Shown: positions 1 through 64,000 of the stretch, in pieces
Numbering within the stretch: position 1 is the stretch's first letter
How the letters are laid out: the number at the start of each line of letters is the position of its first letter
From: Candidatus Poribacteria bacterium
Lineage (GTDB): Bacteria > Poribacteria > WGA-4E > PCPOR2b
Reading direction: 5' to 3'
Assembly (NCBI GenBank): GCA_965215015.1
Contig: OZ244042.1
Location: forward strand, 2,137,557 to 2,201,556
Length of the DNA stretch: 64,000 nt
Notes under the pieces: model-generated
Seen by the model: the letters and a program-made list of their open reading frames with translations, nothing else
Told to the model about the DNA's origin: nothing
Databases searched by the model: none
Program-made: the position numbers and the translations under genes

Positions 1-19
1 TAATTGCATGGTTGTTATG

Positions 20-1774
20 CTACCTTGCTGCTCGCAACTCCTCTGTAGCAATCTCGTCTACCTCGTCGGTCTGCGGGTTAATGACCACACCGTAAGCATC
101 GCGGGCATGTGCGAGCGTAACTTTCTCTTCGAGAACATCTCTCAGCACCGCTTGTGGGTCGCGCTTGAAGGGATTTCCCCACCCGCCTGCGCCCGCAGCG
201 ACGTGACGGAATACATCGCCACGTTGGATGGTCAGCGTCGGTTTGGGGGGCAGGTAACGAGCTTCGTCGTTAGGATTCAAGATATTTTGTGATGCGGCAC
301 CGGTGCCTCCTCCTTGTAAACCGTAGGGTTGATATTTTGTACGGTCTGCGCGAATTTGCAATGTCGCTTCTTCAGCTAGCAGACGAAAGTCTCTTATCAG
401 ACTCAGGCCCCCACGGTGGAGCCCCGCGCCGCCGGTATCGGGCAAATAACTATAACTTTCAATGCGGAGCGGCAGCTCAGCTTCCAATACTTCAGCGGGA
501 TTGTTGGAGAAGTTGACCACACTGCTCGCCACCCCGTCAATCCCATCCTTATCCAATCGCCCTCCCCATGAGCCGTAGAGAAATTCAAGGAATACAAAGC
601 CGCGCAATTCCGTTTTTCCATCTTCCACGATACGCTCGTAGCCTCCAATGCTGACACCGGTATCGCCTCCGATTTCGCAAGCGGGGACCCGATCTGGCGC
701 GGCTTGGGCGAGTGCACCAAAGACTACATTGGCGATACGAAAGCCGGTCAAGCCGCGTGCAGCGACGGGACCCGGGGACAATGGATTGACAATTGTGCCC
801 TCTGGTGCAATGACTGTAATCGGGCGGAAATAGCCCCCATTGTTCGGAACATCTGCCCCCATCAAGCAGCGCACGCAGGCATAGGCTGTGGATTGCGTAA
901 ATGAGAGTGGGCAGTTGATGCCGCCTCTGACCTGTAGTGATGAGCCTGTAAAGTCAACGGTCATTTGGTTGCCGGTAATCGTGATGGTAACCGCAATCGG
1001 AATCGGGTCGGGGTCTATACCATCGTCGTCGAGGTAATCCGTAAATGAATAAATACCATCCGGTAGCCCATCAATTTCTGCTCTTGCAGTTCGCTCGGCA
1101 TAGTTGAGCAACTCTGCGAAATAGGCTGAGAGTTGCGCTGCGCCGTATTTCTCGAATAACGCCCGGACGCCTTCTTGACCGACATGCAAACATGCTAGCT
1201 CCGCTCGTAAATCACCAAGTACCTGACGCGGGATGCGTACGTTGCGAGCGATGAAATCGAATACCGTTTGATTCGCTTCGCCTTCGTCGTAGAGTTTGAG
1301 TAGTGGGATGCACAGACCTTCCTGATAAAGTTCTGTTGCGTCACACCCATTTCCACCCGGCGTTTTGCCCCCAATGTCGGTATGGTGCGCGATGCAGACG
1401 ACGAAGGCAATCGGGGTTGAATCGTCCAGAAAAATGGGTTTGCACAGATACATGTCGGGCAGGTGCGACCCACCTTCATACGGGTCATTGGTGATATAGA
1501 TGTCACCCTCACGCATCCCCTCGCCAAACTTAGCGATAACCGCCCGCATAAATTCGGGTACAGAGCCAAGATGCAGCGGCAGCGTTAAGCCTTGCGCGAT
1601 GAGTTGCCCTTCTGCGTCACACACCGCTGCAGACAAATCCATCGCATTTTTCAAATTGGATGAATACGCCGTCCGTACCAGCGTCAGGGCCATCTCATCT
1701 ACCAGCGCATCCAGTGCATTTTTAATAAGTTCTGATGTAATGGGGTCAAAGGAATTTGCCGTGGCATTCATCAT
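20..1774 (-). CDS. Hydantoinase B / 5-oxoprolinase family protein (HyuB-like)
   Basis: 584-aa ORF. The N-terminus (MMNATANSFDPITSELIKNALDAL...LTLVRTAYSSNLK) and overall length are typical of the hydantoinase B/oxoprolinase family, and the gene is complete within the window. Confidence 0.75.
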   Translation of the reverse strand: MMNATANSFDPITSELIKNALDALVDEMALTLVRTAYSSNLKNAMDLSAAVCDAEGQLIAQGLTLPLHLGSVPEFMRAVIAKFGEGMREGDIYITNDPYEGGSHLPDMYLCKPIFLDDSTPIAFVVCIAHHTDIGGKTPGGNGCDATELYQEGLCIPLLKLYDEGEANQTVFDFIARNVRIPRQVLGDLRAELACLHVGQEGVRALFEKYGAAQLSAYFAELLNYAERTARAEIDGLPDGIYSFTDYLDDDGIDPDPIPIAVTITITGNQMTVDFTGSSLQVRGGINCPLSFTQSTAYACVRCLMGADVPNNGGYFRPITVIAPEGTIVNPLSPGPVAARGLTGFRIANVVFGALAQAAPDRVPACEIGGDTGVSIGGYERIVEDGKTELRGFVFLEFLYGSWGGRLDKDGIDGVASSVVNFSNNPAEVLEAELPLRIESYSYLPDTGGAGLHRGGLSLIRDFRLLAEEATLQIRADRTKYQPYGLQGGGTGAASQNILNPNDEARYLPPKPTLTIQRGDVFRHVAAGAGGWGNPFKRDPQAVLRDVLEEKVTLAHARDAYGVVINPQTDEVDEIATEELRAAR

Positions 1775-1877
1775 CTGCTCTCTTTACCGTCAATCAAGGA
1801 TAAGTTTGAGATTTAGTAGAGATTCGCTCCCATTGGGTTCGGCGATTCAATGGAAGCGAAGGATTTTTTTTCTCTTA

Positions 1878-2055
1878 GGACTTACGCATTTCAGTAGGAA
1901 AACCGATTGGCGTTCCCTACGAACTCTTATGGAGTCTTTGTTGTAGTTACCCGATTCATCGGGCGTTAGGAAGGGGAGCCAGCGGCGATAAATCGCCGAG
2001 CTACAAGTCAAAGACTCTCGGAACGGAGGCTTCGAGCGTTCAACTGCGTAAGTCC
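1878..2055. repeat. MITE-like dispersed repeat with termini ggacttacgca...tgcgtaagtcc and internal cccgattcatcgggcg and gcgataaatcgccg hairpins
   Basis: Terminal inverted repeats are visible directly. Related copies lie at 14486-14680, 31247-31409 and 33646-33759, with longer relatives at 17692-18210, 18472-19045 and 63859-64000. Confidence 0.55.
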
Positions 2056-2065
2056 TATTTCTCTA

Positions 2066-2094
2066 TTGACATAGTACCCTGATAGTGCTACACT
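2066..2094 (+). promoter_or_regulatory. Sigma70-like promoter: TTGACA, 17-nt spacer, TGcTACACT
   Basis: A -35 TTGACA at 2066-2071 and an extended -10 tgcTACACT at 2086-2094, upstream of the TPR lipoprotein gene. Confidence 0.4.
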
Positions 2095-2233
2095 GTACCG
2101 CAAAATCAGAGAAAAATCAAGATAAAATCGGATTGACTGAGAAGAAGTTTCGGTTAGTGCATCATGGGTTTAGCTTTATCATTTGTTGACAGTGACAAAC
2201 TCGTTCTAGACTTTATAATATGAGGAGTTAAGA

Positions 2234-3175
2234 ATGAAATACGTCCTTGCGATCTGCTTAATTGGAGCAAGCACTTTTTTTATTTCATGTCATGATGAAG
2301 AGGGAGCAGCACACTATAATCGCGGAAATGCTTATCAGGAAGAAGGCAGATTTAATGAAGCGATTTTAGCATACAAAAAGGCGATTGAGGTAGACTCCAA
2401 CTTTGCAGAAGCGCATTATAACTTGGGAAACGCCTATTACCGCCAAGGGCAAATTGATGAAGCGGTACTAGCGTACAAAAAGGCAATCCGCATCAAGCCG
2501 GATTTTGTGGAGGCACGTAACAGCCTAGGACTCGTTTATCGTATACAGGACAACAATGAAGCTGCGATAGTAGAGCTCAAAGAGGCGGTCAGCATTGCCC
2601 CGGATAATGCACAAGCGCATAACAATCTGGGCCGCACTTACATGGAACAAGATAAATTTGAGGAGGCTATTGCTGCATTTGAGCGAGCAATTCAACTCAA
2701 TCCGGATAGTACATACGCTTACTACTATCTCGGAAACTCCTACAAAGCACAGGGCAAGTTCGGCCAAGCCATCGCTGCGTTCAAGAAGGCTGTTGCGATA
2801 AGCCCTTACGACGCTTTATCTCATCATAATATGGGGATTTCTCTTTATAATCTGAATCGGTTCGATGAAGCCATAACTCACTTTGAAACGGCGGATCGCA
2901 TTAGTCCAAACTTGGCAAATCTACACAACAACCTAGGGAATGCCTACAAAGCACAAGGTAAACTTGATGAAGCTGCTGCTGCGTTCGAGAGAGCAGCGAG
3001 CGTCAATCCGAGCGATGCAATAGCATATTACAATTTGGCAAGCATCTATGCTGAACGAGGCGACGCTGGAGGTGCTATGAAGCAGTACAAGCAGGCCCTC
3101 CATTTGGCTCGTACCAATCCTGACCTTCAGGAACTTATCCCTGAGCTAGAAGGTCGTATTAAGGCGTTAAAATGA
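2234..3175 (+). CDS. TPR-repeat lipoprotein
   Basis: A lipoprotein-type signal (MKYVLAICLIGASTFFISC) is followed by at least 8 canonical 34-aa TPR units (AxxYxxLGxxYxxxGxxxEAxxxYxKAL). Confidence 0.8.
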   Translation: MKYVLAICLIGASTFFISCHDEEGAAHYNRGNAYQEEGRFNEAILAYKKAIEVDSNFAEAHYNLGNAYYRQGQIDEAVLAYKKAIRIKPDFVEARNSLGLVYRIQDNNEAAIVELKEAVSIAPDNAQAHNNLGRTYMEQDKFEEAIAAFERAIQLNPDSTYAYYYLGNSYKAQGKFGQAIAAFKKAVAISPYDALSHHNMGISLYNLNRFDEAITHFETADRISPNLANLHNNLGNAYKAQGKLDEAAAAFERAASVNPSDAIAYYNLASIYAERGDAGGAMKQYKQALHLARTNPDLQELIPELEGRIKALK

Positions 3176-3573
3176 AGTAAACCCTTTCAATAGCGTCGGA
3201 GGAAAACAGGCACATTATTGGAATTGGTTATGAGTATACTGTCGTTACAAGTGCTCACCGTCTCACAAATTAATAAGTTGCCACTTAAAGCCCCAGGGGC
3301 GATATGTGTAGCATTGAGTTGATGTACAATAAATCACGAGACTCATATTAAAAGAAAGTGCAAAGCACGAACAGCCCCCGAGCTTTCGGCAAAAACTCGG
3401 GGGCTGTTGCACGATTTCTTAACATGAGCCAATCGGGAAAACCACTATTGGTAAAGTTTCAAAGGGGAACCAGAAGAATCGCGAAGAAATATCCGGCGTC
3501 TGGGTTTAACGGATTAAATTTGATTGCCGAAGCTCGTACTGACCGATGCACATTATCGCCGAAAGGAGACGAT

Positions 3574-4920
3574 ATGCACGAAACACTGGATACCATGACA
3601 GCGGCCCCAACGCAGGGGCTCCTTGTTGGGGTAAAATTGAAAGGCGAGTTGCAGACCGATGCAGAAAGTTCACTCGAAGAATTAAGACGGCTTGCAGAAA
3701 CGGCGGGGATGGACGTGCTTGCCGAAATCATACAGCCGAAAGAAACGCCCGATCCCGCCTATTTTATCGGACGAGGAAAGTTAGAGGAATTGGAGGCGAT
3801 AATCAGTGAACTCAAAGTGGAGGCGGTAATTTTTGATAACGACCTCACACCGGCACAAACTCGTAATTTGGAAAAAGGGCTTGATGTCGTCGTCATTGAT
3901 CGAACAAGCCTGATTCTACAGATTTTCGCGCAACGTGCACAGACCAAAGCTGCCAAATTACAGGTAGACCTTGCCCAACTGCAATATGCGTTGCCGCGTT
4001 TGACGCGAATGTGGACACACCTCTCTCGACTTGGCACAGGTGCAGGCGGCACAGCAGGGGTGGGGGTCGGGCGCGCTGGGGGTGTAGTCCGTGGGCCGGG
4101 CGAAACCCAACTTCAGATTGACCGACGGTTGATTCACTCACAAATTGCGCGTGTAAAAAAAGCACTCCAGAAAGTTGAAAAGCATCGGCGCGTACAGCGG
4201 AAACAACGTCAGAAAATGATTAATATCTCGCTGGTCGGTTACACCAATGCAGGAAAATCAACCCTCTTTAACGCTTTGGCGAGCGAGAATCGACCCGCTG
4301 AAGATAGGCTGTTTGCGACACTAGATCCAACAACCCGCTTACTCGATTTGCCGGATAACCAACATGTCTTGTTGAGTGATACAGTCGGTTTTCTCAAAAA
4401 GCTGCCACATCATCTAGTAGCTGCATTCAAGGCAACGTTAGAGGAGGTTGTAGAGGCGGACCTGCTGCTCCATGTCGTTGATGTATCCCATCCCGAAGCG
4501 GAGAGTCAGATTGATGCTGTTGATGAGGTGCTTAAAGAGTTGGGGGCCTTTGAACGACCAACGCTCATGCTGTTCAATAAGATTGATTTACTGGAGGAGG
4601 AAGAATACCTCCGGCTATTCCAGAGTAAATATCCCGATAGCCTTGCAATATCGGCGCAGAATGGCACAGGATTGGAAGCACTAAAAGGTCTACTCGCTGA
4701 ACGCTTCTCAACTCAGGACGTAGATGTGGCGCTTGTGCTCTCCTATCAAGACGGAAAGGCACTAGATTATCTGTATAAGCATGGTGAAGTGTTCGATACG
4801 GACTATCAAGGTCAGTCAATCCGAGTCAAAGCGAAGCTTCCACAACGCTATTTGAAGGCTTTGGACCGCCTCACAACCAATTCGACCGCTGTCATACTAG
4901 ATTCAAAGATTAATGCGTAA
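3574..4920 (+). CDS. hflX: GTPase HflX
   Basis: It has HflX N-terminal domain signatures and G-motifs: GYTNAGKSTLFN (G1) and DTVGF (G3). The start is placed at ATG 3574, which has an AGGAG box 8 nt upstream; the six-frame ORF begins earlier at 3358. Confidence 0.8.
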   Translation: MHETLDTMTAAPTQGLLVGVKLKGELQTDAESSLEELRRLAETAGMDVLAEIIQPKETPDPAYFIGRGKLEELEAIISELKVEAVIFDNDLTPAQTRNLEKGLDVVVIDRTSLILQIFAQRAQTKAAKLQVDLAQLQYALPRLTRMWTHLSRLGTGAGGTAGVGVGRAGGVVRGPGETQLQIDRRLIHSQIARVKKALQKVEKHRRVQRKQRQKMINISLVGYTNAGKSTLFNALASENRPAEDRLFATLDPTTRLLDLPDNQHVLLSDTVGFLKKLPHHLVAAFKATLEEVVEADLLLHVVDVSHPEAESQIDAVDEVLKELGAFERPTLMLFNKIDLLEEEEYLRLFQSKYPDSLAISAQNGTGLEALKGLLAERFSTQDVDVALVLSYQDGKALDYLYKHGEVFDTDYQGQSIRVKAKLPQRYLKALDRLTTNSTAVILDSKINA

Positions 4921-4973
4921 ATCGAATCCTCGATTCGCTCGGGGGACTTAACCACATATCCCTAATCAATTGG

Positions 4974-5633
4974 ATGGTATTAGGAATGCTGCGACATCTG
5001 TATGGTGAGGTCTATTACTGGACTGAACGCCACGGCAGCCCTGAAACAATTTATGATTGGAACAGCTACGCGATTCGTATAGATCGGGCAAACGTCTTGG
5101 CATTGGTTGATCCGCTACCTTTGACGGTTGGGGAGATTCGACAAATTGAGAGAATCAGGGTGCCAACCCACATCCTCTTGACCTGCAACTGGCATCTCAG
5201 AGAAGCCGAGATTTTCCGACAGCGATGGGACTGTAAAATTTACCTTAACACACTCGGATCGGCAGAGGTGGAAACGACGATAGACGGTACGTTTCAGGAT
5301 CGAGATCGACTGTGGGACGCTATCGAAGCGATTCATATTCCCCATGCTGGTTGGACAGAAGAGACAGCGTTTTTAGTGGAGCAGGCTAACGGACTTCTCA
5401 TCGTAGGAGATGCGGTGTGTGGCGGACGAGCAGATATTGGTGTGCCTGAAGGTGAGATCGGTATCTTTACCAATCAAATTGAGCATATTCCGGATCGTCA
5501 AAAAGCACGAAATTCGTTGGTGAATCTGATGGAATATCCCTTTGATGCCATCTGTTTTGCACATGGCTTTCCAATTCTGTATCAGGCGAAAGCGGCATTA
5601 CAGCGATTTATCGATACAAATACCTTGAAGTAG
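4974..5633 (+). CDS. Hypothetical protein, possibly a metallo-hydrolase-like fold
   Basis: 219-aa ORF in the expected intergenic position with no overlapping alternative. No family was recognised. Confidence 0.35.
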   Translation: MVLGMLRHLYGEVYYWTERHGSPETIYDWNSYAIRIDRANVLALVDPLPLTVGEIRQIERIRVPTHILLTCNWHLREAEIFRQRWDCKIYLNTLGSAEVETTIDGTFQDRDRLWDAIEAIHIPHAGWTEETAFLVEQANGLLIVGDAVCGGRADIGVPEGEIGIFTNQIEHIPDRQKARNSLVNLMEYPFDAICFAHGFPILYQAKAALQRFIDTNTLK

Positions 5634-5726
5634 GGCGAAGCCCGATAAACAATTTAGTTTCCAGAGATGAAAGGTAAATATTGAATGCCTCAAGGCCTCG
5701 TAATGACGGTTCAGCCTCCACAATTC

Positions 5727-5823
5727 GTAGGGACTAACGATCGTTAGTCCCTACATACACATGGCTCCTTAGCCTTTGTCCCTTTCTATGAGCCAGTAGG
5801 GAACGCAAATCTGCGTTCCCTAC
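5727..5823. repeat. Pair of perfect 28-bp palindromes sharing the stem GTAGGGA...TCCCTAC
   Basis: gtagggactaacgatcgttagtccctac (5727-5754) and gtagggaacgcaaatctgcgttccctac (5796-5823) lie between convergent genes. Neither is followed by a T-tract. Confidence 0.4.
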
Positions 5824-5854
5824 AATCTGAAGTGCGTAAGCGCAAATGCAAGCC

Positions 5855-7141
5855 CTACTTTTTTACGCGCTGCCCGCCCTCGATGGCGAGGAGAAACGCC
5901 TTTCCATCTTCCGACATTTCTGCCTCTTCGGGCGGTTCACCTTCAAATTGTTTCTTTAACGCGGGGTAAGCGGTGACGGTGGGCACCTCGTCAAGTTCTG
6001 TAAGTGGTGGGATGCGAGACTGGGCAGCTTCAATTATGGGGACAGTTCTTTCAAGTTTTTGATTCCTGTGTAACTCGTCCCGTTCTTTGAATTCGGGCAT
6101 GACACGCGATGCGAGTAACTCAAGGGCTTCGCAGATATCCTCGTGACGGTTGCGACCTGCCTGCTGGATAAAGATCACCTGATCAACACCCATCTCCTCG
6201 TACTTCAGCAGATGCTCGCGGAGTTGGTCTGGGGTGCCGATACCCCCTCTCGCCTCACGGGGAGGCTCTGGAGCTGCCTTATACGACTCCCAAACGTCCG
6301 TATGACCGGGGACATGGGACCCTACGACGTAATAGTGTGAGAGTCCATGCGTGAAGAATCGTAAGCCATCCAAGCCTCGCTTGATAGCTGTCTCTTCATC
6401 CTCATGGCATGAAAAGCCACTCACCATTGCAACACTCAGATTCACCGCCTGACCGATGGGCCGACACTCCTTCTCGGCAATCTCGTAATACTCTTCAACC
6501 CAAAACTTAGCATCATCTGGATGGACAAACGCAAACGTTAAAGCACCCATACCGTTCCTCGCCGCATACCGCATGGTATCCCGACTGGGACAGGCAACCC
6601 AGATGGGCGGGTGTGGCTTCTGAGCGGGTTTTGGTAAAACGTTGCGGGGTGGCATCGAAAAATACTTCCCCTCAAAACCGGCGTAGGGCGTTTGCACCAT
6701 CATTTTAGCAGCTTCACGCGTACACTCCTCCCACATCTCACGTTTCTGTTCAGGAGAGATCCTGAAACCGCCAAGTTCTATGTGCGAAGCGGATTCGCCG
6801 GTCCCCCACTCCACACGTCCGTTTGAAACGAGATCCAGCGTTGCAATCCGCTCAGCGACACGTGCCGGGTGGTTGTATGCGGGCGGCATCAACACAATGC
6901 CGTGACCAAGCCGAATCTGCTTTGTCCGCTGACTGCACGCGGCCAGGAACACTTCGGGAGCAGAGGAGTGGGAGTATTCCTCAAGGAAGTGGTGTTCGAC
7001 CTCCCACACGTAATCATAACCGAGCCGATCTGCAAGTTCCACCTGATCGAGGGCATCTTGAAACAACCTTAGTTCGTCGCCATCGTTCCACGGGCGCGGA
7101 ATCTGGTGTTCGTAGAATATACCAAATTTCACAAGGCACAA
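5855..7141 (-). CDS. LLM-class (luciferase-like) flavin-dependent oxidoreductase with C-terminal extension
   Basis: The N-terminal region (FGIFYEHQIP...DRLGYDYVWEVEHHF...) is characteristic of bacterial luciferase-like monooxygenases. An extra acidic C-terminal tail of about 90 aa follows. Confidence 0.7.
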   Translation of the reverse strand: MCLVKFGIFYEHQIPRPWNDGDELRLFQDALDQVELADRLGYDYVWEVEHHFLEEYSHSSAPEVFLAACSQRTKQIRLGHGIVLMPPAYNHPARVAERIATLDLVSNGRVEWGTGESASHIELGGFRISPEQKREMWEECTREAAKMMVQTPYAGFEGKYFSMPPRNVLPKPAQKPHPPIWVACPSRDTMRYAARNGMGALTFAFVHPDDAKFWVEEYYEIAEKECRPIGQAVNLSVAMVSGFSCHEDEETAIKRGLDGLRFFTHGLSHYYVVGSHVPGHTDVWESYKAAPEPPREARGGIGTPDQLREHLLKYEEMGVDQVIFIQQAGRNRHEDICEALELLASRVMPEFKERDELHRNQKLERTVPIIEAAQSRIPPLTELDEVPTVTAYPALKKQFEGEPPEEAEMSEDGKAFLLAIEGGQRVKK

Positions 7142-7200
7142 CCTCCACGTAATTTAACTACCGCTGATCATTCTTATGCTCGAAGTAATCTCAAGTACGC

Positions 7201-8226
7201 TTAGTTTTCCGAAGATTTAGAAGGGGGTGGACTCTCAGGGTGCCAAATTCCAATCTCTTGGTAATAGCGAATTGAACCGGGGTGAAACGGTGTACCGGTG
7301 TTCTTGACAACGTTTTTGGGGTTAATTGCCTTGCCCGCAGGGTGTGTCTTCACGACTTCGGCACGTTGTTCGTAGAGGATTTTGGTGAACTGGTAAACCG
7401 TCTCTGTGTCTACGTTCGCACCGGTAATCAGGTGCATGGCACCGACATTCATGCCGTGGAAGGAGTTGTCTTGACCCCGGTACGTTCCTGAAGGGATAAC
7501 CACAGCGTTAAAAAACGGGTAGTTTTCAAACAATCCCTGTTTCGCCGTGTCATCAAACGGGATGAAAAAGATGTTCTGGGACGCACTGGCTCGTGTAATC
7601 GATGCAGTTGGAACAGCCCCACCCAAGAACGCAGCGGCGGCGGAACCGTCAGCGAGCATATCGACGGCACCGGCTTGGGTGTTGTGGAGCGGGGTAAAAT
7701 CTTGGTAATTCACGCCATGTGCAGCCAAGATGGGCCCCAGAAAATACTCAAATCCCGCGCCTGCAGGACCAACCACCACACGCTTTCCCCTTAGATCCGA
7801 AAGCTTTTTTACGCCAGAGGATTGTGGGGTAATAAAAAGGGCAACATTGGGAGCAAGGGTCATCACTGTCCGAATCGGCTGCTCCCCTTTCCACGCCCCC
7901 TCCCCGCGAACTGCGAAATAAGAGATGGCAGCGTTGGCAAGGGCAAATTCTAACTCATCCTTGGCGAGACGTCGGATATTTTCCTGTGTGCCTTTGGTCG
8001 CTTCGGCGGAAACTTCCCAGTTCAGGTCACCTGTATGGTTGCTGACGACCTGCGCGATTGCACCACCGACGACGAAAAATGCTCCACCCGGTGGTGCCGT
8101 GCCCACGCTGAGAAATTGGCGTTTTTGCGCGCTGGCACTGAAGGCAGCTAAACTTAGTGAAGTGATAAGCCCGATGATCACAAGGTAGTTCCAGTTAATT
8201 CGTTTGGTTTTTTTTCTTGAATTCAC
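7201..8226 (-). CDS. TRAP transporter solute receptor, TAXI family
   Basis: The signal peptide plus the GTAPPGGAFFVVGGAIAQVV and LAPNVALFITP motifs are typical of the TAXI family. No TRAP permease gene lies adjacent. Confidence 0.65.
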   Translation of the reverse strand: MNSRKKTKRINWNYLVIIGLITSLSLAAFSASAQKRQFLSVGTAPPGGAFFVVGGAIAQVVSNHTGDLNWEVSAEATKGTQENIRRLAKDELEFALANAAISYFAVRGEGAWKGEQPIRTVMTLAPNVALFITPQSSGVKKLSDLRGKRVVVGPAGAGFEYFLGPILAAHGVNYQDFTPLHNTQAGAVDMLADGSAAAAFLGGAVPTASITRASASQNIFFIPFDDTAKQGLFENYPFFNAVVIPSGTYRGQDNSFHGMNVGAMHLITGANVDTETVYQFTKILYEQRAEVVKTHPAGKAINPKNVVKNTGTPFHPGSIRYYQEIGIWHPESPPPSKSSEN

Positions 8227-8620
8227 TTGTTCACTCCTTTAATAAGAATAAATTAACCCACGTTGCTAGGTTCCGTTGACATTTGACAAATTAAGTCAAT
8301 TCTGATGCACTTGAAGCAACTGTGGACTCCAGCTTTCTGTCAGTCTATATTGTGGTCAGGTACAAGCCCCCGATGGATCAGGCCTAAGAAGCCTACCCTA
8401 TATTTCGTCGATTCCTGTATATGAACACCTCTCAGGTTTGAGAGCGTTCGTTTTATCGCTGCGAATCCACGGGAGGACAGCGGCAATATTGTCAACCTTC
8501 TCTCTGAGAGAAGTGGTATCGGTTTGACGTACTCCCAGCCCTAAAGGCTTGGGATTCTTACCTTTAGGAGTAGAATCGCTCTATCTAACAGGCGTCAAAG
8601 AGAGCCATCCGAAGATGGGC

Positions 8621-8821
8621 TTACCCCTTCTCCTGAGAAGGTGGACGCCCCACCCTAAAGATATTGACCCCGGCGGCGCGATCTCCATCTAACTCTGTAT
8701 CGCAGTTCAGACACTGCCATGTCCTGTCCCGCAGATTCAACGATTGACAAACCCCCAAGCCGAACACGCCCAAAACGGCGGCAAATGTCTGCCGCCTTTG
8801 GTGAAGGACACCCCTTGTCAC
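8621..8821 (-). pseudogene. C-terminal remnant of an IS200/IS605-family TnpB (OrfB) transposase-associated nuclease
   Basis: ...CQSLNLRDRTWQCLNCDTELDGDRAAGVNIFRVG matches the TnpB zinc-finger and RuvC-III signature (C..C......DRDxNAAxNI..G). The N-terminal part is absent because the adjacent MR/MLE gene occupies that space. Confidence 0.45.
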
Positions 8822-8885
8822 GGCTTGTCCCCTGCCTGCCCCCCCACTTGCGAGGGGTTAGGTCGGAAGATTCTGATAAATTATG

Positions 8886-9962
8886 CTAGCCTATCCGATA
8901 CCGTTCAACCGCATCCATATCAAGCCTCACACCCAGACCCGGTTTTTCTGGGACCTTTGCCAGTCCATCCTTAATAATCAACGATTCAGCAAGAAGTGAA
9001 TGCTCTAGGAGTATGTAAAGTGAAACATGACTCAACGACGCATTGGGGAGAGCAGCAGCGAGGTGCACCATAAAGACCGCAGAGACACCTGTAAAACCCA
9101 TCTGGAGCCAAAATGGCTTATTCGCAGCAGAAGCAATATTGGCACATCGTAGAATGCCAGCGAGCCACCCACCCACCACATAATAATCATAGGCGGGCGA
9201 AGGGAGCGAAATTGTCGGCGGCGGTGAACCAAAATGGATTGCCAGCGGGAGACCGAGCTCTTTCTTCAGTCGTAGATACCCCTCAACGTCCTCTTGATTG
9301 ATTGGGGATTCCAGACACTTGACGTGGGGATATTCTTTCAACCGCCGACCGAAAGAAAGGGCGCGCTCCACGGTTCCAAAGGTGGTGTTGGCATCAATTG
9401 TAAGCTCATAATCTTCTGGTGCTATCTCCGCAATGGCTTGTACCTGTTCCACTACATCGGTGTGGGCGCGGCGTTTAAATTTATGCACTCGAAAACCGCC
9501 TTCTAGCGCAATCCTTACCTCCTGCTGCAACACCTCCGGCGGAAAACACTGCGACCAATAGGCAATTGGAGCACTCTGCTGACATGGACCAAACAGCCGT
9601 GCCATCGGCAGCCCGACCGCCTGGCCCATCAGGTCATAAAAAGCGATCTGAAGCGGTCCAGCGGTATCGTCCATGATGAATTCAAAGGGGCTTCTCCCTA
9701 GATACGTCTGGATTTTGTCTTCGGAAATACTCGCGCCTTCGCCGATTCCCACAAGCCCTTCGTCGGTGTGCACACGATAAATTGATGTTTCCACAGTGGG
9801 CACCGCTGATTCGCTCCACTGTCTTTCAAACTCACTTCTGTTCGCTTGAAATTCATCATCTGTTGCCCGGTTGCCGAGATTCCAACCTTTCCGAAGGGGT
9901 TCCCGTACACGCTCCAGATAAGGAATCTCCACAGTAATCTGCTCAATTTGGGTAATTTTCAC
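8886..9962 (-). CDS. Enolase-superfamily enzyme (mandelate racemase/muconate lactonizing enzyme family)
   Basis: 358-aa ORF with an N-terminal capping-domain motif (FYDLMGQAVGLPMARLFG) and a TIM-barrel portion. Confidence 0.65.
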   Translation of the reverse strand: MKITQIEQITVEIPYLERVREPLRKGWNLGNRATDDEFQANRSEFERQWSESAVPTVETSIYRVHTDEGLVGIGEGASISEDKIQTYLGRSPFEFIMDDTAGPLQIAFYDLMGQAVGLPMARLFGPCQQSAPIAYWSQCFPPEVLQQEVRIALEGGFRVHKFKRRAHTDVVEQVQAIAEIAPEDYELTIDANTTFGTVERALSFGRRLKEYPHVKCLESPINQEDVEGYLRLKKELGLPLAIHFGSPPPTISLPSPAYDYYVVGGWLAGILRCANIASAANKPFWLQMGFTGVSAVFMVHLAAALPNASLSHVSLYILLEHSLLAESLIIKDGLAKVPEKPGLGVRLDMDAVERYRIG

Positions 9963-10011
9963 GGTTTTTCCTTTCGCTTGGTCATTTTTATGGCCCCTGA
10001 TGAACCTTACA

Positions 10012-11160
10012 TCATGCGCGCTTATCTCTCCAATGCGTCAACTGTTCTTCATCCAACTCGACACCCAACCCAGGACCTTCGGGGACGCGAGCGACTTGGG
10101 GGCCGAGAGCAAGGGGCTCCCGCAGCAGATCTGCTTCATGATAAAGCGGCCCAATAATGTCTGCCGGGTAGGTTTCGCTGTCAATGGTGGGCATCGCAGC
10201 TGCGACATGCAGCATCGCAGCACTCCCAATCCCCAATTCCAGATTACTCCCGATACTACCAACTGCGCCGGCGGCTTTTGCAACATGCACAATTTCGAGG
10301 GTAGCACTCAGTCCACCGTGTTTGCCGGGGTACACGCTGAAGACATCAGCGGCACGCGCATTAGCCAGCAGCCACGCATCTGCAAGTGTGAAAAGGCTTT
10401 CATCCGCCATGATTGGGATATACGTCGCTTCCCTGAGTTGCGCGAGCGAGTCCGGGTTATCGGGAGAGATGGGTTGTTCCGCGAAAAGCATATCGTAAGG
10501 CTCAAGCTTGGGGAGCATACGACGGGCAGTATCCAAGCTCCAACCACAATTGACATCAATGCCAATGGGAACTGCTTGCCCAGCAATCTCTCGCACAGCT
10601 TTAACGCGCTGCAAATCTGTCACCGGATCGAGACCGACCTTAACTTTCAGGCAGCGTACCCCCCAATTGAGGAATCGCTCCGCCAGACTGACCGCTTGAG
10701 GAACATCGAACGCACCGACAACCATCTTAATTGGGATTTCGTCGCGGACCCGCCCGCCGAGCAGCTGATAAACGGGAACCCCCACCGCTTTTCCAGCTAA
10801 ATCCCACAACGCCATTTCTACTGCCGCCTTTGTGAACGGGTTGAGCTTGATCTCTCTATCCATGACAGCTCGCAGCAAATTAATCTGGGTGGGGTCAGCA
10901 CCGACCAACGCAGGGGCAATCAGTTCCTCAATGGCAGCGACGCAGCCGCGACTGGTTTCACCGCTCCAGCGAGGTGCTACTGTTGCTTCGCCCAGACCGA
11001 CTAAGTCCGTATCGGTATGGATGCGAACGATGACATAAGGTGAGTCGATATGTTCGCCATGGGCGGTCTTCGTTGTCAACCCTGCCTTCAGGGGAACTCG
11101 GACAGGGATCGGTTCAATCTGTGTAATGTGCATGGCAAGCCTCTGTTTGCTTAGGGGCAC
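10012..11160 (-). CDS. Enolase-superfamily enzyme (MR/MLE family)
   Basis: AVEMALWDLAGKAVGVPVYQLLGG and the barrel metal-ligand regions (IDVNCGW, FAEQP) are present. Confidence 0.8.
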   Translation of the reverse strand: MPLSKQRLAMHITQIEPIPVRVPLKAGLTTKTAHGEHIDSPYVIVRIHTDTDLVGLGEATVAPRWSGETSRGCVAAIEELIAPALVGADPTQINLLRAVMDREIKLNPFTKAAVEMALWDLAGKAVGVPVYQLLGGRVRDEIPIKMVVGAFDVPQAVSLAERFLNWGVRCLKVKVGLDPVTDLQRVKAVREIAGQAVPIGIDVNCGWSLDTARRMLPKLEPYDMLFAEQPISPDNPDSLAQLREATYIPIMADESLFTLADAWLLANARAADVFSVYPGKHGGLSATLEIVHVAKAAGAVGSIGSNLELGIGSAAMLHVAAAMPTIDSETYPADIIGPLYHEADLLREPLALGPQVARVPEGPGLGVELDEEQLTHWRDKRA

Positions 11161-11320
11161 AGTCGTAACCTAAGTTGCTGCCTATTGTAATCAGTCAGGA
11201 TTCTTATCTCGATCCGATAGTTGGTAGGTTAGACTTCCGAGCCCGACCTCGTCCCAATCCGCGTAGGTCGGGCAAAATGCCGGACCTATGGGAATAATGG
11301 CAACTTATGTCCAGTCGAAA

Positions 11321-12214
11321 TTAATCGAATTGGATGAACTGTTTCCAATTTTCATAGATAATGTTGTGAATTGCTTCCTTGGGAAACTGGGGGAAGTTGC
11401 TTCCCTCGACGATAGCATTTACCTTGTGCTGACCGGCTATCACCTGCTCCGGGGTAGCCGAGGGAAAATCGGAACCGAAAATCAACTTATGCTCCACCCC
11501 GTACTCAAGGGCTGTAATAAACGCTTGATAGTGCCGCCACGGACGATAGTGGAGGGCGGAGATGTCGACATACAGATTGGGATGTTTGCGAATCAGTACT
11601 ACGCAATCGGTCTCCCACGGATGCCCCATGTGTGCAATGATCATGCGAAGATTCGGACAAGCAACTGCGATATCCTCCAACATAATCGGGTTGGAGTATT
11701 TCAACGGTCCAGGGCGAACAAACGAGGTGCCCTGATGCCAGATCACCGGGATGTCTAATGCTTCGGCCTTTTTGAAAAGTGGGAGATGTTTCGTATCCTG
11801 CGGGTCGAAATTCTGGTAAATAGGTGCAACTTTGAGGCCGCGAAGTCCAAGTTCCTCAACGTTGTAAACAAGTTGATCCACACAGTCTTCATCGTTTGGA
11901 TCGACCGAACACCAGCCGATAAAGCGGTCTAAATGCTGGTTGACAAAGTCCGCAATCAGCTCCTGCGGGATATTGATGCCGCAGAAGGGAGCTTTCAGCC
12001 CAAACACAATAACCTTATCACAGTTCCTGGTTGCTTCAAGTAAGGTTTCAGGCGTAGAATCGAAGGCGTTCTTTTCCTCTTCCTCCTCATCAGCGAAGTA
12101 AACGTCCGGCGTAATCCGCATCTTTGCTTTCTTAGCAGCAAGCGCAAACTCGACAAATTCCTCGGAATAGTGATCGGGATACCAACCGAGATTCGTGTGA
12201 ATGTCAACAAGCAT
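11321..12214 (-). CDS. Amidohydrolase-2 family metal-dependent hydrolase
   Basis: The N-terminal MLVDIHTNLGWYP (H-x-H-like) region and a TIM-barrel hydrolase-like pattern (IIAHMGHPWETD) are present. Confidence 0.65.
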   Translation of the reverse strand: MLVDIHTNLGWYPDHYSEEFVEFALAAKKAKMRITPDVYFADEEEEEKNAFDSTPETLLEATRNCDKVIVFGLKAPFCGINIPQELIADFVNQHLDRFIGWCSVDPNDEDCVDQLVYNVEELGLRGLKVAPIYQNFDPQDTKHLPLFKKAEALDIPVIWHQGTSFVRPGPLKYSNPIMLEDIAVACPNLRMIIAHMGHPWETDCVVLIRKHPNLYVDISALHYRPWRHYQAFITALEYGVEHKLIFGSDFPSATPEQVIAGQHKVNAIVEGSNFPQFPKEAIHNIIYENWKQFIQFD

Positions 12215-12595
12215 TAAAAACTCCTTTGAAAAATCTTGTACTGTTTGTCCCGGATTCTTTTCGGCCTATCCTACATAAAACGACAATCAGCTGAATTGGA
12301 CGGGTATGCTACCACACCTCCATACGGAAGTCAATTCTTAAAATCGGGGTTCGCAGGGTAATTGCATGTAAATAGTTGGTGTATATGACTTTGGCATACG
12401 ATAATCGAAATGGACTCGTAGGCACAGATTTCCTAACCTGTAATCCCCACTCCGTAATTGCTATAACAGATATCGGGGGTCACTCTTCCCAGCGCGTTGA
12501 CAGGACGGACATTAACCGATTCAATGGAGGCGTACCTCTCGGACTAGCGGACATATTTGAGGGGAACCCACAATTCTGAATTATGTCTGGTTAAA

Positions 12596-14082
12596 TCACA
12601 AGCGCGCCACCCAGCGGCGTAATTGCAACTCCAGATCGTTCGCAACATCTGCATAATCTGCTAATATATTGTGCTGGTCATACGGATCTGACGCTCGACC
12701 GTACAGTTCGATGAGCGCATTGTCCTCCAGCATGACATGTAACCGCCACGCCGTGTCCTGAATAGACCATGAACGATCATGATGACCTGTGTAGGCATAG
12801 TCGCGCACACGGTCTGTCTCACCACGAATCAATGGCACTAGGCTATGGCCGTGCAAGGGAACCGTCTCCGACCCCAGTTGTATGTCCTGTGGGAAGAGCT
12901 CCCTGGTCGGACGCGGGCCTGTGCGAGCCAAAGTCAGGTTTTTACCAATGCCAAGAAAGTCTAAGAGGGTGGGAAACAGATCGGTCGGCTGAACAAGGGC
13001 GTCAATCACACCTTGATGCGAATTGGGAGACCCGAGGGCGTCCGGCAAACGAAACACCATCGGAATCCTCACCAACTCTTCATAGTTCCATGGTCTCGCC
13101 TTACGGATAATCCCATGCTCCCCAAACGGTTCCCCGTGATCGCTTAACCAGACGACCAGCGTATTTTCGAGCAATCCCAAATCTCGCACATAATCCACCA
13201 ACATCCCTGCCCACTTGTCAGTAAACGTGACCTCCCCCGCGTAGAGCGAGCGGACGCGGACGATTTCATCAGGAGTGAGGTAGTCGTGTTCGCTCTTGGC
13301 CTTCGGTTCCGGGGTCAAGGGGCTGCCGATATTCGTACAGGGCCCTGCCACCGGATCGATGATGTCTTGTCCAGAGTAGTCGGCGGCTTTGTACATAGAC
13401 CAGAACGGTTCCGGCGGATCCCACGGTTCATGTGGATCGAAGTAATCCACCCAGAGGAAGAGCTTATCTTTTTTGCCTTGCTGGTTCACCACGGCATCGA
13501 GCCAACGAATCGCTTCATGGGTCACACGCGGGGCAAAAAAATCCTCCTCGATCTGGCATGTGGAACGGTTTTTCATGTATTGCTCAAATCGAGGTGCCCA
13601 CAGTGCATCGGTATCATCTCCGCGTAAACGGTGCCAGATGTTTGTGTCAATGGGGCGGTCGTCGACAATCCACGGATCGTATTCCTGTCCACGCACAAAA
13701 ACCGTCGTATCAAAACCGCGTCCTATATTGTACACCGGTTTATGCCCATGGTACACATCAGTGACCAAGGCACTGGTGTATCCGTGGCTCCAAAGGACTT
13801 CGGCAAGTAAATAATCCGATTCCTGAAAAGGCTGCCAAGGGCGGAACGGAAAGCCGACGCGTCCCGTCCACCATGTGGTGCGAGTCGGTATCGTGGGCAA
13901 GCTCTCGGCGTAGCAGTGCGAAAAGAGAATGCCTTCCGCCGCGAGGCGTCGAGATGAGGGGTGGCCGTCTTCTTTATACCCTCGGCAGTACCATATTCGA
14001 CAGCGCGGATACCTCCCACGCCATCATAGCAACTACAATGGTCTGCCCGTAGTGAATCATTGACAATGCAAATGATGTTCAT
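12596..14082 (-). pseudogene. Sulfatase-like (alkaline phosphatase superfamily) gene with a 1-nt frameshift, and Thr at the formylglycine position
   Basis: The N-terminal fragment (13723-14082: MNIICIVNDSLRADHCSCYDG...TPHLD) and the main ORF (12596-13900) lie in different frames and join at about 13948, where ...TPHLD|RLAAEGILFSHCYAESLPTIPTRTTWWTGR... The canonical C-x-P-x-R-xxxx-TG motif reads T-I-P-T-R-TTWW-TG. Confidence 0.6.
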
Positions 14083-14485
14083 TTTTACCTCCTATATAAT
14101 TTTCCATCCTACCATATAACCCAAGTTGCTAGTAGTAGGCATACTCTGGCCCGATGGGATCGGGATTCAAAGCAATATACCGTAACCGATGTGCAAATAT
14201 GGAAACTTGACCTACGATCTAACTAGGTTCTGTTGACATGTCATCGCAACCGGATAATCGAGGACTGTGCAAAGACACACGGTCCTTTCGTAGGGGTTGG
14301 GGCTCCTAACCCGCTTTGGTCAATGGGCGAGGCGACCTCGCCCCTACGAGGACGGACAGTTTCACATAAATGTCAATACGCCCTAGCAATTTGGATTATT
14401 TTGTAGAAAGCAAGTTGTGGCACAGATTTCCTAATCTGCGGTTATGTCCCGATGCAAAATCGGAGGCGGCTGTGTGTCAATGTTA

Positions 14486-14680
14486 GGACTTACGTAGTCG
14501 AGTTTGTAGCAGTGTAATTCAACCCACGTCTTTAAGACAGTAGACACGCTCCGCGTGCCTGCTACTGTTCAGATGAACTGGAGTTGCCCGATTCATCGGG
14601 CGTCGTGACTCATATAGATACCAACACTGTCGCACAGCAGTGTCAGGTGTTGGCTTTGAACGTTCAACTGCGTAGGGCCT
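14486..14680. repeat. MITE-like repeat copy (ggacttacg...cgtagggcc) with an internal cccgattcatcgggcg hairpin
   Basis: It shares its termini and internal palindrome with the copies at 1878-2055 and elsewhere. Confidence 0.5.
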
Positions 14681-14809
14681 AACAATAAGGTAACCTTTGA
14701 AGCAATCGTAGAGCCTGCCCTCGATGAAATCGGGGTTAGCAAACCTACGCCACGATCGGATTGCGATTAGTTGTCGAGTGTGGAAACTCGACACTACAAG
14801 AGCAGTCCG

Positions 14810-15982
14810 TTATAGGTAGGGCGGCCACTGCCAGCCCCTTTTTGTAGCAAACCAGAGTTCTTCTGGGGCCGGTTTCGGCCCTGCCTGTAGCCTCCTGAGA
14901 ACATCTTCGTCGTATTGGATCCCGAAGCCAGGTTTCTTCGGAGGCGATATCTCGCCGTTTTTCGGAAGAATCGGGTCTATAACAGCCGAACCCTTGGGAG
15001 GCGGTGCGCTCCTGAAGCATTCAACGAACAGCCCGTTTGGCACAGCGGCCACCAACGATGCTGCGATCTCGGTGGTCGCATGGGGACACATAGGCAGACC
15101 GTATGAATCGGCAATGGCGGCGATCTTCACCCACTCGGTTACACCACCGCACCGGACGATGTCTGCTTGGACGAACTGCACGCCACCCCGTTCCATCAAC
15201 TCCCTGAACTCCCACTTCGTTGCGTGAGTTTCACCCAGGGCTATCGGGATGCTTATCTCTGCGGCAAGTTTGATGTGATTCTCTAACTCATCGGGAGGCA
15301 GCGGCTCCTCGAGCCAGTAAATGTTATACTTCTCCAGCTTCTCCGCCATTCGTATGGCTGTATTGAGACTCCAGCCAGAGTTGACGTCCAGTGTCAGGTC
15401 TACATGTGGGCCAATGGTCTCCCTCACCAATTTGACCCGCTCCACGTCTTCGTTCGGATTTCTCCTCCCGACCTTCATCTTCACCATCTTGAACCCAGCT
15501 TCGACGAACCCGGAATAGATGGCCACGAGTTCTTCCTCGCTGGCGAGGAGGCTGACGCTGCTTCCATAGGCTGCCACCGTGTCCCTGTGGGCACCAAGCA
15601 GTTTGTGAACCGGTTGGTTGAGAATCTTCCCTTTCAGGTCCCACAAGGCGATGTCTATCGCGCCAATTACCGATAGAACAACGCCCCTTCTGCCCCACCG
15701 TACACTACCCCAGTATAGCTTATCCCAGATCCGCTCGGTATCGAGGGGATCCTCACCGACAACTAGCGGTTTGAACATATGCTCAATGAGCAGCTTGTTC
15801 AATGAGACACCTTCGGGTCCAACCTGCGGTTCGCCAATCGAGGCAAATCCTGTCATGCCTTCGTCAGTGGATATTTGCACGAGCGAATTCGCGCGAATCT
15901 CGGGATTCACCACCGTGGCGTCAGTACTCTGCTTGACGTTGGCATACACGGGGTCGGATAGTTTTACATCTGTGACTTTCAC
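14810..15982 (-). CDS. Enolase-superfamily enzyme (MR/MLE family)
   Basis: AIDIALWDLKGKILNQPVHKLLGA and the barrel motifs (KMKVG, DVNSGW, LEEP) are present. Confidence 0.8.
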   Translation of the reverse strand: MKVTDVKLSDPVYANVKQSTDATVVNPEIRANSLVQISTDEGMTGFASIGEPQVGPEGVSLNKLLIEHMFKPLVVGEDPLDTERIWDKLYWGSVRWGRRGVVLSVIGAIDIALWDLKGKILNQPVHKLLGAHRDTVAAYGSSVSLLASEEELVAIYSGFVEAGFKMVKMKVGRRNPNEDVERVKLVRETIGPHVDLTLDVNSGWSLNTAIRMAEKLEKYNIYWLEEPLPPDELENHIKLAAEISIPIALGETHATKWEFRELMERGGVQFVQADIVRCGGVTEWVKIAAIADSYGLPMCPHATTEIAASLVAAVPNGLFVECFRSAPPPKGSAVIDPILPKNGEISPPKKPGFGIQYDEDVLRRLQAGPKPAPEELWFATKRGWQWPPYL

Positions 15983-16156
15983 CTAAACTCTCTCCCTTCT
16001 ATTTTCATTGGCTGGCGTCATGTAATCCCGGACGCTAACTCAGCCATTTCTAGTTGTGGGCTTCTTCTGTGTATCTCTTCGACCACATAATTACTCGGTA
16101 GTGCCGGAGTAAATCAAACACTTGGCTTGAACAAGATGGTAAGGTAATGACCGGAG

Positions 16157-17365
16157 CTATGCGCTTATCTGCGTCTCGTTCACCGCATACACCCTCTGGA
16201 ATATGTCTTCGTCAACTTCCAACCCAAGACCCAGCGCGTTGGCAACAGCGTACGAACCGTTCTCAAATGTAAAGTCGTCGGATTTGTATACGTTTGGTGC
16301 GCAGCGTTCATCTTCGATGGTAATGAACGATTCGGAAGCCGCTCCCCAGATCAGCGAGGCGCGAGTACCGAATACGCCGTTGTGGAAGCAGTGCGGCTGC
16401 GAGCTGACACCATAGCTGTCTAACTGTTCCTCGATTTCGTTCCAACGTGAAAAACCATGCCTGACGATGTCCGGTTGGTAACCATCCATCAAACCGTCTT
16501 CCATCATGTCCACGTACACATCGCTGATTGGATCGGGGTCGACTTCACCGCACACCAACAACGCCTCCGAACCAACCTTCTCTTGGATGTTTCTGATCGC
16601 CCGATAGTCGTCGACGTTTGGAGGGACCATCTCCTCAAGCCAGAACACGTCCGCAGGCTTTGTTTCTCGAATGAACATCTCCAGCAGGTCTAGGCGGTTC
16701 CTGTACCCGAAGTTACCGTCCGTCAATATCTTCGCGTCCGGCCCAATGGCTTCCCGCACGGCATAGATAACCTCGATATCGCGCCGAGCTCCCGCCTCTG
16801 GGTTCATCCAGCGACCGCACCGGCCGGTCTTGATTTTGAACTGCCTTCACCCAGCGTCAAACCCCTCTCTGGCTTGCTCAGCGACCAGTACTGCACCTTT
16901 TTCGGGGAAGTTCAGGTCGCTGAAGTAAAGGGTCGTGTCATAGGCATCTACGCGGTCACGCTTCTTGCCTCCAAGCAGCTCTAGGCAAGAGACACCCAGG
17001 GCCCTGCCAACCAAATCGTAGACGAGGATACTCATCCAGCCTTGGCCCCGGAACGCCCGTTTCGCCTCCTTTGTTGGGCCCGTGACACGTCCATTAGATA
17101 CATGCAGGAACTCATCTAATCGCCTACCAAGAAGGACCTCTTTGAGCAGATTCATCACATCTGCCACAGACCCCTGTCCCCCGATTGCTCCGAGGTGCCC
17201 CTTGTTGATTGCTAGGCCCTCAACTCCACCATCCGTGCGAGCACGGACAAGCCACTCGATTCCTATTGACCCGTGGCCCCAGTTGTAAGCATTCCTAGCA
17301 ATTTCATGGGGGTAACGGGCAGGAATCGGGGTAACACTGATTTCGGTAATACGTTGCGATGTCAT
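16157..17365 (-). pseudogene. Enolase-superfamily (MR/MLE) gene interrupted by a single in-frame TGA
   Basis: The capping-domain ORF (16847-17365, ...LVYDLVGRALGVSCLELLGG...) and the barrel ORF (16157-16807) are in the same frame. They are separated only by a TGA at about 16846-16849, giving ...REGFDAG*RQFKIKTGRCGRWMNPEAG..., where KIKTGR is the expected KxK barrel motif. Confidence 0.6.
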
Positions 17366-17691
17366 CTCTAATATACCTTACCTTTCATGACAAACCGACT
17401 GCTAAATAAGTGAGGAGGTGCTCGTAAAGTAGTAGGCCCGTTCCGTGTGTCGTAAACCCCACAACCGTTATGGCACATGGCTTGGCTAACACACAACTGC
17501 CATTAAAATTCTAACCATAACTTGAAGAACAAAGCACTGCCAACCCCGGGGGCATCTTGCCTCATCTACCGCCTGAGCTCCCTATCTGTATCCGTGCAAT
17601 CTGCTGCATCAGTTTAATCCGTGTCTCAGACAATAATTATGAGCATCCCTCATCTATATTTGACTCAGTTCTTTGTGTTCAGTATAATATA

Positions 17692-18210
17692 GGGCTTACG
17701 CAGTTGAACGTTCAAAGGAAACACCAGAAAAGGGCGCGCAATGTTTATGGTCGGTTGAGCCATAATTATAGCGCAAGAGTCATGGTATCCCCGGTGACTC
17801 ATCAAATACCAAGTGTATCACTCGACAGGGTTTGGTGAATTGAGCCGGGGGCTGTTGCACGACAGTGTTGGTATCTATACGACTCACGCCGCCCGATGAA
17901 TCGGCAACTTCAGTTTATTATCCGCCAGTAGTAGGCCCGCGGCGCGTGCTATCCCCCCCGTTTCTTGCCCCTCTGCTGGTGTGGGACCTAAGGGAGTAGC
18001 CCCGCCTCTCCCCACACTTCTTTTCCCCTCCGCTTGCGGGTGGGTTAGGGGGGGAGCCCTACCCCTGCTGGCGTGGGGACTAAGGGGGTGATACCCCAGC
18101 CGGTATTTAGCAGGAGGAAGGGGGGACAGCATACGCCGTATGCCGACTCCCTTAAAGACGCAAGTTGAATGGCGTTACGACAAAACTCAAGGGCGTAACT
18201 CCTAATAATA
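17692..18210. repeat. Composite dispersed element of about 520 bp (gggcttacgcagttgaacg...caagggcgtaactcctaa)
   Basis: It is homologous along most of its length to 18472-19045 and shares the cccgatgaatcgg core and the terminal motifs of the short MITE-like family. Confidence 0.5.
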
Positions 18211-18471
18211 ATTCAAGTTGCTACCTATAGCAAGAACAAATCAACCATTGCAAATTAGTATATCAGGAGATACTCTATATGTTTAAGTATCATTTCATCT
18301 CCTATTTGATGGGAATTTGCAAACAACGACAGCACTTCATTATACTCAACACTCATCAGTTTGTTGATATTTATCTTCGGTTATCAAAATGTCTCTGCCC
18401 AACAGTGGATCGCCCTATGCTATTTTTCAACAGAGCTGCCTCATCTGCCCAAATCCCGACAAGAAACTAGT

Positions 18472-19045
18472 TAGGATTACGCAGTTGAACGTTTAAACGA
18501 AACACCAAACACTACTGCGCTACTGTCCGGGTGGGTCGAGCCAGGATTATGGCGCAATGGTCCTGGTATCTTTCGGTGACTCATCAAATACTAGGTGTGT
18601 CACTCGACAGTGTTTGGTAAATTGAAAACACCAAGTATGTTGCGCGATAGAATATCAGACACTGTTATGCCCCATGATTGGCTCCATCCGCCCGGGAGAT
18701 TGTGCAACGGTGGCGGTTGTCCACTGTTGCATGACAGTGTTGGTATCTATACAACTTACGCCGCACAATGAATCGGACAACTCTAGTTCATCCGACAGTC
18801 GTATGCACGCTCCACGTCCCCTCCCCCTGCTAAATACCCGGTGGGTCGTCCCTCAGTTCCTAGCTCATTGAGCCTAGAGCGGTCTGATACCGTGTGAGTA
18901 TTCGGGACTGAGGGGGGTATCCTGAATACCCACACGGTTTCCCCTCTGCTTGCGGGGCGAAGGGACACCGTATGCCGACTCCCTTAAAGACGCGGGTTGA
19001 ATTGGGCGACTACAAACTCAAGTGCGTAACTCCTAACTTATAGCC
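18472..19045. repeat. Second copy of the composite element, about 570 bp
   Basis: It starts aggattacgcagttgaacg and ends caagtgcgtaactcctaac. It aligns with 17692-18210 by eye, for example ...gtgttggtatctataca/gac... and ...cgtatgccgactcccttaaagacgc... Confidence 0.5.
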
Positions 19046-19082
19046 TATCTATACCTACTTCACAGAAGGAGGACAAGCCAGA

Positions 19083-20534
19083 ATGTACAAAAAACAATAC
19101 CCAGGGCCCAATGCGGAGGTCGAGGAAGCCTTAGCGAGGGTTTGCACGGGGCCACATCAAACACGGCCCTTGGGGGCAAAGACGGGGGATCCAATCAGAC
19201 CATCGGCAATTCTTGAGACCATTCTGAGATCAGTCAAAGGAGAGTTGCCCGCAGATCAAGCGGTCTCAGAGGTTCAGATGGGCGCATTTTTCGCCGGGAT
19301 GACAATTCGGAAGGGTTTCCCCAAAAAAACGCGATGGAGCACAGCCGAGATCGAGGCTTTTGACAAATACCGCCCGGATTTGGAACGGTTGATGCCTCCA
19401 GAGCTTAGGTTTATCATGCAACCGGAGTTGGGACATACCGATACAAATCTCGATGAAACTGTCGTCGTAAAAGCCCTTGAAAAGATCTTGAGAGGCAATC
19501 ATTTGACCTACGATGAAACGCGCCAGATGGGAAAAGCTATCCTGAATGGAGATGTGAAGGGAGCACTGAAGGGAGCAGCACTCATCGGCCAGCGTATGAA
19601 CCTTGAGAGTTACGATGAGGTGCGCGGATATCTAGATGCAACTTTCAGTCGAGATCAGGTGCGCGAGGTTTCCATCGAGTCGCTGACGCATTTCGGCCAA
19701 CCCTTCGATGGTGCGACGCGGTACTTTAGACCGACGCTGTTTATCGCAGCCGTGAGAGCTGCGCTAGGCGAGCCATCGGTGCTGCACGGTGTGGATGAGA
19801 TGCCTCCGAAAAGCGGAATCACAGAAGAGCAGCAGCTGCAGGTGCTCGGTGCTCGCACAAATCTCTCCCTTGACGAAGCGGCAAATCTAATCGAAGATCC
19901 AGAGGTTGGGTTTGCTTACGTGAGTCAGCGGGAATATGCGCCCGGTGCCTACAACATCCGGGAATTACGGGTTCATATCAAAAAGCGTCCCCCTTGGGCA
20001 GCGACGGAGAAAGCGCAGCAACTGTTCACTGCTTCCGGTGCAAACTACATGGTGATTGGATACTATCACCCCGGTTATGAAACGCCATTGCTGCAGTTGA
20101 TAGGGGAGCGCGGTTTCCGTGCAGGGCTTGTGGTCAAAGGTGAGGAGGGAACAAGCCACTACGCCTTGCGATTGGGGAATCCTTCGACAGAAAAGCGACA
20201 AGCCATAAATTATTCTCAAGGATTCCGCCGTATCGGTGAGCGACGTGAGGATTTTTCGCTAGACATAGACCCGTCGGAGTTCGGATTCAATTACGAGAAA
20301 AACCCGCGCCTAGAAACGATAAATCCCGAAGCGTTTGCATCGGTAGGAATGGAGGCATTATCCGGTCAGAAAGGGCAGATATATGACAGGTTGGTGCTCA
20401 ATACAGCGATGACCGATTACCTGTTGGGCATCTGCTCGGATCCACACGAGGCCCTCGAACGGACCAAGGAAGCGATTGATAGCGGCCGTGCCCTAGCGCA
20501 TCTGAAAACATACATCGCGAAAAGCCAACTCTGA
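19083..20534 (+). CDS. Divergent anthranilate phosphoribosyltransferase-like (glycosyltransferase family 3-like) protein
   Basis: The N-terminus (ILETILRSVKGELPADQAVSEVQMGAFFAGMTIRKGF) resembles the TrpD/TrpD2 helical domain. The remainder is divergent. A GAAGGAGG box precedes the ATG. Confidence 0.4.
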   Translation: MYKKQYPGPNAEVEEALARVCTGPHQTRPLGAKTGDPIRPSAILETILRSVKGELPADQAVSEVQMGAFFAGMTIRKGFPKKTRWSTAEIEAFDKYRPDLERLMPPELRFIMQPELGHTDTNLDETVVVKALEKILRGNHLTYDETRQMGKAILNGDVKGALKGAALIGQRMNLESYDEVRGYLDATFSRDQVREVSIESLTHFGQPFDGATRYFRPTLFIAAVRAALGEPSVLHGVDEMPPKSGITEEQQLQVLGARTNLSLDEAANLIEDPEVGFAYVSQREYAPGAYNIRELRVHIKKRPPWAATEKAQQLFTASGANYMVIGYYHPGYETPLLQLIGERGFRAGLVVKGEEGTSHYALRLGNPSTEKRQAINYSQGFRRIGERREDFSLDIDPSEFGFNYEKNPRLETINPEAFASVGMEALSGQKGQIYDRLVLNTAMTDYLLGICSDPHEALERTKEAIDSGRALAHLKTYIAKSQL

Positions 20535-20688
20535 GACCGATACCGACGCAAATTCGTTTGATACTAAATCCGATTGTTTTGTCGTAGCGGTCTCAGTAAT
20601 TTTATAAAATTTCATTTTCGATAAGAATTGGAGGTACGCTAAACACCGGCTGAAACTTGGGTTATTTAGCGAGTGCATATCCGTTTGT

Positions 20689-29757: not shown

Positions 29758-31224
29758 ATGATATCTGTCGCTTCCGCAATGCTTACACTATCAAGAGACT
29801 CAGTTACACAAGTGGTTTCACCGATTGACATCGGCGATCGGTTGGAACTGTTCGTTGACGATTATCTGATTGATGAAATGTCCGGCTCAACGCAAAGATT
29901 ACACCATCCGCAACCACAAGACGTTGCCTGTGTTCATGATAACCCATGGGAGGGTAGCACCTGCGGCTATAAAACTGTGTTTCAAGACGGTAATCTTTAC
30001 CGGATGTATTACCGGGGGAGTCACGTCATTTATACAACCGAAGGCTTTGACGATCCTCACCCGCAGGTAGTCTGCTACGCCGAAAGCCACGATGGAATAC
30101 ACTGGACCAAGCCGGAGCTCGGCTTGATCGCGTTCGATGGTGGGAAGCAGAACAACATCATCTGGGAAGGAGTTGGATCACACAACTTCGCACCTTTTAA
30201 GGACGAGAATCCCGATTGCAAGCCGGACGAAAAGTACAAGGCACTCGGCTCAGGTGAGGGTGGTTTATATGCTTTCAAGTCTGCCGATGGCATCCACTGG
30301 GCACTCATGAACGATGAACCAGTCATTACCAAAGGGGCGTTTGACTCACAGAACCTCGCCTTTTGGGATAGGGTGCGCGGCGAATACCGTGAATACCATC
30401 GCGATTTTCGTCAGGGACGCGATATCCGCACAGGGACATCAAAAAATTTTCTCAATTGGTCTGAGCCTGAATGGCTGGACTATTCGCCCAGCCGGGTCAG
30501 CGAACTCTACACGAATCAGATTATTCCATACTACCGTGCCCCGCACATCTTCCTCGGCTTTCCAACCCGATACACCGATCGGGGATGGGCAGAATCGACG
30601 AAAGCTTTGCCGCAACTTGAGTATCGCCGCCTCCGAGGCTATGTGTCCCAGCGCGAGGGAACAGCGGTGACGGATGGAATGTTCATGAGCAGTCGGGATG
30701 GACACCATTTCAACATTTGGCCCGAATCGTTTATCCGTCCCGGACTGCGGTTGAGGGGTAACTGGTTCTACGGCGACAACTATCAAAATTGGGGATTGGT
30801 GGAGACAAAGTCGCACATTGAGGGCGCGCCCGATGAGATTTCCATCTATGCCAGCGAAGATTCGCATCAGGGTCCCGATTGTCGCTGGCGGCGTTACACG
30901 CTCCGAATTGATGGATTTGTCTCAATGCAGGCACCGTTAAGCGGTGGGGAATTTGTAACAAAGCCTCTAATCTTCAAAGGGGACCATCTCGCCATTAACT
31001 TCTCAACCTCTGGGGTGGGCAGTATTCAGGCCGAAGTTCAGGATGCGTCTGGCGACGCCATCCCCGGCTTCAGATTGGACGATTGTCCAGAGGTTTTTGG
31101 TGATGACCTCGAACGGATAGTAACGTGGAAGAATGGGGCGGAAGTCAGTCGGCTTTCAGGGCAGCCCCTCCGGCTGCGATTTCTGTTAAAGGACGCAGAC
31201 CTCTATTCGATTCGGTTCAGTTAA
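29758..31224 (+). CDS. Putative beta-propeller glycoside hydrolase (GH43/GH32-clan-like)
   Basis: The start is set at ATG 29758, 9 nt after AAGGAGGG. Motifs such as VHDNPWEG...YRMYY and repeated Y/W-rich blade segments are present. The family is uncertain. Confidence 0.45.
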   Translation: MISVASAMLTLSRDSVTQVVSPIDIGDRLELFVDDYLIDEMSGSTQRLHHPQPQDVACVHDNPWEGSTCGYKTVFQDGNLYRMYYRGSHVIYTTEGFDDPHPQVVCYAESHDGIHWTKPELGLIAFDGGKQNNIIWEGVGSHNFAPFKDENPDCKPDEKYKALGSGEGGLYAFKSADGIHWALMNDEPVITKGAFDSQNLAFWDRVRGEYREYHRDFRQGRDIRTGTSKNFLNWSEPEWLDYSPSRVSELYTNQIIPYYRAPHIFLGFPTRYTDRGWAESTKALPQLEYRRLRGYVSQREGTAVTDGMFMSSRDGHHFNIWPESFIRPGLRLRGNWFYGDNYQNWGLVETKSHIEGAPDEISIYASEDSHQGPDCRWRRYTLRIDGFVSMQAPLSGGEFVTKPLIFKGDHLAINFSTSGVGSIQAEVQDASGDAIPGFRLDDCPEVFGDDLERIVTWKNGAEVSRLSGQPLRLRFLLKDADLYSIRFS

Positions 31225-31246
31225 TCCATCGAATTTTACAGTAGAT

Positions 31247-31409
31247 AGGAACTTACGCGGTTCAACCCTCAAAGCCGTGTCGAGCGGCGATAAATCGCCG
31301 AACGACACCTTTGCCAACGCCCGATGAATCGGGCAACTACAGCAAGAGCGCCATTAAGGAATCCGTAGTGAACACCGATTGTTGTTCACTGCGGAAGTGC
31401 GTAACTCCT
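31247..31409. repeat. MITE-like repeat copy (ggaacttacgc...gtgcgtaactcc)
   Basis: It contains the gcgataaatcgccg and cccgatgaatcgggc palindromes. The copy at 33646-33759 is its partial reverse complement. Confidence 0.5.
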
Positions 31410-31507
31410 TAAGTAGATATAAAATAGAGGAACCAAGTTTTTGACAAAAACTCGGTTTCTACGCTTGTGCTTGCCGACGTAGCAGACTCGGATTAAATTA
31501 CGTTGAG

Positions 31508-32530
31508 TTATGGGATAGGTGCGTCTTCACGCAGCAGCCCTTCAGCCTTTAGCTCGCTCCAAAGATTTGCAGGGATGGGATGTTTAAATATTTCGACATT
31601 CGATTGAACGTGCTCTGGCATGAGAGCCCCCGGAATGGCTGCGGCGACGATTGGATGTGCTAGTGGGAACTGTAGTGCTGCTGCCCGCAGCGGCACGTTA
31701 TGCCGATCGCAGACAGCTTGGATGCGCCGCGTTTTTTCCAATACTTCAGGAGGTGCCGGGGCGTAGGCGTAATACGCATTCTCCGTCGCACCTGTCGCTA
31801 GAATGCCGGAGGCAAACACTGCGCCAATCACCACGCCGATACCGCGTTCCTCGCACTGTGGAAATTCAGCGTCCAAGACATCCTGATCTAATAGCGTATA
31901 TGGCATCGCAACGATAAAGAAATCAAGGTCTACCATTTCCAAAAAGCGTGGGATAGTGCCCATCTGATTCACACCAGCTCCCACCCCTTTGATTTGCCCG
32001 GTGGAACGCAGTTCCTCAAGCGCGCGCCAACCGCTAGTACCGAGCTGCACCATGTGAGCGTTGATTCGCGTATCGTTCACGTGAAATAGGTGGTCGAGAT
32101 CGTGGATGAGCAGGAGATCGACGGAATTCAGACTGAGCCGCTGAAGGCTGTCTTCGTAGGAACGCATAATCCCGTCGTAGCTATAGTCAAAATAGAGATC
32201 GAAAGGCAATCCCCCAGCCCACATCCCTTTGTCGAAATGATCGAGGTCACGCGTTGCCCGCAGCACACGCCCGATTTTCGTAGAAAGCACAAAATCCTTA
32301 CGTGGTTGCTGGCGGAGAAAATGTCCGAAACGATGTTCGCTTTTCCCGTAACCGTAGAACGGTGCTGTATCAAAGTAGCGCAAGCCGGCCTTCCATGCTG
32401 CTTGCAGTGTGGTCTGTGCTTGCGTTTCGCTGAGAATCTCAAAGAGATCTCCTAGCGGTGCCCCGCCGAAACCTAATTGGGTTAAAGGGACCCCTGTACT
32501 TCCTAAGTGGTTTGTTGTTATGTTACCCAT
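31508..32530 (-). CDS. Aldo/keto reductase
   Basis: GFGGAPLG, the LRYFDTAPFYG region, and the K/H catalytic-tetrad context are present. Confidence 0.8.
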   Translation of the reverse strand: MGNITTNHLGSTGVPLTQLGFGGAPLGDLFEILSETQAQTTLQAAWKAGLRYFDTAPFYGYGKSEHRFGHFLRQQPRKDFVLSTKIGRVLRATRDLDHFDKGMWAGGLPFDLYFDYSYDGIMRSYEDSLQRLSLNSVDLLLIHDLDHLFHVNDTRINAHMVQLGTSGWRALEELRSTGQIKGVGAGVNQMGTIPRFLEMVDLDFFIVAMPYTLLDQDVLDAEFPQCEERGIGVVIGAVFASGILATGATENAYYAYAPAPPEVLEKTRRIQAVCDRHNVPLRAAALQFPLAHPIVAAAIPGALMPEHVQSNVEIFKHPIPANLWSELKAEGLLREDAPIP

Positions 32531-32670
32531 TTACATCCCTCCAAGCTAAGTTGGTATTTGTTATTAGTAAGATGATCCCCAATTCGTATCTTAGATACCA
32601 ATGATTTTCTCACAACCCTCGCCAGATTTCAAGCATTTTTTAAGTCAAGCGATTCCTCGCGAGGATAAAA

Positions 32671-33393
32671 TTAAAGATTCGCGTCAAATCGATAAGTTGG
32701 TTCCCAACCTAGCAGCCTTTCTGTCCGTGCCACATCCCCTTTTTTATAACCCCCTGGTGTAGCGAATATGTAAAAACATTCGTAGCCGATATTCGGTGCC
32801 TCTAGGGCACATTGCAGCGCGAACGCAACATCTCGTCTATCAATCGTGCCAAAATAGTAGCCGTTTACAGGATGACCGTCAGTCGTAATCATTTTATCTG
32901 AATCAATAATACCCCATGGACGGATACAGGCGATGGAAAGGCCATATTGTTCATGATAATTTCGGGCGAGTTCTTCTTGCAGCAGCTTGGAAAGATCGTA
33001 AGAGCTGGAGGCTTTCAGAGGATATAGATCGTGGGTGAGGAAAGTATCCTCCGGATAGCCACCATGGACCGCTCCACTGGATGTATGGACGAATCGCTGG
33101 ATCTCACAGACACGGGCGGCTTCAAGAAGGTTGAATATACCCCGTACATTAATATCAAAGCCTGGACCCTCCATGTCGTAACTACCATTGGGGGCCATAA
33201 TCGTGTTCACGACCGCGTCATGACCAGCCATTACAGCTTCAAGCGTCGTATAGTCAAGTACATCCCCTTGAACGATATTGTCGTAACCGTCCACCGGACG
33301 AATGTCAAAGGCAGTCACTTCATGGTCCTGGCTCAAAATATTGACCGCAGCGCATCCCACAAAGCCGGCTGCGCCTGTCAGCAGTATTTTCAT
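32671..33393 (-). CDS. NAD-dependent epimerase/dehydratase family protein
   Basis: MKILLTGAAGFVG is a Rossmann motif. The start was moved to M14, which has a GAGGAAAT box 8 nt upstream. Confidence 0.7.
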   Translation of the reverse strand: MKILLTGAAGFVGCAAVNILSQDHEVTAFDIRPVDGYDNIVQGDVLDYTTLEAVMAGHDAVVNTIMAPNGSYDMEGPGFDINVRGIFNLLEAARVCEIQRFVHTSSGAVHGGYPEDTFLTHDLYPLKASSSYDLSKLLQEELARNYHEQYGLSIACIRPWGIIDSDKMITTDGHPVNGYYFGTIDRRDVAFALQCALEAPNIGYECFYIFATPGGYKKGDVARTERLLGWEPTYRFDANL

Positions 33394-33645
33394 AATTGTA
33401 ATTTCCTCAATTTTATATGCTAGATTACTCACGCAAAGGTTAGGGACTGTTCACATGCTGCATGTTTCAAGTTTGTCTAACACATTATTGGTTATAACCT
33501 CTTAGCTTGTCAAGAGATTCACCGACGAGGTTGTTAGGAGGCATAATTTTTCCGTTGACGCGATGCCCAAGCATCTGTATTATAGAGACCCTTGAGGTGA
33601 AAACCTCACAGAGGAACGCAATGTAAAAAGAAATAGGAGTTACGC

Positions 33646-33759
33646 ACTTCAGTATGGATTCTCTGCTGTAGTTGCCCGATTCATCGGGCGTTGTCAATGG
33701 TGTCGTTCAGCGATTTATCGCCGCTTGACACGGCTTTGAGGGTTGAACCGCGTAAGTCC
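33646..33759. repeat. MITE-like repeat copy in reverse orientation
   Basis: ggagttacgca...cgcgtaagtcc. Internally it is the reverse complement of the 31247-31409 copy. Confidence 0.5.
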
Positions 33760-33891
33760 TAAAGAAAGGGCAACGTACGAAGAGAAACCGTAGGGGCGCG
33801 GCCACCCCGACCACACTTGTCAAAAACCCGAATTCTATGGCACGATTTCTTAACATGGGCGCAAAATAAAACCAAAGGAAGCCAAGCAATA

Positions 33892-34698
33892 ATGGAAAAC
33901 AGCGGAACGCGATTAGCAGGCAAAGTTGCTATTGTCACCGGAGCAGGGAGCCGTACCCCGGTGGAGGGCGTTGGACGAGCGACATCAATTCTTTTTACTA
34001 GGCAAGGTGCTAAGGTCTTGCTGGTGGACCGGAATCTCTCAAATGCGGAGAAAACCCTTGCTGTGGTTGAGAAAGAAGGCGGGGAGGCGTCAATTTGCGT
34101 TGCTGACGTTTCCCAAAACGACGACTGCCAAGCGATGGTTGAAGCGGCCGTTGAGCGATACGGTGAGTTGCATATCCTATTTAATAGTGCCGCTATCGGC
34201 GGGGCAGGAACCGTTGTTGATGTAGATCCAGAGGTCTGGGATGATGTAATGGCGGTTAATCTCAAGGGTATGATGCTAGCATCTAAGCACGCTATTCCCA
34301 AGATGATTGAAGCAGGTGGGGGCTCAATTATCAATATCGCTTCAATTGATGGACTGCGAGCGAATATTTGGCGCAACATCCCCTACGCTGTATCGAAAGG
34401 CGGTGCGGTTTCCTTGACGCGCAATATGGCGGTACATCATGGACGAGATAACATTCGGGTCAACTGCATCGCGCCGGGGCACATTTACGCCCCAATGACG
34501 ACCGGCATTTCCGATGAGCTGCGCGATCTCCGCCGTCGATCGGGTCCTTTGGGGACAGAAGGTACTGCTTGGGATATTGCGTGGGCAGGACTATTCCTCG
34601 CTAGCGATGAATCCCGTTGGATTTCCGGAGTGCTGCTTCCCATTGATGCTGGGCTGCTTGCAACAACGCCGCTGGCGATGTTGTCCCATTTACAGTGA
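33892..34698 (+). CDS. SDR-family oxidoreductase
   Basis: LAGKVAIVTGAGSR (TGxxxGxG), NSAA and the YxxxK context are present. The start is set at MENSGTR. Confidence 0.8.
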   Translation: MENSGTRLAGKVAIVTGAGSRTPVEGVGRATSILFTRQGAKVLLVDRNLSNAEKTLAVVEKEGGEASICVADVSQNDDCQAMVEAAVERYGELHILFNSAAIGGAGTVVDVDPEVWDDVMAVNLKGMMLASKHAIPKMIEAGGGSIINIASIDGLRANIWRNIPYAVSKGGAVSLTRNMAVHHGRDNIRVNCIAPGHIYAPMTTGISDELRDLRRRSGPLGTEGTAWDIAWAGLFLASDESRWISGVLLPIDAGLLATTPLAMLSHLQ

Positions 34699-34818
34699 TG
34701 GCCCCCCCCTTAGTCAGAAGAAGACACGCAGGGGTGATATAGAATCAGTCGGAACCGCTGAGGGCTTCATCAATGCCTACCTGGTAGAATTCTCCTGCAA
34801 GCGAAAGATGTTAGCAAT

Positions 34819-35619
34819 ATGCAAGGAACCAATCAGCTTTTTGATCATCCCAAACCGATCATCGGCGTGATTCATCTGCCCCCGCTAATCGGCAGTCCCC
34901 AATCGAGGCAGCTTTTCCGCGAAATTCGTGCCCGTGCACTTTCAGATGCAAGAACGTTAATTGATAATGGAATTGATGGGGTTATCATTGAGAATTATGG
35001 AGATGCACCCTTCTATCCGGATAGTGTTGAACCTCATACCGTTGCGGCACTAACACTTGTTGCGAACGAAATCCGGGAACGTCATTCGCAGACACCGATC
35101 GGGCTCAACGTCCTGCGCAACGACGCGAAATCGGCGATCGCAATCGCGACGGTTACGGACGCAAATTTTATCCGTGTGAACGTGCACACCGGCGCGATGC
35201 TCACCGACCAAGGTATTATCCAAGGAAGGGCGCACGAAACCTTACGCTACCGATCCACCCTCAAAAGCAAGGTTAAAATTTTCGCCGATATTGCCGTGAA
35301 ACATGCCGTGCCACTTGCATCAACCGATATCCTCACCAGTGCGGAGGATACGTATCATCGCGGACTCGCGGACGCACTGATCGTTACGGGAACGGCAACT
35401 GGCAAAAGGGCAGATCTCGGTCAATTAAAAACTGTGAAATCAAGAGTCCCGCAAGCCAGCGTTTTCGCTGGCAGCGGGGTGACAATTAATAACCTCACCG
35501 AGGTGTTGCAGCATGCGGACGGCGTTATTGTCGGCACCTCAATCAAACACAAGGGTGTGACTACAAACGAAGTTGATCCCGACCGCGTACGCGCACTGAT
35601 CAAAGCACGTGAAGAATAG
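34819..35619 (+). CDS. BtpA/SgcQ-family TIM-barrel protein
   Basis: KPIIGVIHLPPLIGSPQ and the overall length match the BtpA family. Confidence 0.65.
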   Translation: MQGTNQLFDHPKPIIGVIHLPPLIGSPQSRQLFREIRARALSDARTLIDNGIDGVIIENYGDAPFYPDSVEPHTVAALTLVANEIRERHSQTPIGLNVLRNDAKSAIAIATVTDANFIRVNVHTGAMLTDQGIIQGRAHETLRYRSTLKSKVKIFADIAVKHAVPLASTDILTSAEDTYHRGLADALIVTGTATGKRADLGQLKTVKSRVPQASVFAGSGVTINNLTEVLQHADGVIVGTSIKHKGVTTNEVDPDRVRALIKAREE

Positions 35620-35669
35620 ATGTTTCCAGAGATCTGAGACCTACATCACGGCGGATACGGACTGTTGAA

Positions 35670-36572
35670 TCACGCTGCCAATGCCTTCATGAGATCGGCG
35701 TGGGCAAGATGCCAATCCTCGATATGGTTGAGGAGCACCGCAGAAGTCAATGTGCTGTCATCTTCGCGTCCGACGGTCGCGTGAATCTCTATCCGTTTCG
35801 CGTCTCTATGGGTACGGTTGCGGATAAAGGTGTTCCATTCATCGGCTTTTTCCCGATCAATTTCACCGCCATTCTGTTCTAACACCCATGCTTCAAACTG
35901 AGTGTAGCTCGGGAGGTTTTCACGGATGTAGGCAACAGCATTAGTGGGTGCGATTTGGAGCACGCGTAAGACTCGCGGATCCAAGCCGTTTTCTGTCATG
36001 TCCGGATAGTCGGGATGGAGGCGACCTTTCGCTTTCAACCAAACTTTGAGCCACGTCCGAGGTAACTGGCAGACCTCCAAAGTGCCGTAATCGATATTCG
36101 CAATCAGCGGTACAACGCGCCCTGTGAGTGCCGCGAAATCATCGTCCAAGTGACGGTCATAGAAGAGCTGCCAATCCTGTAGGTTGTTCAGGATTACAGC
36201 GGACGTGATGCCGGCACCATCAGGAAGCCCGATGTCATTATACGTCTCTTCAATTTTCGCCGGGCGGTGATCACGGGAACGGACTCGTTCGTTCCAATCC
36301 GCCACTGCCTGTTGGTCAATCTTCCCACCCTTTTGCTGGAGAATCCATGCCTCAAATTCGAGATAGTTCGGCATATTATCTCGCAGGTAGGAGAGTGTCG
36401 TTTCTTTGTCTAAATCCAAAACTTCGAGGATTGATGTGTCAAGCCCACCGCTGCAGTCTGGATATTCCGCATCGAGCAGTCCGGCCTTTCTAAGGGTGAC
36501 TTTCCACCAGAACCGTGGGAGTTGGCAGGCTCCTAAGGGACCATAGCCGATGTTACTGATAAGGGGAACCAT
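35670..36572 (-). CDS. Hypothetical protein with two tandem internal repeats of about 150 aa
   Basis: The two halves align: IGYGPLGACQLPRFWWKVTLRKAGLL..EYPD... with IDYGTLEVCQLPRTWLKVWLKAKGRLHPDYPD... Confidence 0.5.
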   Translation of the reverse strand: MVPLISNIGYGPLGACQLPRFWWKVTLRKAGLLDAEYPDCSGGLDTSILEVLDLDKETTLSYLRDNMPNYLEFEAWILQQKGGKIDQQAVADWNERVRSRDHRPAKIEETYNDIGLPDGAGITSAVILNNLQDWQLFYDRHLDDDFAALTGRVVPLIANIDYGTLEVCQLPRTWLKVWLKAKGRLHPDYPDMTENGLDPRVLRVLQIAPTNAVAYIRENLPSYTQFEAWVLEQNGGEIDREKADEWNTFIRNRTHRDAKRIEIHATVGREDDSTLTSAVLLNHIEDWHLAHADLMKALAA

Positions 36573-36786
36573 ATTATGCTCCTTGTCTTAATTTGATGTT
36601 TGTAAATTCGATCTCAACTCATCTCACTCCAAAGGTTGTTTGGTTCACTGTATCATAATTTTACTGACTGGATCAACCCCAGATTGAGTTTTCATTTAAC
36701 CTTGACAATGCAGCACGTTTAGCATATGCTATATCAACCGGATTTTAAATAAATTTCTACAGTGTTCAATTCTGAGGAGAACAGAG

Positions 36787-37311
36787 ATGGCAGAAAGAAC
36801 TTCAGCGAGCACCGAGCAGCACCGGGAAATGGCTGCGGAACACGGGCCTGTGCTCGTAGCAATCGTTACCGTCAGTGATACACGCACACCGGAAACCGAT
36901 AAGAACGCGGCTTACCTCCGCGAACAATTAGCGGCAGGCGGAAATGAAGTCGTGGGATATCGCATCATCAAAGATGAACCGGATCAGGTCAAAGCTGTGC
37001 TGGACGACTTTGCAGCAGGGGACGCGCGCATGATTCTTTTCAACGGCGGTACAGGTATTGCCCCGCGCGATACAACCTTTGACGTATTGAATCAAGCCCT
37101 AGAGAAAACCCTACCCGGTTTTGGCGAGCTCTTCCGAATGTTTAGCTATGACCAAGTCGGAGCAGCGGCGATGCTATCACGTGCTACCGCCGGTGTATAT
37201 CGAGGGAAGGTGGTTATCTCTACACCCGGCTCAACGGCTGCAGTGCAGCTGGCGTGGGAAAAACTGATCGGACCAGAGCTGCAGCATCTGGCGTGGGAGG
37301 TCGGACGGTAG
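36787..37311 (+). CDS. moaB: Molybdenum cofactor biosynthesis protein MoaB/MogA family
   Basis: [10 protein letters not shown]...[13 protein letters not shown] are characteristic MogA/MoaB motifs. Confidence 0.75.
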
Positions 37312-37338
37312 GAAAACAAAGATGTTTTATTAATTAGA

Positions 37339-37593
37339 TTACTTTTCCTTTGCCAACCTATGGCAGATATGGCAGTTGCCGACGTTGAGATGCGGCATGG
37401 TTGGCGATTGCTCGGTCCCACGAAGATGACACTTCAGACAAGCGGCTGGATCTGTGTAGATCCGGTGGTCTGGAATGTTGGAACGAGCAGGAGCTGCGTT
37501 GAAGAAAAGGATGATCATTACAATTGTAAAAATAATTCCGATGACGCTGACAATAATCAACAGCGTTCGCGCACTGGCTTCTTCCGTTGGCAC
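37339..37593 (-). CDS. Small membrane-anchored putative dihaem c-type cytochrome
   Basis: A TM helix is followed by two CxxCH motifs (CLKCH and CHICH) within 84 aa. Confidence 0.4.
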   Translation of the reverse strand: MPTEEASARTLLIIVSVIGIIFTIVMIILFFNAAPARSNIPDHRIYTDPAACLKCHLRGTEQSPTMPHLNVGNCHICHRLAKEK

Positions 37594-37637
37594 GTTTTAG
37601 TCCTTTTATCCTTTAGTCAAAATAGGAAAATCGAAAA

Positions 37638-38114
37638 TTGAAATGGAAAATTGAAGTTAGTTACAAACCCGAAACCCCAGATGCCATTGGACAAAGTATC
37701 CTTCAGGATATCACCGATCTCGGACTTGCCGGTGTAGAATCCGTCCACACCGTTCAAATCTACTGGATCGAGGGAGAAGTTAACTCACATGCGATCGAGC
37801 GAATCTGTGCGGAACTTCTCGCCGATCCGGTGGCGCAGAACTACGTTTATAGCCGTTCTGACAATCATACCCCAAGACAAAATGAGGGTTCCGTATGGAC
37901 CATTGAGGTGCGGTTGAAACCGGGTGTAACAGATGCCGTTGGCAATAGTGTTCTCAAGGGGCTGCGTGATATGGAAATTCCAGATGTCCAAACCGCACAA
38001 ACAGGACAAAAATATCAGATACACGGCTGCTTAGATCAAGCCAAACTTGAAATGATTGCACAGCAGCTGCTTGCGAACGACGTTATACAAATATTTGAGA
38101 TCTGGCAGGGTTAG
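37638..38114 (+). CDS. purS: Tandem-duplicated PurS (FGAM synthase PurS subunit-like) protein
   Basis: Two PurS-like halves are present. VEVRLKPGVTDAVGNSVLKGL matches the PurS KPGVxDPxG region. Confidence 0.55.
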   Translation: MKWKIEVSYKPETPDAIGQSILQDITDLGLAGVESVHTVQIYWIEGEVNSHAIERICAELLADPVAQNYVYSRSDNHTPRQNEGSVWTIEVRLKPGVTDAVGNSVLKGLRDMEIPDVQTAQTGQKYQIHGCLDQAKLEMIAQQLLANDVIQIFEIWQG

Positions 38115-38168
38115 TGTGCTGCCAGTCCGTAAGGACTTGCTTCCGAGTTCATCAAGGCACTGATGACA

Positions 38169-39593
38169 TCATTTCTTACCCACTAGCCTTTTGGTCTTCC
38201 ATGCTCCTCGTCTAAACCACAACCACATCAACATACCTTGTACAACGTTTGATAAGGCGATGCCAATCCAGACTCCCGTAATTCCCACTAAATAGGAAAG
38301 CGAGATTACTAGCATCAATCCAATACCGAGTTGACAGATGAATGTCATCACCATCGGGGAAACGGTATCCCCAGCACCGTTGAGGGCACGACCAAATACG
38401 ATAGAAATGGCAATAAACGCAAAGGTGGCTGATAGGTAACGGAGGTAAACACTCCCGATAGTGATAACTTCCGTTTGTCCGGTAAATATCCTAATGCAAA
38501 AATGGGGAAAAAGAAATAATAGGCTTCCAAGTGCAGCCATGAGCACCGTTGCCAATCCTCCGGCAAGATTGGCAGATTTTTCTGCCCTGTCAATCTGACC
38601 GGCTCCGATATTCTGGCCCGTCATTGGGGCGACAGCGTTTGCGAATCCGAAACCCAGGTGCATTACGAGGATGCGGAGACGCATACAGATGGCGTAGGCA
38701 GACACAGCGTTCGTTCCATAAATCGCTACAACTCGAATAAATCCCAACCGGGAGGCGTGTCTCAGAAATCCTTGCATCGAGCTAAAAATTCCAAGGCGCA
38801 GAATTTGCCCCATTGCTGACAGGTCAATGCGACGCTTAACATGCTTTAGTGAGATAGCGCTGCGCCCGATGAAGCAGAAGTAAAGAAAAATCACAACCCC
38901 AGCACTCCTGCCAATCACGCTTGCATACGCGGAGCCCGCGACTCCTAGACGCGGGAATTTCCAAATGCCAAATATGAGTAAAGGATCCAGAGCGATGTTT
39001 AGGACCGTTGAAACAATCATGATCACCATCGGTGTCATTGAATCCCCGCCCGCTCTGAAAAGGGAACCTAACGTCATCGACATGAACATCATGATACCAC
39101 CAAGCAGTGTGATACGCAAGTAAGGTACGCCCAATCGTACCACTTCTTCCTCTGCTCCGAGTAACCTTAAGCCAATTTCAGCCAGTGGAAAGCCTATACA
39201 CGCAATTGCAAGGGGGCATACAACGCTCAAAATGAGTGCCTGCATCGCGATATTCTCCCCTCGCTCTCTCTGTTGTGCACCGATTGACTGAGAGACCAAA
39301 ACGACCGTTCCCATGGAGATACCGAGTGAAAGCACACTAATCAACCGCTGAAGATTCGAGCTCATATCAACGGCGGCAATCGCTGCGGCTCCCAATTTCC
39401 CAACGAAGATCATATCAACTACACTGAAAGAATCCTGCAAAATATTGCTGAGAGCAATGGGCCAAGCGAGATGTACAAGGTTCTTGAAAATACTTCCTTG
39501 GGTCAAGTCATGCTTCGATTTCTTCATAGCTGGGGCTGTCTCTCCGGTGTGTTGATGCGCTTTCGACGACTCAAATCTCCCTTTGTTTAGCAA
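38169..39593 (-). CDS. MATE family efflux transporter
   Basis: 474 aa, 12 predicted TM segments, and typical MATE repeats. Confidence 0.8.
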   Translation of the reverse strand: MLNKGRFESSKAHQHTGETAPAMKKSKHDLTQGSIFKNLVHLAWPIALSNILQDSFSVVDMIFVGKLGAAAIAAVDMSSNLQRLISVLSLGISMGTVVLVSQSIGAQQRERGENIAMQALILSVVCPLAIACIGFPLAEIGLRLLGAEEEVVRLGVPYLRITLLGGIMMFMSMTLGSLFRAGGDSMTPMVIMIVSTVLNIALDPLLIFGIWKFPRLGVAGSAYASVIGRSAGVVIFLYFCFIGRSAISLKHVKRRIDLSAMGQILRLGIFSSMQGFLRHASRLGFIRVVAIYGTNAVSAYAICMRLRILVMHLGFGFANAVAPMTGQNIGAGQIDRAEKSANLAGGLATVLMAALGSLLFLFPHFCIRIFTGQTEVITIGSVYLRYLSATFAFIAISIVFGRALNGAGDTVSPMVMTFICQLGIGLMLVISLSYLVGITGVWIGIALSNVVQGMLMWLWFRRGAWKTKRLVGKK

Positions 39594-40022
39594 TTTTCAT
39601 CGAATACACGAAAATATCTTTCCTTCATTTTCTTAATTTCTGGGGCAATTCCACTCTCATAACTTAGATTGACAGATGCAAACTAAAACCGATACATTTG
39701 CCAATTCGTTAGAATTGTATCAATTGTTCTTGTTCTTATTGTGCCATATCTTCACAAAATTCGGCAAGAATTATCCGTTTGAAGCTCGATTGATAATTTT
39801 CAAAAAAAAACTAGGTTCTGTTGACATTCGATAAATTGAGCCGATCTCCGTGCTTATGAGCACCCCTCCTAGAACATTGCGCTATGGAATACCAGATACT
39901 GCTGAGCCACACGATTGGATCCATCCGCCCGGAACATTGCGTTATAGCGAAATTATATGAAAAAATCATTGAAAAACTATTGACAGATTATTAATAATCG
40001 TTTATGGTATTAACCCCTATCG

Positions 40023-40066
40023 CACATATTGTATGGGAAAAGAAATTATACACAATACATTGGTGT
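40023..40066 (+). promoter_or_regulatory. Candidate tandem NrdR boxes
   Basis: cacatattgtatg and acacaatacattggtgt resemble the NrdR-box consensus acaCwAtATaTwGtgt. They lie immediately upstream of the nrdR ATG. Confidence 0.3.
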
Positions 40067-40069
40067 TCT

Positions 40070-40525
40070 ATGAAATGTCCATACTGCAATGGTTCAAGCA
40101 TAAGAGTCATCGACAAACGGGATACTGATGGAGGGACTGCCATCCGTAGACGCCGAGTGTGTCTCAATTGCTCAAAGCGGTTTACAACCTATGAGCGGGC
40201 TGAAGTATTAGATCTTTTCATTATTAAGAAGGACCAGCGCCGCGAAGCTTTTAATCGACAAAAGCTAAGGCGCAATATCATGAAGGCGTGTGAAAAACGC
40301 TTGATTAGTCAAGAAACTATCGATCGCTTGATTGGGGAGGTCGAACAAAAACTCATCAGTATGCACAAATCCGAAATCGAAAGCCATATTATTGGTGAAA
40401 TTGTTATGGACGCTCTCAAAAATTTGGATAGTGTCGCATATATTCGATTCGCTTCTGTTTACCGTGATTTCAAGGATGCGGCAGATTTTGAAAACGAGCT
40501 CCGCCAATTGGCACCCGATGATTAG
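40070..40525 (+). CDS. nrdR: Transcriptional repressor NrdR
   Basis: MKCPYCNGSSIRVIDKRDT...RRRVCLNCSKRFTTYE contains the zinc ribbon, followed by an ATP-cone. The start is set at the conserved MKCP. Confidence 0.85.
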   Translation: MKCPYCNGSSIRVIDKRDTDGGTAIRRRRVCLNCSKRFTTYERAEVLDLFIIKKDQRREAFNRQKLRRNIMKACEKRLISQETIDRLIGEVEQKLISMHKSEIESHIIGEIVMDALKNLDSVAYIRFASVYRDFKDAADFENELRQLAPDD

Positions 40526-40646
40526 ATTAATGAAACCGAGGGTTCAGAGAGAACGTCAAACTAAGGGGTGTTATAAACGAATTACAGGTAGGTCTCTTAG
40601 GTCTCTGAATCCACTATAGAAAGGAATCAAAAAGAAAGGAGTCAAA

Positions 40647-43600
40647 ATGTCCCAAACCAAAGATTTTGGTGTTAAGCAGGATTCGATCGCCACCGCGCCA
40701 TCGGATGAAACTGCTGACATCAAACCCTCTTCTCTTCTTGAGGAAACTACACAAAAACGGGGCTTGAAAATCGATCGACGGTATACCACGTCCGATGTGC
40801 ATCCATTCGATGCAATTGGGTGGGAACCTCGGAGTTCGGTAATCTATAATGAAAAAGGCGAAGTCATCTTCGAGAAAAAAGCGGTCGAGGTCCCGTCAAA
40901 CTGGTCGCAATTAGCAGCGGATATTGCGGTGTCCAAATATTTCCGTAAAGCAGGAGTACCTAAAATGGAGAGCGAAACAAGCGTTCGTCAACTCATCCAA
41001 CGCGTCGCTCATACCATCCGCCACGCAGGTGAAACACTTGGCGGTTACTTCGCTACACCAAGCGATGCCGAGTCCTTTGAAATGGAACTGACAGATCTGC
41101 TCGTCGCGCAACGCGGTGCATTTAATTCGCCAGTCTGGTTTAACTGCGGCCTGTATCATCAGTATGGGATTGTTGGAGGAACAGGTAATTGGTATTGGGA
41201 TTTTGAAAAAAACAGTGTGGCCCAGACACAAAATAACTACGACCACCCGCAATGCAGCGCGTGCTTTATCCAATCTATTGAAGATGACCTGATGTCGCTT
41301 TTCGAGTTGGTCAAAAATGAGGCGCGTGTCTTTAAGTACGGTTCGGGGACTGGAACGAATTTTTCCAAGATTCGAGGGCGGCAAGAAAAACTCTCCGGCG
41401 GCGGCACGAGCAGTGGATTGATGTCTTTTCTCGAGGTTTTTGACCGCGGGGCAGGGGCGACCAAATCTGGAGGGACTACCCGGCGCGCGGCAAAGATGGT
41501 ATGCCTCGATATGGATCATCCAGAAATCATTGATTTCATCAACTGGAAGGTAAATGAGGAAAAAAAGGTGGCCGCGCTCGTCGCCGCTGGTTATTCCTCT
41601 GACTTCAATGGGGAGGCGTATAAGACTGTTTCCGGGCAAAACTCAAATAACTCTGTCCGACTTACGGACGAATTTATGAATGCCTATCTGCGTGGGGACA
41701 AATGGCATACGAGGTTCCGTACAACGGGCGAAATCTGTGAAACATTTGAAACCAAAGATCTCATGCGTCAAATCTCCGAAGCCGCTTGGGCTTGCGCGGA
41801 TCCAGGTGTACAGTTTGACACGACGATTAACAACTGGCATACCTGCGCGAATACCGATCGAATTTATAGTAGTAATCCATGTTCAGAATATATGTTCCTT
41901 GACGGCACCGCATGTAATCTCGCTTCTATCAATCTGCTCAAATTCGTCGATGAAGATGGAACCTTCGATGTGGACGGGTTCAAGCATGCCTGCCGAATCT
42001 TCTTCATCGGTCAGGAAATTCTTATTGATTTCTCCTCCTATCCGACCCGCCCCATTGCTCAAAACAGCCACGACTATCGACCGATCGGATTGGGATATGC
42101 GAATCTGGGGACTTTGTTGATGATCAATGGTATCCCTTACGATAGCGAACAGGGGTATGCCATCGCCGGCGCGCTTACGGCGATTCTCTGTGGTGAGGCA
42201 TATCGGACATCCGCTGAGATGGCTGCAATCAAAGGTCCCTTCCCCGGATTCGATAAGAACCGCGAGCCGATGCTGCATGTGATGAATAAACATCGTGCCG
42301 CAGCCTATGACTTGAACCTGAATGTCTGCCCACCTTACCTTTTGAAGGCGGCACAACAAACATGGGATGATGCAGTTGAGATGGGTGAACGGTATGGCTA
42401 TCGGAATGCACAAGCGACAGTGTTAGCACCTACCGGGACCATAGGGCTGCTGATGGAATGCGACACGACTGGTGTTGAACCCGAATTCGCGCTTGTGAAA
42501 TTCAAGAAGTTGGCGGGCGGCGGTTACTTTAAGATTATCAACCAATCCGTGCCCCGTGCGTTGAAAAAGCTCGGTTATACGGACGAAGAGATTGACGCCA
42601 TCGTGACTTATGTGCAGGGTACTTCCTCGCTGATCGGTTCCTCCTATATTAATAATATTTCACTTAAACAAAAGGGTTTGACTGACGAGGAGATCGGTCA
42701 GATTGAAGCGACGTTACCCTCCGTCTTTGAATTAACGCATGCGTTTAACGCCTACACCGTCGGAGAGGAAGGGATGGAACGTCTCGGATTTGGTCCGGAG
42801 CAATATAACGCGCAGGATTTTAATCTCTTGAGTAAATTGGGATTTACTCAACAGCAAATTGAAGAAGCAAACAACATAATTTGTGGTATGATGACCATTG
42901 AAGGTGCACCGCATCTGAAAGCGGAACATCTACCCGTCTTTGATTGTGCCAACAAATGTGGGAAGTACGGTCAGCGTTATATTGAGCCGATGGCGCATGT
43001 TCGCATGGTCGCCGCGACGCAGCCATTCCTGAGTGGGTCGATATCCAAAACCATCAACATGCCCCACGAAACAACAGTTGAAGAGGTCGAAAACCTTTAC
43101 GTTGAGGCATGGAAACTGGGATTGAAAGCGGTAGCACTCTATCGGGATGGATCGAAATTGTCCCAACCTCTCAGCACAACAAGAGCAGAAGCGGCGGAGG
43201 AGGAATCGGAGGCTCGGCCAATCCGCCGCCGTCTGCCCAACGAACGTAATTCCATTACCCACAAATTCAGCATTGCGGGTCATGAAGGCTACATCACCGT
43301 TGGATTTTACGAAGATGGCAGCCCCGGCGAGGTGTTTCTCAAAATGTCGAAGGAAGGCTCAGTCATCTCCGGATTGATGGATACTATCGCGACAATGACC
43401 TCTATCTCCTTACAATACGGCGTTCCGTTGGAGTCGCTGGTCAGTAAGTTCAGCCATGTCCGATTTGAGCCTGAGGGATTCACCAATAATAAGGATATCC
43501 CGATAGCTAAATCAATCATTGACTATGTATTCCGCTGGCTGGGACTGAAATTCTTGCCTCAAAGTGAAAGTGAAATGCTTGCCGAGGGAGACGGAAGCCT

Positions 43601-43811
43601 CGGTGATCAACTTGCCCAACCACAGCAGCTGCACCCTTATGGGGAGGACATCAATCAGGAAGAAACCGCCCAAAGACTGGAAGCACGCGAGAAACGGGTC
43701 GCAGCGATGCAGTCAGATGCCCCTCCTTGCCACGATTGCGGGACCATCATGGTGCGAAACGGCACCTGTTATCGCTGTCTGAATTGCGGCGCGACGAGTG
43801 GGTGTTCGTAG
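40647..43811 (+). CDS. nrdJ: Class II (adenosylcobalamin-dependent) ribonucleotide reductase
   Basis: 1054 aa. The active-site region NPCSEY/NLASINL, a C-terminal Cys pair and a zinc ribbon (CHDCG...CYRCLNCG) are present. Confidence 0.85.
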   Translation: MSQTKDFGVKQDSIATAPSDETADIKPSSLLEETTQKRGLKIDRRYTTSDVHPFDAIGWEPRSSVIYNEKGEVIFEKKAVEVPSNWSQLAADIAVSKYFRKAGVPKMESETSVRQLIQRVAHTIRHAGETLGGYFATPSDAESFEMELTDLLVAQRGAFNSPVWFNCGLYHQYGIVGGTGNWYWDFEKNSVAQTQNNYDHPQCSACFIQSIEDDLMSLFELVKNEARVFKYGSGTGTNFSKIRGRQEKLSGGGTSSGLMSFLEVFDRGAGATKSGGTTRRAAKMVCLDMDHPEIIDFINWKVNEEKKVAALVAAGYSSDFNGEAYKTVSGQNSNNSVRLTDEFMNAYLRGDKWHTRFRTTGEICETFETKDLMRQISEAAWACADPGVQFDTTINNWHTCANTDRIYSSNPCSEYMFLDGTACNLASINLLKFVDEDGTFDVDGFKHACRIFFIGQEILIDFSSYPTRPIAQNSHDYRPIGLGYANLGTLLMINGIPYDSEQGYAIAGALTAILCGEAYRTSAEMAAIKGPFPGFDKNREPMLHVMNKHRAAAYDLNLNVCPPYLLKAAQQTWDDAVEMGERYGYRNAQATVLAPTGTIGLLMECDTTGVEPEFALVKFKKLAGGGYFKIINQSVPRALKKLGYTDEEIDAIVTYVQGTSSLIGSSYINNISLKQKGLTDEEIGQIEATLPSVFELTHAFNAYTVGEEGMERLGFGPEQYNAQDFNLLSKLGFTQQQIEEANNIICGMMTIEGAPHLKAEHLPVFDCANKCGKYGQRYIEPMAHVRMVAATQPFLSGSISKTINMPHETTVEEVENLYVEAWKLGLKAVALYRDGSKLSQPLSTTRAEAAEEESEARPIRRRLPNERNSITHKFSIAGHEGYITVGFYEDGSPGEVFLKMSKEGSVISGLMDTIATMTSISLQYGVPLESLVSKFSHVRFEPEGFTNNKDIPIAKSIIDYVFRWLGLKFLPQSESEMLAEGDGSLGDQLAQPQQLHPYGEDINQEETAQRLEAREKRVAAMQSDAPPCHDCGTIMVRNGTCYRCLNCGATSGCS

Positions 43812-43885
43812 GACTGAAACATGGAAAGGGTGAACTCAACAATCAGAAATATCGTTGAAAAAGCGTATAAAAAAGAAACCAACAA

Positions 43886-44653
43886 GTGCGGGACCCAAGG
43901 ATGAAAACTGAGACCTTCACCCGTTTTGCCTCCAAGTCCGAAAATTACGCAAAGCACCGTCCTGATTACGCCCCCGAAGCAATTCAAGCAATAATTGAAC
44001 ATACAAAGCTAATACCGGCATCCGTGATTGCAGACATCGGTGCAGGAACAGGCATTGTGGCCCGGCATTTCGTCGAAAGTGGTAACTCCGTCTACGCTGT
44101 TGAACCGAATCCAGAAATGCGGCAGAGGGCAGAGATTGAACTTGGAAAGCGTCCAAATTTTCATAGCGTAAATGGGAATTCGGAGGGGACGACGCTGCAG
44201 GAGGCAAGCATTGACTTGATTACAGTCGGGCAAGCAATCCGGTGGTTTGATCCAGAGCCAAGCAAGCAGGAGTTTCTACGAATCCTGAAACCCAATGGCT
44301 GGTTTTCCATTCTCCAGCATTCACGGTGTCGTGATAACCTGACTCAAGCAATCAGCCAAGTATGTAGTGCCCAAAATGGATGGCAACGTTCCAATGCTCC
44401 TAAAGGTCCTCTTTATGAATGGTGGTTTGGTGAAGACGGTCGGTTCCTATATCTTCAATTTCCGAACCCACGCACTTTTGATCTAGAGAATTTGATCGGA
44501 TTGGAATTATCCAACTCACATGCACCTGACGAAAGCCACCCTGCCCATCCTGCTTTTGTTGATGCCTTGCATAGCGTGTTTGAGAGTTTTCAGGATGGGG
44601 GCACGATTACAATGAACTTCACGACCCATCTCTATGTAGGGTTGATAAGCTGA
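43886..44653 (+). CDS. Class I SAM-dependent methyltransferase
   Basis: VIADIGAGTGIVARHF (motif I) is followed by VYAVEPNPEM. Confidence 0.7.
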   Translation: MRDPRMKTETFTRFASKSENYAKHRPDYAPEAIQAIIEHTKLIPASVIADIGAGTGIVARHFVESGNSVYAVEPNPEMRQRAEIELGKRPNFHSVNGNSEGTTLQEASIDLITVGQAIRWFDPEPSKQEFLRILKPNGWFSILQHSRCRDNLTQAISQVCSAQNGWQRSNAPKGPLYEWWFGEDGRFLYLQFPNPRTFDLENLIGLELSNSHAPDESHPAHPAFVDALHSVFESFQDGGTITMNFTTHLYVGLIS

Positions 44654-44749
44654 AGCTAGAGATTCAGATGCAATCGCTCTTGTTTTGACGGTCATTTGAC
44701 TCAAACCTATACTAAATCCAAATGCTACAGAGATTGCTTCGTAGTCCAA

Positions 44750-45652
44750 TCACCCGTAGATCACGCGTAGAAGATTGAAGCCGATTACCCCCGCCACAAT
44801 CAAAACGATGAACGCAAAGCAGAAGCGGACTGAATCCCCCTGTATTCTTTGATTAACGATTGCTCCAATTTGTGCACAGATTGTGGACCCGACCAGCAAA
44901 AACACAACCAGCCATAAATTGACATTGCCCCGCATTGCATGGATAGCAGTCCCATAAACAGCAGAAAAAAATACGATGAGCGAAACCGTGCCAACTGCTG
45001 TGTGCGTTTCAACGCCATATCCGTAGATTAGCAGCGGCACGAAGAGGACGCCGCCGCCAATCCCAAGCAACCCTGTGAAAACACCGATGACGAGTGCTGA
45101 GTAAACAACGGCCGGGAGCGAAATTTGGGGCACTCCGCTGTTGGGAAGGGAAACATAAGGTGGGATACGGAGGCCTTGAAGTAAGCCGTGCGGTTGCCTG
45201 TGATCGTTTTTCCTTCTGCGAATCAGTGATTCTATGAGAATCAATCCTGAAACGGTGATAAGCACTCCGAAGAAGAGCCATTGTAGGTAAAATTGAAGTG
45301 CTGGAATTGATTGCTTGCTCACATTGATTGGTCCCAACCTATCCAGCCAGTCGAGCAGATATACTCCAAGCTCGATGCCGACAAAATTACCCCCCACAAT
45401 CATCAATGCCAGTTTTGCATCAATGTCACCGAACTTCCAATACCGCAATACCGTAGAGAAAGTGGTGCCGGCCGTCCGAGAAAGCGTGCTCCCGATGCAG
45501 ATTGGGAAGGGGATGCCAAATAAGATATTAAGGACCGGGGTGATTAGCGGACCGCCGCCGATTCCAAAGAAACCTGACAAGAAACCGCTGATACACCCTA
45601 AACTAATCAACCCCAAGATATTAACAGGTATGCCACTGATATCGACGTTCAT
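44750..45652 (-). CDS. TauE/SafE family sulfite/anion exporter
   Basis: Two 4-TM repeats, each carrying a GxGGG motif (GFFGIGGGPL and GLLGIGGGVL). Confidence 0.75.
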   Translation of the reverse strand: MNVDISGIPVNILGLISLGCISGFLSGFFGIGGGPLITPVLNILFGIPFPICIGSTLSRTAGTTFSTVLRYWKFGDIDAKLALMIVGGNFVGIELGVYLLDWLDRLGPINVSKQSIPALQFYLQWLFFGVLITVSGLILIESLIRRRKNDHRQPHGLLQGLRIPPYVSLPNSGVPQISLPAVVYSALVIGVFTGLLGIGGGVLFVPLLIYGYGVETHTAVGTVSLIVFFSAVYGTAIHAMRGNVNLWLVVFLLVGSTICAQIGAIVNQRIQGDSVRFCFAFIVLIVAGVIGFNLLRVIYG

Positions 45653-46038
45653 CTAGCGTTATGGACTCAAATGTGATAATCGATTCTAGGGTTGGGGGGA
45701 GTTGAACGACCAGTACGACGACCTAGAAGGACAAAGATCCAGTGAATAAGCCCGCCCCAACCAATCGGGAAGAGTAAACAGATTAGAACGTTAAAAATGA
45801 CTTCCATGCACGACTCCAATTCGATGCAATATCAAAATCTGCTCGTAACGCCCAGTAGAAGTAGGGGTAATTTCTTGTTTGCCCCTCACGGATAGGCACC
45901 TACCCCTGACAACTTGAGAGCTCTAGACCTCTATCAGTAGAGACATTAGGGACTTACGCCATCGTGTACTCATACATTGCAAGTATAGACTAAAGTTGTG
46001 GTATTGTCAAAGGGAAAAATTGATCGAAGTCTTTTTGC

Positions 46039-46067
46039 TTGCATTTCCCATAGGGGTGTGCTACAAT
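46039..46067 (+). promoter_or_regulatory. Sigma70-like promoter: TTGCAT, 17-nt spacer, TGcTACAAT
   Basis: Extended -10 tgcTACAAT at 46059-46067. It has the same architecture as the promoter at 2066-2094. Confidence 0.4.
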
Positions 46068-46167
46068 CACCAACGTGAAATGTAAAGGGCGTTCCTCTCA
46101 CGTTTCATACATCACGTTGCGTATTTCTATGATGTTTGTGGTTAAACTGAGACCGTAAGGAGTTTTC

Positions 46168-48240
46168 TTGATGAAGGAATATCAGACGGAACAGATTCGG
46201 AATATCGGCATTATTGGGCATTCGGGAACAGGCAAGACTTCACTCATCGAAGCGATACTCTATAATGGGGGCGCAATCGAGCGAATGGGACAAGTTGATA
46301 ATGGGAGTTCAGTTTCAGATTATGCTCCAGATGAGATTGAACGCAAAATGACCATTAACTGTTCTGTGTGTGTCGCTGAGTGGAAAGGGCACAAGTTTAA
46401 CATTATTGATACGCCCGGTGCCGAGGATTTCTATGGAGATCTCGAGAGCGTACTGCGGGTAGTAGATGCCGTTATTGTAGTGATTGATGCAACAACCGGT
46501 GTTGAAGGGGGGACGGAGAAAGTATGGGAAGCGGCTGATAGATATGGACTCCCACGGATAATCTTTATCAACAAAATGGATAAAGAGAATGCCAGTTTTG
46601 AAAATGCGCTCGCGAGCGTTGATGAGATTCTTGAAGCCCAAACAACTGCGACACAAGTGCCAATTGGTAAAGAAACTGACTTTAAAGGCGTCATCGATCT
46701 CATCCAGATGGGAGCGTTCACAGAACCGCAGGATAATAGACCTTCAGCAAAATCAGATGTTCCTTCCGAACTTGAAGCGCAGGTGGAAGAGATGCGGGAG
46801 CAGCTTGTTGAGGTTGCAGCAGAAAGCGACGATGAGTTGATTGAAAAGTTCTTTGAAGGTGAACTCACCGACGAGGAAATTGGTACTGGACTTCGTACGG
46901 GATTATGTGCCAATCAGTTCGTACCCGTACTCTGTGGTGATGCCCTGCGAAATATTGGCGTTCAACCCCTGATGGACATAGTCACCAACTGCTGCCCATC
47001 TCCGGTTGATGCCAGACCGATTACAGCAATTGACGGCGAAACAACCTATGAGGCCTCCCCGGACTCGCCATTGGCGGCGTTGGTGTTTAAGACGTTGGCA
47101 GATCCGTTCGCTGGACGACTGAGCTTCTTCCGGGTTTATTCTGGCGTCTTAAATAGCGATTCTCAGGTTTACAACGCGACGAAAGGTGAGAATGAACGAA
47201 TCGGCAAGCTCGCATTCATGAATGGGAAAACCGCTACTAACGTGCTCCAAGTATCCGCAGGCGATATCGGAGTTGTTTCTAAACTGACGCTTGCACAAAC
47301 AGACGACACATTTTGCGACGTAGGAAGTTCGTTCCAACTTCCCGGCTGCGAATTCCCTAAGCCTGTTATCTCGTTCGCCATTAAGCCTGCACGAGAAGGG
47401 GATGATGAGAAACTGAGTTCGACCCTCTCCCGGATGATGGAAGAAGACCCATCATTCCAGATCGAACGGAATAGCACAACGAAACAGTTGCTGGTCTCCG
47501 GGCTTGGCGAGATACATCTCACCGTCATACGCAATCGAATGCGCGACAAGTTTGGCATCGAAACTGAAGTCGAAATACCGAAGGTCGCCTACCAGGAAAC
47601 GATTCGTGGTAGGGCGAACGGTATTCAAGCGAGGTATAAACGTCAGTCTGGCGGGCGCGGGCAATTCGGGGAGGTCTGGATAAACCTGTCCCCACTCCAA
47701 CGAGGTAGCGGATTTGAATTTGTCAACAAGATTGTGGGGGGCTCGATTCCGCGTAATTATATCCCCGCGGTTGAGAAAGGCATCCGTGAGTCGATGGCTC
47801 AAGGTCTGATTGCCGGGTATCCCTTCGTTGACGCTCAAGTGGAGCTCTACGACGGTAAGCATCACCCTGTTGATTCCTCTGATATGGCTTTTCAGATTGC
47901 TGGTTCTTTTGCGTTTCGAGACGCAGCAAACCAATCCAATCCAGTGCTGCTTGAGCCAATCATGAACGTCACAATCTCTGTTCCAGAACAGTTCATGGGG
48001 GATATTATCGGCGACCTCAATAGCAAACGGGGCCGAATCATGGGGGTTGAACAGGCGGGCAAACGGCAGGTCATTCAAGCGACCGTCCCGTTGGCAGAAA
48101 TGTTCCGGTATTCGATAGACCTTAAATCAATTACGAGTGCGCGGGGCAGCTTCACGATGGAGTTTTCAAATTACGAGGAGATGCCGGATGAACTAGCCCA
48201 AAAGGTAATTGCTGAAGCAAAATCAGAGGCGGAAGAGTAA
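46168..48240 (+). CDS. Elongation factor G paralog (EF-G2-like)
   Basis: GIIGHSGTGKTSL (G1), DTPG (G3) and NKMD (G4) are present, and the domain order is that of full-length EF-G. It is not in a str-operon context. Confidence 0.85.
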   Translation: MMKEYQTEQIRNIGIIGHSGTGKTSLIEAILYNGGAIERMGQVDNGSSVSDYAPDEIERKMTINCSVCVAEWKGHKFNIIDTPGAEDFYGDLESVLRVVDAVIVVIDATTGVEGGTEKVWEAADRYGLPRIIFINKMDKENASFENALASVDEILEAQTTATQVPIGKETDFKGVIDLIQMGAFTEPQDNRPSAKSDVPSELEAQVEEMREQLVEVAAESDDELIEKFFEGELTDEEIGTGLRTGLCANQFVPVLCGDALRNIGVQPLMDIVTNCCPSPVDARPITAIDGETTYEASPDSPLAALVFKTLADPFAGRLSFFRVYSGVLNSDSQVYNATKGENERIGKLAFMNGKTATNVLQVSAGDIGVVSKLTLAQTDDTFCDVGSSFQLPGCEFPKPVISFAIKPAREGDDEKLSSTLSRMMEEDPSFQIERNSTTKQLLVSGLGEIHLTVIRNRMRDKFGIETEVEIPKVAYQETIRGRANGIQARYKRQSGGRGQFGEVWINLSPLQRGSGFEFVNKIVGGSIPRNYIPAVEKGIRESMAQGLIAGYPFVDAQVELYDGKHHPVDSSDMAFQIAGSFAFRDAANQSNPVLLEPIMNVTISVPEQFMGDIIGDLNSKRGRIMGVEQAGKRQVIQATVPLAEMFRYSIDLKSITSARGSFTMEFSNYEEMPDELAQKVIAEAKSEAEE

Positions 48241-48330
48241 AAGGTCGTAACTCAACTATCGCTCTACGAAGCATACCACTATTCCGCGGTCCACCTTAGA
48301 AGCAGGTAAGGAAAGTTAGAGGAAGCTTTT

Positions 48331-49038
48331 ATGGGCAGATATGCCTACTATTACAATCTTGCTAAAACTCATCTGGATCAAGGAGATTCTGGTCGTGCCC
48401 TCATAAACTTTACCTTAGCACAGCGACAGAATCCCAATCGTGTCGAGGCCTATTACGCTCGTGCTACGGTTCACCAGCTGAGAGGCAATCATGATCGCGC
48501 CAATGCAGATTTGACCACGGCACAGAACCTCACGAGAATTTCCTTTGCTGAGTTTGATTTAACGAAGGCCAACGAATTTGTAGAGAGCGATGCCGGATTA
48601 AGCCTTATAGAAAACCAGGACGCGAACCCTAGTGATATTCTTATAAGGAAACTCGGCGAGATTGCCTTTGCTAAATTTCTATATGAGCATGATAAGGCAT
48701 TCTTGAATGATGCCAATCAACTTCTAACATGGGATGATGTTTATACATCGGACAGACTGAATCTCCAGACTTGCGACGGCCAAACTGTTGATGTTAAGGC
48801 ATCCAAATTCCAAAGCATAGTGGTTCCATATAATAATAAACCAAGGGATTATTACGTCGGAGTTGGAATTTCAACGGATAAGACAATAGGTACAGTGGAG
48901 GGTTTTATTCATAGAGATGGACTAAAGCCCTCTGAGTCTAACATTCCCGATCCATGTCTTCAAAGAAAATTTGAATCACTTAAATGTATCGAAGACTTGC
49001 TTGAAATGATGCCTGAGGCAGAAAACGGTGCGAGCTAG
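48331..49038 (+). CDS. TPR-like N-terminus fused to the same roughly 170-aa module found at the RpoB C-terminus
   Basis: Residues from about 68 to the end align at roughly 80% identity with RpoB residues 1536-1706 (RISF.E.DL.KANEF...GEIAFAKFL...[16 protein letters not shown]...MPEAENGA). Confidence 0.55.
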   Translation: MGRYAYYYNLAKTHLDQGDSGRALINFTLAQRQNPNRVEAYYARATVHQLRGNHDRANADLTTAQNLTRISFAEFDLTKANEFVESDAGLSLIENQDANPSDILIRKLGEIAFAKFLYEHDKAFLNDANQLLTWDDVYTSDRLNLQTCDGQTVDVKASKFQSIVVPYNNKPRDYYVGVGISTDKTIGTVEGFIHRDGLKPSESNIPDPCLQRKFESLKCIEDLLEMMPEAENGAS

Positions 49039-49180
49039 GTCCCACGGGAGAATAATAAACAAATGTGCCCCCTATCCCCAATACCTGCCCTTGTGATGGT
49101 GGGTATGCACCCCATTAGAAACGGATAAGATCTCTCTCGTTCTTACCGAAAAAACTTTAGGTCTGTTCACGCATTACCTA

Positions 49181-52100
49181 TCACGTTCGGATCTCACTCC
49201 CAAACCTTGCCGAAACAACCTTTGACACGCCCGCCTGCTCCATCGTCACACCGTACATGACATCGGCAGTTTCCATCGTCCGTTTATTGTGGGTAATAAT
49301 AATAAACTGTGTCTGCTGGGCGTATTTCCGAATGAGGTTGGTGAAGCGGAGCACGTTCGCTTCGTCAAGCGCAGCATCAACTTCATCTAGAACACAGAAG
49401 GGGCTCGGCTTAATCTTAAACACGGCGAAGAGCAGGGCAATGGCGACAAGGGACCGCTCACCGCCGGAGAGTTGCGTGATACTCTGTGGCCGCTTCCCCG
49501 GCGGACAGGCGATGATATCAATTCCCGATTCTAACACGTCAGATGCTTCTGTCAAACGTAACTCCGTTTCCCCACCCCCAAAAAGTTCCTCAAAGACCTC
49601 TTGAAAGTTGGCGCGTATCTGCTCAAACGCACCGAGGAACGCTTCACGTGAGGTCTGGTTAATCTTTTGAATGGCTTGGTTGACCGATTCGAGCGACTTC
49701 TCGAGGTCTTGGCGCTGGGTGACGAGGAAATCTTCACGCTGCTTGTGCTCCTTATACTCCTCAATCGCCACAAGATTAACAGAGCCCATCCCTTCAATCT
49801 CGGCTTTCAGCGTATCAATCTGTCCCATCAACTCCAGGTCGTCAACCGGATTATCCTCGACTTCAATCTGATCAATTGTGATTTGGTACTTATCGAGGAT
49901 TCGGGCGGAGATTGCCTTCAATTGCATCTGCAACTGGGTCGTCGTGACCTCTAGGTGATGCCGTAGGCGATTATGCTTATCAAATTCCCTTCTGGCTTTG
50001 CGCATCAGCTTCTGCGCTTCTGCAATCTGTTTGATTAAACCTGTATGCTCCTCCTCTAGCTGTCTCACATTTTCCGCCGCCTCAAATTTTTCCTGCTCTA
50101 TCTGGAGAAATTTGCGTTGCGCTGCGTCAATTTGTGAAGAGAGCTCTTGGCGGGTTTGGTCATCTGAATCGATAACCCCCTGATGCTCGGCGATACTGTC
50201 GTGAATCTGTGCCTGATTTTTTTGAAGATTTAGGAGCTCAGAGCTCAAGCTCTGCAATTTTTCCCGTTTCCCTGCTAAAGCAATTTCAAGTTCTTGGCAG
50301 GAACCGATGACTTCATCCCGTTTATTCTTTTCGCTCTGAATCTGCTCCGACAACCGCTTGATGCGTCGTGCTAATGTGCGGCGCGCCTTGGCTGCGTCCT
50401 CCAATTCAGACTGCAGGGCGTCCTGATCGGCTTTTGCTTTTTCCGTTTCCTGATGCAGACCTACCTCTTCCTTTTCTACATCATTCAATTGTTCTTCAAG
50501 TTGGCTAATTTGCCGTTGTCCCTGTTCCAAAACTTTTGACAAACTCGCATGCTCAATTCGGTGCGTTTGCTCCTGTGTAATGAGGGTTTGCCGGGTCTGT
50601 TGGAGTTCCACCAACTTGCCAGCAAGTTTTTTGCTTCTGCCATCCTTTGCATTGAGCTGGCTTGTCAGTTGGTTAATGCGTTCCTGTAGATCTTCTAGCT
50701 CCCTTGAGCGGCTCAGGAGTCCACTAGTTGAACCAGTGTTATGCCCACCCGTAACTGCGCCAGAAGTATTGATTAATTCTCCCTCCAGTGTGACGAGGCG
50801 CGCACGGTGACGGAAACGCCGTGTCAGGTTTATTGCTGTGTCAAGGTCTTCGACTACAACTGTATTTCCTAGCAGTTGCTGAACTGCAACCTCATATTTT
50901 GAGTCGTAGTCTAGGAGTTCAGCTGCCAGACCGATTACACCAACCTCCTCTAGCAGACCATCGCCGTGGAACGAGCGAGTCCGCAGAATATCCAAGGGCA
51001 AGAAGGTCACTCGACCGGCTTTCGTCCGTTTGAGAAACTCAATACCGGACTGAGCGTCTTCAGCGGTTTCTGTAACGATGTTTTGAATAGCACTCCCCAA
51101 TGCTACCTCGATGGCTAACTCGTAGTCTGATTCGGTTCGGATGAGCTCGGCGATGACGCCACAAATCCCGCCAAAGCGTTCTGGCTCTATTTCGCGGACT
51201 TTAAGAATCGCGCGTACACCTGTGTAGTAACCTTCATGGACGGCTTGCAAATCCCGTAATGACTTAAACCGTGAAACGCTGGTACCGAGTGAATCCTGCA
51301 TCCCACGCAGTTCGGATTCTAGCTTGCGGAGCTCCGCTTGGTGGCGTTGGATTTTTTCTTCAGCTTTCTGCCGGGCCATCTCAAGGCGAAGCAGGTCGGC
51401 GTTAAGCTGCTGTTCACGTTGGTGTGCCTTTGTATAATCCGATTTTTCTGCTTCTAGTTCAGTGTCTAAAGCGTTTGAGCGTTCCGTAATTCGATCCAGA
51501 TTAGCAGCTGAATACTCCAGTTTGTTGTTAAGGGACGCAAGCTGCGTTTCCAGTTGTGAGACTTGATGGGTCGTTTCAAGCAATTTTTCCTGTGTTGTTT
51601 CTACGGAACCTTCGGCTTCCGTCACCCGCCTATTGAGTTCGGTCAAAACTCGCCGCCGCGCGGTCAGTCGGCTTTCCTCTAACTGAAGTGAAACGTCAAC
51701 CTGTCTGTGTTCTTGCTCGCGGTCCTCCTTTTGCTCTTTAAGTTCTGATGACTGTCTCTCCAATGATTCGATTGCCTGAAGTGCCCGTTGGCGCTGCTGC
51801 TGAATATTTAGCTGACGTTCCTTGTAAAGTGCAATTTGCCGTTCCGTTTGTTCAATCTCACTCGCAAATTGGCTCACAACCCCTTGCCCATTACGAATTA
51901 AGTTATCTAACTCGGAGCGGCGGGCTGTCGCATCCTCAATCTGCTGCTCTGTGGAATCGATCTGCTCATTGGCTGCTGTCACCGCAAGCATCAATTCATC
52001 TAAGCTGAGTTGGGTTTGAGTCAATTCCTTGGCAAACCGCCCATGCTCCCGACGGTTGAGGTCCAGTTCAAGGTTTTTCAGTTGACCGTGGAGTTGTTGA

Positions 52101-52744
52101 TAACGTTCGGCTTGTTCGGCTTGCCGCCTGAGCGATTCAGTTTCACGCTGCAATTCGTGGATAACATCATTAATCCGCACAAGGTTCCGCTCAGTTTCTT
52201 CTAGCTTTTTAAGGGCCGCTTTTTTGCGGTGCTTATATTTGGTGATGCCCGCAACTTCGTCGAACAGGAAGCGGCGCTCTTCGGGACGGGTATTGAGAAT
52301 GAGATCAATCTTACTCTGCTCCATGACAGAGTACGCATCGACGCCGATCCCTGTGTCCATAAAGAGCTCTGTAATATCTCGTAGCAAACACGGGGTATCG
52401 TTGATGAAATATGTGCTTTCACCGCTACGTGTCAGTTGACGGCAAACTGCAATCTCCGGGGATTCAAACGCAAGTTGTCCCTCAATGTTGGTGAAATGAA
52501 GGGAAGCCTGTGCCCGTTGTGCTGGTTTAAAGTTCGATCCACCGTTAAAAAGGAGATCTTGCATATTGGCACAACGCAGGGCGCGGGGGCTCTGTTGGCC
52601 CAAGACCCAACGAATTGCGTCTGACACATTGCTCTTACCACAGCCATTTGGTCCCACAATAGTTGTAACTCCAGGCTCTAGTATTAACTCCACATCTTCG
52701 GCGAAGCTCTTGAAACCACTGATTTTAATTTTATTGATATGCAA
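49181..52744 (-). CDS. smc: Chromosome segregation protein SMC
   Basis: The N-terminal Walker A (GPNGCGKSN), long coiled coils, a hinge, and the C-terminal LSGGERSL signature and Walker B (CVLDEVDAALD) are all present. Confidence 0.9.
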   Translation of the reverse strand: MHINKIKISGFKSFAEDVELILEPGVTTIVGPNGCGKSNVSDAIRWVLGQQSPRALRCANMQDLLFNGGSNFKPAQRAQASLHFTNIEGQLAFESPEIAVCRQLTRSGESTYFINDTPCLLRDITELFMDTGIGVDAYSVMEQSKIDLILNTRPEERRFLFDEVAGITKYKHRKKAALKKLEETERNLVRINDVIHELQRETESLRRQAEQAERYQQLHGQLKNLELDLNRREHGRFAKELTQTQLSLDELMLAVTAANEQIDSTEQQIEDATARRSELDNLIRNGQGVVSQFASEIEQTERQIALYKERQLNIQQQRQRALQAIESLERQSSELKEQKEDREQEHRQVDVSLQLEESRLTARRRVLTELNRRVTEAEGSVETTQEKLLETTHQVSQLETQLASLNNKLEYSAANLDRITERSNALDTELEAEKSDYTKAHQREQQLNADLLRLEMARQKAEEKIQRHQAELRKLESELRGMQDSLGTSVSRFKSLRDLQAVHEGYYTGVRAILKVREIEPERFGGICGVIAELIRTESDYELAIEVALGSAIQNIVTETAEDAQSGIEFLKRTKAGRVTFLPLDILRTRSFHGDGLLEEVGVIGLAAELLDYDSKYEVAVQQLLGNTVVVEDLDTAINLTRRFRHRARLVTLEGELINTSGAVTGGHNTGSTSGLLSRSRELEDLQERINQLTSQLNAKDGRSKKLAGKLVELQQTRQTLITQEQTHRIEHASLSKVLEQGQRQISQLEEQLNDVEKEEVGLHQETEKAKADQDALQSELEDAAKARRTLARRIKRLSEQIQSEKNKRDEVIGSCQELEIALAGKREKLQSLSSELLNLQKNQAQIHDSIAEHQGVIDSDDQTRQELSSQIDAAQRKFLQIEQEKFEAAENVRQLEEEHTGLIKQIAEAQKLMRKARREFDKHNRLRHHLEVTTTQLQMQLKAISARILDKYQITIDQIEVEDNPVDDLELMGQIDTLKAEIEGMGSVNLVAIEEYKEHKQREDFLVTQRQDLEKSLESVNQAIQKINQTSREAFLGAFEQIRANFQEVFEELFGGGETELRLTEASDVLESGIDIIACPPGKRPQSITQLSGGERSLVAIALLFAVFKIKPSPFCVLDEVDAALDEANVLRFTNLIRKYAQQTQFIIITHNKRTMETADVMYGVTMEQAGVSKVVSARFGSEIRT

Positions 52745-52876
52745 CGGATGTTCCTCCTTCGATGGGCAACTCGCAAGTTACATTTTCATTAACGCAAGTT
52801 AAGCAATACGGTTTCGGTCTTACGTTAGAAAAGTCGGTTGCATGTCAATAGAGTACACCCATGTCAATCATCTCCT

Positions 52877-54013
52877 TTAATCCTTGGAAAAGCTCTGATT
52901 CAAGGCATCTTTAATCTCTGTAATGACTTCTGTATCCGCTTCCATGTCTAAACGTGCTTGTAACGCTTTTCTTGCAGCCTTACCCCCAATTTGCCCTAAT
53001 GCCCATGCAGCATGGCCGCGGACCAAGGGCTCGCGATCGTTCAACGCTTTTTTGAGGGCAGGCACCGCAGCTCGATTTTTCCAATTGCCAAGCGCAACTG
53101 CAACATTTCGGAGAAAACCCCGTCGCTTCGCTCGCTTGACTGGACTGTTTCTAAAACGTCTGCTAAACTGTTCCTGCGTCATGTTAATCAATGAAAGCAG
53201 CGTAGGCGTGAAATTTCCCTGGCGTGGATAAAAGGCACGCTCTTTTGTCGGCACAGCTTTGCTGTTCCAAGGGCAAACTTCCTGACAGATGTCGCAACCG
53301 AAGATTAGGTTGTCCATCTGCGGACGGAGCCCTCGGGGGATGCTCCCCTTCAATTCAATGGTAAGGTAGGAAATACATAGCCGGGAATCGAGGATGTTCG
53401 GTGCTAGGATTGCGTCTGTAGGACATGCCTCAATACAGCGGGTGCACGTGCCGCAACTGCCACGAAGCAGCGGTGTGTCTGTGTCCAACTTGATACTGAC
53501 CAAGATACCCGCGAGAAAAAACCAAGAACCGGCTCGCCAGTTAATCACATTTGTATTTTTAGCAATCCATCCGATGCCCGCGCGTTCCGCGTACTCACGT
53601 TCAAGGACCGGGGCGGTATCTACATAAACTCTGGTTTTGACCTTTTCTTCAGCGGTTCTTTGGATAAATATCGCCAACCGATCTAATTTCGATCGGATAA
53701 GACTGTGGTAATCCGTTCCCCACGCATACCGAGAAATCTGTCCGCGCGATGGATCCGCCACAAGTGACTTAGGGGGGGCGAGCGTGTAGTAATTAATCGC
53801 CAACGCGATAATTGATTGGGCTTCGGGGAGGATTTGGCGTGGATCCCGCTTCAGCGGTAGATGCCTTTCTAGGTAACCCATCTCTCCGGCATAACCGTCT
53901 TTCAACCACTGTTCGTAGCGATCAATCGTCTGGCTTGGTTCAACTGGGATAATACCAGCCAATTCAAATCCAAGTTTTTGTGCCTGAACCTTTATCTGTT
54001 CTGTCAGATTCAT
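52877..54013 (-). CDS. queG: Epoxyqueuosine reductase QueG
   Basis: The 4Fe-4S motifs (CGTCTRCIEACP and CDICQEVCPWN) and the C-terminal HEAT-like repeats are present. Confidence 0.85.
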   Translation of the reverse strand: MNLTEQIKVQAQKLGFELAGIIPVEPSQTIDRYEQWLKDGYAGEMGYLERHLPLKRDPRQILPEAQSIIALAINYYTLAPPKSLVADPSRGQISRYAWGTDYHSLIRSKLDRLAIFIQRTAEEKVKTRVYVDTAPVLEREYAERAGIGWIAKNTNVINWRAGSWFFLAGILVSIKLDTDTPLLRGSCGTCTRCIEACPTDAILAPNILDSRLCISYLTIELKGSIPRGLRPQMDNLIFGCDICQEVCPWNSKAVPTKERAFYPRQGNFTPTLLSLINMTQEQFSRRFRNSPVKRAKRRGFLRNVAVALGNWKNRAAVPALKKALNDREPLVRGHAAWALGQIGGKAARKALQARLDMEADTEVITEIKDALNQSFSKD

Positions 54014-54160
54014 ACTTAGTCATGGGGGTGTCAAGCTGCCATTAGCAAAATAACACGATTTCTATAAAATATATAAAATGAAAGGGAGTTCATGAAAATC
54101 TTGCCGTTATCGTAGCAGCCATTTTTTCCAAAGTCAAAGAAATTATTCCAAAAAAAATAC

Positions 54161-54189
54161 TTGACATAAAACAATAATTATTATACAAT
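54161..54189 (+). promoter_or_regulatory. Sigma70 promoter: TTGACA, 17-nt spacer, TACAAT
   Basis: A consensus -35 and a near-consensus -10 lie about 85 nt upstream of the rpoB start. Confidence 0.45.
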
Positions 54190-54275
54190 ATCATGTTACG
54201 CCTGTTTTTCAGGAACAAAATTCAGAAACGCCCCTATCTTCCAAATCTCAAGAATCTCTAAGGTCAGGTGAAAGC

Positions 54276-57200
54276 ATGCCCCATCCCGTCAAATATGGCA
54301 AGCGTGAAAGATTATCTTTTGCAAAAATTCCGGAGATTATGAATCTCCCCGATCTCATCGAGGTTCAAAAATCCTCCTACGACGAATTTCTTCAACAAAA
54401 TATCCCCCCAGAAAAGCGTAAAGATAAAGGCTTACAAGCCGTTTTCAACGAAATCTTTCCAATCCCCGATTTCAGCGAAACTTCCGAACTTCAGTTCGTT
54501 AGTTATTCACTCGGTGCCCCTAAGTACGACATTAACGAATGCCAATCCCGTGGGTTCAATTATGCCCTGCCGGTGAAGGTTCGTGTCCAATTGGTTCTCA
54601 GAGAAAAAGATCAGGACACCGGTGAAAATCAGCTGATTGATATCAAGGAAAATGAAGTCTATATGGGCGAAATCCCCTTGATGACGGAAAACGGTACTTT
54701 CATCATCAACGGCTCTGAACGGGTGATTGTCAGCCAGCTACAACGATCTCCCGGTGCAACGTTTGGGGAAGATACCCACACCAGTGGACAGACACTCAAC
54801 ACTGCGAAGATTATTCCGTATCGAGGGGCGTGGATTGAATTTGAGTGCGACATCAAAGATCTGATTTATGTCCGGCTCGATCGACGAAAAAAAATGCTCG
54901 TAACTGTTCTGCTCCGGGCACTGGGTTGGGAAACCGATGAAACCATCCTCCATCTGTATGCCAAGACAGAGTGTGTTCAGCTCGATGATTCCCTGATTGG
55001 TCGGGTGACGGCTGCTCCTGTTGAATATTCTGTCCCTGAAGATATCTTGCTTGAAGCAAATACAAACACAGAGCGTGTCAATCTAGCTGACGCTCCAATT
55101 GGTCGGTTGATAGCTACTCCTGTCGAATACAAGCACCCTGATACTGGAAAAGAGGTCTTGCTTGAAGCAAATACGAAATTGACAGCAGAGCAGATTTCGG
55201 ATTTGCTTCAAGCAGATATCAGCGAAGTTGTAGTTGAAGCAAATACAAACACAGAGCGTGTCAATCTAGCTGACGCTCCAATTGGTCGGTTGATAGCTAC
55301 TCCTGTCGAATACAAACATCCTGATACTGGAAAAGAGGTCTTGCTTGAAGCAAATACGAAATTGACAGCAGAGCAGATTTCGGATTTGCTTCAAGCAGAT
55401 ATCAGCGAAGTTGAAGTTATTCCTGTCGAATACAAATTACTCGAAGCAAATGTGGAGTTGACAGAAGAGGCAATAGACGATTTGCTTGAGGCAGGTATCA
55501 GCGAAGTTGAAGTTTTAGACGCAGATGATGCAGAAGAAATCCGTTTTCTGCGAAATACGCTCAATCGTGATCTCCAATCGGAGTATAAACTGCCGTTAAT
55601 TTTTAAAGTGCCATCAGACCTCCAAAGTGATTTGACAGATAATGCACCGGTGTCAGAGACATGGCGTCAACAGTTTAAAGACAGTGGCACCTCTCTGTCC
55701 TCTACCGCGATCATGCAGGTAAAAACAGCAGATCGCCGTTGGCGTGTATTAAACAAGAATAATAGAGAGAACTTTACCATTGAGAAAATAGGGGATACCC
55801 TCAACGTCTATCGGGGAAGTATCCAAGACTTGGCGGTGGTTGAAATCTTTCGTAAGCTGCAACCGGGCGACCCGCCTACAATCGAGAGCGCGCACAACCG
55901 ATTTGAAAAGCTATTTTTCGATTCAGTGCGCTACGATCTCGCAAAGGTAGGGCGGTATAAGCTTAATGAAAAGCTTGGCAACCTTTCCCTGTATCGGAAC
56001 GAGGACGAAGTAGTAGATGAAACGATTCGTGTCCTGCGTGCGGCGGACATCGCCGCGGTTCTCCAATACCTGATACAGGTGCAGAATGGAAACGGAGAGA
56101 TGGACGATATCGATCACCTCGGTAATCGTCGAGTTCGCGCTGTCGGAGAACTGTTGCAGAACCAGGTGCGGATGGGGATGCTGCGAGTTACCCGGGCGAC
56201 GCGAGAGCGGTTGACAGTTCAAGACTTGGAAAGTGTAACCCCTGCCGACTTGATTAATCCTAAACCCTTGACCGCTGCGATCAAAGATTTCTTCGGATCG
56301 AGTCAACTTTCCCAATTCATGCAGCAAGCCAATCCGCTAGACGAGTTAACCCATAAACGCCGCTTGAGTGCATTGGGCCCCGGCGGACTGCATCGGGAAC
56401 GTGCAACCTTTGAGGTACGGGATGTCCATCGTACTCACTACGGACGAGTCTGCCCGATTGAGACACCTGAAGGCCCTTCGGTGGGGTTAATTGTTTCCTT
56501 AAGTACCTACGCGCGGGTCAATGCCTACGGCTTTATGGAAACACCTTATCGCAAGGTGTCTGAGGGCAAAGCAATCAATCGGATCGATTATTTGTCCGCC
56601 GATAAAGAAGATACGTTCACCATTGCACAGGCACATGCTGTCCTCGATGAGGACGGAACGATGGAAGGCGACCTGATGGTTACACGGCAAAAGGACGATT
56701 TTCCCCGGAAGTTAGCACCAGAAATCGATTACATTGATGTCTCCCCGAAACAAATCGTTGGTGTTTCTGCCGCGCTCATTCCCTTCCTTGAGCATAACGA
56801 TGCGAACCGTGCATTGATGGGGAGTAACATGCAGAGACAAGCTGTACCGCTCATCCGGCCAGAAGCTCCGTTGATTGGGACTGGTATGGAACATAAAGCT
56901 GCTCGCGATTCTGGGGCAGTTGTACTGGCAAAGCGGGATGGCATTGCAGAAAGCGTCTCTGCATCTGAAATCATTATCCGCACGGATGATGCCTTCCGGA
57001 TTGCTCATGGAGAGCAGTCGTTCAGCGAAATGGGCTACGATGTTTATCGCTTGACCACCTTCAAGCGATCCAACAGTGGGACCAGCCTCCACCAACGCCC
57101 ATGTATAAATGTCGGAGAACAGATAAAAGCCGGTCAAGTGATTGCCGATGGCACCTCAACAGAGAATGGAGAGCTGGCCCTCGGCAGCAATATCCTAATC

Positions 57201-59396
57201 GCATTCATGTCTTGGGAAGGATATAATTATGAGGATGCTATCCTCCTCAACGAGTCACTCATCGCTGACGATACTTACACCTCTATTCACATCGAAGAGT
57301 TTGAGGTAGAAGCGCGTGATACGAAGATGGGATCCGAAGAGATTACTCGAGATATTCCAAACGTTTCTGAGGAAGCTTTGGCGCAGTTAGATGAGGAGGG
57401 GATTATTCGCATCGGTTCAATTGTCCGTCCGGGAAGCATTCTTGTGGGCAAGGTGACCCCGAAGGGAGAGAGTGACCTCGGCCCCGAAGAAAAACTGCTG
57501 CGTGCAATCTTTGGTGAGAAAGTCGGCGAAGTGCGCGACGCTTCCAAGTATGTCAAGCCCGGCACCGAGGGGGTTGTTGTTGATGTCAAGGTCTTCTCTC
57601 GGAAAGAGCGGGACGGGGACCGTCAAACGGAATTACGGGAGATCGCGAAAAAGAAAGAGGTGGAGAAGGAATGGGAGGCGAAATGTGGATTAATTAACCA
57701 ACGCAAGGACGACGAGATCCGCAACATACTGCTCGGTCAAAAACTCGCTAGCAGTGTTTCTAACGACACAGAACTCATTGCTAGGCGGGGAAAGATTGTA
57801 ACAGAAGAGTTGCTGGAAACGGGCGTTCCGTTGGAACAATTTCATGTTAGGGATGCTGAGGCAATGGAGCTCATCCAACGCATTCAACAGTTGGCGCAGG
57901 GGCGTATTGATGCCCTGACGGAAGAAAAGAAAGCACAAATTGAGAAAATCGAGAAGGGCGACGAGTTGAAGCCGGGGCTTCTCAAACTGGTGAAAGTTTA
58001 TGTAGCGATCCGTCGAAAGATCTCTGTCGGCGATAAAATGTCCGGGAGACACGGCAATAAGGGAGTCGTTTCAAAGATTCTCCCACAAGAGGATATGCCC
58101 TATCTGGAAGACGGTACGCCAATCCAAATCATCATGAATCCGTTGGGGGTTCCGGGGCGCATGAATGCGGGACAGATTCTGGAAACGCATTTGGGGAGGG
58201 CGGCAAAGGAACTTGGATTATATATTACCACGCCGGTCTTTGATGGGGCGGAGGACCCGGAAATTCGTAAGCTCTTACGAGAGGCAGGGCTGCCCGAACA
58301 CGGAAAAGCGAAGTTGTATGATGGTCGAACCGGGGAACCCTTTGCCCAAGAAGTGACTGTCGGATATACTTACATTCTCAAGCTCAATCACTTGGTAGAT
58401 AATAAAATCCACGCCCGCAGCACAGGACCCTATTCGTTGGTGACTCAGCAACCGCTCGGTGGCAAGGCACAGCAAGGTGGCCAACGTCTCGGTGAAATGG
58501 AGGTGTGGGCATTGGAAGCATATGGGGCTGCCTACACCCTTCAAGAATTACTCACAATTAAATCCGATGATGTCATTGGAAGGAGCAAAATCTACGAAGC
58601 GATTGTCAAAGGAGAAAATGCCCCCGCGCCCGGCACTCCAGAGTCATTTAACGTTCTCGTGAAGGAATTACAAAGCCTTTGTCTAGATGTAGACCTAGAA
58701 CAGACATCTGATGCCCCAGATACTTTTGATGCCCCAGATACTTTTGATCTTACGCCTGAGAAACAGAACCTGCAGACATCTAATGCCCCAGATACTTTTG
58801 ACCTTGCCCCTGAGAAACAGAACCTGCAGACATCTGATGCCCCAGATACTTTTGATCTTGCCCCTGAGAAACAGGACCCCACGAGAATTTCCTTTACTGA
58901 GATTGATTTAAAGAAGGCCAACGAATTTGCAGAGAGCGATGCCAGATCAAACCTTATAGAAAACGAGAACGCGAACCGTGAGTATATTCGTATAGGGAAA
59001 CTCGGTGAGATTGCCTTTGCTAAATTTCTAGATAAGCATGATAAGGCATTCTTGAATGACGCCAATCAACTTCTAACATGGGATGATGTTTATACATTGG
59101 ACAGACTGAATCTCCAGACTTGCGACGGTCAAACCGTTGATGTTAAGGCATCCACATACCAAAGCATATTGGTTCCATGTAATAATGAATCCAAAGATTA
59201 TTACGTCGGGGTTAAAATTTCACTGGATAGGAATAGGAAAATAGGTACAGTGAAGGGTTTTATTGATAGAGATGGACTAAAGCCATTTACTCACCCTGAC
59301 ATTGATAAGCCATGTCTTCAAGGAGAATTTGGATCACTTGAATGTATCGAAGCCTTGCTTGAAATGATGCCTGAGGCAGAAAACGGCGCGAACTAG
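54276..59396 (+). CDS. rpoB: DNA-directed RNA polymerase subunit beta carrying lineage-specific BBM2 repeats, a C-terminal acidic repeat linker and an extra C-terminal module
   Basis: Canonical RpoB blocks are present: the rifampicin region, [17 protein letters not shown], and [28 protein letters not shown]. The canonical end ...[21 protein letters not shown] is followed in frame by about 230 additional residues. Confidence 0.9.
55054..55420 (+). repeat. Perfect 183-bp tandem duplication inside rpoB, encoding two BBM2-like units
   Basis: 55054-55236 and 55237-55419 are nearly identical. Each encodes [59 protein letters not shown]. Confidence 0.7.
58704..58880 (+). repeat. Three 54-bp in-frame repeats at the 3' end of rpoB encoding an acidic 18-aa linker unit ([18 protein letters not shown])
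   Basis: Read directly from the sequence. Confidence 0.7.
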
Positions 59397-59476
59397 GGCC
59401 CACGAGAAAATAATAAACAAATATGCCCCCTATCCCCAATACTTGCCCTTGTGATGGTGGGTATGCACCCCATTAG
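58881..59476 (+). other. Low-GC duplicated cassette: C-terminal module of RpoB plus about 80 bp of 3' flank, paralogous to 48533-49120
   Basis: Nucleotide identity is about 88% across roughly 590 bp and includes the post-stop sequence aataataaacaaat.tgccccctatccccaatac.tgcccttgtgatggtgggtatgcaccccattaga. Confidence 0.65.
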
Positions 59477-59588
59477 ATTGGGAGTCGGAACATGATGTAT
59501 GAAGTGTGGAAGAGGAGAAGTCCGAAAAAATAGAAGTGCTTCTCTTCTAATCTTCTAATCTTCTAATCGTTAATAAGGGAGAATAGCC

Positions 59589-64000: not shown

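Follow-up and report, generated by a model that had tools for sequence, protein, structure and literature searches.

What kind of sequence occupies the gap around positions 1,878 to 2,055 of this 64,000-nucleotide stretch of a Candidatus Poribacteria genome (hereafter the window, i.e. the whole stretch of DNA that was analysed), and is it a mobile element or a regulatory structure? The earlier note on this DNA had described a MITE-like family with at least eight copies and had left both possibilities standing. Poribacteria form an uncultivated, mostly sponge-associated phylum with genomes of 6-7 Mb. The analysis presented here indicates that the copies very probably constitute a non-autonomous DNA transposon (MITE) family, specific to and abundant in Candidatus Poribacteria. 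The family is apparently new and undescribed, and no mention of MITEs in Poribacteria, of the element or of its sequences was found in the literature searched.

Unbiased repeat finding and sensitive self-BLAST within the 64-kb window linked all seven previously reported places, and a truncated eighth copy was located at 5727-5845, in agreement with the proposed count of at least eight. All window copies were confirmed to be intergenic, at a density of ~1 per 8 kb (7-8 copies in 64 kb). Multiple alignment revealed common ends (TAGGRSTTACGCAG...GCGTAASYCCTA), big internal indels and an end-to-end modular match, while the terminal motif GGRNTTACGCAG (≤1 mismatch) was observed 11 times in the window, compared with 1.4 expected, with none of 100 shuffles yielding 11; the shared terminal inverted repeats (TIRs) described in the earlier note are therefore genuine. 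Its places were likewise correct, with exact ends requiring correction (the start of S4 had been set 12 nt too far in). Its statement that only the last short copy is reversed did not hold, as the inverted one of the four short copies is S3, the other three (S1, S2 and S4) having a common orientation. The features below are given with coordinates that include the terminal TA, and with the orientation of copies relative to the long copy L1 (17690).

1869-1875 (left) and 2058-2064 (right), no strand: TTTCTCT, the 7-bp direct repeat flanking S1, by sequence and geometry test
1876-2057, minus: S1, 182 bp, both ends
5727-5845, plus: truncated eighth copy, two R3-type palindromes (GTAGGGACTAACGATCGTTAGTCCCTAC, GTAGGGAACGCAAATCTGCGTTCCCTAC) with the right-end remnant AATCTGAAGTGCGTAAG after them, without a left end
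14484-14681, minus: S2, 198 bp, both termini, hairpin R2 and the CAGTGTTGGTATCTATA module common to L1 and L2
17690-18204, plus: L1, 515 bp, long form with both termini
18472-19035, plus: L2, 564 bp, long form, 267 bp downstream of L1 and oriented as L1
28154-28176, plus: solitary GTAG-tagged REP hairpin GTAGTAGCGCAATTCATTGCGCG, of a type known as a module in related copies elsewhere
31246-31411, plus: S3, 166 bp, right terminus CTCCTTA (one T extra)
33634-33761, minus: S4, 128 bp
39868-39939, plus: isolated 72-nt fragment, 78-81% identical to the L2 internal module at 18631-18702, without termini
63854-64000, plus: L3, left end TAGTACTTACGCAGTTGACC and AACACCAGAAA module, cut at the window end

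Read in L1 orientation, S1 consists of the left end TAGGACTTACGCAGTTGAACG, a 13-nt insert (TCCGTTCCGAGAG), the GTAG hairpins R1 (GTAGCTCGGCGATTTATCGCCG) and R2 (CGCCCGATGAATCGGGTAACTAC), an R3-like palindrome (GTAGGGAACGCC..TTTTCCTAC) and the right end GAAATGCGTAAGTCCTA. Both palindromes of the truncated copy at 5727-5845 are of the GTAGGGAAC...GTTCCCTAC type, and its right-end remnant contains AAGTGCGTAAG. The interior of L1 was shown to harbour the AACACCAGAAA..GGTATC module, a degenerate R2 and G-rich/C-rich modules, while L3 lies directly 3' of the stop codon of a 1414-aa ORF (59589-63833). S3 and S4 are 95-96% identical over ~95 nt. The suggestion that two internal palindromes occur in all copies was upheld for CCCGATTCATCGGG, which is present in seven of seven (degenerate in L1 and L2), and not for GCGATAAATCGC, which is restricted to S1, S3, S4 and L3 and is missing from S2, L1 and L2. 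A lone terminus-like sequence, TTAGGGACTTACGCC, was also observed at 45947-45961 with no recognisable element adjoining it, representing either a remnant or a chance match.

Several further repeats were observed in the window. The 17-mer CTAGGTTCYGTTGACAT, which includes a TTGACA box, occurs four times compared with 0.12 expected (8266-8282, 14223-14239, 29543-29559 and 39811-39827, all on the plus strand) and again at ~2660 of locus L106; a longer form, CTAGGTTCTGTTGACATNTCATCGCAACCGG, is common to another Poribacteria species, and the 17-mer may represent a promoter or part of another repeat. The motif TTATGAGCAYCCCT was found five times compared with 0.56 expected (17637-17650, 28121-28134, 28269-28282, 29603-29616 and 39854-39867, all plus), two of these sites being situated 43-60 nt downstream of CTAGGTTCYGTTGACAT, and the 75 nt surrounding it are duplicated with 76% identity (17585-17659 and 28217-28291). 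A second dispersed family, GCACNNNTTCTTAACATGRGC, is located at 3409-3429, 27951-27971 and 33840-33860, with an inverted partner at 3342-3374; it is found at gene starts or close to them, often behind a AAAAACTCGGTTTC-type hairpin, and has related sequence in loci L036, L106 and L123. Larger duplications comprise ~600 nt shared with 90-91% identity between 48522-49119 and 58871-59477, corresponding to a 235-aa ORF (48331-49038) and the 3' end of a 1706-aa ORF (54276-59396) which itself holds 183-nt and 54-nt tandem repeats (55051-55514; 58701-58883), as well as adjacent paralogous genes of 234 and 235 aa on the minus strand (21872-23371) with a common 300-nt stretch that is 92% identical.

The architecture of the element was shown to be that of a REP mosaic within a TIR frame. 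The outer frame is formed by terminal inverted repeats of ~14 bp, 5'-TAGGACTTACGCAG...CTGCGTAAGTCCTA/G-3'. When copies were sorted by size, a 112-nt core became apparent, consisting of a left end (TAGGACTTACGCAGTTGAACGGTCAAAGCCCT), a first hairpin (GTAGTTCGGCGATTCATCGCCG), a 17-nt spacer, a second hairpin (CGCCCGATGAATCGGGCAACTAC) and a right end (AATCTGGAGTGCGTAAGTCCTR), with GTAG on the outer side of both hairpins; in the terms of PMC3733652, this core is a head-to-head heterodimer of GTAG-tagged REPs. Sub-families carry additional modules, namely a 28-nt palindrome, GTAGGGAAC(N10)GTTCCCTAC, adjoining the right end, a second REP doublet (GTAGTAGGGCGATTTATCGCCC..GCGCAATGAATTGCGCTACTAC), G-rich modules, the ~65-nt AACACCAGAAA..GGTATC module (L1, L2 and L3) and inserts of ~17 nt such as TCCGTTCCGAGAGTC in either orientation, and it is because of these additions that sizes range from 112 to 570 bp. 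The hairpin stems vary by paired changes that preserve complementarity, e.g. GGCGA/TCGCC versus GGTGA/TCACC and AACAACGATCGTTGTT versus AACGCAGATCTGCGTT.

Within the element, the GTAG-tagged palindrome that characterises REPs was found only among the internal modules (GTAGTTGCCCGATTCATCGGGCG, GTAGCTCGGCGATTTATCGCCG and GTAGGGAAC..GTTCCCTAC). Within the window, the CCCGATTCATCGGG hairpin was observed exclusively inside TIR-bounded copies, while the solitary hairpin at 28154-28176 demonstrates that hairpins of this kind also occur outside the element in the same genome. As a separate observation, the CGCCCGATGAATCGGGCAAC REP hairpin was encountered in another frame, ..ATACGGTTTCAAAA.CT.A.TGTTACACTCGTCAAAA(hairpin)TACAATCACCYGATGCGTGTAAC..ATTGATTGGGAATTAG, which represents a distinct repeat family sharing a module; its loci (L014, L035, L056, L057, L061, L075, L086 and L104) mostly derive from the Poribacteria genome CAXXCS...

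The distribution of the family was assessed by scanning one genome per species, across 185,579 species, for the 20-mer CGCCCGATGAATCGGGYAAC, which yielded at least 117 loci. Candidatus Poribacteria accounted for at least 95 of the listed loci, in 16 species-level genomes, and TIR-bounded copies were present in 15 of these 16 genomes among the matches listed, all counts being lower bounds. Across the window and the 117 listed loci, at least 86 candidate pairs of termini lying 97-721 bp apart were identified, with TAGGACTTACGCAG and CTGCGTAAGTCCTA at the two ends of six window copies and of 80 further candidates; the OZ242335 chromosome alone contributed at least 20 copies in the sampled blocks. 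Copy sizes were distributed from 97 to 566 bp, with modes of 112, 130, 160 and 180 bp, and minimal TIR-hairpin-TIR forms shorter than 92 bp were limited to two, both doubtful. An internal hairpin allowed 71 of the 86 candidate pairs to be oriented, and these 71 constitute the sample for the flank and context analyses.

Outside Poribacteria, the 20-mer was encountered, among the matches listed, under Nitrospirae, Nitrospinota, Anaerolineae, Actinomycetota, Elusimicrobia, Proteobacteria and Ignavibacteria labels. At the loci read, i.e. all of these except the Ignavibacteria one, it forms a bare GTAG hairpin amid other GTAG hairpins, without the Poribacteria termini. In the Poribacteria genome CAXXCS..., the same hairpins were mostly found in one-ended or TIR-less arrangements, which a simple TIR-transposon model fails to explain and to which REP-associated tyrosine transposases (RAYTs) may have contributed. 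The proteins encoded by the window itself include sulfatase, TPR and hydantoinase types, with best matches ~73% identical in the sampled Poribacteria DNA, and no overlap between the window and the fetched loci was detected; the window thus most likely belongs to a Poribacteria lineage outside the fetched sample. A metagenome scan with the window's aldo-keto reductase returned relatives of ≤77% identity, without synteny and without element copies. The cyanobacterial HIP1 sequence, GCGATCGC, was observed once in the window, i.e. at chance level, and thus provides no cyanobacterial signal.

Target-site duplications, which the earlier note had proposed as a check, were found for four of the six complete window copies as direct repeats of 6-7 bp. 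In addition to TTTCTCT at S1, these are ATAATA at L1 (17684-17689 and 18205-18210), AGTAGA at S3 (31240-31245 and 31412-31417) and AAGAAA at S4 (33628-33633 and 33762-33767), none being of the modal 5-bp length established from the larger sample. When the flanks of the 71 oriented copies were compared at every offset, an exact 5-bp direct repeat directly outside TA-GGAC...GTCC-TR was present in 31 of the 71, compared with 0-11 at other offsets and with 1000 shuffled pairings that gave 1.2 on average and never more than 5. Duplications of 4 bp (n=6), 6 bp (n=5) and 7 bp (n=1) were observed at the same position, and 27 of the 71 copies, including S2 and L2 of the window, have no clean duplication. 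The duplicated targets are AT-rich.

In two cases, comparison of orthologous loci between species revealed one filled and one cleanly empty site. The filled site of locus L017, cgacTTTGC-TA[GGAC..130 nt..GTCC]TG-TTTGC-gttaaa, corresponds to cgacTTTGCgttaaa in its empty orthologue (L076), and in the second case L036 carries an insertion with a 4-bp ATTA duplication at a site that is empty in L007; these empty sites originate from related genomes rather than from the window's own lineage. The comparison of filled and empty sites, together with the duplication, proves insertion, and the empty site shows that the terminal TA/TG belongs to the element and that the duplicated target is the outer 5-mer. 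The repeated unit thus inserts as a block with inverted-repeat ends, duplicating a target of 4-7 bp, modally 5.

The origin of the internal hairpins is indicated by RAYT genes, for which an E. coli RAYT was used as probe. At an Anaerolineae locus (L015), a 143-aa RAYT (Pfam Y1_Tnp PF01797, E 8.5e-9; NCBIfam REP_Tyr_transpos, E 3.4e-21) is encoded directly beside CGCCCGATGAATCGGGTAACTAC repeats. A Poribacteria chromosome (L013) harbours the C-terminal part of a RAYT-like gene, and a full-length gene ~80% identical to this fragment (P0001; NCBIfam E 8.5e-15) was identified at locus L120, where GTAGGGAACAACGATCGTTGTTCCCTAC lies on either side of it (2777-2806 and 3430-3457); RAYT-bearing contigs of the L120 type appear to be poribacterial. 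Since the same hairpins are situated beside or around the RAYT genes of L015 and L120, at least two modules of the element are REPs of RAYT systems. A third copy of GTAGGGAACAACGATCGTTGTTCCCTAC was also noted in frame within the L120 RAYT-like ORF (3164-3190), between the HUH and tyrosine motifs, encoding ..VGNNDRCSLR.., and the same in-frame palindrome occurs at ~3127-3155 of locus L123, where the N-terminal part of the RAYT-like gene has been lost to an in-frame stop and the copy is probably a pseudogene.

These findings raise the possibility that the whole unit is of the REP/BIME or REPIN type and is mobilised by a RAYT through Y1/HUH single-strand chemistry, the outer inverted repeats merely adding a further layer of palindrome. 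Y1/HUH transposition of the IS200/IS605 or RAYT type is not known to duplicate the target, which is difficult to reconcile with the fixed-position 4-7 bp duplication and the clean empty site. Furthermore, no RAYT gene was found in the window with the E. coli probe, and the confinement of the CCCGATTCATCGGG hairpin to TIR-bounded copies in the window also speaks against it. The possibility draws on the core, which is a head-to-head GTAG hairpin doublet like REPINs and HH dimers (PMC3733652), on the position of the same hairpins next to or on both sides of the L015 and L120 genes, on the partial gene in L013, on the description of TIR-associated Y1 transposases, or TIRYTs (PMC3733652), and on the one-ended and TIR-less arrangements. 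REPINs are distinguished by the lack of both a target duplication and outer TIRs, and the whole unit was not classed as a REPIN because it possesses TIRs and a 4-7 bp duplication. Mobilisation of the entire unit by a RAYT is consequently considered unlikely.

The possibility that the copies are structured non-coding or cis-regulatory RNAs (terminators or mRNA-stabilising hairpins), maintained by selection and not spread by transposition, was evaluated from their coding capacity, context and folding. The element encodes no protein: ORFs overlapping the long window copies do not exceed 93 aa and none has a called function. Predicted RNA folds, which the earlier note had proposed to compute, are strong: the two strands of S1 reach -69.9 kcal/mol (z -6.1) and -73.4 kcal/mol (z -5.0), respectively, and L1 has a z-score of -3.4, but folding is about equal on both strands. 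Conservation of stem complementarity through paired changes, and maintenance of the family across many species, are consistent with selected RNAs; paired changes are, however, equally expected for DNA hairpins recognised by a transposase.

Genomic context likewise did not suggest regulation. Intergenic positions are occupied by 69 of the 71 copies, whose distribution over tandem, convergent and divergent gaps (35/10/10) agrees in proportion with the background (294/58/66), and their orientation relative to flanking genes shows no strand bias (16 same, 19 opposite). A promoter and terminator scan inside the copies yielded nothing above the shuffled background and no T-tract terminators, so that the terminator or regulatory role entertained in the earlier note found no support. 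Searches of the window against Rfam gave no match at the gathering threshold, and the sole match overlapping a copy at E≤10 was a chance-level hit to Pseudomonas P11 through REP-like hairpins; tRNA and tmRNA genes are absent from the window. The 'Poribacteria-1' RNA motif was considered as an identity for the repeat and rejected, since neither a literature search nor Rfam yielded anything that would connect it with the element. A strand-specific RNA function is unlikely given the lack of an Rfam match, the equal folding of both strands, the absence of orientation bias and the absence of a terminator, and the presence/absence polymorphism with target duplication marks the copies as insertions; a purely RNA-based explanation of the family is therefore very improbable.

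Finally, an IS630/Tc1-mariner-type MITE that duplicates TA, as the TAGG...CCTA ends and the frequency of TA directly before GGAC (53/71) and directly after GTCC (42/71) might suggest, was refuted by the offset test, in which offset 2,2 alone gives a duplication peak, and by the empty site, which places TA...TG within the inserted DNA and the duplicated 5-mer outside it, the right end moreover being TG rather than TA in 25 of the 71 copies and the left CA in 14.

The interpretation as a MITE family was further assessed by comparison with known systems. Bacterial MITEs are non-coding elements of 100-600 bp with short TIRs, a target-site duplication and many intergenic copies, and they show size variants caused by internal indels as well as strong hairpin potential on both strands; among them, Correia elements duplicate a TA target. 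The group includes Correia/NEMIS of Neisseria, ERIC of enterobacteria, RUP of Streptococcus pneumoniae and Nezha of cyanobacteria (PMC3733652). The poribacterial element resembles these four in being small, non-coding, TIR-bounded, intergenic, size-variable and hairpin-prone on both strands, and in generating a duplication, whereas its sequences are unrelated to theirs, its interior consists of GTAG-tagged REPs, no parent IS is known for it and its host belongs to an uncultivated phylum. With respect to Correia elements, it also differs in its duplication, which is 4-7 bp (modally 5) rather than TA.

A second comparison concerns the REP, BIME and REPIN systems with their RAYTs, including REPs of the GTAG super-family and SMAG elements (PMC3733652, PMC2817692). 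The poribacterial modules share with these the form of 22-28-nt GTAG-tagged palindromes paired head to head as heterodimers across a conserved 17-nt spacer, their combination into mosaics as in BIMEs and, at L015 and L120, the proximity of the same hairpins to RAYT genes. In contrast, the poribacterial unit has additional outer inverted repeats and a target duplication, and its window copies are not accompanied by a RAYT; to our knowledge, REP, REPIN and RAYT systems do not duplicate their target. TIRtrons, or TIRYTs, in which RAYT-like tyrosine transposase genes are flanked by TIRs and not by REPs (PMC3733652), also link RAYT-type functions with TIR-type ends. They differ in carrying the transposase gene between their TIRs, whereas the poribacterial copies are non-coding and the poribacterial-type RAYT gene at L120 is flanked by REP palindromes and not by TAGGACTTACGC ends.

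The proposal that the copies are non-autonomous, MITE-like transposable elements is thus borne out by the TIRs, the duplications, the filled and empty sites, the lack of coding capacity and the occurrence in many genomes. In the proposed mechanism, the TIR-bounded unit would insert into AT-rich intergenic DNA, duplicating a short target (modally 5 bp, 4-7 overall). Based on the TIRs and the short target duplication, we infer a staggered-cut (DDE-type) transposase that would be supplied in trans and recognise the ends. REP hairpins may have invaded a TIR element or been recruited by it, which is the most economical reading, and would now spread along with the frame. If the copies influence the host at all, for example through mRNA hairpins or by displacing promoters, this would be secondary.

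The earlier note had pointed to a cognate transposase elsewhere in the genome as a further check; the search for one covered the window and 0.96 Mb of related loci and brought none to light. The same 0.96 Mb was screened for TIR pairs at a spacing of 750-6000 bp that bear a matching duplication, as expected of an autonomous copy, and none was detected; long TIR pairs in L076 and L019 were examined as autonomous elements and rejected, as they enclose ordinary metabolic or housekeeping genes. The 1018 ORFs of the sampled loci included no multi-copy transposase-like ORF, and a listing of the ORFs beside unpaired termini singled out no transposase candidate.

The spread of REP hairpin doublets is usually attributed to RAYT tyrosine transposases alone. 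A hybrid arrangement is tentatively considered as a possibility, with odds clearly short of even: either REP doublets have been packaged in a TIR- and duplication-generating element that acts as a second, mechanistically distinct pathway for spreading them, or a RAYT/TIRYT-like enzyme duplicates its targets. If true, such a hybrid would bridge the two main classes of small bacterial repeats and would explain why identical REP hairpins are found across several unrelated repeat families and phyla.

For annotation of the window, the consequence of the MITE reading is that the copies should be masked as repeats and not treated as regulatory RNAs. The insertions are dense and vary between species at orthologous sites, which makes them a useful marker for strain typing, for problems of assembly or binning and for dating insertions. 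For Poribacteria, the analysis provides a defined and testable mobile-element family with consensus ends, a target duplication and identified modules, and the nesting of RAYT-type REP hairpins inside an element with TIRs and a target-site duplication offers a concrete case of interplay between classes of small repeats.

Follow-up and report, generated by a model that had tools for sequence, protein, structure and literature searches.

The sulfatase-like gene on the minus strand of the window (the whole 64,000-nt stretch of Candidatus Poribacteria contig OZ244042.1 that was analysed) encodes a protein in which threonine occupies the position of the formylglycine-forming residue. The locus is probably the Poribacteria orthologue of a cytoplasmic, threonine-type enzyme with a sulfatase fold, its reading frame broken by the recent loss of a C after codon 45. 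More tentatively, it is quite possible that the T-x-P-x-R proteins constitute a large, maturation-free clade built on the sulfatase scaffold, in which an encoded Thr replaces formylglycine, giving a new combination of nucleophile and active site. No fewer than 312 clusters at the 50% identity level and 595 loci in species-representative genomes belong to this clade, which ranges from Poribacteria to Bathyarchaeia. The frameshift in itself is ordinary; the interesting part is the threonine-type clade, the chemistry of which we infer below.

Active-Site Motif and Its Distribution

The motif of the window gene is L62-P63-T64-I65-P66-T67-R68, which extends to L-P-T64-I-P-T-R-x3-W-T-G-R. In single-sequence phmmer and profile HMM alignments, T64 lines up with the formylglycine-forming Cys/Ser of solved sulfatases, its partners being ...SSTPAR...TGQ in 7oz8 and ...PASPAR...TG in the PMH 4uph. 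The same alignments equate D9 with the first metal-ligand Asp, H218 with the His of P-H-x-P, D315-H316 with the D-[NH] metal ligands and K328 with the conserved Lys; the invariant D9 and D315-H316-G317 (D-[NHQ]-G) match the metal-ligand motifs of sulfatases. The codons concerned are located as follows:

13894..13892, minus strand: T64 (ACG)
13882..13880, minus strand: R68
13759..13757, minus strand: D109
13432..13430, minus strand: H218
13141..13136, minus strand: D315-H316
13102..13100, minus strand: K328

A Thr at the C/S-x-P-x-R position had been reported in the first-pass annotation of this DNA, and both kinds of alignment bear it out. The possibility of a mis-registered motif was examined; no Cys is found nearby in register, and the Thr observation stands.

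Judged from the sequences compared, the Thr is a family trait and not a mutation of the window gene. Among the query and the best 120 of 3613 database matches, T64 is present in 121/121, P66 in 120/121 and R68 in 121/121. A tblastn comparison covered 82 loci, of which 80 are among the 595 or more located in species-representative genomes, and gave Thr in 90 of 97 matches, the rest being canonical C-x-P-S-R paralogues with 21–26% identity. Representatives at 50% identity, of which there are 312 clusters at E ≤ 1e-30, have Thr in 126 of 135 cases. The motif of the clade can be written as [LM]-P-T-x-P-x-R-x3-[WFLM]-T-G. Its bacterial hosts belong to Poribacteria, Abditibacteriales, Latescibacterota, Terriglobia, Chloroflexota, Planctomycetota, Bacillota, Armatimonadota, Desulfobacterales and Thermotogae, and its archaeal hosts to Bathyarchaeia, Thermoprotei, Hadarchaeota, Brockarchaeota and Promethearchaeota. 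The earlier statement that the gene does not encode a canonical formylglycine sulfatase holds as well. Residues D9, D315, H316, R68, H218 and K328 are invariant or nearly so in bacterial and archaeal members alike, even where identity falls to about 30%. D109, H112, H218 and H323 are conserved and, as far as the alignments indicate, are candidate extra metal ligands.

A Cys-type sister group of eight representatives (among them P0161, P0166, P0169, P0222, P0223, P0232 and P0238) has the motif [FY]-P-C-M-P-A-R-R-D. It keeps T-D109-H-x-H112, F-D-P-H-E-P-[WF]-D-P-P and D-H-G..G-[DE]-H..G-K of the Thr clade, and the Lys of the canonical G-K-x-H is Asp in both groups. Because the sister group has its other signatures, the Thr clade appears to be nested among formylglycine-type enzymes. 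This group is the natural comparator for the gain or loss of formylglycine and for the Cys/Thr switch.

Distant Thr-type paralogues adjoin family members at loci L008 (6643–7881), L012 (14368–15288), L013 (15829–17013), L051 (4482–5726), L054 (11471–12865) and L059 (1394–2761). Variants of the motif in the distant paralogues include T-H-P-S-F, T-L-Q-T-R, T-V-P-F-R and [FS]-F-P-T-[IV]-P-[CN]-R, so the core clade seems to be part of a Thr-type group of greater depth and variety.

Fold and Relationship to Known Enzymes

Pfam domains Sulfatase (PF00884, E = 3.6e-33) and SGSH_C were identified in the window protein. In the same Pfam scan PF01663 (NPP) stayed below the gathering score, and an NPP-like fold was not found; no NCBIfam model reached its cut-off for this protein. 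Comparison of the fold with known groups gave the following values:

S1 sulfatases and PMHs: 30–36
PbgA, LtaS and EptC: 26–32
PafA and NPP: 20–24
alkaline phosphatases: about 17

The fold is of the S1-sulfatase/PMH type. None of the solved structures lies within the clade, the best identity being about 26–28%. Among 120 family proteins, 109 have their metal-ligand Asp at residue 9, which leaves no room for a signal peptide or membrane anchor and points to a cytoplasmic location.

S1 sulfatases (SulfAtlas; BT1918 of S1_46, 7oz8; Pseudomonas aeruginosa AtsA, 1hdh) have the same PF00884 domain fold. Their formylglycine precursor, however, is Cys or Ser, and the Thr of the clade places it outside the S1 definition, which is [CS]-x-P-x-R (Barbeyron et al. 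2016, PMC5066984). According to the same paper, Thr was noted only in Pfam seed sequences of the TxNxE type, and its oxidation would yield a ketone. A further difference lies in the G-K-x-H of S1 sulfatases, in place of which the clade has T-D-x-Y/W-H, with Asp109 for Lys. The corresponding strand ends in T-D109-x-Y-H112 in the window protein and in F-G-K-R-H in the canonical paralogue P0234; D109 was aligned to the canonical Lys in two of three HMM alignments, and the sulfate-binding Lys/His was not found. Unlike S1 sulfatases, the clade lacks a signal peptide, and no FGE/anSME was seen in the window or near family genes.

PMHs and related arylsulfatases (RlPMH, 2vqr; BcPMH, 2w8s; SpPMH, 4upk; SpAS, 4upl) have only about 20–28% identity to the clade, and the formylglycine of PMHs is made from Cys. 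The phosphoglycerol and phosphoethanolamine transferases LtaS, EptA/MCR-1 and EptC belong to PF00884 as the clade does and, by alignment, have Thr at the equivalent position. In these transferases the metal-bound Thr is the proven nucleophile and forms a covalent phospho-intermediate, a precedent in mechanism for Thr within a domain of the sulfatase type. However, LtaS and EptA possess an N-terminal multi-pass membrane domain and an extracytoplasmic catalytic domain, whereas the clade protein begins at the catalytic domain. NPPs (PF01663) are members of the alkaline phosphatase superfamily with a Thr nucleophile and with a bimetallo site of six Asp/His ligands; the clade has a Thr that is a putative nucleophile. 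In databases, clade proteins are labelled ‘sulfatase’ or ‘arylsulfatase A-like’; a full-text literature search of incomplete coverage found no description of a T-x-P-x-R sulfatase-like clade.

Gene Structure and Intact Orthologues

The minus-strand gene 14082..12596 appears in the ORF listing as two overlapping ORFs in different frames, the overlap being about 300 nt. Its features are as follows:

14088..14093, minus strand: AGGAGG ribosome-binding site, 5 nt upstream of the ATG, read from the sequence
13723..14082, minus strand: ORF 1, 119 aa, with an ATG start
12596..13900, minus strand: ORF 2, 434 aa, in the other frame
13948..14082, minus strand: N-terminal coding segment, codons 1–45 (MNIICIVND9SLRAD...TPHLD), in the frame of the ATG at 14082..14080
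14058..14056, minus strand: codon of D9, the first metal-ligand motif, within the N-terminal segment
13947..13948, minus strand: frameshift site, where the absent C is the first base of an Arg codon (CGx/AGA)
12596..13947, minus strand: remainder of the gene, codons 46–495 and the stop, in the other frame

Addition of a C after GAC (13950..13948) yields a continuous 495-aa ORF, ...KTATPHLD|RLAAEGILFSHCYAESLPTIPTR..., and the junction reads GAC|GCC in the window versus GAC CGx in relatives. In tblastn, residues 1–45 of the L001 orthologue match window positions 14082..13948 in frame -2, and its residues 33–495 match 13987..12599 in frame -1 with zero gaps. The 1-nt frameshift from a missing C near 13948 proposed in the first-pass annotation is thus confirmed by the single inserted base that restores the ORF; the coordinates and the join after ...KTATPHLD were also correct, the only gap relative to intact orthologues falling there.

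The closest database protein, P0001, is 495 aa long, is encoded in a single frame and has 89% identity to the window protein. Its contig, the TARA metagenome scaffold L001, is syntenic, being collinear with window positions 7.2–20.5 kb; the alignment of the two over the whole gene has 1488 columns and one gap column, the window reading GA-CGCCTC against GACCGACTC. Three MAGs whose contigs are named Candidatus Poribacteria (L003, L004 and L005) read GA[CT] [CA]GA CT[CT] here and show the gap at the same site, the only other one being an in-frame 6-nt indel elsewhere. All four orthologues have a single intact ORF of 493–495 aa with 83–87% nucleotide identity to the window; the shift is therefore not conserved, and the window comes from a further Poribacteria species.

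Substitutions between the window and L001 fall at codon position 3 in 124 of 189 cases. Pairwise dN/dS is 0.10–0.12 between the window and the orthologues and 0.07–0.09 among the four orthologues. The 450 codons downstream of the frameshift contain no additional stop or indel, and none of the strictly invariant family residues is altered in the window copy. Taken together, the third-position bias, the dN/dS values, the lack of further damage and the retained invariant residues imply that the lesion is either very recent or artificial. The dN of the window branch, derived from pairwise values, is about twice that of the L001 and L005 branches, and lineage-unique amino-acid changes are in excess on the window branch across all cluster genes. 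Since every cluster gene shows the same excess, the raised dN is not specific evidence of decay, and its reading as the mark of an old pseudogene was rejected.

Translated unchanged, the window gene would yield a protein of 119 aa that leaves the proper frame beyond residue 45, and any product of the 434-aa ORF would be without the D9 metal-ligand strand. For these reasons the window copy should be non-functional.

Gene Neighbourhood

The surroundings of the gene in the window are as follows:

7201..15982, minus strand: syntenic Poribacteria cluster (Pfam and collinearity with L001, L003 and L005)
7201–8226, minus strand: NMT1_3 solute-binding protein (Pfam)
8886–9962, 10012–11160 and 14810–15982, minus strand: MR_MLE enolase-superfamily genes, intact (Pfam)
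11321–12214, minus strand: Amidohydro_2 gene (Pfam)

In general, the Poribacteria cluster comprises three to five MR_MLE genes, an Amidohydro_2 gene and an NMT1_3 solute-binding protein gene, and genes of a luciferase-like monooxygenase, a Glycos_transf_3 protein and a PhyH dioxygenase are found near it. L001, L003 and L005 contain an extra MR_MLE gene (L001 7382–8530) between the sulfatase-like and Amidohydro_2 genes, with 95–96% amino-acid identity among them; it is absent from L004 and from the window (12215–12595). Its absence was considered as a third decay lesion and rejected, because L004 is also without it and has an intact sulfatase-like gene.

The immediate neighbours across the family include AP_endonuc_2 (6/124), GDPD (three), HAD (three), solute-binding proteins (three) and PfkB (two), so that sugar and phospho-ester genes are the recurring themes; no neighbour that is conserved family-wide and hints at the substrate was found. 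Neither FGE nor anSME occurs among window ORFs of at least 150 aa, and no FGE was found in the neighbour clusters of 80 loci or among the 25 most frequent families in a Pfam scan of 124 immediate neighbours. A linked maturase was rejected, given the lack of FGE in these sets and the identity of the radical-SAM proteins near the family, MoaA and TYW1.

Origin of the Frameshift

The frameshift is unique to the window, and the four orthologues are intact and under purifying selection, as expected for a pseudogene. There is a good likelihood that the lesion is real, and a very recent inactivating mutation is the most likely explanation. A second lesion, which favours a real one here, lies in the neighbouring MR_MLE-like gene 16157..17365 (minus strand), which has an in-frame TGA at 16849..16847 where L001, L003 and L005 have TGG (Trp). 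This is a substitution, not an indel. The gene is missing entirely in the relative L004, which suggests real turnover of accessory cluster genes. An alternative genetic code was rejected as an explanation of the in-frame TGA, as long window genes are open under table 11.

A rather unlikely alternative is that the gene is intact in the organism and that the missing C, and perhaps the TGA of the neighbouring gene, are consensus errors. The gene has one lesion only, within a CC dinucleotide read as C; further stops and indels are absent, the ribosome-binding site and start are intact and all family-invariant residues are kept. In addition, two of the three named Poribacteria relatives resemble long-read MAGs, with contigs up to 6.8 Mb. 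However, no other broken gene was found among about 50 ORFs of at least 150 aa over about 58 kb, including more than 9 kb of rpoBC, and the cluster's second lesion arises by a base change that creates a stop, unlike a homopolymer indel, and affects a gene lost outright in L004. Apart from the two lesioned genes, the window ORFs of at least 150 aa that were scanned are uninterrupted, and 34 of 41 have a Pfam match with domains covered over their full length. The genes rpoB (1706 aa), rpoC (1414 aa), smc, class II RNR and fusA are uninterrupted, and, given this and the other intact ORFs, a generally error-ridden assembly is unlikely.

Programmed -1 ribosomal frameshifting or transcriptional slippage giving a full-length protein would suit the required -1 shift and the long frame overlap, but this was rejected as having practically no likelihood, as no X XXY YYZ slippery heptamer or long homopolymer was found at 13940–14023 and the four orthologues, like all recovered family proteins spanning the site, are encoded in one frame, leaving no conserved sign of recoding. 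Whether real or artificial, the frameshift is of interest solely as an indication of gene turnover or as a warning about assembly quality.

Proposed Mechanism

In the proposed scheme, D9, T64, D315 and H316 would reproduce the sulfatase metal site with Thr replacing formylglycine, and R68, H218 and K328 would retain the anion-binding pocket. By analogy with LtaS, EptA/MCR-1 and NPP, a metal-activated Thr64 alkoxide may attack a phosphoryl or sulfuryl centre and form a covalent intermediate. With Thr64 as a direct nucleophile, maturation by FGE or anSME would be unnecessary. D109, H112 and H323 could form a second metal site. In the cytoplasm the enzyme would act on a small sugar-derived substrate, cleaving or transferring a phospho-ester group or, less probably, a sulfo-ester group; its role in Poribacteria may be in sugar-acid catabolism, together with the MR_MLE dehydratase-like, Amidohydro_2 lactonase-like and solute-binding-protein genes of the cluster. 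In arylsulfatase A, Ser in place of formylglycine traps a dead-end sulfo-enzyme. This makes hydrolysis or transfer of phospho-esters likelier than hydrolysis of sulfate esters, and, by the same analogy, Thr in a one-metal sulfatase site may not support sulfate-ester turnover.

The sequences also suggest that the clade is catalytically active. The first-pass annotation had offered a Thr nucleophile or an inactive protein; inactivity because of the Thr is unlikely for the family, in which this residue is invariant under purifying selection (dN/dS 0.07–0.12), whereas the window copy is inactive if the frameshift is real. It is improbable that the Thr clade consists of catalytically dead pseudo-enzymes with binding or regulatory functions. 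Such proteins would not be expected to keep D9, D315, H316, R68, H218 and K328 nearly invariant in both domains of life over the range of identity given above, nor to hold the Thr constant without the drift expected of a dispensable residue.

The clade might instead depend on maturation, with an anSME-like radical-SAM enzyme oxidising its Thr to 2-amino-3-oxobutyrate, a keto residue whose ketone hydrate would act like formylglycine. anSMEs can oxidise threonyl peptides in vitro, the clade keeps a full maturation-type motif (T-x-P-x-R-x3-x-T-G), and the Cys-type sister group, [FY]PCMPARRD, has the rest of the active site in common with it. The oxidation of Thr to a ketone was also remarked on by Barbeyron et al. 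(2016, PMC5066984). This reading is nevertheless highly improbable: neither a radical-SAM/SPASM maturase nor FGE is found in the window or enriched beside family members, and radical-SAM proteins make up 2 of the 124 immediate neighbours, those identified near family genes being MoaA (an immediate neighbour) and TYW1. P66 and R68 have structural and catalytic roles in mature sulfatases, and their retention therefore needs no maturase. Direct nucleophilic attack by Thr64 is the preferred reading.

For sponge symbionts such as Poribacteria, sulfatase counts have been argued to be a sign of the degradation of sulfated host glycans. These counts would be inflated if sulfate esters are not hydrolysed by members of the Thr-type clade. 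If they are, the clade would offer a sulfatase with no need for FGE or anSME, useful where maturation limits heterologous expression. A natural switch from Cys to Thr on a sulfatase active site would bear on the choice of nucleophile and on promiscuity in the alkaline phosphatase superfamily.

Repeats and Other Features of the Window

A 20-nt direct repeat, GGCACAGATTTCCTAA[C/T]CTG, is located at 12421–12440 and 14419–14438; one copy precedes the Amidohydro_2 start by about 210 nt, and the other precedes the start of the sulfatase-like gene by about 340 nt. The repeat has just these two copies in the window, and two matches were obtained in 0 of 100 shuffles. No copy occurs at the orthologous loci L001, L003, L004 and L005. 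Possible identities are an operator or what is left of an insertion.

Dispersed through intergenic parts of the window is a second, REP- or MITE-like repeat family, its copies about 100 nt long and 80–96% identical. An Rfam scan of the window gave no match. Copies of the dispersed repeat are found at the following positions:

14545–14682
17690–17728
17852–17948
18478–18526
18722–18810
31317–31342
33666–33694
1942–1966
2028–2057

Two stretches of about 1.4–1.7 kb each, 17365–19083 and 27166–28542, have no ORF of at least 150 aa and contain short ORFs of 50–115 aa. The first of these harbours members of the dispersed repeat family and exceeds the corresponding L001 spacer in length by about 1.3 kb. 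The region 40004–63833 is core chromosome, with intact nrdR, class II ribonucleotide reductase, TauE/SafE exporter, fusA, smc, queG-like, rpoB and rpoC genes; at 1706 aa, the rpoB product is unusually long.

Follow-up and report, generated by a model that had tools for sequence, protein, structure and literature searches.

The window analysed here, a stretch of 64,000 nucleotides, holds two loci that share a segment of DNA. At the first of these lies a small gene (48331-49038, forward strand, 235 aa), here called the source gene, which was taken from the ORF list together with its neighbours. Upstream of it is fusA, encoding EF-G (46168-48240, forward strand; identified with the help of Pfam labels on orthologous loci), and downstream, in convergent orientation, is smc (49181-52744, reverse strand; identified from the loci of relatives). 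The source gene encodes a TPR N-terminus (48331-48531), with matches to Pfam TPR_2 and TPR_17 on residues 5-57, and a C-terminal domain of 168 aa (48532-49035) with a predicted restriction-endonuclease fold; the remainder of the protein is without a Pfam match. The TPR-fused gene occupies the same syntenic site in all of the relatives sampled (L001, L009, L011, L013 and L014).

The 3' part of this gene is found a second time within rpoB. Copy A (48522-49119, forward strand, 598 bp), as delimited by alignments, is made up of 10 nt of interdomain sequence, the coding region of the domain (the cassette), its stop codon and 81 nt of 3' flank (49039-49119). Copy B (58871-59477, forward strand, 607 bp) has the same layout, with the domain coding region at 58881-59393, the stop codon at 59394-59396 and the co-copied flank at 59397-59477, and the difference in length comes from two in-frame indels of +6 and +3 nt. 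The first-pass annotation had reported about 88% identity between the two loci, continuing for roughly 80 bp past both stop codons, and both observations hold. Mean column identity is 89%, the coding part is 87.3% identical in a codon alignment, and the similarity beyond the stop codons extends for exactly 81 nt with five mismatches (76/81, 94%) before it ends abruptly. A repeat search returned matching blocks of 300 nt at 91%, 182 nt at 90% and 52 nt at 92%. A 53-nt core of the flank has no match in the 64-kb window outside the two copies, and chance alone would give none. Identity is thus not confined to the coding part, and because a non-coding flank is included, the ends are sharp and the copies differ by a dS of just 0.13, a DNA-level copy event is supported, rather than protein-level conservation of old paralogues. 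This agrees with the earlier remark that ordinary divergence of paralogues does not fit the pattern.

Copy B forms the end of an rpoB ORF of 1706 codons (54276-59396, forward strand; ORF list and translation), with rpoC directly downstream (59589-63833, forward strand; ORF list). The reading frame runs from the native acidic tail through a repeat linker into copy B and terminates at the cassette's own stop codon, whereas the rpoB of relatives is without the cassette and encodes 1488 aa in L001 and 1373 aa in L009. The addition is C-terminal, past the universal LCLDVDLE end of beta, and it lies in the non-conserved rpoB tail eight codons ahead of the native stop. Behind it, a relic of the native rpoB 3' end, TTGGGAGTCGGAACATGATGTATGA (59478-59502, forward strand), encodes WESEHDV followed by the old stop codon (59500-59502), which is now stranded; the relic is no longer translated and matches the last rpoB codons of L014, L001 and L009. 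In L014, the closest strain sampled, the site is empty (GAGAA/TTGGGAG, the slash marking the insertion point), with flanks that are 98-100% identical to the window, and rpoB ends in DLAPENWESEHDL and a stop codon, followed by rpoC. The tail has the same architecture in L001 and L009. The junctions of the insert (GAGAA/ACAG...TTAGA/TTGGG) share no more than 1-3 nt of microhomology and carry no target duplication, and the rpoB-rpoC spacer measures 192 nt in the window vs 77 nt in L014. The rpoB of the window also has an internal repeat module that is variable in copy number.

The linker ahead of copy B (58709-58878, forward strand; TRF and repeat search) consists of in-frame tandem repeats, an 18-bp unit present 2.2 times (58709-58748) and a 54-bp unit present 2.8 times (58729-58878) that codes for 18-residue units. 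It spans about 60 residues, is rich in Asp and Pro, and is predicted to be disordered (pLDDT 33-53). The 54-bp unit is composed of 44 nt of native rpoB tail and 10 nt of the insert's left end; the left end of copy A, ACAGAACCT, is found again within these repeats. Since the repeat unit holds 10 nt of the insert, expansion of the linker came after insertion.

We consider it likely that these features go back to a single copying event by illegitimate recombination, and this judgement extends to the history and role proposed for the domain below. On this account, a 598-bp stretch of chromosomal DNA, in which the last two-thirds of the TPR-REase-like gene are followed by 81 nt from beyond its stop codon, was copied into the dispensable acidic tail of rpoB, between CCTGAGAA and TTGGGAG, eight codons before the native stop and by chance in frame. 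The predicted product is a beta subunit of 1706 aa carrying an apparently disordered linker and a C-terminal restriction-endonuclease-fold domain of 171 aa. In-frame tandem duplication of the 54-bp unit across the left junction later lengthened the linker, and the shared non-coding flank was carried in passively with the coding segment. The event looks like a one-off gene fusion rather than a self-moving cassette.

The donor does not appear to have been the present allele of copy A. Shared-derived sites number 12 for A with L014, three for A with B and four for B with L014, and B appears to have branched off before the split between the window strain and L014. As B would then be older than the split, yet the L014 site is empty, one has to suppose either that the insertion has long been polymorphic or that the donor allele came from a different strain, and this extra assumption counts against the account. 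No closer donor allele for B was present among 210 retrieved proteins, the best being P0210 and P0003 at 77%.

The nature of the domain was approached through structure prediction and its relatives. An AlphaFold model of the domain has a pLDDT of 94.6 and a pTM of 0.90, and copy B is modelled with the same fold (block-mean pLDDT 80-97) behind the low-confidence linker. The predicted structure has the alpha-beta-beta-beta-alpha-beta core of the PD-(D/E)XK fold, and the top eight Foldseek matches, all weak (E 0.03-0.2), are restriction endonucleases. Pfam, NCBIfam and PADLOC gave no significant match for the domain of A or B, and sequence searches of the PDB returned chance or TPR matches only, with no solved structure or named enzyme. 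In four standalone homologues (L004, L017, L018 and L019), the reading frame opens about 31-37 nt before a gene for a PF01555 N6/N4 methyltransferase ends; sequence identity of the methyltransferase-overlapping homologues is 33-40%. Because of this overlap with a gene for an N6/N4 DNA methyltransferase, the standalone relatives are type II R-M partners, and we infer that the ancestor of the family was a small type II restriction endonuclease working alongside such a methyltransferase.

Both copies have E43, D87 and K89, and the YYVG strand is conserved. With the predicted fold and the R-M homologues, these residues make the domain resemble type II PD-(D/E)XK endonucleases. The A/B domains differ from them in being parts of larger proteins, in having no adjacent methyltransferase and in having Asn at the presumed PD aspartate, so that the complete PD-(D/E)XK motif is absent. 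That aspartate was assigned to position 77 by its spacing (10 residues before D87-x-K89, on the neighbouring strand) and by the predicted strands. Across 61 members, position 77 is Asp in 39, Asn in 18 and Arg in four, and it is Asn in A, in B and in all TPR-fused alleles. It counts against the assignment of this position that other Asp residues, e.g. D69, are conserved as well. An adjacent methyltransferase gene is found at the Asp77-type loci L004, L017, L018 and L019 and is lacking at the two window loci (fusA/smc; rpoB core/rpoC), as it is at three standalone loci of the Asn or Arg type (L003, L020 and L016) and at all TPR-fused loci. Since the A/B lineage is without an adjacent methyltransferase partner and carries Asn77, its domain is probably a non-cleaving module that binds nucleic acid or protein. 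The split of the family into Asp77 members linked to a methylase and orphan members fused to TPR or RNA polymerase suggests exaptation of a nuclease fold into such a module.

Copy B could instead have arisen by the same DNA event and be a functionless, drifting C-terminal passenger that is tolerated after the conserved core of rpoB, which we regard as somewhat unlikely. Under this reading, the insert's absence from the closest strain and its singleton status in all databases searched would be expected, as would an A-B dN/dS of about 1.05 and a B lineage with 36 nonsynonymous and five synonymous changes (omega about 1.9, not significantly different from neutral, P = 0.11). Less easily reconciled with drift is that the amino-acid changes in B fall less often than expected on positions with at least 80% conservation among 47 distant members (6/30 observed vs 11.8 expected, P = 0.013) and avoid the E43...D87-x-K89 core, where codons 39-91 have one nonsynonymous and two synonymous changes. 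Synonymous divergence in this core is like that of the rest of the cassette, which points to constraint; gene conversion as the source of core identity was rejected for that reason. In addition, no stop codon has appeared after about 41 substitutions, the indels since insertion (at least four events; +6, +3, 18 and 54 nt) are all multiples of three, growth of the linker postdates the insertion, and modelling still yields the fold at high confidence. There is, then, modest evidence from substitution patterns and in-frame indels that copy B is still under selection as a folded domain. As its surface changes fast in the meantime, copy B, tethered near the beta C-terminus and the beta' N-terminus, probably does something there, e.g. 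contact DNA or a partner of the free TPR protein.

The 3' flank had been credited with a downstream signal of its own, and here the evidence went the other way. Folding of both copies was no better than that of shuffled sequences (z of +0.10 and -0.20 on the sense strand, +1.71 and +0.47 on the antisense strand), a scan of both copies found no terminator-like site or promoter-type signal on the sense strand, and there was no Rfam match at E ≤ 1. The divergence of 5/81 is not significantly below synonymous divergence (P = 0.21). The same 81 nt lie 3' of the source gene in L014 and L013 and are not present in L001, L009 or L011. With no structure, terminator, Rfam family or conservation in those three relatives, a functional RNA or regulatory element was rejected, and the flank is best read as co-copied passenger DNA native to locus A.

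The cassette had also been described as richer in AT than its surroundings, and it proved to be a compositional outlier, distinguishable from host ORFs in both GC and GC3. Its GC is 0.405 in A and 0.402 in B and its GC3 0.36 and 0.37, vs 0.51 ± 0.03 and 0.53 ± 0.06 in the 35 long ORFs of the window used as reference. Not one of 627 in-frame genic windows of 504 nt reaches so low a GC, and a GC3 this low is seen in about 1% of them; the cassette is the most AT-rich coding stretch of the window. The GC of both 81-nt flanks is ordinary (0.47-0.51). At the fusA-smc site, the window and L001 differ by a dS of 0.157 in the cassette and of 0.52-0.60 in the flanking fusA and smc, and between L001 and L011 the cassette differs by 0.38 where host dS is 0.03-0.08. 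Because cassette dS conflicts with that of the host genes, horizontal movement of cassette alleles between lineages at this site is supported. The source gene is an AT-rich, fast-evolving descendant of a restriction enzyme, and its locus, whose position between two housekeeping genes is constant, is hypervariable and horizontally exchanged.

The original proposal of a horizontally acquired or mobile 3' gene module is partly supported. Horizontal exchange of alleles and descent of the domain from R-M genes are supported, and mobility of the module is not, given two copies in the window (tblastn found none beyond A and B), no terminal inverted repeats, target duplication or recombinase, and a conserved syntenic site. 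A transposable element, MITE or IS was rejected, with no inverted repeats at the ends, no target-site duplication, two copies and no transposase-like ORF. A self-propagating module that targets the conserved genes fusA and rpoB, for example in the manner of a homing endonuclease, and that uses a functional 3' signal in the flank, is in our view very unlikely. Low GC, an allele phylogeny at odds with the host genes, the position of both copies next to highly conserved genes and presence/absence polymorphism at the rpoB site would suit such a module; for a homing endonuclease gene in particular, the existence of both an empty and an occupied rpoB site and the allele exchange at fusA-smc count in favour. 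However, taken by itself the cassette lacks both a start codon and a promoter, and at both loci it is the C-terminal part of a larger ORF rather than a free-standing gene. Asn stands in place of the presumed catalytic Asp, the fusA-smc site is occupied in all relatives, and the flank lacks the structure, the terminator, the Rfam match and the wider occurrence that a signal would call for. The recombination tracts between L001 and L011 end at places other than the ends of the A/B segment. Compared with I-Ssp6803I-type PD-(D/E)XK homing endonucleases, the cassette has neither an intron or intein context nor sequence similarity, and the source gene begins with a TPR region and occupies its site in every relative sampled. 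The C-terminal toxin cassettes of polymorphic toxin systems (CdiA-CT and Rhs orphans) offer a different parallel, as they too are variable, AT-rich, nuclease-fold C-terminal modules duplicated with downstream DNA. The present case differs in that the 81-nt flank has no immunity ORF, there is no VENN or PxxxxDPxGL motif and there are no orphan arrays, and the carriers are a cytoplasmic TPR protein and RNA polymerase beta rather than secreted proteins.

It is highly improbable that copy B stems from reverse-transcribed mRNA of locus A, of which the 3' part would have been captured as a 5'-truncated, 3'-complete cDNA or by DGR-like retrohoming. The copy is indeed truncated 5' inside the gene and reaches 81 nt past the stop codon, as a 3'-anchored cDNA would, but there is no terminator or defined transcript end at 49119, no reverse transcriptase was noticed near either locus, and the substitutions are not adenine-biased (A/B differences by base: A 18, G 17, C 17, T 13). 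VR/TR pairs of DGRs show adenine-specific differences in repeats of about 100-150 bp, with a reverse transcriptase nearby; a DGR was rejected, as the differences here are not adenine-specific and the repeat, at about 600 bp, is far longer. An assembly chimera that joined a locus A read to the end of rpoB is scarcely credible, even though the fused product is missing from a protein collection that includes the neighbouring gene product and the fusion is in no independent assembly, because copy B differs by at least 12% from A and from every known allele, has in-frame indels of its own, meets the rpoB tail with both junctions at exactly one point after which the old tail resumes, and spans its left junction with a unit that has since been triplicated, none of which a mis-join would produce.

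So far, the rpoB fusion is a singleton. Neither the fusion nor a B-type cassette was found in 5.8 billion proteins, among which the window genome's own 1706-aa product is also missing. A profile search of 1.84 billion representatives, a GTDB genome scan and metagenome scans yielded no other rpoB fusion or B-type cassette, and no cassette or fusion was found in IMG/VR or in phage and plasmid collections.

Gain of domains by essential, conserved machines is usually inferred long afterwards. Here the donor locus, the empty site of a sister strain, both junctions, the old stop codon and the growth of the linker can all be seen within one 64-kb window and a few relatives, which would make this a clean natural example of a core RNA polymerase subunit gaining a terminal domain through a single illegitimate recombination. 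Additions to beta are known as internal BEAN-type insertions, and a 2024 survey has no nuclease-fold domain among them (PMC11515920). Copy B is like the lineage-specific accretions of beta and beta' (BEAN, HABAS, SBHM; beta-beta' fusions) in being an extra, non-universal domain on a core subunit. Unlike the BEAN- or SBHM-type internal insertions, it is terminal, has a restriction-endonuclease fold, and is recent enough for its donor locus, empty site and junctions to be visible.

A bolder reading, which we think unlikely, is that an inactivated restriction endonuclease has been taken into the service of a core subunit of a bacterial RNA polymerase, where, on its tether, it reads sequence or binds a partner, the free TPR version being a transcription-associated factor. 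Were this so, the fast, surface-biased change in copy B would be adaptation to a new role or an arms race, and the fusion could stand as an early-stage bacterial counterpart of the PD-(D/E)XK domain in Rpb5, whose N-terminal domain is a non-catalytic part of eukaryotic RNA polymerases with this fold (Steczkiewicz et al., 2012; PMC3424549). Rpb5 is, however, a separate subunit, eukaryotic, ancient and fixed, and its likeness to copy B is by analogy only. If the tethered domain is functional, this would suggest that the family works with the transcription machinery, and on the bolder reading the fusion would be a Rosetta-stone link between RNA polymerase and a restriction-derived family that includes DUF1822 (PF08852), a TPR protein encoded beside ECF sigma factor genes (Kaur et al., 2021; PMC8195603). 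The DUF1822 profile matches 21 of the 61 family members at E ≤ 0.01, the best at 26.1 bits (P0016/L003; cut-off 25) over profile positions 84-138, the beta-sheet core. Copy A, at 12.3 bits (E 0.089), falls below the gathering threshold of 25, and copy B gave no match to the profile. DUF1822 proteins differ from the domain in having about 370 aa, of which only about 55 positions match, and in domain order and genomic context. Among other members of the family, one distant homologue is fused to a UvrD-like helicase; of the named genomes that carry the domain, the nearest are Candidatus Poribacteria MAGs (GTDB genome scan).

A coding region for a restriction-endonuclease-fold domain, followed by its stop codon and an 81-nt 3' flank, occurs between fusA and smc at 48522-49119 (copy A) and again at the end of rpoB at 58871-59477 (copy B). 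Alignment of 48480-49180 with 58830-59540 gives a mean column identity of 89%, a repeat search of the window recovers the pair as blocks of 300 nt (91%), 182 nt (90%) and 52 nt (92%), and the coding parts are 87.3% identical in a codon alignment. Past both stop codons exactly 81 nt are still alike, with 5 mismatches, before the likeness ends sharply. The 53-nt core of this flank has two sites only in the window, with 0 expected by chance, and tblastn found no third copy of the domain there. The two cassette copies have a GC of 0.405 and 0.402 (GC3 0.36 and 0.37), against a mean of 0.51 +/- 0.03 (GC3 0.53 +/- 0.06) for the window's 35 long ORFs, and none of 627 genic 504-nt windows is as low; both 81-nt flanks have ordinary GC. 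The duplication and the AT-richness described in the first-pass annotation are thus both borne out.

Copy A forms the C-terminal 168 codons of a 235-aa ORF (48331-49038), the first 67 residues of which are TPR repeats, and this gene is flanked by fusA and a convergent smc. The order RNR, TauE, fusA, TPR-domain gene, smc, queG, rpoB, rpoC is kept in every relative recovered (L001, L009, L011 and L013-L015, loci of other genomes), and copy A is therefore the resident, syntenic copy. The flank is also native to this locus, since L014 and L013 carry the same 81 nt 3' of the same gene; L001, L009 and L011 have only ~27 nt of it in common. L014 (~4600-4980) and L013 (~10860-11240) have ~380 bp extra between the flank and the 3' end of smc compared with the window (49170-49180), which is either an insertion in these two or a deletion in the window.

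Copy B makes up the last 171 codons of a 1706-codon rpoB ORF (54276-59396), and rpoB without the cassette encodes 1488 aa in L001 and 1373 aa in L009. L014 (NCBI GCA_964348125.1) is the closest sampled strain and matches the window at 98-100% identity in the flanks. Its rpoB tail runs from GCCCCTGAGAA directly into TTGGGAGTCGGAACATGATCTATGA (PENWESEHDL, then stop), with rpoC 77 nt further on. The window has the same tail with 607 bp added between these two sequences, and the insert matches locus A at 48522-49119. What used to be the end of rpoB survives at 59478-59502 together with its stop codon, and the rpoB-rpoC spacer measures 192 nt, compared with 77 nt in L014. The junctions of copy B show no target-site duplication and at most 1-3 nt of microhomology, and the cassette ends carry no terminal inverted repeats. 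Two repeats, one of 18 bp (x 2.2) and one of 54 bp (x 2.8), make up the linker that joins the domain to the rpoB core. As the 54-bp unit combines 44 nt of native tail with the insert's first 10 nt (ACAGAACCTG), the repeats grew in frame after the insertion. A single illegitimate recombination produced this arrangement by placing a promoter-less, 5'-truncated gene fragment in frame in rpoB's acidic, non-conserved tail. Beta now ends at the stop codon of the cassette, and the flank and the old tail are left within the longer spacer. At 59543-59568, shortly before the rpoC ribosome-binding site, TCTTCTAA is repeated in tandem (8-bp unit, x 3.2); L014 has one unit fewer.

The fusion is a singleton, with no second example among the proteins or contigs of all collections searched. 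Its exact 1706-aa product is absent from a 15-billion-protein collection in which a neighbouring gene's product is present, and in public records the gene may lack an annotation or bear a flag. It is very unlikely that copy B is an assembly artefact, because it has diverged from copy A, carries private indels and has an exact two-sided junction in rpoB, and because the repeat expansion is later than the insertion.

Divergence between the copies by the Nei-Gojobori method is dS 0.136 and dN 0.143 (omega ~1.05). When polarised with outgroups, 36 nonsynonymous and 5 synonymous changes fall on the B lineage, with two in-frame indels in addition, and 15 and 7 on the A lineage; for B this ratio is not significantly different from neutral (P = 0.11). 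Positions that 47 distant family members conserve were hit by 6 of 30 amino-acid changes in B, where 11.8 were expected (P = 0.013), and codons 39-91, which include E43 and D87-x-K89, have only one nonsynonymous change. Synonymous divergence in these codons is normal, which rules out gene conversion as the cause of their conservation. Every indel that arose after the insertion has a length divisible by three, and the tail of copy B is modelled with ~60-70 disordered linker residues leading into the same fold (block-mean pLDDT 80-97). Together, this suggests that the rpoB-borne domain is translated and kept as a folded unit with a quickly changing surface.

Shared-derived sites unite A with L014 at 12 positions, A with B at 3 and B with L014 at 4, which places the separation of B from the A lineage earlier than the divergence of the window and L014 strains. 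The rpoB site of L014 is nonetheless empty, and host genes of the two strains differ by a dS of only 0.03-0.05. With B older than the strain split and this site empty, the present A allele appears not to be the donor. This leaves a long-standing polymorphism of occupied and empty rpoB alleles, or donor DNA from a different strain.

Sequence libraries gave no name for the domain. An AlphaFold model built on 61 homologues (pLDDT 94.6, pTM 0.90) had restriction endonucleases as all of its best eight Foldseek matches, though weak ones, and in 21 of the 61 members the sheet core matches the DUF1822 profile. Family members are mostly standalone proteins of ~175 aa, one distant member occurs as a fusion with a UvrD-like helicase, and the nearest named carriers are Candidatus Poribacteria MAGs. 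At four loci (L004, L017, L018, L019) the first ~31-37 nt of the homologue overlap the end of an N6/N4 DNA methyltransferase gene (PF01555), the classic type II restriction-modification (R-M) arrangement, and the neighbourhoods of the last three hold further defence or transposase genes. Invariant or nearly invariant residues include K40-L-G-E43, D69, Q79, T80, D87-x-K89 and Y107-Y-x-G110. Position 77 lies ten residues ahead of D87, where the preceding strand begins, and 39 members have Asp there, among them all four methylase-linked ones. Copies A and B have Asn instead, as do all TPR-fused alleles and the standalone proteins of L003 and L020, while L016 has Arg; no methyltransferase neighbours any of these Asn or Arg carriers. 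From the motif position and its correlation with genomic context, the window's cassette is probably an orphan restriction-enzyme-derived domain that has lost cleavage activity. Around the methylase-linked relatives, MmeI/Eco57I-like enzymes are seen in L017 (7450-10537) and L019 (1-1249); L018 (470-3534) has a GmrSD fragment, T5orf172 and DDE transposases.

Host genes differ by a dS of 0.52-0.60 between the window and L001 and of 0.03-0.08 between L001 and L011, whereas the corresponding cassette values are 0.157 and 0.379. L001 and L011 have 98-100% identical flanks, and between these the intergenic region, the TPR part and most of the domain form a mosaic of diverged tracts. Against L014, the window falls to 91-95% identity in the gene's 3' half alone. 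Because the cassette dS conflicts with the host genes and the tracts are mosaic, the whole TPR-REase-like gene is a hypervariable locus whose alleles recombine between lineages at a fixed site, which fits R-M ancestry and low GC. The recombination tracts end at other places than the A/B unit does, no feature sets the 600-bp unit apart as a discrete element, and the cassette was not found in phage, plasmid or viral collections. The earlier proposal of a mobile 3' module with its own downstream signal is partly right: the cassette has a foreign composition, comes from R-M genes, undergoes horizontal exchange and was copied as DNA. It is, however, not autonomous, and its flank has no detectable signal. 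The gene itself (48331-49038; L001 9895-10640 vs L011) is a recombination mosaic between near-identical strains, and between species it has diverged less than the housekeeping genes beside it. Its allele classes are told apart by an 18-aa indel (ENRGSRLIQTPDGDEISIRF) that follows the DVKAS strand.

The C-terminus of RNA polymerase beta adjoins the N-terminus of beta', so a disordered linker of ~60 residues, as modelled, would give the domain access to nearby DNA, RNA or bound factors. It is speculative that the domain, if it is a non-cleaving binder, could give the core enzyme a sequence-specific or partner-specific contact. Natural beta-beta' fusions are on record (PMC11515920). Superfamily members that have lost activity are documented as nucleic-acid-binding or structural units, and in eukaryotic RNA polymerase Rpb5 contains such a fold (PMC3424549). 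DUF1822 proteins are reported beside ECF sigma genes (PMC8195603), which offers a lead. The fusion of a restriction-endonuclease-fold domain to the beta C-terminus is recent and the event can be precisely reconstructed; it belongs to a familiar process, the accretion of domains through segmental copying, and its significance hinges on the tethered domain having a function.

Within rpoB, an in-frame 183-bp tandem duplication (98% identical) at 55051-55514 is accompanied by older diverged copies of the same ~61-aa module. With ~4 copies in the window, ~3 in L001 and 1 in L009, this module is a copy-number-variable, lineage-specific insertion in beta. Elsewhere, tandem paralogous genes of 234 and 235 aa with ~92% nucleotide identity lie on the minus strand at 21872-22576 and 22664-23371, both with a hydrophobic, transmembrane-like N-terminal stretch and a charged, apparently coiled-coil-rich remainder. 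Short dispersed repeat families of 40-100 nt (63-91% identical) at 17585-18776, 28217-28291, 39868-39939, 63857-63953 and 1928-1998, with further sites at 33653-33723, 3390-3429, 27932-27971 and 33821-33860, may be small repeat elements.

Follow-up and report, generated by a model that had tools for sequence, protein, structure and literature searches.

Why should the beta subunit of a bacterial RNA polymerase end in a domain that also ends an unrelated TPR protein, encoded on the same strand 10 kb upstream? In the 64,000-nt stretch of Candidatus Poribacteria DNA analysed here (the window), rpoB is a single unbroken ORF on the plus strand (54276-59396) in the ORF list, and its translation gives a product of 1706 aa and 190.6 kDa, which bears out the size of ~190 kDa proposed earlier. 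The encoded 190-kDa beta subunit closes with an acidic linker of ~57 aa followed by a 174-aa domain, here called X; the upstream gene is called TPR-X and the fusion RpoB-X.

Anatomy of the rpoB 3' end

The conserved body of the beta subunit occupies positions 54276-58700 (plus strand; residues 1-1475, up to ...LCLDVDLE) by ORF translation and Pfam. All six Pfam RpoB domains are present, the last of them, Rpb2_7, ending at residue 1475, and these Rpb2-type domains are the only ones found in RpoB, with no secretion or trafficking domain among them. A first reading of the letters alone (the sequence-only reading) had the frame running in phase past a normal end at ...DLEQ. The frame does run on to 59396, but that end was set too early: in seven relatives (L002, L004, L008, L012, P0082, P0083 and P0087, four of them syntenic, the other three being close RpoB C-termini) the native protein stops 21 aa further, at ...LAPENWESEHxx, and carries no X tail.

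The extra DNA can be delimited to the base. A cassette of 607 nt (58871-59477) matches, in blastn, a source segment at 48522-49119 (plus strand) that is its exact counterpart and takes in the X domain with its stop codon, then 81 nt of TPR-X 3'UTR. The coding part of the cassette (58871-59396, plus strand) specifies RpoB residues 1533-1706 and brings its own stop codon (59394-59396). The homology of the two copies extends 81 nt beyond both stop codons, so that the imported 3'UTR (59397-59477, plus strand) lies between the new and old rpoB stops; DNA identity is ~88% for the coding part, rising to 93% for the 3'UTR (92.7%, aligned to 49039-49119). The cassette sits exactly between CCTGAGAA and TTGGGAG of the native rpoB end, two sequences that in L002 adjoin without interruption (CCTGAGAA followed directly by TTGGGAG); without the insertion, the rpoB 3' sequence would read CCTGAGAATTGGGAG. 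The insertion is in frame, 8 codons ahead of the native stop, and the orphaned last 8 codons and stop of rpoB, TTGGGAGTCGGAACATGATGTATGA (..WESEHDV* when aligned to the relatives' rpoB ends), persist untranslated at 59478-59502 (plus strand). Directly 3' of rpoB lies rpoC as a separate gene (59589-63833, plus strand), and the spacer between the rpoB stop and rpoC has been lengthened by the insertion, from 77 nt in L002 to 192 nt here.

At the protein level, the last 174 aa of RpoB (58872-59393) align with residues 65-235 of ORF 48331-49038 at 127 identical positions (73%, E 2e-87), and all indels between the tail and the resident copy are in frame. The homology of a ~170-aa domain to the C-terminal two-thirds of that ORF, as first proposed, thus stands, at an identity of 73% and not ~80%. 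The rpoB insertion shows no target-site duplication, loss of target bases or inverted repeats, the empty rpoB site and the cassette borders at TPR-X have no similarity by eye, and none of six flanking genes scanned encodes a transposase- or integrase-type Pfam domain. Neither the cassette nor X occurs a third time in the window, and Rfam and tRNA scans of it were empty; RNA folding of the cassette 3'UTR is not significant (z 0.63), and at both cassette ends plus-strand terminators and promoters do not exceed shuffle expectation.

Between the body and X lies an amplified junction (58701-58870, plus strand), which encodes the linker (pI ~4) as three tandem 54-nt units on the plus strand, at 58701-58772 (with an extra internal 18-nt duplication at 58728-58745), 58773-58826 and 58827-58870. 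Each unit joins the acidic tail native to RpoB, of which L002 has a single copy, to the initial 10 nt of the cassette (ACAGAACCTG). The units are bounded by the short direct repeat AACAGA, and the repeats are 83-93% identical to one another. The three 18-aa acidic repeats noted earlier are therefore real, but because the native RpoB end lies 21 aa beyond ...DLEQ they are no new element: they are native tail and 10 nt of cassette, tandemly amplified.

The resident gene and the distribution of the fusion

TPR-X (48331-49038, plus strand) encodes 235 aa, with a TPR unit at residues 1-64, in which Pfam places TPR matches at residues 5-57, and X at residues 65-235. A full five-domain EF-G paralog (46168-48240, plus strand; identified by Pfam, synteny and the dS matrix) ends 90 nt upstream and served us as the species-tree yardstick for X alleles. 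The neighbours of TPR-X and RpoB-X are EF-G, smc, queG and rpoC, and smc, downstream of TPR-X, is convergent. Synteny is conserved, and every relative carries TPR-X at this one site. The cassette came from a gene family whose resident member is TPR-X. Both the TPR-like N-terminus beside an EF-G paralog and the presence of one module on both RpoB and a 64-aa TPR unit, carriers unrelated to each other, were thus correctly read from the letters.

RpoB-X is a singleton, a fusion of unproven function in one genome and one assembly. It was absent from every protein or contig collection searched; no RpoB-sized carrier of X was found in 5.8 billion 90% clusters and 1.84 billion 50% representatives, and the tail is absent even from a relative 98% identical in DNA. 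What is seen is a presence/absence polymorphism of the X-coding insert at a fixed site in a conserved gene. The exact 1706-aa RpoB, also when begun at two alternative starts, is missing from a 15-billion-protein collection that does contain RpoC and TPR-X from the same 5.94-Mb contig. Literature on RpoB-nuclease fusions yielded no precedent, and a beta subunit with a nuclease-fold tail is an architecture found in no database or literature searched, in keeping with the earlier remark that it is non-standard for RpoB. The tail search in related genomes that had been suggested found no relative with the fusion, so it is not a widespread conserved RpoB domain.

Fold, relatives and evolution of the X domain

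By structure prediction, X has a restriction-endonuclease (PD-(D/E)xK) fold with an alpha-beta-beta-beta-alpha-beta core. The AlphaFold2 model of the tail, computed with a 50-sequence alignment, reached a pLDDT of 92.8 (36 for a single-sequence run); in Foldseek its best PDB match was NaeI, and 49 phage proteins matched at E<=1e-3, some of them named restriction endonucleases. The structure prediction proposed for the tail thus gave a nuclease fold by model and structural search, while a PDB profile search by sequence found nothing, and Pfam, NCBIfam, PADLOC and PHROGs hold no family for X, giving only a sub-threshold match to DUF1822. The closest kin of X are small type II restriction endonucleases and other PD-(D/E)xK nucleases (NaeI, the DpnI catalytic domain, PvuII, EcoRV and NhoI, as well as the homing endonuclease I-Ssp6803I and the Hjc resolvases), whose helix-Glu ... 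Asp ... Asp-x-Lys motif recurs across the wider X family. X differs from stand-alone restriction enzymes in being fused here to TPR or RpoB, and from restriction enzymes generally in having no sequence-level match to PDB, Pfam, NCBIfam, PADLOC or PHROG families. Unlike these nucleases, the TPR-X clade and the RpoB copy also carry Asn at the PD position and have no methylase partner.

Within X, E46 and D90-V-K92 are invariant, and the residue at the PD position is Asn80 in the TPR-X clade, including the RpoB tail. Asn occupies this position in 16/16 TPR-X-clade sequences and Asp in 30/34 distant ones; the methylase-linked P0204 and P0205 read ..MDFET... The change from Asp to Asn may have cost the TPR-X clade its catalysis, but E46, D90 and K92 are intact, and another invariant residue, D72, could compensate. 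Relatives of X at 30-40% identity are encoded beside, and mostly overlapping, DNA methylase genes; in the distant members L006, L007, L014/L016, L017 and L020-L022 these are overlapping N6/N4 methylase genes or neighbouring C5 methylase genes. No cognate methyltransferase gene of the kind that marks a type II restriction-modification system adjoins TPR-X or RpoB-X, and a crude motif test found no methylase motif, (D/N/S)PP(Y/F/W) or PCQ, in frames of at least 120 aa in the 64-kb window. A scan of JGI metagenomes returned only methylase-linked distant homologs of X, and a scan of viral contigs returned no relative. The C-terminal domain of P0012 looked GIY-YIG-like by eye, a resemblance set aside as it had no Pfam or PDB support.

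The alleles of X are incongruent with the tree of the flanking EF-G gene. Between L004 and L010, dS is 0.079 for EF-G and 0.37 for X, while between the window and L004 it is 0.52 for EF-G and 0.155 for X. The X tract is mosaic and hyperdivergent against L002, which is otherwise 98-100% identical, and dN/dS among X alleles is 0.3-1.0, compared with 0.07-0.17 in neighbouring genes. These patterns suggest that X alleles evolve fast and move between lineages. However, every allele is a member of a single family, and divergence is seen in the TPR part too. A diversity-generating-retroelement origin of the divergence was rejected, as the substitutions show no adenine bias.

The RpoB tail itself keeps 61/64 of the positions that are invariant in 13 other members and differs from P0001 at 44/107 variable positions (Fisher p 4e-8). 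Against the resident TPR-X it has dS ~0.11, dN ~0.14 and omega ~1.2, while background dS against L002 is 0.03-0.05, reaching 0.12 in queG. The tail, which L002 lacks, is thus more diverged from TPR-X than an origin later than the split from L002 would lead one to expect; another allele may therefore have been the donor, and the signal of constraint may partly pre-date the insertion. The open frame alone is not significant, because 29% of simulated copies with 39 random substitutions also stay open.

TPR-X offers a way into an undescribed family of apparently domesticated type II restriction enzymes, which have lost the methylase partner and exchanged Asp for Asn, share a conserved operon with an EF-G paralog and have alleles that still pass between lineages.

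Origin of the fusion

The history that we think probable is a clean in-frame duplicative insertion of the 3' part of a TPR-X-family gene into rpoB, followed by expansion of the junction, with X attenuated and the extension tolerated. The insertion may have come about through microhomology-mediated illegitimate recombination or template switching, the donor being the copy on the same strand 10 kb upstream or a closely related allele, and the junction repeats would have arisen afterwards by replication slippage. Judged by its residues and relatives, X in the TPR-X clade would descend from a type II restriction enzyme and have been domesticated as a DNA-binding domain with attenuated cleavage, and such attenuation would explain why X on every RNA polymerase molecule is not lethal. 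The domain has presumably stayed folded on RpoB under selection, and we lean towards a tolerated passenger that must not misfold rather than a new property of RNA polymerase.

Large additions to this end of the protein are known, as in the RpoB-RpoC (beta-beta') fusion of Helicobacter. Natural beta-beta' fusions have also been reported from Wolinella and Candidatus Adlerbacteria (PMC11515920); there too the beta subunit bears a large C-terminal extension and keeps its essential function, and because the beta C-terminus is surface-exposed, as these fusions show, the extension seen here is presumably tolerated. They differ in that the partner is the next polymerase subunit and the fusion lineage-wide, whereas RpoB-X joins beta to an unrelated nuclease-fold domain, leaves rpoC separate and is strain-specific. 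If RpoB-X is merely a tolerated accident, it is a curiosity of one uncultivated genome. It offers a natural test of cargo tolerance at the beta C-terminus and a dated, base-precise case of domain accretion on an essential gene, with a clean insertion and then linker expansion; should reads confirm the junction and the protein be made, nature would have supplied an RNA polymerase with a restriction-endonuclease-fold domain tethered to its beta subunit by a flexible acidic linker.

Could the fused domain instead be doing something for its carrier? Adaptive neofunctionalisation would give RNA polymerase a new selected activity, such as tethering to specific DNA sites, sensing of foreign DNA, or co-transcriptional cutting or nicking, the triplicated linker having been selected for reach. 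The core of the tail is conserved as in bona fide members, its changes fall on variable positions and its indels are in frame only; the repeats have moreover diverged, from which it follows that the fusion persisted for some time. However, core conservation could equally reflect selection against misfolding in an essential protein, or a functional donor allele, an overall omega of ~1.2 is also what relaxed constraint gives, and the fusion is a singleton missing from so close a relative, so that we regard adaptation as unlikely. Somewhat more doubtful still is a selfish nuclease cassette, in which X would spread itself in the manner of a homing endonuclease as an in-frame C-terminal extension, the rpoB copy being a new homing or ectopic insertion. 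The incongruent, mosaic alleles, the many phage-encoded structural relatives and the polymorphic presence of the insert in a conserved essential gene would fit such a cassette and recall inteins and homing endonuclease genes, which likewise place an endonuclease-fold insert in frame in such genes. Yet there is only one ectopic copy in all collections searched, TPR-X stays at its syntenic site across all the relatives, Asn replaces the PD aspartate, the two sets of borders are dissimilar and there is no intron or intein context: RpoB and the other genes scanned have no Hint/intein Pfam match and the insert does not recur in the collections searched. Unlike an intein, X has no splicing domain and is kept in the mature protein as a terminal extension, and this single known occurrence has an altered catalytic residue. 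That X is a horizontally mobile, restriction-derived cassette capturing host-gene C-termini in frame (so that RNA polymerase would have acquired its own domain for sequence-specific DNA recognition or nicking), or a selected polymerase-tethered defence or targeting module, is a thin prospect; either would be a new route by which a selfish or defence nuclease becomes part of the transcription machinery itself.

The other explanations fare worse. An assembly or sequencing artefact, with an rpoB-X junction that exists in no cell, would agree with the single assembly and with the absence of the exact RpoB from the protein collection, but it is very improbable: native rpoB lies on both flanks with base precision, so that only two exact switch points could produce a chimera, the repeats at the junction have accumulated differences in place, and the tail, ~12% different from the resident copy and with in-frame indels of its own, is therefore no collapse or mis-join of two loci. 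The sequence-only reading likened the locus to the C-terminal cassette swapping of polymorphic toxins. As in Rhs/CdiA loci, a nuclease-fold C-terminal module with its own stop sits on two carriers, a displaced native end is orphaned downstream, and a hypervariable module appears to recombine between lineages; the module does behave as a recombining cassette would. That RpoB and the TPR protein are alternative carriers in a toxin system is, by contrast, barely credible: neither has a secretion, Rhs/YD, PAAR, LXG or FHA domain, no candidate immunity gene follows (rpoC follows the tail, and convergent smc follows TPR-X), PADLOC, Pfam and NCBIfam give no toxin matches, all alleles are of one family and not diverse toxins, the catalytic Asp is replaced, the insertion is a one-off local event and the orphan is only 8 codons long. 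A conserved lineage-specific accessory domain of the beta subunit, also raised earlier, is refuted by the seven relatives without the tail and the lack of RpoB-sized carriers in the large cluster searches, and we give it next to no weight, even though RpoB in this clade already bears lineage-specific repeat insertions. The published survey lists only internal insertions of the BEAN (BBM2) type, at five sites and conserved within lineages (PMC11515920); X resembles these as an extra RpoB domain with tandem-repeat dynamics, and differs in its C-terminal position, its other fold and its absence from relatives.

In the body of the gene, rpoB also contains a 183-nt duplicated insertion at 55051-55418, and its closest named RpoB fragments are from Candidatus Poribacteria (79-82%).

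The rpoB-X fusion and its junctions

The rpoB gene is a single open reading frame (54276-59396; 1706 aa, 190.6 kDa) in whose product all six Pfam RpoB domains were found, the final one stopping at residue 1475. Its last 174 residues (58872-59393) align with residues 65-235 of the resident ORF at 48331-49038 (127/174 = 73% identity, E = 2e-87), which bears out the sequence-only reading that RpoB is extended C-terminally by a module shared with this ORF, though at lower protein identity than the roughly 80% it gave. That reading was also right that the ORF has a TPR-like N-terminus beside an EF-G paralogue, as a TPR unit lies at residues 5-57 and a complete EF-G gene ends 90 nt upstream. We call this ORF TPR-X, the shared module X and the copy ending RpoB the tail. 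At the DNA level, identity between the copies is 87.5% over the coding part and 92.7% over the next 82 nt, and thus the homology blocks (48522-49119 and 58871-59477) extend 81 nt past the stop codon in both copies.

The insertion was delimited by alignment to the closest relative, L002 (GCA_964348125.1), whose flanking DNA is 97-99% identical. There the sequence ..GCCCCTGAGAA|TTGGGAGTCGGAACATGATCTATGA is uninterrupted, whereas extra DNA separates its two halves in the window. In four syntenic relatives native RpoB ends ...LEQTSD(A/D)PDT(F/Y)DLAPENWESEH(D/E)(L/I)*, 21 residues beyond the ...DLEQ previously taken for its normal end. The inserted cassette (58871-59477, ACAGGACCCCACGAGAATTTCC ... 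CATTAGA) matches TPR-X starting at codon 64 (ACAGAACCTCACGAG...) and reaching 81 nt beyond the stop codon; the orphaned native rpoB 3' end (TTGGGAGTCGGAACATGATGTATGA, 59478-59502) follows it directly and is now untranslated. Zero bases of the rpoB target site were lost and zero duplicated. The three acidic repeats (58701-58870) exist as first described, but are not a separate new element: each unit combines the acidic stretch of native RpoB, CAGACATCTGATGCCCCAGATACTTTTGAYCTTGCCCCTGAGAA, with the cassette's opening 10 nt, ACAGAACCTG, and the repeats therefore postdate the insertion. The units, now 83-93% identical to one another and with an extra 18-nt internal duplication in unit 1, are delimited by the short direct repeat AACAGA, found in the native sequence (GAACAGACA) and at the new junction (GAAACAGAA), and we infer that they arose by replication slippage. 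The insertion was base-precise, in frame and duplicative, with a stop codon and 3'UTR supplied by the cassette itself; the junction later expanded in tandem. No target-site duplication or inverted repeats were found at the insertion, nor any recombinase among the flanking genes scanned by Pfam. Further downstream, the rpoB-rpoC spacer carries an 8-nt tandem repeat (59543-59568, TCTTCTAA x3.2), of which L002 has one unit fewer.

Distribution of the fusion

The gene order EF-G / TPR-X / smc(-) / queG(-) / rpoB / rpoC is kept in all relatives recovered (L001-L005, L008-L012), in all of which the region upstream of rpoB (52877-54275 in the window) holds divergently transcribed queG, and smc, rather than the usual rplJ-rplL. 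Searching related genomes for the tail, as had been proposed, showed that relatives end without it: it is absent from all four whose contigs reach the rpoB end and from three further close RpoB C-terminal fragments (P0082, P0083 and P0087). Among 5.8 billion 90% clusters, the tail as query retrieved 13 proteins (208-298 aa) and a family profile 21 (128-298 aa), none of them an RpoB-X protein, and the 66 matches of the family HMM among 1.84 billion 50% representatives, nearly all 150-220 aa, included no RpoB; the sole long one is a repeat protein of low complexity (P0070, 791 aa, E = 1.7e-4). Nor did pattern scans and tblastn with the X family alignment A3 find RpoB-X in GTDB species genomes, JGI metagenomes or IMG/VR viral contigs. 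A survey of RNAP beta architecture describes just internal BEAN insertions and beta-beta' fusions (PMC11515920), and our targeted literature searches found no RpoB-nuclease fusion. The fusion is not widespread and remains a singleton from one uncultivated genome; it is a new architectural variant, RpoB joined to a restriction-endonuclease-fold domain, made by an ordinary mutational process.

An exact look-up found neither the 1706-aa RpoB nor a variant starting at Met22 in a 15-billion-protein collection that holds RpoC and TPR-X from the same 5.94-Mb contig, and the tail search of the 90% clusters did not return the window's own RpoB. The absence could result from a start codon called elsewhere, from annotation as a pseudogene or from clustering with a representative that lacks the tail.

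The X family and its restriction-enzyme kin

None of the profile libraries recognized X, and a PDB sequence search gave no match. Structure prediction, also proposed earlier, gave a confident restriction-endonuclease-fold model (AlphaFold2, 50-sequence alignment; pLDDT 92.8, pTM 0.89), for which Foldseek ranked NaeI first in the PDB and returned 49 phage proteins at E<=1e-3 (best TM-score 0.74), some of which bear the name restriction endonuclease. The classical signature is present in the family alignment as GKLGE (helix Glu), D-F-x-T (the PD aspartate) and (I/V)-D-(I/V)-K-T (D-x-K). Relatives at 30-40% identity adjoin DNA methylase genes, mostly overlapping them: an N6_N4 methylase ORF is overlapped in a Poribacteria MAG (L006), in L017 and in L020-L022 (one of which also has a C5 methylase), while in Streptococcus infantis (L007) and metagenomic contigs L014 and L016 the neighbours are Eco57I-type and C5 methylases. 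Given this signature and gene context, the wider X family is one of small type II restriction endonucleases.

In the TPR-X clade the PD position differs: Asn (..RLNLQT..) occupies it in 16 of 16 members, among them the RpoB tail and two sequences that lack TPR (P0016 and P0203), whereas 30 of the 34 distant members, methylase-linked P0204 and P0205 among them, have Asp. No methylase neighbour was seen beside clade members whose context was examined, and a motif scan found no methylase catalytic motif in any open frame of at least 120 aa in the 64-kb window. Judged from these sequences, the clade would be a domesticated, cleavage-attenuated derivative that keeps DNA recognition; because E46, D90 and K92 are intact, the attenuation can only be suggested. 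Other forms include the shortened P0206 and P0207, and P0012 (L013 5424-6320), an X without TPR that lies away from the syntenic site, close to a DDE transposase, and is fused to an unrecognized C-terminal domain of 110 aa whose GIY-YIG-like motif (GLYQIYG..LLYIGKT) lacks Pfam or PDB support. The closest TPR-less X, P0016 (46% identity; L018 527-6507, L019), is a stand-alone protein encoded third in a row, behind the genes for an FRG/TPR protein of 525 aa and a WD40-type protein of 1062-1283 aa, the latter matching PADLOC HEAT-ARM_XIII (1e-60); it may lie in a conflict-system context.

X also evolves unlike its neighbours. Its dN/dS is 0.3-1.0 versus 0.07-0.17 in neighbouring genes, and across L002, L004, L008, L010 and L012 the X part of TPR-X (48500-49120) has a history decoupled from the flanking genes, with low dS to distant lineages and high divergence from the closest. 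Between L004 and L010, EF-G dS is 0.079 and X dS 0.37; between the window and L004 the values are 0.52 and 0.155, and the 3' half of X is just 88-93% identical to that of L002 amid a 98-100% background. This decoupling therefore indicates that X alleles are exchanged between lineages by recombination, and the donor family is an undescribed, fast-evolving, horizontally exchanged one of apparently domesticated restriction enzymes. L002 carries ~380 nt of extra DNA between TPR-X and smc (4586-4970), missing in the window, with a short ORF start (MKTYKFKPT..) and a ..RPRFKK.. stretch, by eye reminiscent of a TnpB/IS605-type remnant.

Age of the tail and its proposed origin and tolerance

The tail falls with alleles of the window/L002/L004 type (dS 0.106 to the window's TPR-X, 0.113 to L002 and 0.144 to L004, versus 0.44-0.53 to L010 and L012) and shares the window/L002-type 3'UTR, which L004 lacks. 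It has 39 unique substitutions, and at 27 more sites it departs from the resident copy and matches L002 or L004; it is therefore no recent duplicate of TPR-X as that gene now stands. A diversity-generating-retroelement (DGR) origin of its substitutions was rejected, as the adenine bias is not present. Its overall omega is ~1.2, yet its changes spare the core: of 64 positions invariant in 13 other members three differ, versus 44 of the 107 that vary (Fisher p = 4e-8), which is within the range of bona fide members (0-4 changes at invariant positions, except 10 in P0012). Every tail indel is a multiple of three; the open frame by itself says little, as 29% of simulated copies remain open. Background dS between the window and L002 is 0.03-0.05 (queG 0.12), and the tail's divergence is somewhat above that expected for a post-split origin. 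Two explanations would fit: a donor that was another allele of the recombining pool, or an insertion soon after the L002 split. Some of the constraint signal could therefore be older than the insertion.

The sequences show that X was inserted into rpoB, that the junction then expanded, and that the strain-specific cargo is a nuclease fold with an altered catalytic residue; together with the steps proposed below, this makes up an account that we consider likely as a whole. Insertion would have occurred by microhomology-mediated illegitimate recombination or template switching, with either TPR-X, which lies 10.35 kb upstream in the same orientation, or a closely related allele as donor. The beta C-terminus may accept such cargo, by analogy with natural beta-beta' fusions (PMC11515920); the acidic linker of ~57 aa (pI about 4) would hold X away from the enzyme, the Asp to Asn state would render it non-toxic, and selection would have at least maintained its folding. 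Within this account a tolerated passenger is more likely than a new RNAP function. An adaptive, RNAP-tethered DNA-binding or nuclease activity would fit the conserved core and the persistence of the tail, yet seems unlikely for a singleton with omega ~1.2.

A selfish, homing-type cassette is somewhat less probable still: X alleles are mobile and X resembles I-Ssp6803I and has phage relatives, but there is just one ectopic copy, the home site keeps its synteny, Asn occupies the catalytic position, and the borders of the empty rpoB site and the TPR-X cassette are dissimilar by eye. That the fusion is an assembly artefact is very improbable, for the copy has diverged by 12% and has indels of its own, and exact native rpoB sequence flanks it on either side. 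From the cassette behaviour first proposed, recombination of X alleles between lineages survives, but swapping of the polymorphic-toxin or Rhs type is contradicted by our tests and scarcely credible; the other early suggestion, a lineage-specific RNAP accessory domain, has still less claim, since the relatives examined lack the tail. The fusion is of interest as a natural experiment on RNA polymerase and a lead into the X family.

Elsewhere in rpoB, an N-terminal lineage-specific insertion contains a 183-nt (61-aa) tandem duplication (55051-55418, 98% identity) with a third copy at 55437-55514 (78%). L002 has an assembly gap (a run of N) exactly at this repeat, and copy number seems variable in relatives, RpoB being 1373 aa in L008 and 1488 aa in L004. 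Judged by position, the repeat is probably of BEAN/BBM2 type.

Follow-up and report, generated by a model that had tools for sequence, protein, structure and literature searches.

A predicted restriction-endonuclease-fold module inserted at the C terminus of RpoB in a Candidatus Poribacteria bacterium

The rpoB locus and the inserted cassette

The window, a stretch of 64,000 nt of Candidatus Poribacteria bacterium (GCA_965215015.1, contig OZ244042.1, positions 2,137,557-2,201,556 of the forward strand), carries an rpoB gene whose product continues beyond the beta core into an acidic linker and an additional module, as well as a second gene, located between an EF-G-like gene and smc, in which the same module follows a TPR region. 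The Pfam Rpb2 domains 1-7 end at residue 1475 of the rpoB product, and the gene order queG-rpoB-rpoC is syntenic with that in two relatives (L001 and L012). L001, L002 and L011-L013 have an orthologue of the TPR-module gene at the corresponding position. The features discussed below are as follows.

48331-49038, plus strand: TPR-module gene, 235 aa; TPR region at residues 1-67 (Pfam TPR), module at 48532-49035
49039-49119, plus strand: 3' flank of the TPR-module gene, homologous to 59397-59477
54276-59396, plus strand: rpoB open reading frame, 1706 aa, from the open reading frame listing; beta core to about residue 1476, then linker and C-terminal module
58704-58874, plus strand: linker of 57 aa (T1477-Q1533), acidic and proline-rich (10 Asp and 7 Pro)
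about 58763 and 59477: junctions of the cassette in rpoB
58875-59393, plus strand: module fused to RpoB, 173 aa, of predicted restriction fold
59007-59009, plus strand: codon of E45, the Glu of core helix 1
59100-59111, plus strand: codons of D76-R77-L78-N79; N79 occupies the position of the family's strand-2 catalytic Asp
59124-59126, plus strand: codon of D84, in a variable turn; the Asp proposed by the sequence-only reading
59139-59147, plus strand: codons of D89-V90-K91, the (D/E)xK of core strand 3
59397-59477, plus strand: copied 3' flank of 81 nt, the end of the inserted cassette; 76 of 81 positions identical to 49039-49119
59479-59502, plus strand: displaced original 3' end of rpoB (WESEHDV and stop), now untranslated

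The modules of rpoB and the TPR gene share 74% protein identity (tblastn) and 87.5% DNA identity, and their homology extends from the first strand of the domain to 81 nt beyond the stop codon, with the last 33 nt of the two flanks being identical. The inserted cassette of approximately 600 bp comprises the whole domain without a start codon, followed by its stop codon and the 81-nt flank, and it interrupts rpoB 8 codons ahead of the former stop, with the reading frame maintained. The empty site is present in L012 (GCA_964348125.1), a relative of approximately 98% identity, where CCTGAGAA is directly followed by TTGGGAG and RpoB ends normally; the C-termini of RpoB in relatives, NWESEHDL in L012 and DWESEHEI in L001, each followed by the stop codon, match the remnant that was displaced in the window. 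The same 3' flank is also found behind the TPR-gene orthologue of L012. We suggest that the cassette was copied from a TPR-module gene in the lineage of this genome and that its insertion seems not to have relied on extended homology at either junction. The linker consists of the old RpoB tail and the insertion junction, expanded to 57 aa by tandem duplications: Tandem Repeats Finder reports repeats of 18 nt (2.2 copies, 58709-58748) and 54 nt (2.8 copies, 58729-58878) in this region, and the relatives have only a single repeat unit.

The 81-nt flank was also considered as a small repeat element or a riboswitch. This idea was unsupported, as the flank has no match in Rfam, its predicted RNA fold is ordinary (z=0.85) and no further copies occur within the window; a terminator on the plus strand was likewise not found in it.

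Fold, family and catalytic positions of the module

From the letters alone, the sequence-only reading had proposed a PD-(D/E)xK nuclease fold on the basis of three ordered peptides, and these are indeed present in the same order in both copies. Two of them, LNLQTCDG (59106-59129) and TVDVKAS (59133-59153), fall within the interval beginning at 59030 that had been given for the motif, and the third, the Glu helix peptide GEIAFAKFL, lies just upstream of it, at 59004-59030. Over the whole motif stretch, 59004-59153 in rpoB and 48655-48804 in the TPR gene, the copies differ by three substitutions, all outside the motifs. The loose pattern E...D...(D/E)xK is uninformative by itself, because 81% of 20,000 shuffles of the module contain it; the signal beyond chance appears to lie in conservation across homologues.

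The predicted structure strengthens the fold assignment. An AlphaFold2 model of the module based on a 60-sequence alignment reached a pLDDT of 93.3 and a pTM of 0.89, superseding an earlier run with 13 sequences (pLDDT 58). The canonical description of the superfamily places a Glu on helix 1, an Asp before strand 2 and D-x-K on strand 3 (PMC3424549). In the model, E45 lies in the helix at residues 35-54, providing the acidic residue of the first core helix, and D89-V-K91 lies on the third core strand (residues 87-93); position 79, located directly before the strand at residues 80-81, corresponds to the Asp of the 'PD' motif at the N-terminus of the second core strand, but is Asn in both window copies. 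The Asp of LNLQTCDG, which had been taken as the catalytic Asp, is D84 and is located in the turn between strands 80-81 and 87-93, so that the earlier assignment was right for E45 and for the hhDhK element but not for the central Asp. When the model was searched with Foldseek, the best match in the PDB was NaeI, although no PDB entry matched at E<=1e-3, whereas in BFVD 54 viral proteins matched at E<=1e-3, two of them named restriction endonuclease, with TM-scores of up to 0.73. Because the model is confident and canonical homologues are found in restriction-modification operons, the assignment of the extra 173-residue tail of RpoB to the restriction-endonuclease (PD-(D/E)xK) fold is supported as a prediction.

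The module belongs to a small, unannotated family of approximately 100-150 proteins of about 175 aa, all of which are named 'hypothetical protein' in their sources. Searching 5.8 billion protein clusters with a profile yielded 91 members, the longest being <=343 aa, and none of them is another fusion to RpoB, which bears out the earlier remark that a nuclease-fold domain on RNA polymerase beta would be unusual. No match to the module itself was found when the module or the family profile was compared with Pfam, NCBIfam, PADLOC and PDB sequences, and no homologue was found in the phage collection; a genome scan returned only 2 loci, and a metagenome scan with a narrow alignment only 3, all of these being of the Streptococcus-type operon.

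The family signature is E45...D76-x-x-D79...D89-x-K91, with D-x-x-D-F-x-T as the strand-2 motif. All five residues (EDDDK) are present in 90 of approximately 135 members, and 23 have Asn or Arg at position 79; these 23 are all the members of the clade to which the window copies belong. In the family alignment, E45 is conserved in 54 of 60 sequences, D89 in 51 and K91 in 52, and none of the three varies among the 21 closest sequences. Of 48 distant members, 44 carry Asp at position 79, whereas all 12 members of the close clade carry Asn or Arg there. The conservation expected by the sequence-only reading therefore holds for E45, D89 and K91 and fails for D84, a turn position outside the signature at which only 16 of the 48 distant members and 7 of the 12 close ones carry Asp. 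E45, D76, D89 and K91 are strictly conserved in the Asn79 clade, both window copies having kept D76, and conservation of D/E71 and R77 is specific to this clade. Because position 79 is Asn in both copies, the full catalytic arrangement is absent from them, and judging by sequence they appear to be members of the fold with a degenerate site.

Relatives in restriction-modification operons and comparison with known systems

Every canonical homologue examined is located within a type II restriction-modification operon. Homologues of the EDDDK type overlap an upstream N6_N4 methyltransferase gene (L004, L006, L014, L015/16 and L019/20) or precede Eco57I-type and C5 methyltransferase genes (L005, L008-10 and L018), and the canonical members are thus putative endonuclease genes of such operons. 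At the loci examined for the candidate-Poribacteria clade of the window copies, no methyltransferase neighbour was found; the window copies themselves are adjoined by the EF-G-like gene, smc, queG and rpoC rather than by a cognate methyltransferase. The Asp of strand 2 is the primary metal ligand of the PD-(D/E)xK superfamily. The domain was probably domesticated in the candidate-Poribacteria clade, in which the methyltransferase partner has been lost, Asp at position 79 replaced by Asn (Arg in some members) and the domain fused behind a TPR region.

With type II restriction endonucleases such as NaeI, DpnI, NhoI and EcoRV, the module shares the helix-1 Glu and the strand-3 D-x-K, and its canonical relatives likewise reside in methyltransferase operons. 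Unlike these enzymes, the window copies have Asn in place of the strand-2 Asp, lack a methyltransferase neighbour and are fused to TPR or RpoB; sequence similarity of the module to any solved restriction enzyme was not detected. The module did not prove to belong to either enzyme group named in the sequence-only reading: neither structural nor sequence similarity to MutH was found, and the archaeal Hjc resolvases (PDB 2wcw, 1gef and 1hh1) share only 11% sequence identity with the module, which falls outside their sequence family, is extended by a strand and a helix at its N-terminus and by further strands at its C-terminus, and occurs in the context of restriction-modification rather than recombination. 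The N-terminal ~160 positions of DUF1822 (PF08852) match 32 of 60 family members at E<=0.1, and two members exceed the gathering score (P0023, 33.5 bits, residues 35-176 against profile positions 18-158; P0024, 31.7 bits). The window copies stay below the gathering threshold of 25 bits, the RpoB copy having no match and the TPR copy scoring 12.3 bits. DUF1822 proteins are approximately 370 aa long, compared with about 175 aa in the module family, and have no assigned function; the literature mentions them only in conflict systems, next to ECF sigma factors (PMC8195603).

Parts with the PD-(D/E)xK fold are known in other polymerases, namely the non-catalytic RPB5 and an active domain carried by the L protein (PMC3424549). 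These are unrelated to the module in sequence and origin, RPB5 being a separate subunit of eukaryotic polymerases and L an RNA-dependent polymerase, whereas the module is attached covalently to bacterial beta through a flexible linker and its attachment is recent. Bacterial beta accommodates additional modules as well as extension at its C-terminus (PMC7483510; PMC11515920), and natural rpoB-rpoC fusions exist in Helicobacteraceae and Wolbachia (PMC7483510). A survey of beta domain architectures (PMC11515920) mentions no nuclease or restriction-fold domain, and the BEAN/BBM2 insertions of beta are internal and ancient, whereas the module is terminal and polymorphic.

Competing explanations and the meaning of the fusion

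The explanation that we consider fairly probable is that a domesticated, cleavage-impaired restriction-fold module was inserted into rpoB. Because one key catalytic Asp is absent, the domain is more likely, from its sequence, to bind nucleic acid than to cut it, and we lean slightly towards a module that binds nucleic acid or dimerises while tethered near the C-terminus of beta, and that does not cut. The fold and family of the module, the operon context of its relatives, the change at position 79, the anatomy of the insertion and the empty site are supported by the data, whereas loss of cleavage, DNA binding and any benefit to RNA polymerase are inferred. A more elaborate version, in which a tethered effector would recognise and possibly nick DNA or R-loops, or would recruit a TPR scaffold by dimerising with the TPR paralogue and would thereby act as a polymorphic surveillance or targeting device in this sponge symbiont, strikes us as quite improbable.

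That the module is an active nuclease on RNA polymerase, using E45, D76, D89 and K91 and perhaps D71 in place of D79, and cutting DNA, RNA-DNA hybrids or foreign nucleic acid encountered during transcription, seems unlikely to us. Since the Asn79 clade has strictly kept the other residues of the site and shows an additional acidic residue, D/E71, and since active-site migration is documented in the superfamily (PMC3424549), catalysis with a relocated ligand is possible in principle. The invariant E45, D89 and K91, the clade-conserved D/E71 and R77 and the D76 retained in both copies would suit such an enzyme, as would the RNase H gene that adjoins one standalone clade member. What weighs against it is that the missing strand-2 Asp is the primary metal ligand of the superfamily, that its replacement in every clade member coincides exactly with the loss of the methyltransferase partner, that Arg79 in some members would put a positive charge at the metal site, and that an unprotected nuclease of the restriction type would be toxic. 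A selfish element resembling a homing endonuclease of the PD-(D/E)xK type and targeting conserved genes is very improbable, even though the cassette carried along its stop codon and 3' flank and pushed aside the end of an essential gene, because only two copies occur in 64 kb with no further copy of the flank, the donor-type gene is syntenic and vertically inherited, and the cassette has neither a start codon or promoter of its own nor terminal repeats, in addition to lacking the catalytic Asp; the free-standing or intron-borne location, intact site and recurrent insertion at one target that characterize I-Ssp6803I-type enzymes were not found. Hardest of all to credit is an assembly or chimera artefact at the junction of rpoB and the module. 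The public protein collection lacks an entry identical to the 1706-aa product, although it includes the TPR protein encoded nearby on this 5.9-Mb contig, and the junction contains tandem repeats; however, the 12.5% divergence between the copies would keep their reads distinguishable, the reading frame runs through without interruption, and the displaced end of rpoB stands exactly after the cassette, as expected of a true insertion.

The fusion may also be a young, selectively neutral accident, that is, a recent illegitimate in-frame insertion at a tolerant C-terminus of beta where the module has no function, a reading that we regard as doubtful. It is consistent with the fusion being found in a single assembly, its absence from the near-identical relative and from the 5.8 billion protein clusters, the known tolerance of the beta C-terminus, the other fresh tandem duplications carried by the same rpoB, and an overall dN/dS of approximately 1.05 between the copies. 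Set against this, the two copies differ at 1 of 43 invariant columns and 33 of 100 variable columns (Fisher p=3.5e-4), such that substitutions avoid conserved positions; although the nucleotide sequences have diverged by 12.5%, the rpoB copy is interrupted by neither a stop codon nor a frameshift, its two indels preserving the frame. Its private changes, approximately 21 nonsynonymous and 2 synonymous (Fisher p=0.017 against other lineages), look more like directional change than drift, and the linker has been lengthened three times, although part of the change pattern may predate the insertion and belong to the donor lineage. A dN/dS above 1 on the rpoB copy is suggestive only, our own binomial estimate being p ~0.02-0.07, and we do not claim positive selection. 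Judged from these sequence comparisons, the rpoB copy seems to have kept the conserved core and not to be simply decaying.

If the favoured account of a domesticated, cleavage-impaired module is correct, this family would illustrate the stepwise domestication of a restriction enzyme, in which the methylase and then a catalytic ligand were lost, the domain became joined to TPR and the C-terminus of an essential polymerase subunit finally captured it. The analysis also gives an unannotated family of approximately 100-150 proteins a putative role as type II restriction endonucleases, and it links the N-terminal part of DUF1822 to the PD-(D/E)xK fold. In addition, a new domain architecture of beta has been caught while still polymorphic within a species, with the empty site, the donor-type paralogue and the displaced gene end all identifiable. 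If the tethered domain is inactive, the fusion would provide a clean example of the tolerance of the beta C-terminus; if it is active on the polymerase, it would represent a new kind of polymerase accessory.

Capture of the module at the 3' end of rpoB

The module forms the end of an rpoB reading frame in which residues 1 to ~1475 of 1706 make up a complete RNA polymerase beta subunit (Rpb2 domains 1, 2, 3, 45, 6 and 7 in Pfam). A second copy follows the TPR repeats that constitute the first 67 residues of a 235-aa protein encoded upstream.

Features in window positions
48331-49038, + strand: TPR-module gene, 235 aa; the second module copy, 74% identical, is its C-terminal two thirds
54276-59396, + strand: rpoB ORF, 1706 aa, with the module in its last part
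58704-58874, + strand: acidic, proline-rich linker, 57 aa, with tandem repeats, after the last conserved beta helix
58875-59393, + strand: module, RpoB copy, 173 aa, directly after the linker
59479-59502, + strand: displaced old rpoB end, TTGGGAGTCGGAACATGATGTATGA, after the cassette
59589: start of rpoC, 3' of the rpoB ORF

The order EF-G-like gene, TPR-module gene, smc, queG, rpoB, rpoC is common to the window, a syntenic relative of ~85% DNA identity (L001) and a near-identical relative (L012, GCA_964348125.1) whose flanks are 97-100% identical to the window. In both relatives, RpoB lacks the module and ends with ...DLAPE(N/D)WESEH.. and a stop. The empty site of L012 reads CCTGAGAA joined directly to TTGGGAGTCGGAACATGA; the window has the same left flank, followed by AACAG..., the module, a stop codon and an 81-nt flank, and its right junction reads ...CCCCATTAGA, then TTGGGAGTCGGAACATGATGTATGA. 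The domain was captured in frame at the 3' end of rpoB, is held by a flexible acidic tether, and is polymorphic for presence and absence.

Homology between the rpoB cassette and the TPR gene begins at the codons just before the first domain strand (QNLTRISF) and stops 81 nt past the stop codon, where the loci diverge; these limits indicate that the whole domain was transferred, with none of the TPR part. When the junctions were compared by reading, the cassette ends and the target had at most a few bases in common, which suggests that the recombination was illegitimate, not homologous or site-specific. The linker repeats (18 nt, x2.2, and 54 nt, x2.8) have as their unit the old RpoB tail plus the junction KQNLQ, and the junction was therefore duplicated in tandem once the cassette had been inserted.

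The non-coding 3' flanks (59397-59477 and 49039-49119) are identical at 76 of 81 positions, including the last 33 nt, and are more conserved between the copies than the coding part (87.5%). Searches with this flank gave neither an Rfam match nor a further copy in the window, its fold is not unusual, and only its first ~27 nt are present behind the L001 orthologue. The spacer between rpoB and rpoC carries the 8-nt repeat TCTTCTAA x3.2 (59543-59568), immediately 5' of the ribosome-binding region of rpoC; L012 has two units. Within rpoB, a 183-nt tandem duplication (55051-55418; x2.0, 98% identical) adds a unit of ~61 aa to a lineage-specific insertion of beta, where there are three diverged units in L001 and runs of N in L012. 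The exact 1706-aa product was not found in a 15-billion-sequence collection in which the TPR protein (P0001), from the same 5.9-Mb contig, is present; public annotation of this rpoB may thus differ from the ORF described here.

Fold and catalytic motif of the module

The sequence-only reading had proposed a restriction-endonuclease fold from a PD-(D/E)xK-like motif order. The three peptides on which it relied are found in both copies, with the Glu-helix motif beginning at 59004, slightly upstream of the range it gave. A loose E...D...(D/E)xK pattern occurs in 81% of module shuffles; the pattern by itself is therefore not more than chance, and the case for the fold depends on homologous proteins, structural evidence and genomic context.

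A word-indexed search yielded 20 relatives from 5.8 billion protein clusters, an exhaustive profile search with HMMER only 66 from 1.84 billion representatives, and a second profile search 91. All are short (at most 343 aa), and every named one is a 'hypothetical protein'. The first ~160 positions of Pfam DUF1822 are matched by 32 of 60 family members, two of them above the gathering score. The unannotated family, its DUF1822 link and the RpoB-linker-restriction-fold architecture all appear to be new here.

Positions 45/76/79/89/91 of the family alignment read E-D-D-D-K in 90 of ~135 members, each of at least 140 aa. E45 lies within an invariant helix motif and D89-V-K91 within TVDVK. Of 48 distant members, 44 have Asp at position 79, inside the motif D-x-x-D-F-x-T. 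In the 12 closest sequences, which include both window copies (RLNLQT), this position is Asn (9) or Arg (3). The earlier assignments of the Glu and of DxK were therefore right, and these residues are conserved across homologues, whereas the choice of Asp was wrong: D84 of 'CDG' is variable across the family. By the alignment, the true catalytic-motif Asp is position 79, which is substituted, and the catalytic site is degenerate in the very copies under discussion.

AlphaFold gave a poor model with 13 sequences (pLDDT 58) and a confident one with 60 family members (pLDDT 93.3, pTM 0.89). In the latter, a long helix (35-54) carries E45, position 79 falls directly before a short strand (80-81), and the next strand (87-93), with further strands after it, carries D89-x-K91. 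This predicted placement agrees with the canonical description of the superfamily, in which Glu is on the first helix, Asp at the N-terminus of the second core strand and (D/E)xK on the third strand (PMC3424549). In Foldseek searches, the best PDB match, NaeI, was not significant (E=0.017), and 54 viral models in BFVD matched at E<=1e-3; these proteins are 150-200 aa long, and two bear the name restriction endonuclease. The matches listed did not include MutH. Taken together, the homologues, the 60-sequence model and the restriction-modification context of the relatives uphold the proposed fold. The BFVD matches to the model (mb8ee1f6ce4dd) are phage and giant-virus proteins, mostly uncharacterised, that have the whole fold in common (E down to 4e-9, TM-scores up to 0.73); this suggests that the domain has a wider reservoir among viruses.

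Restriction-modification relatives and divergence of the RpoB copy

All EDDDK-type loci examined are restriction-modification operons. In L004 (a candidate Poribacteria MAG), L006, L014, L015/16 and L019/20, an N6_N4 methyltransferase gene lies upstream, and the homologue overlaps its end. Genes for an adenine methylase of Eco57I type and for a C5 cytosine methylase lie 3' of the homologue in Streptococcus infantis SK970 (L005), three metagenome contigs (L008-10) and Lactiplantibacillus plantarum plasmids (L018), the last with an HTH gene in between. No methyltransferase neighbour was found at any Asn/Arg79 locus examined, namely the two window copies, the syntenic TPR genes (L001, L002, L011-13) and the standalone homologues (L003, L007, L017). 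The losses of the catalytic Asp and of the protecting methylase therefore coincide, the pattern expected of a domesticated enzyme that no longer restricts. The module is a restriction-fold domain descended from a protein family whose genes occur in restriction-modification operons, with Asn in place of the strand-2 Asp.

Three relatives have features of their own. On the conjugative L. plantarum plasmids (NZ_CP046937.1 9368-9817), the homologue, which may be truncated, has no annotation beyond that of a short 'hypothetical protein' and is flanked by an IS30 element and the HTH-Eco57I-type methylase-C5 methylase cluster. An RNase H gene (PF00075) precedes the standalone Asn79-type homologue P0016 (L017 4413-5510) at a distance of 52 nt. 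The clade member P0014 (L007 5424-6320; 298 aa) carries a ~110-aa C-terminal extension with a GIY...YIG...R...E...N-like pattern (GLYQIYG..LLYIGKT..SFSQR); this extension had no Pfam match.

The RpoB copy is about equally distant from the TPR-gene modules of its own genome, L012 and L001 (87.5-87.9% DNA identity), and the first two of these are 95% identical. At 7 sites it keeps ancestral residues where those two have common derived ones, vs 4 and 2 sites for the alternative groupings. This fits either a cassette that predates the window/L012 split, with filled and empty alleles segregating, or one that was introduced with an imported allele of rpoB. Behind the insertion, the spacer between rpoB and rpoC matches L012 at only 91-93% identity. 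In the 3' third of the TPR-module gene (48791-49090), identity to L012 is only 90.7%, against 98-100% in the flanks.

Private codon changes (nonsynonymous, synonymous)
RpoB copy: 21, 2
TPR-gene copy, same genome: 4, 1
L012 copy: 2, 1
L001 copy: 7, 7

The RpoB copy differs from the rest in these changes (p=0.017, Fisher's test), and Nei-Gojobori dN/dS is 1.05 between it and the same-genome TPR copy, vs 0.44 between the latter and L001. The two window copies differ at 1 of 43 invariant, 5 of 22 nearly invariant and 33 of 100 variable columns (p=3.5e-4), with invariance defined on the other 20 close homologues. Both indels of the RpoB copy are in frame. Its fast-changed parts are the helices at the N-terminus, the beginning of helix 1, and residues 136-160 (loop and strand), with the core kept. 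Fast change at variable positions together with a kept core argues against simple decay, although the numbers are small and part of the pattern may predate the insertion. The loop at ~136-150 is a hypervariable patch, different in every copy.

Possible role on the polymerase

The strand-2 Asp of characterised PD-(D/E)xK enzymes serves as a metal ligand; enzymes in which it is replaced typically lose cleavage but still bind. Since this Asp is replaced in the module and an unprotected active enzyme would be harmful, we infer that the module is most likely a binding or dimerising domain. Natural rpoB-rpoC fusions show that the beta C-terminus adjoins the beta' N-terminus (PMC7483510). The 57-aa tether would allow the domain to reach nucleic acid or partners near this face, and a heterodimer of the RpoB-tethered module with the free TPR paralogue would be an attractive possibility.

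Other explanations carry less weight. That the fusion is a neutral accident deserves some consideration but is rather unlikely, and an active nuclease with a relocated ligand is slightly less probable still. Far behind these, it is very improbable that the cassette is a selfish element, and an assembly artefact at the rpoB-module junction is the most improbable of all. A binding or dimerising domain remains our preferred reading.

A PD-(D/E)xK fold has a precedent in a polymerase, in the N-terminal domain of eukaryotic RPB5 (PMC3424549). The view that such a domain on RNAP beta would be unusual is borne out: the RpoB-linker-restriction-fold architecture was found in neither the word-indexed nor the second profile search of protein clusters, and a survey of the domain architectures of beta and beta' from 2024 does not mention it (PMC11515920). 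The evolutionary anatomy of this RpoB fusion is unusually clear and its architecture unprecedented; it is represented by one assembly, and its function on the polymerase is putative.
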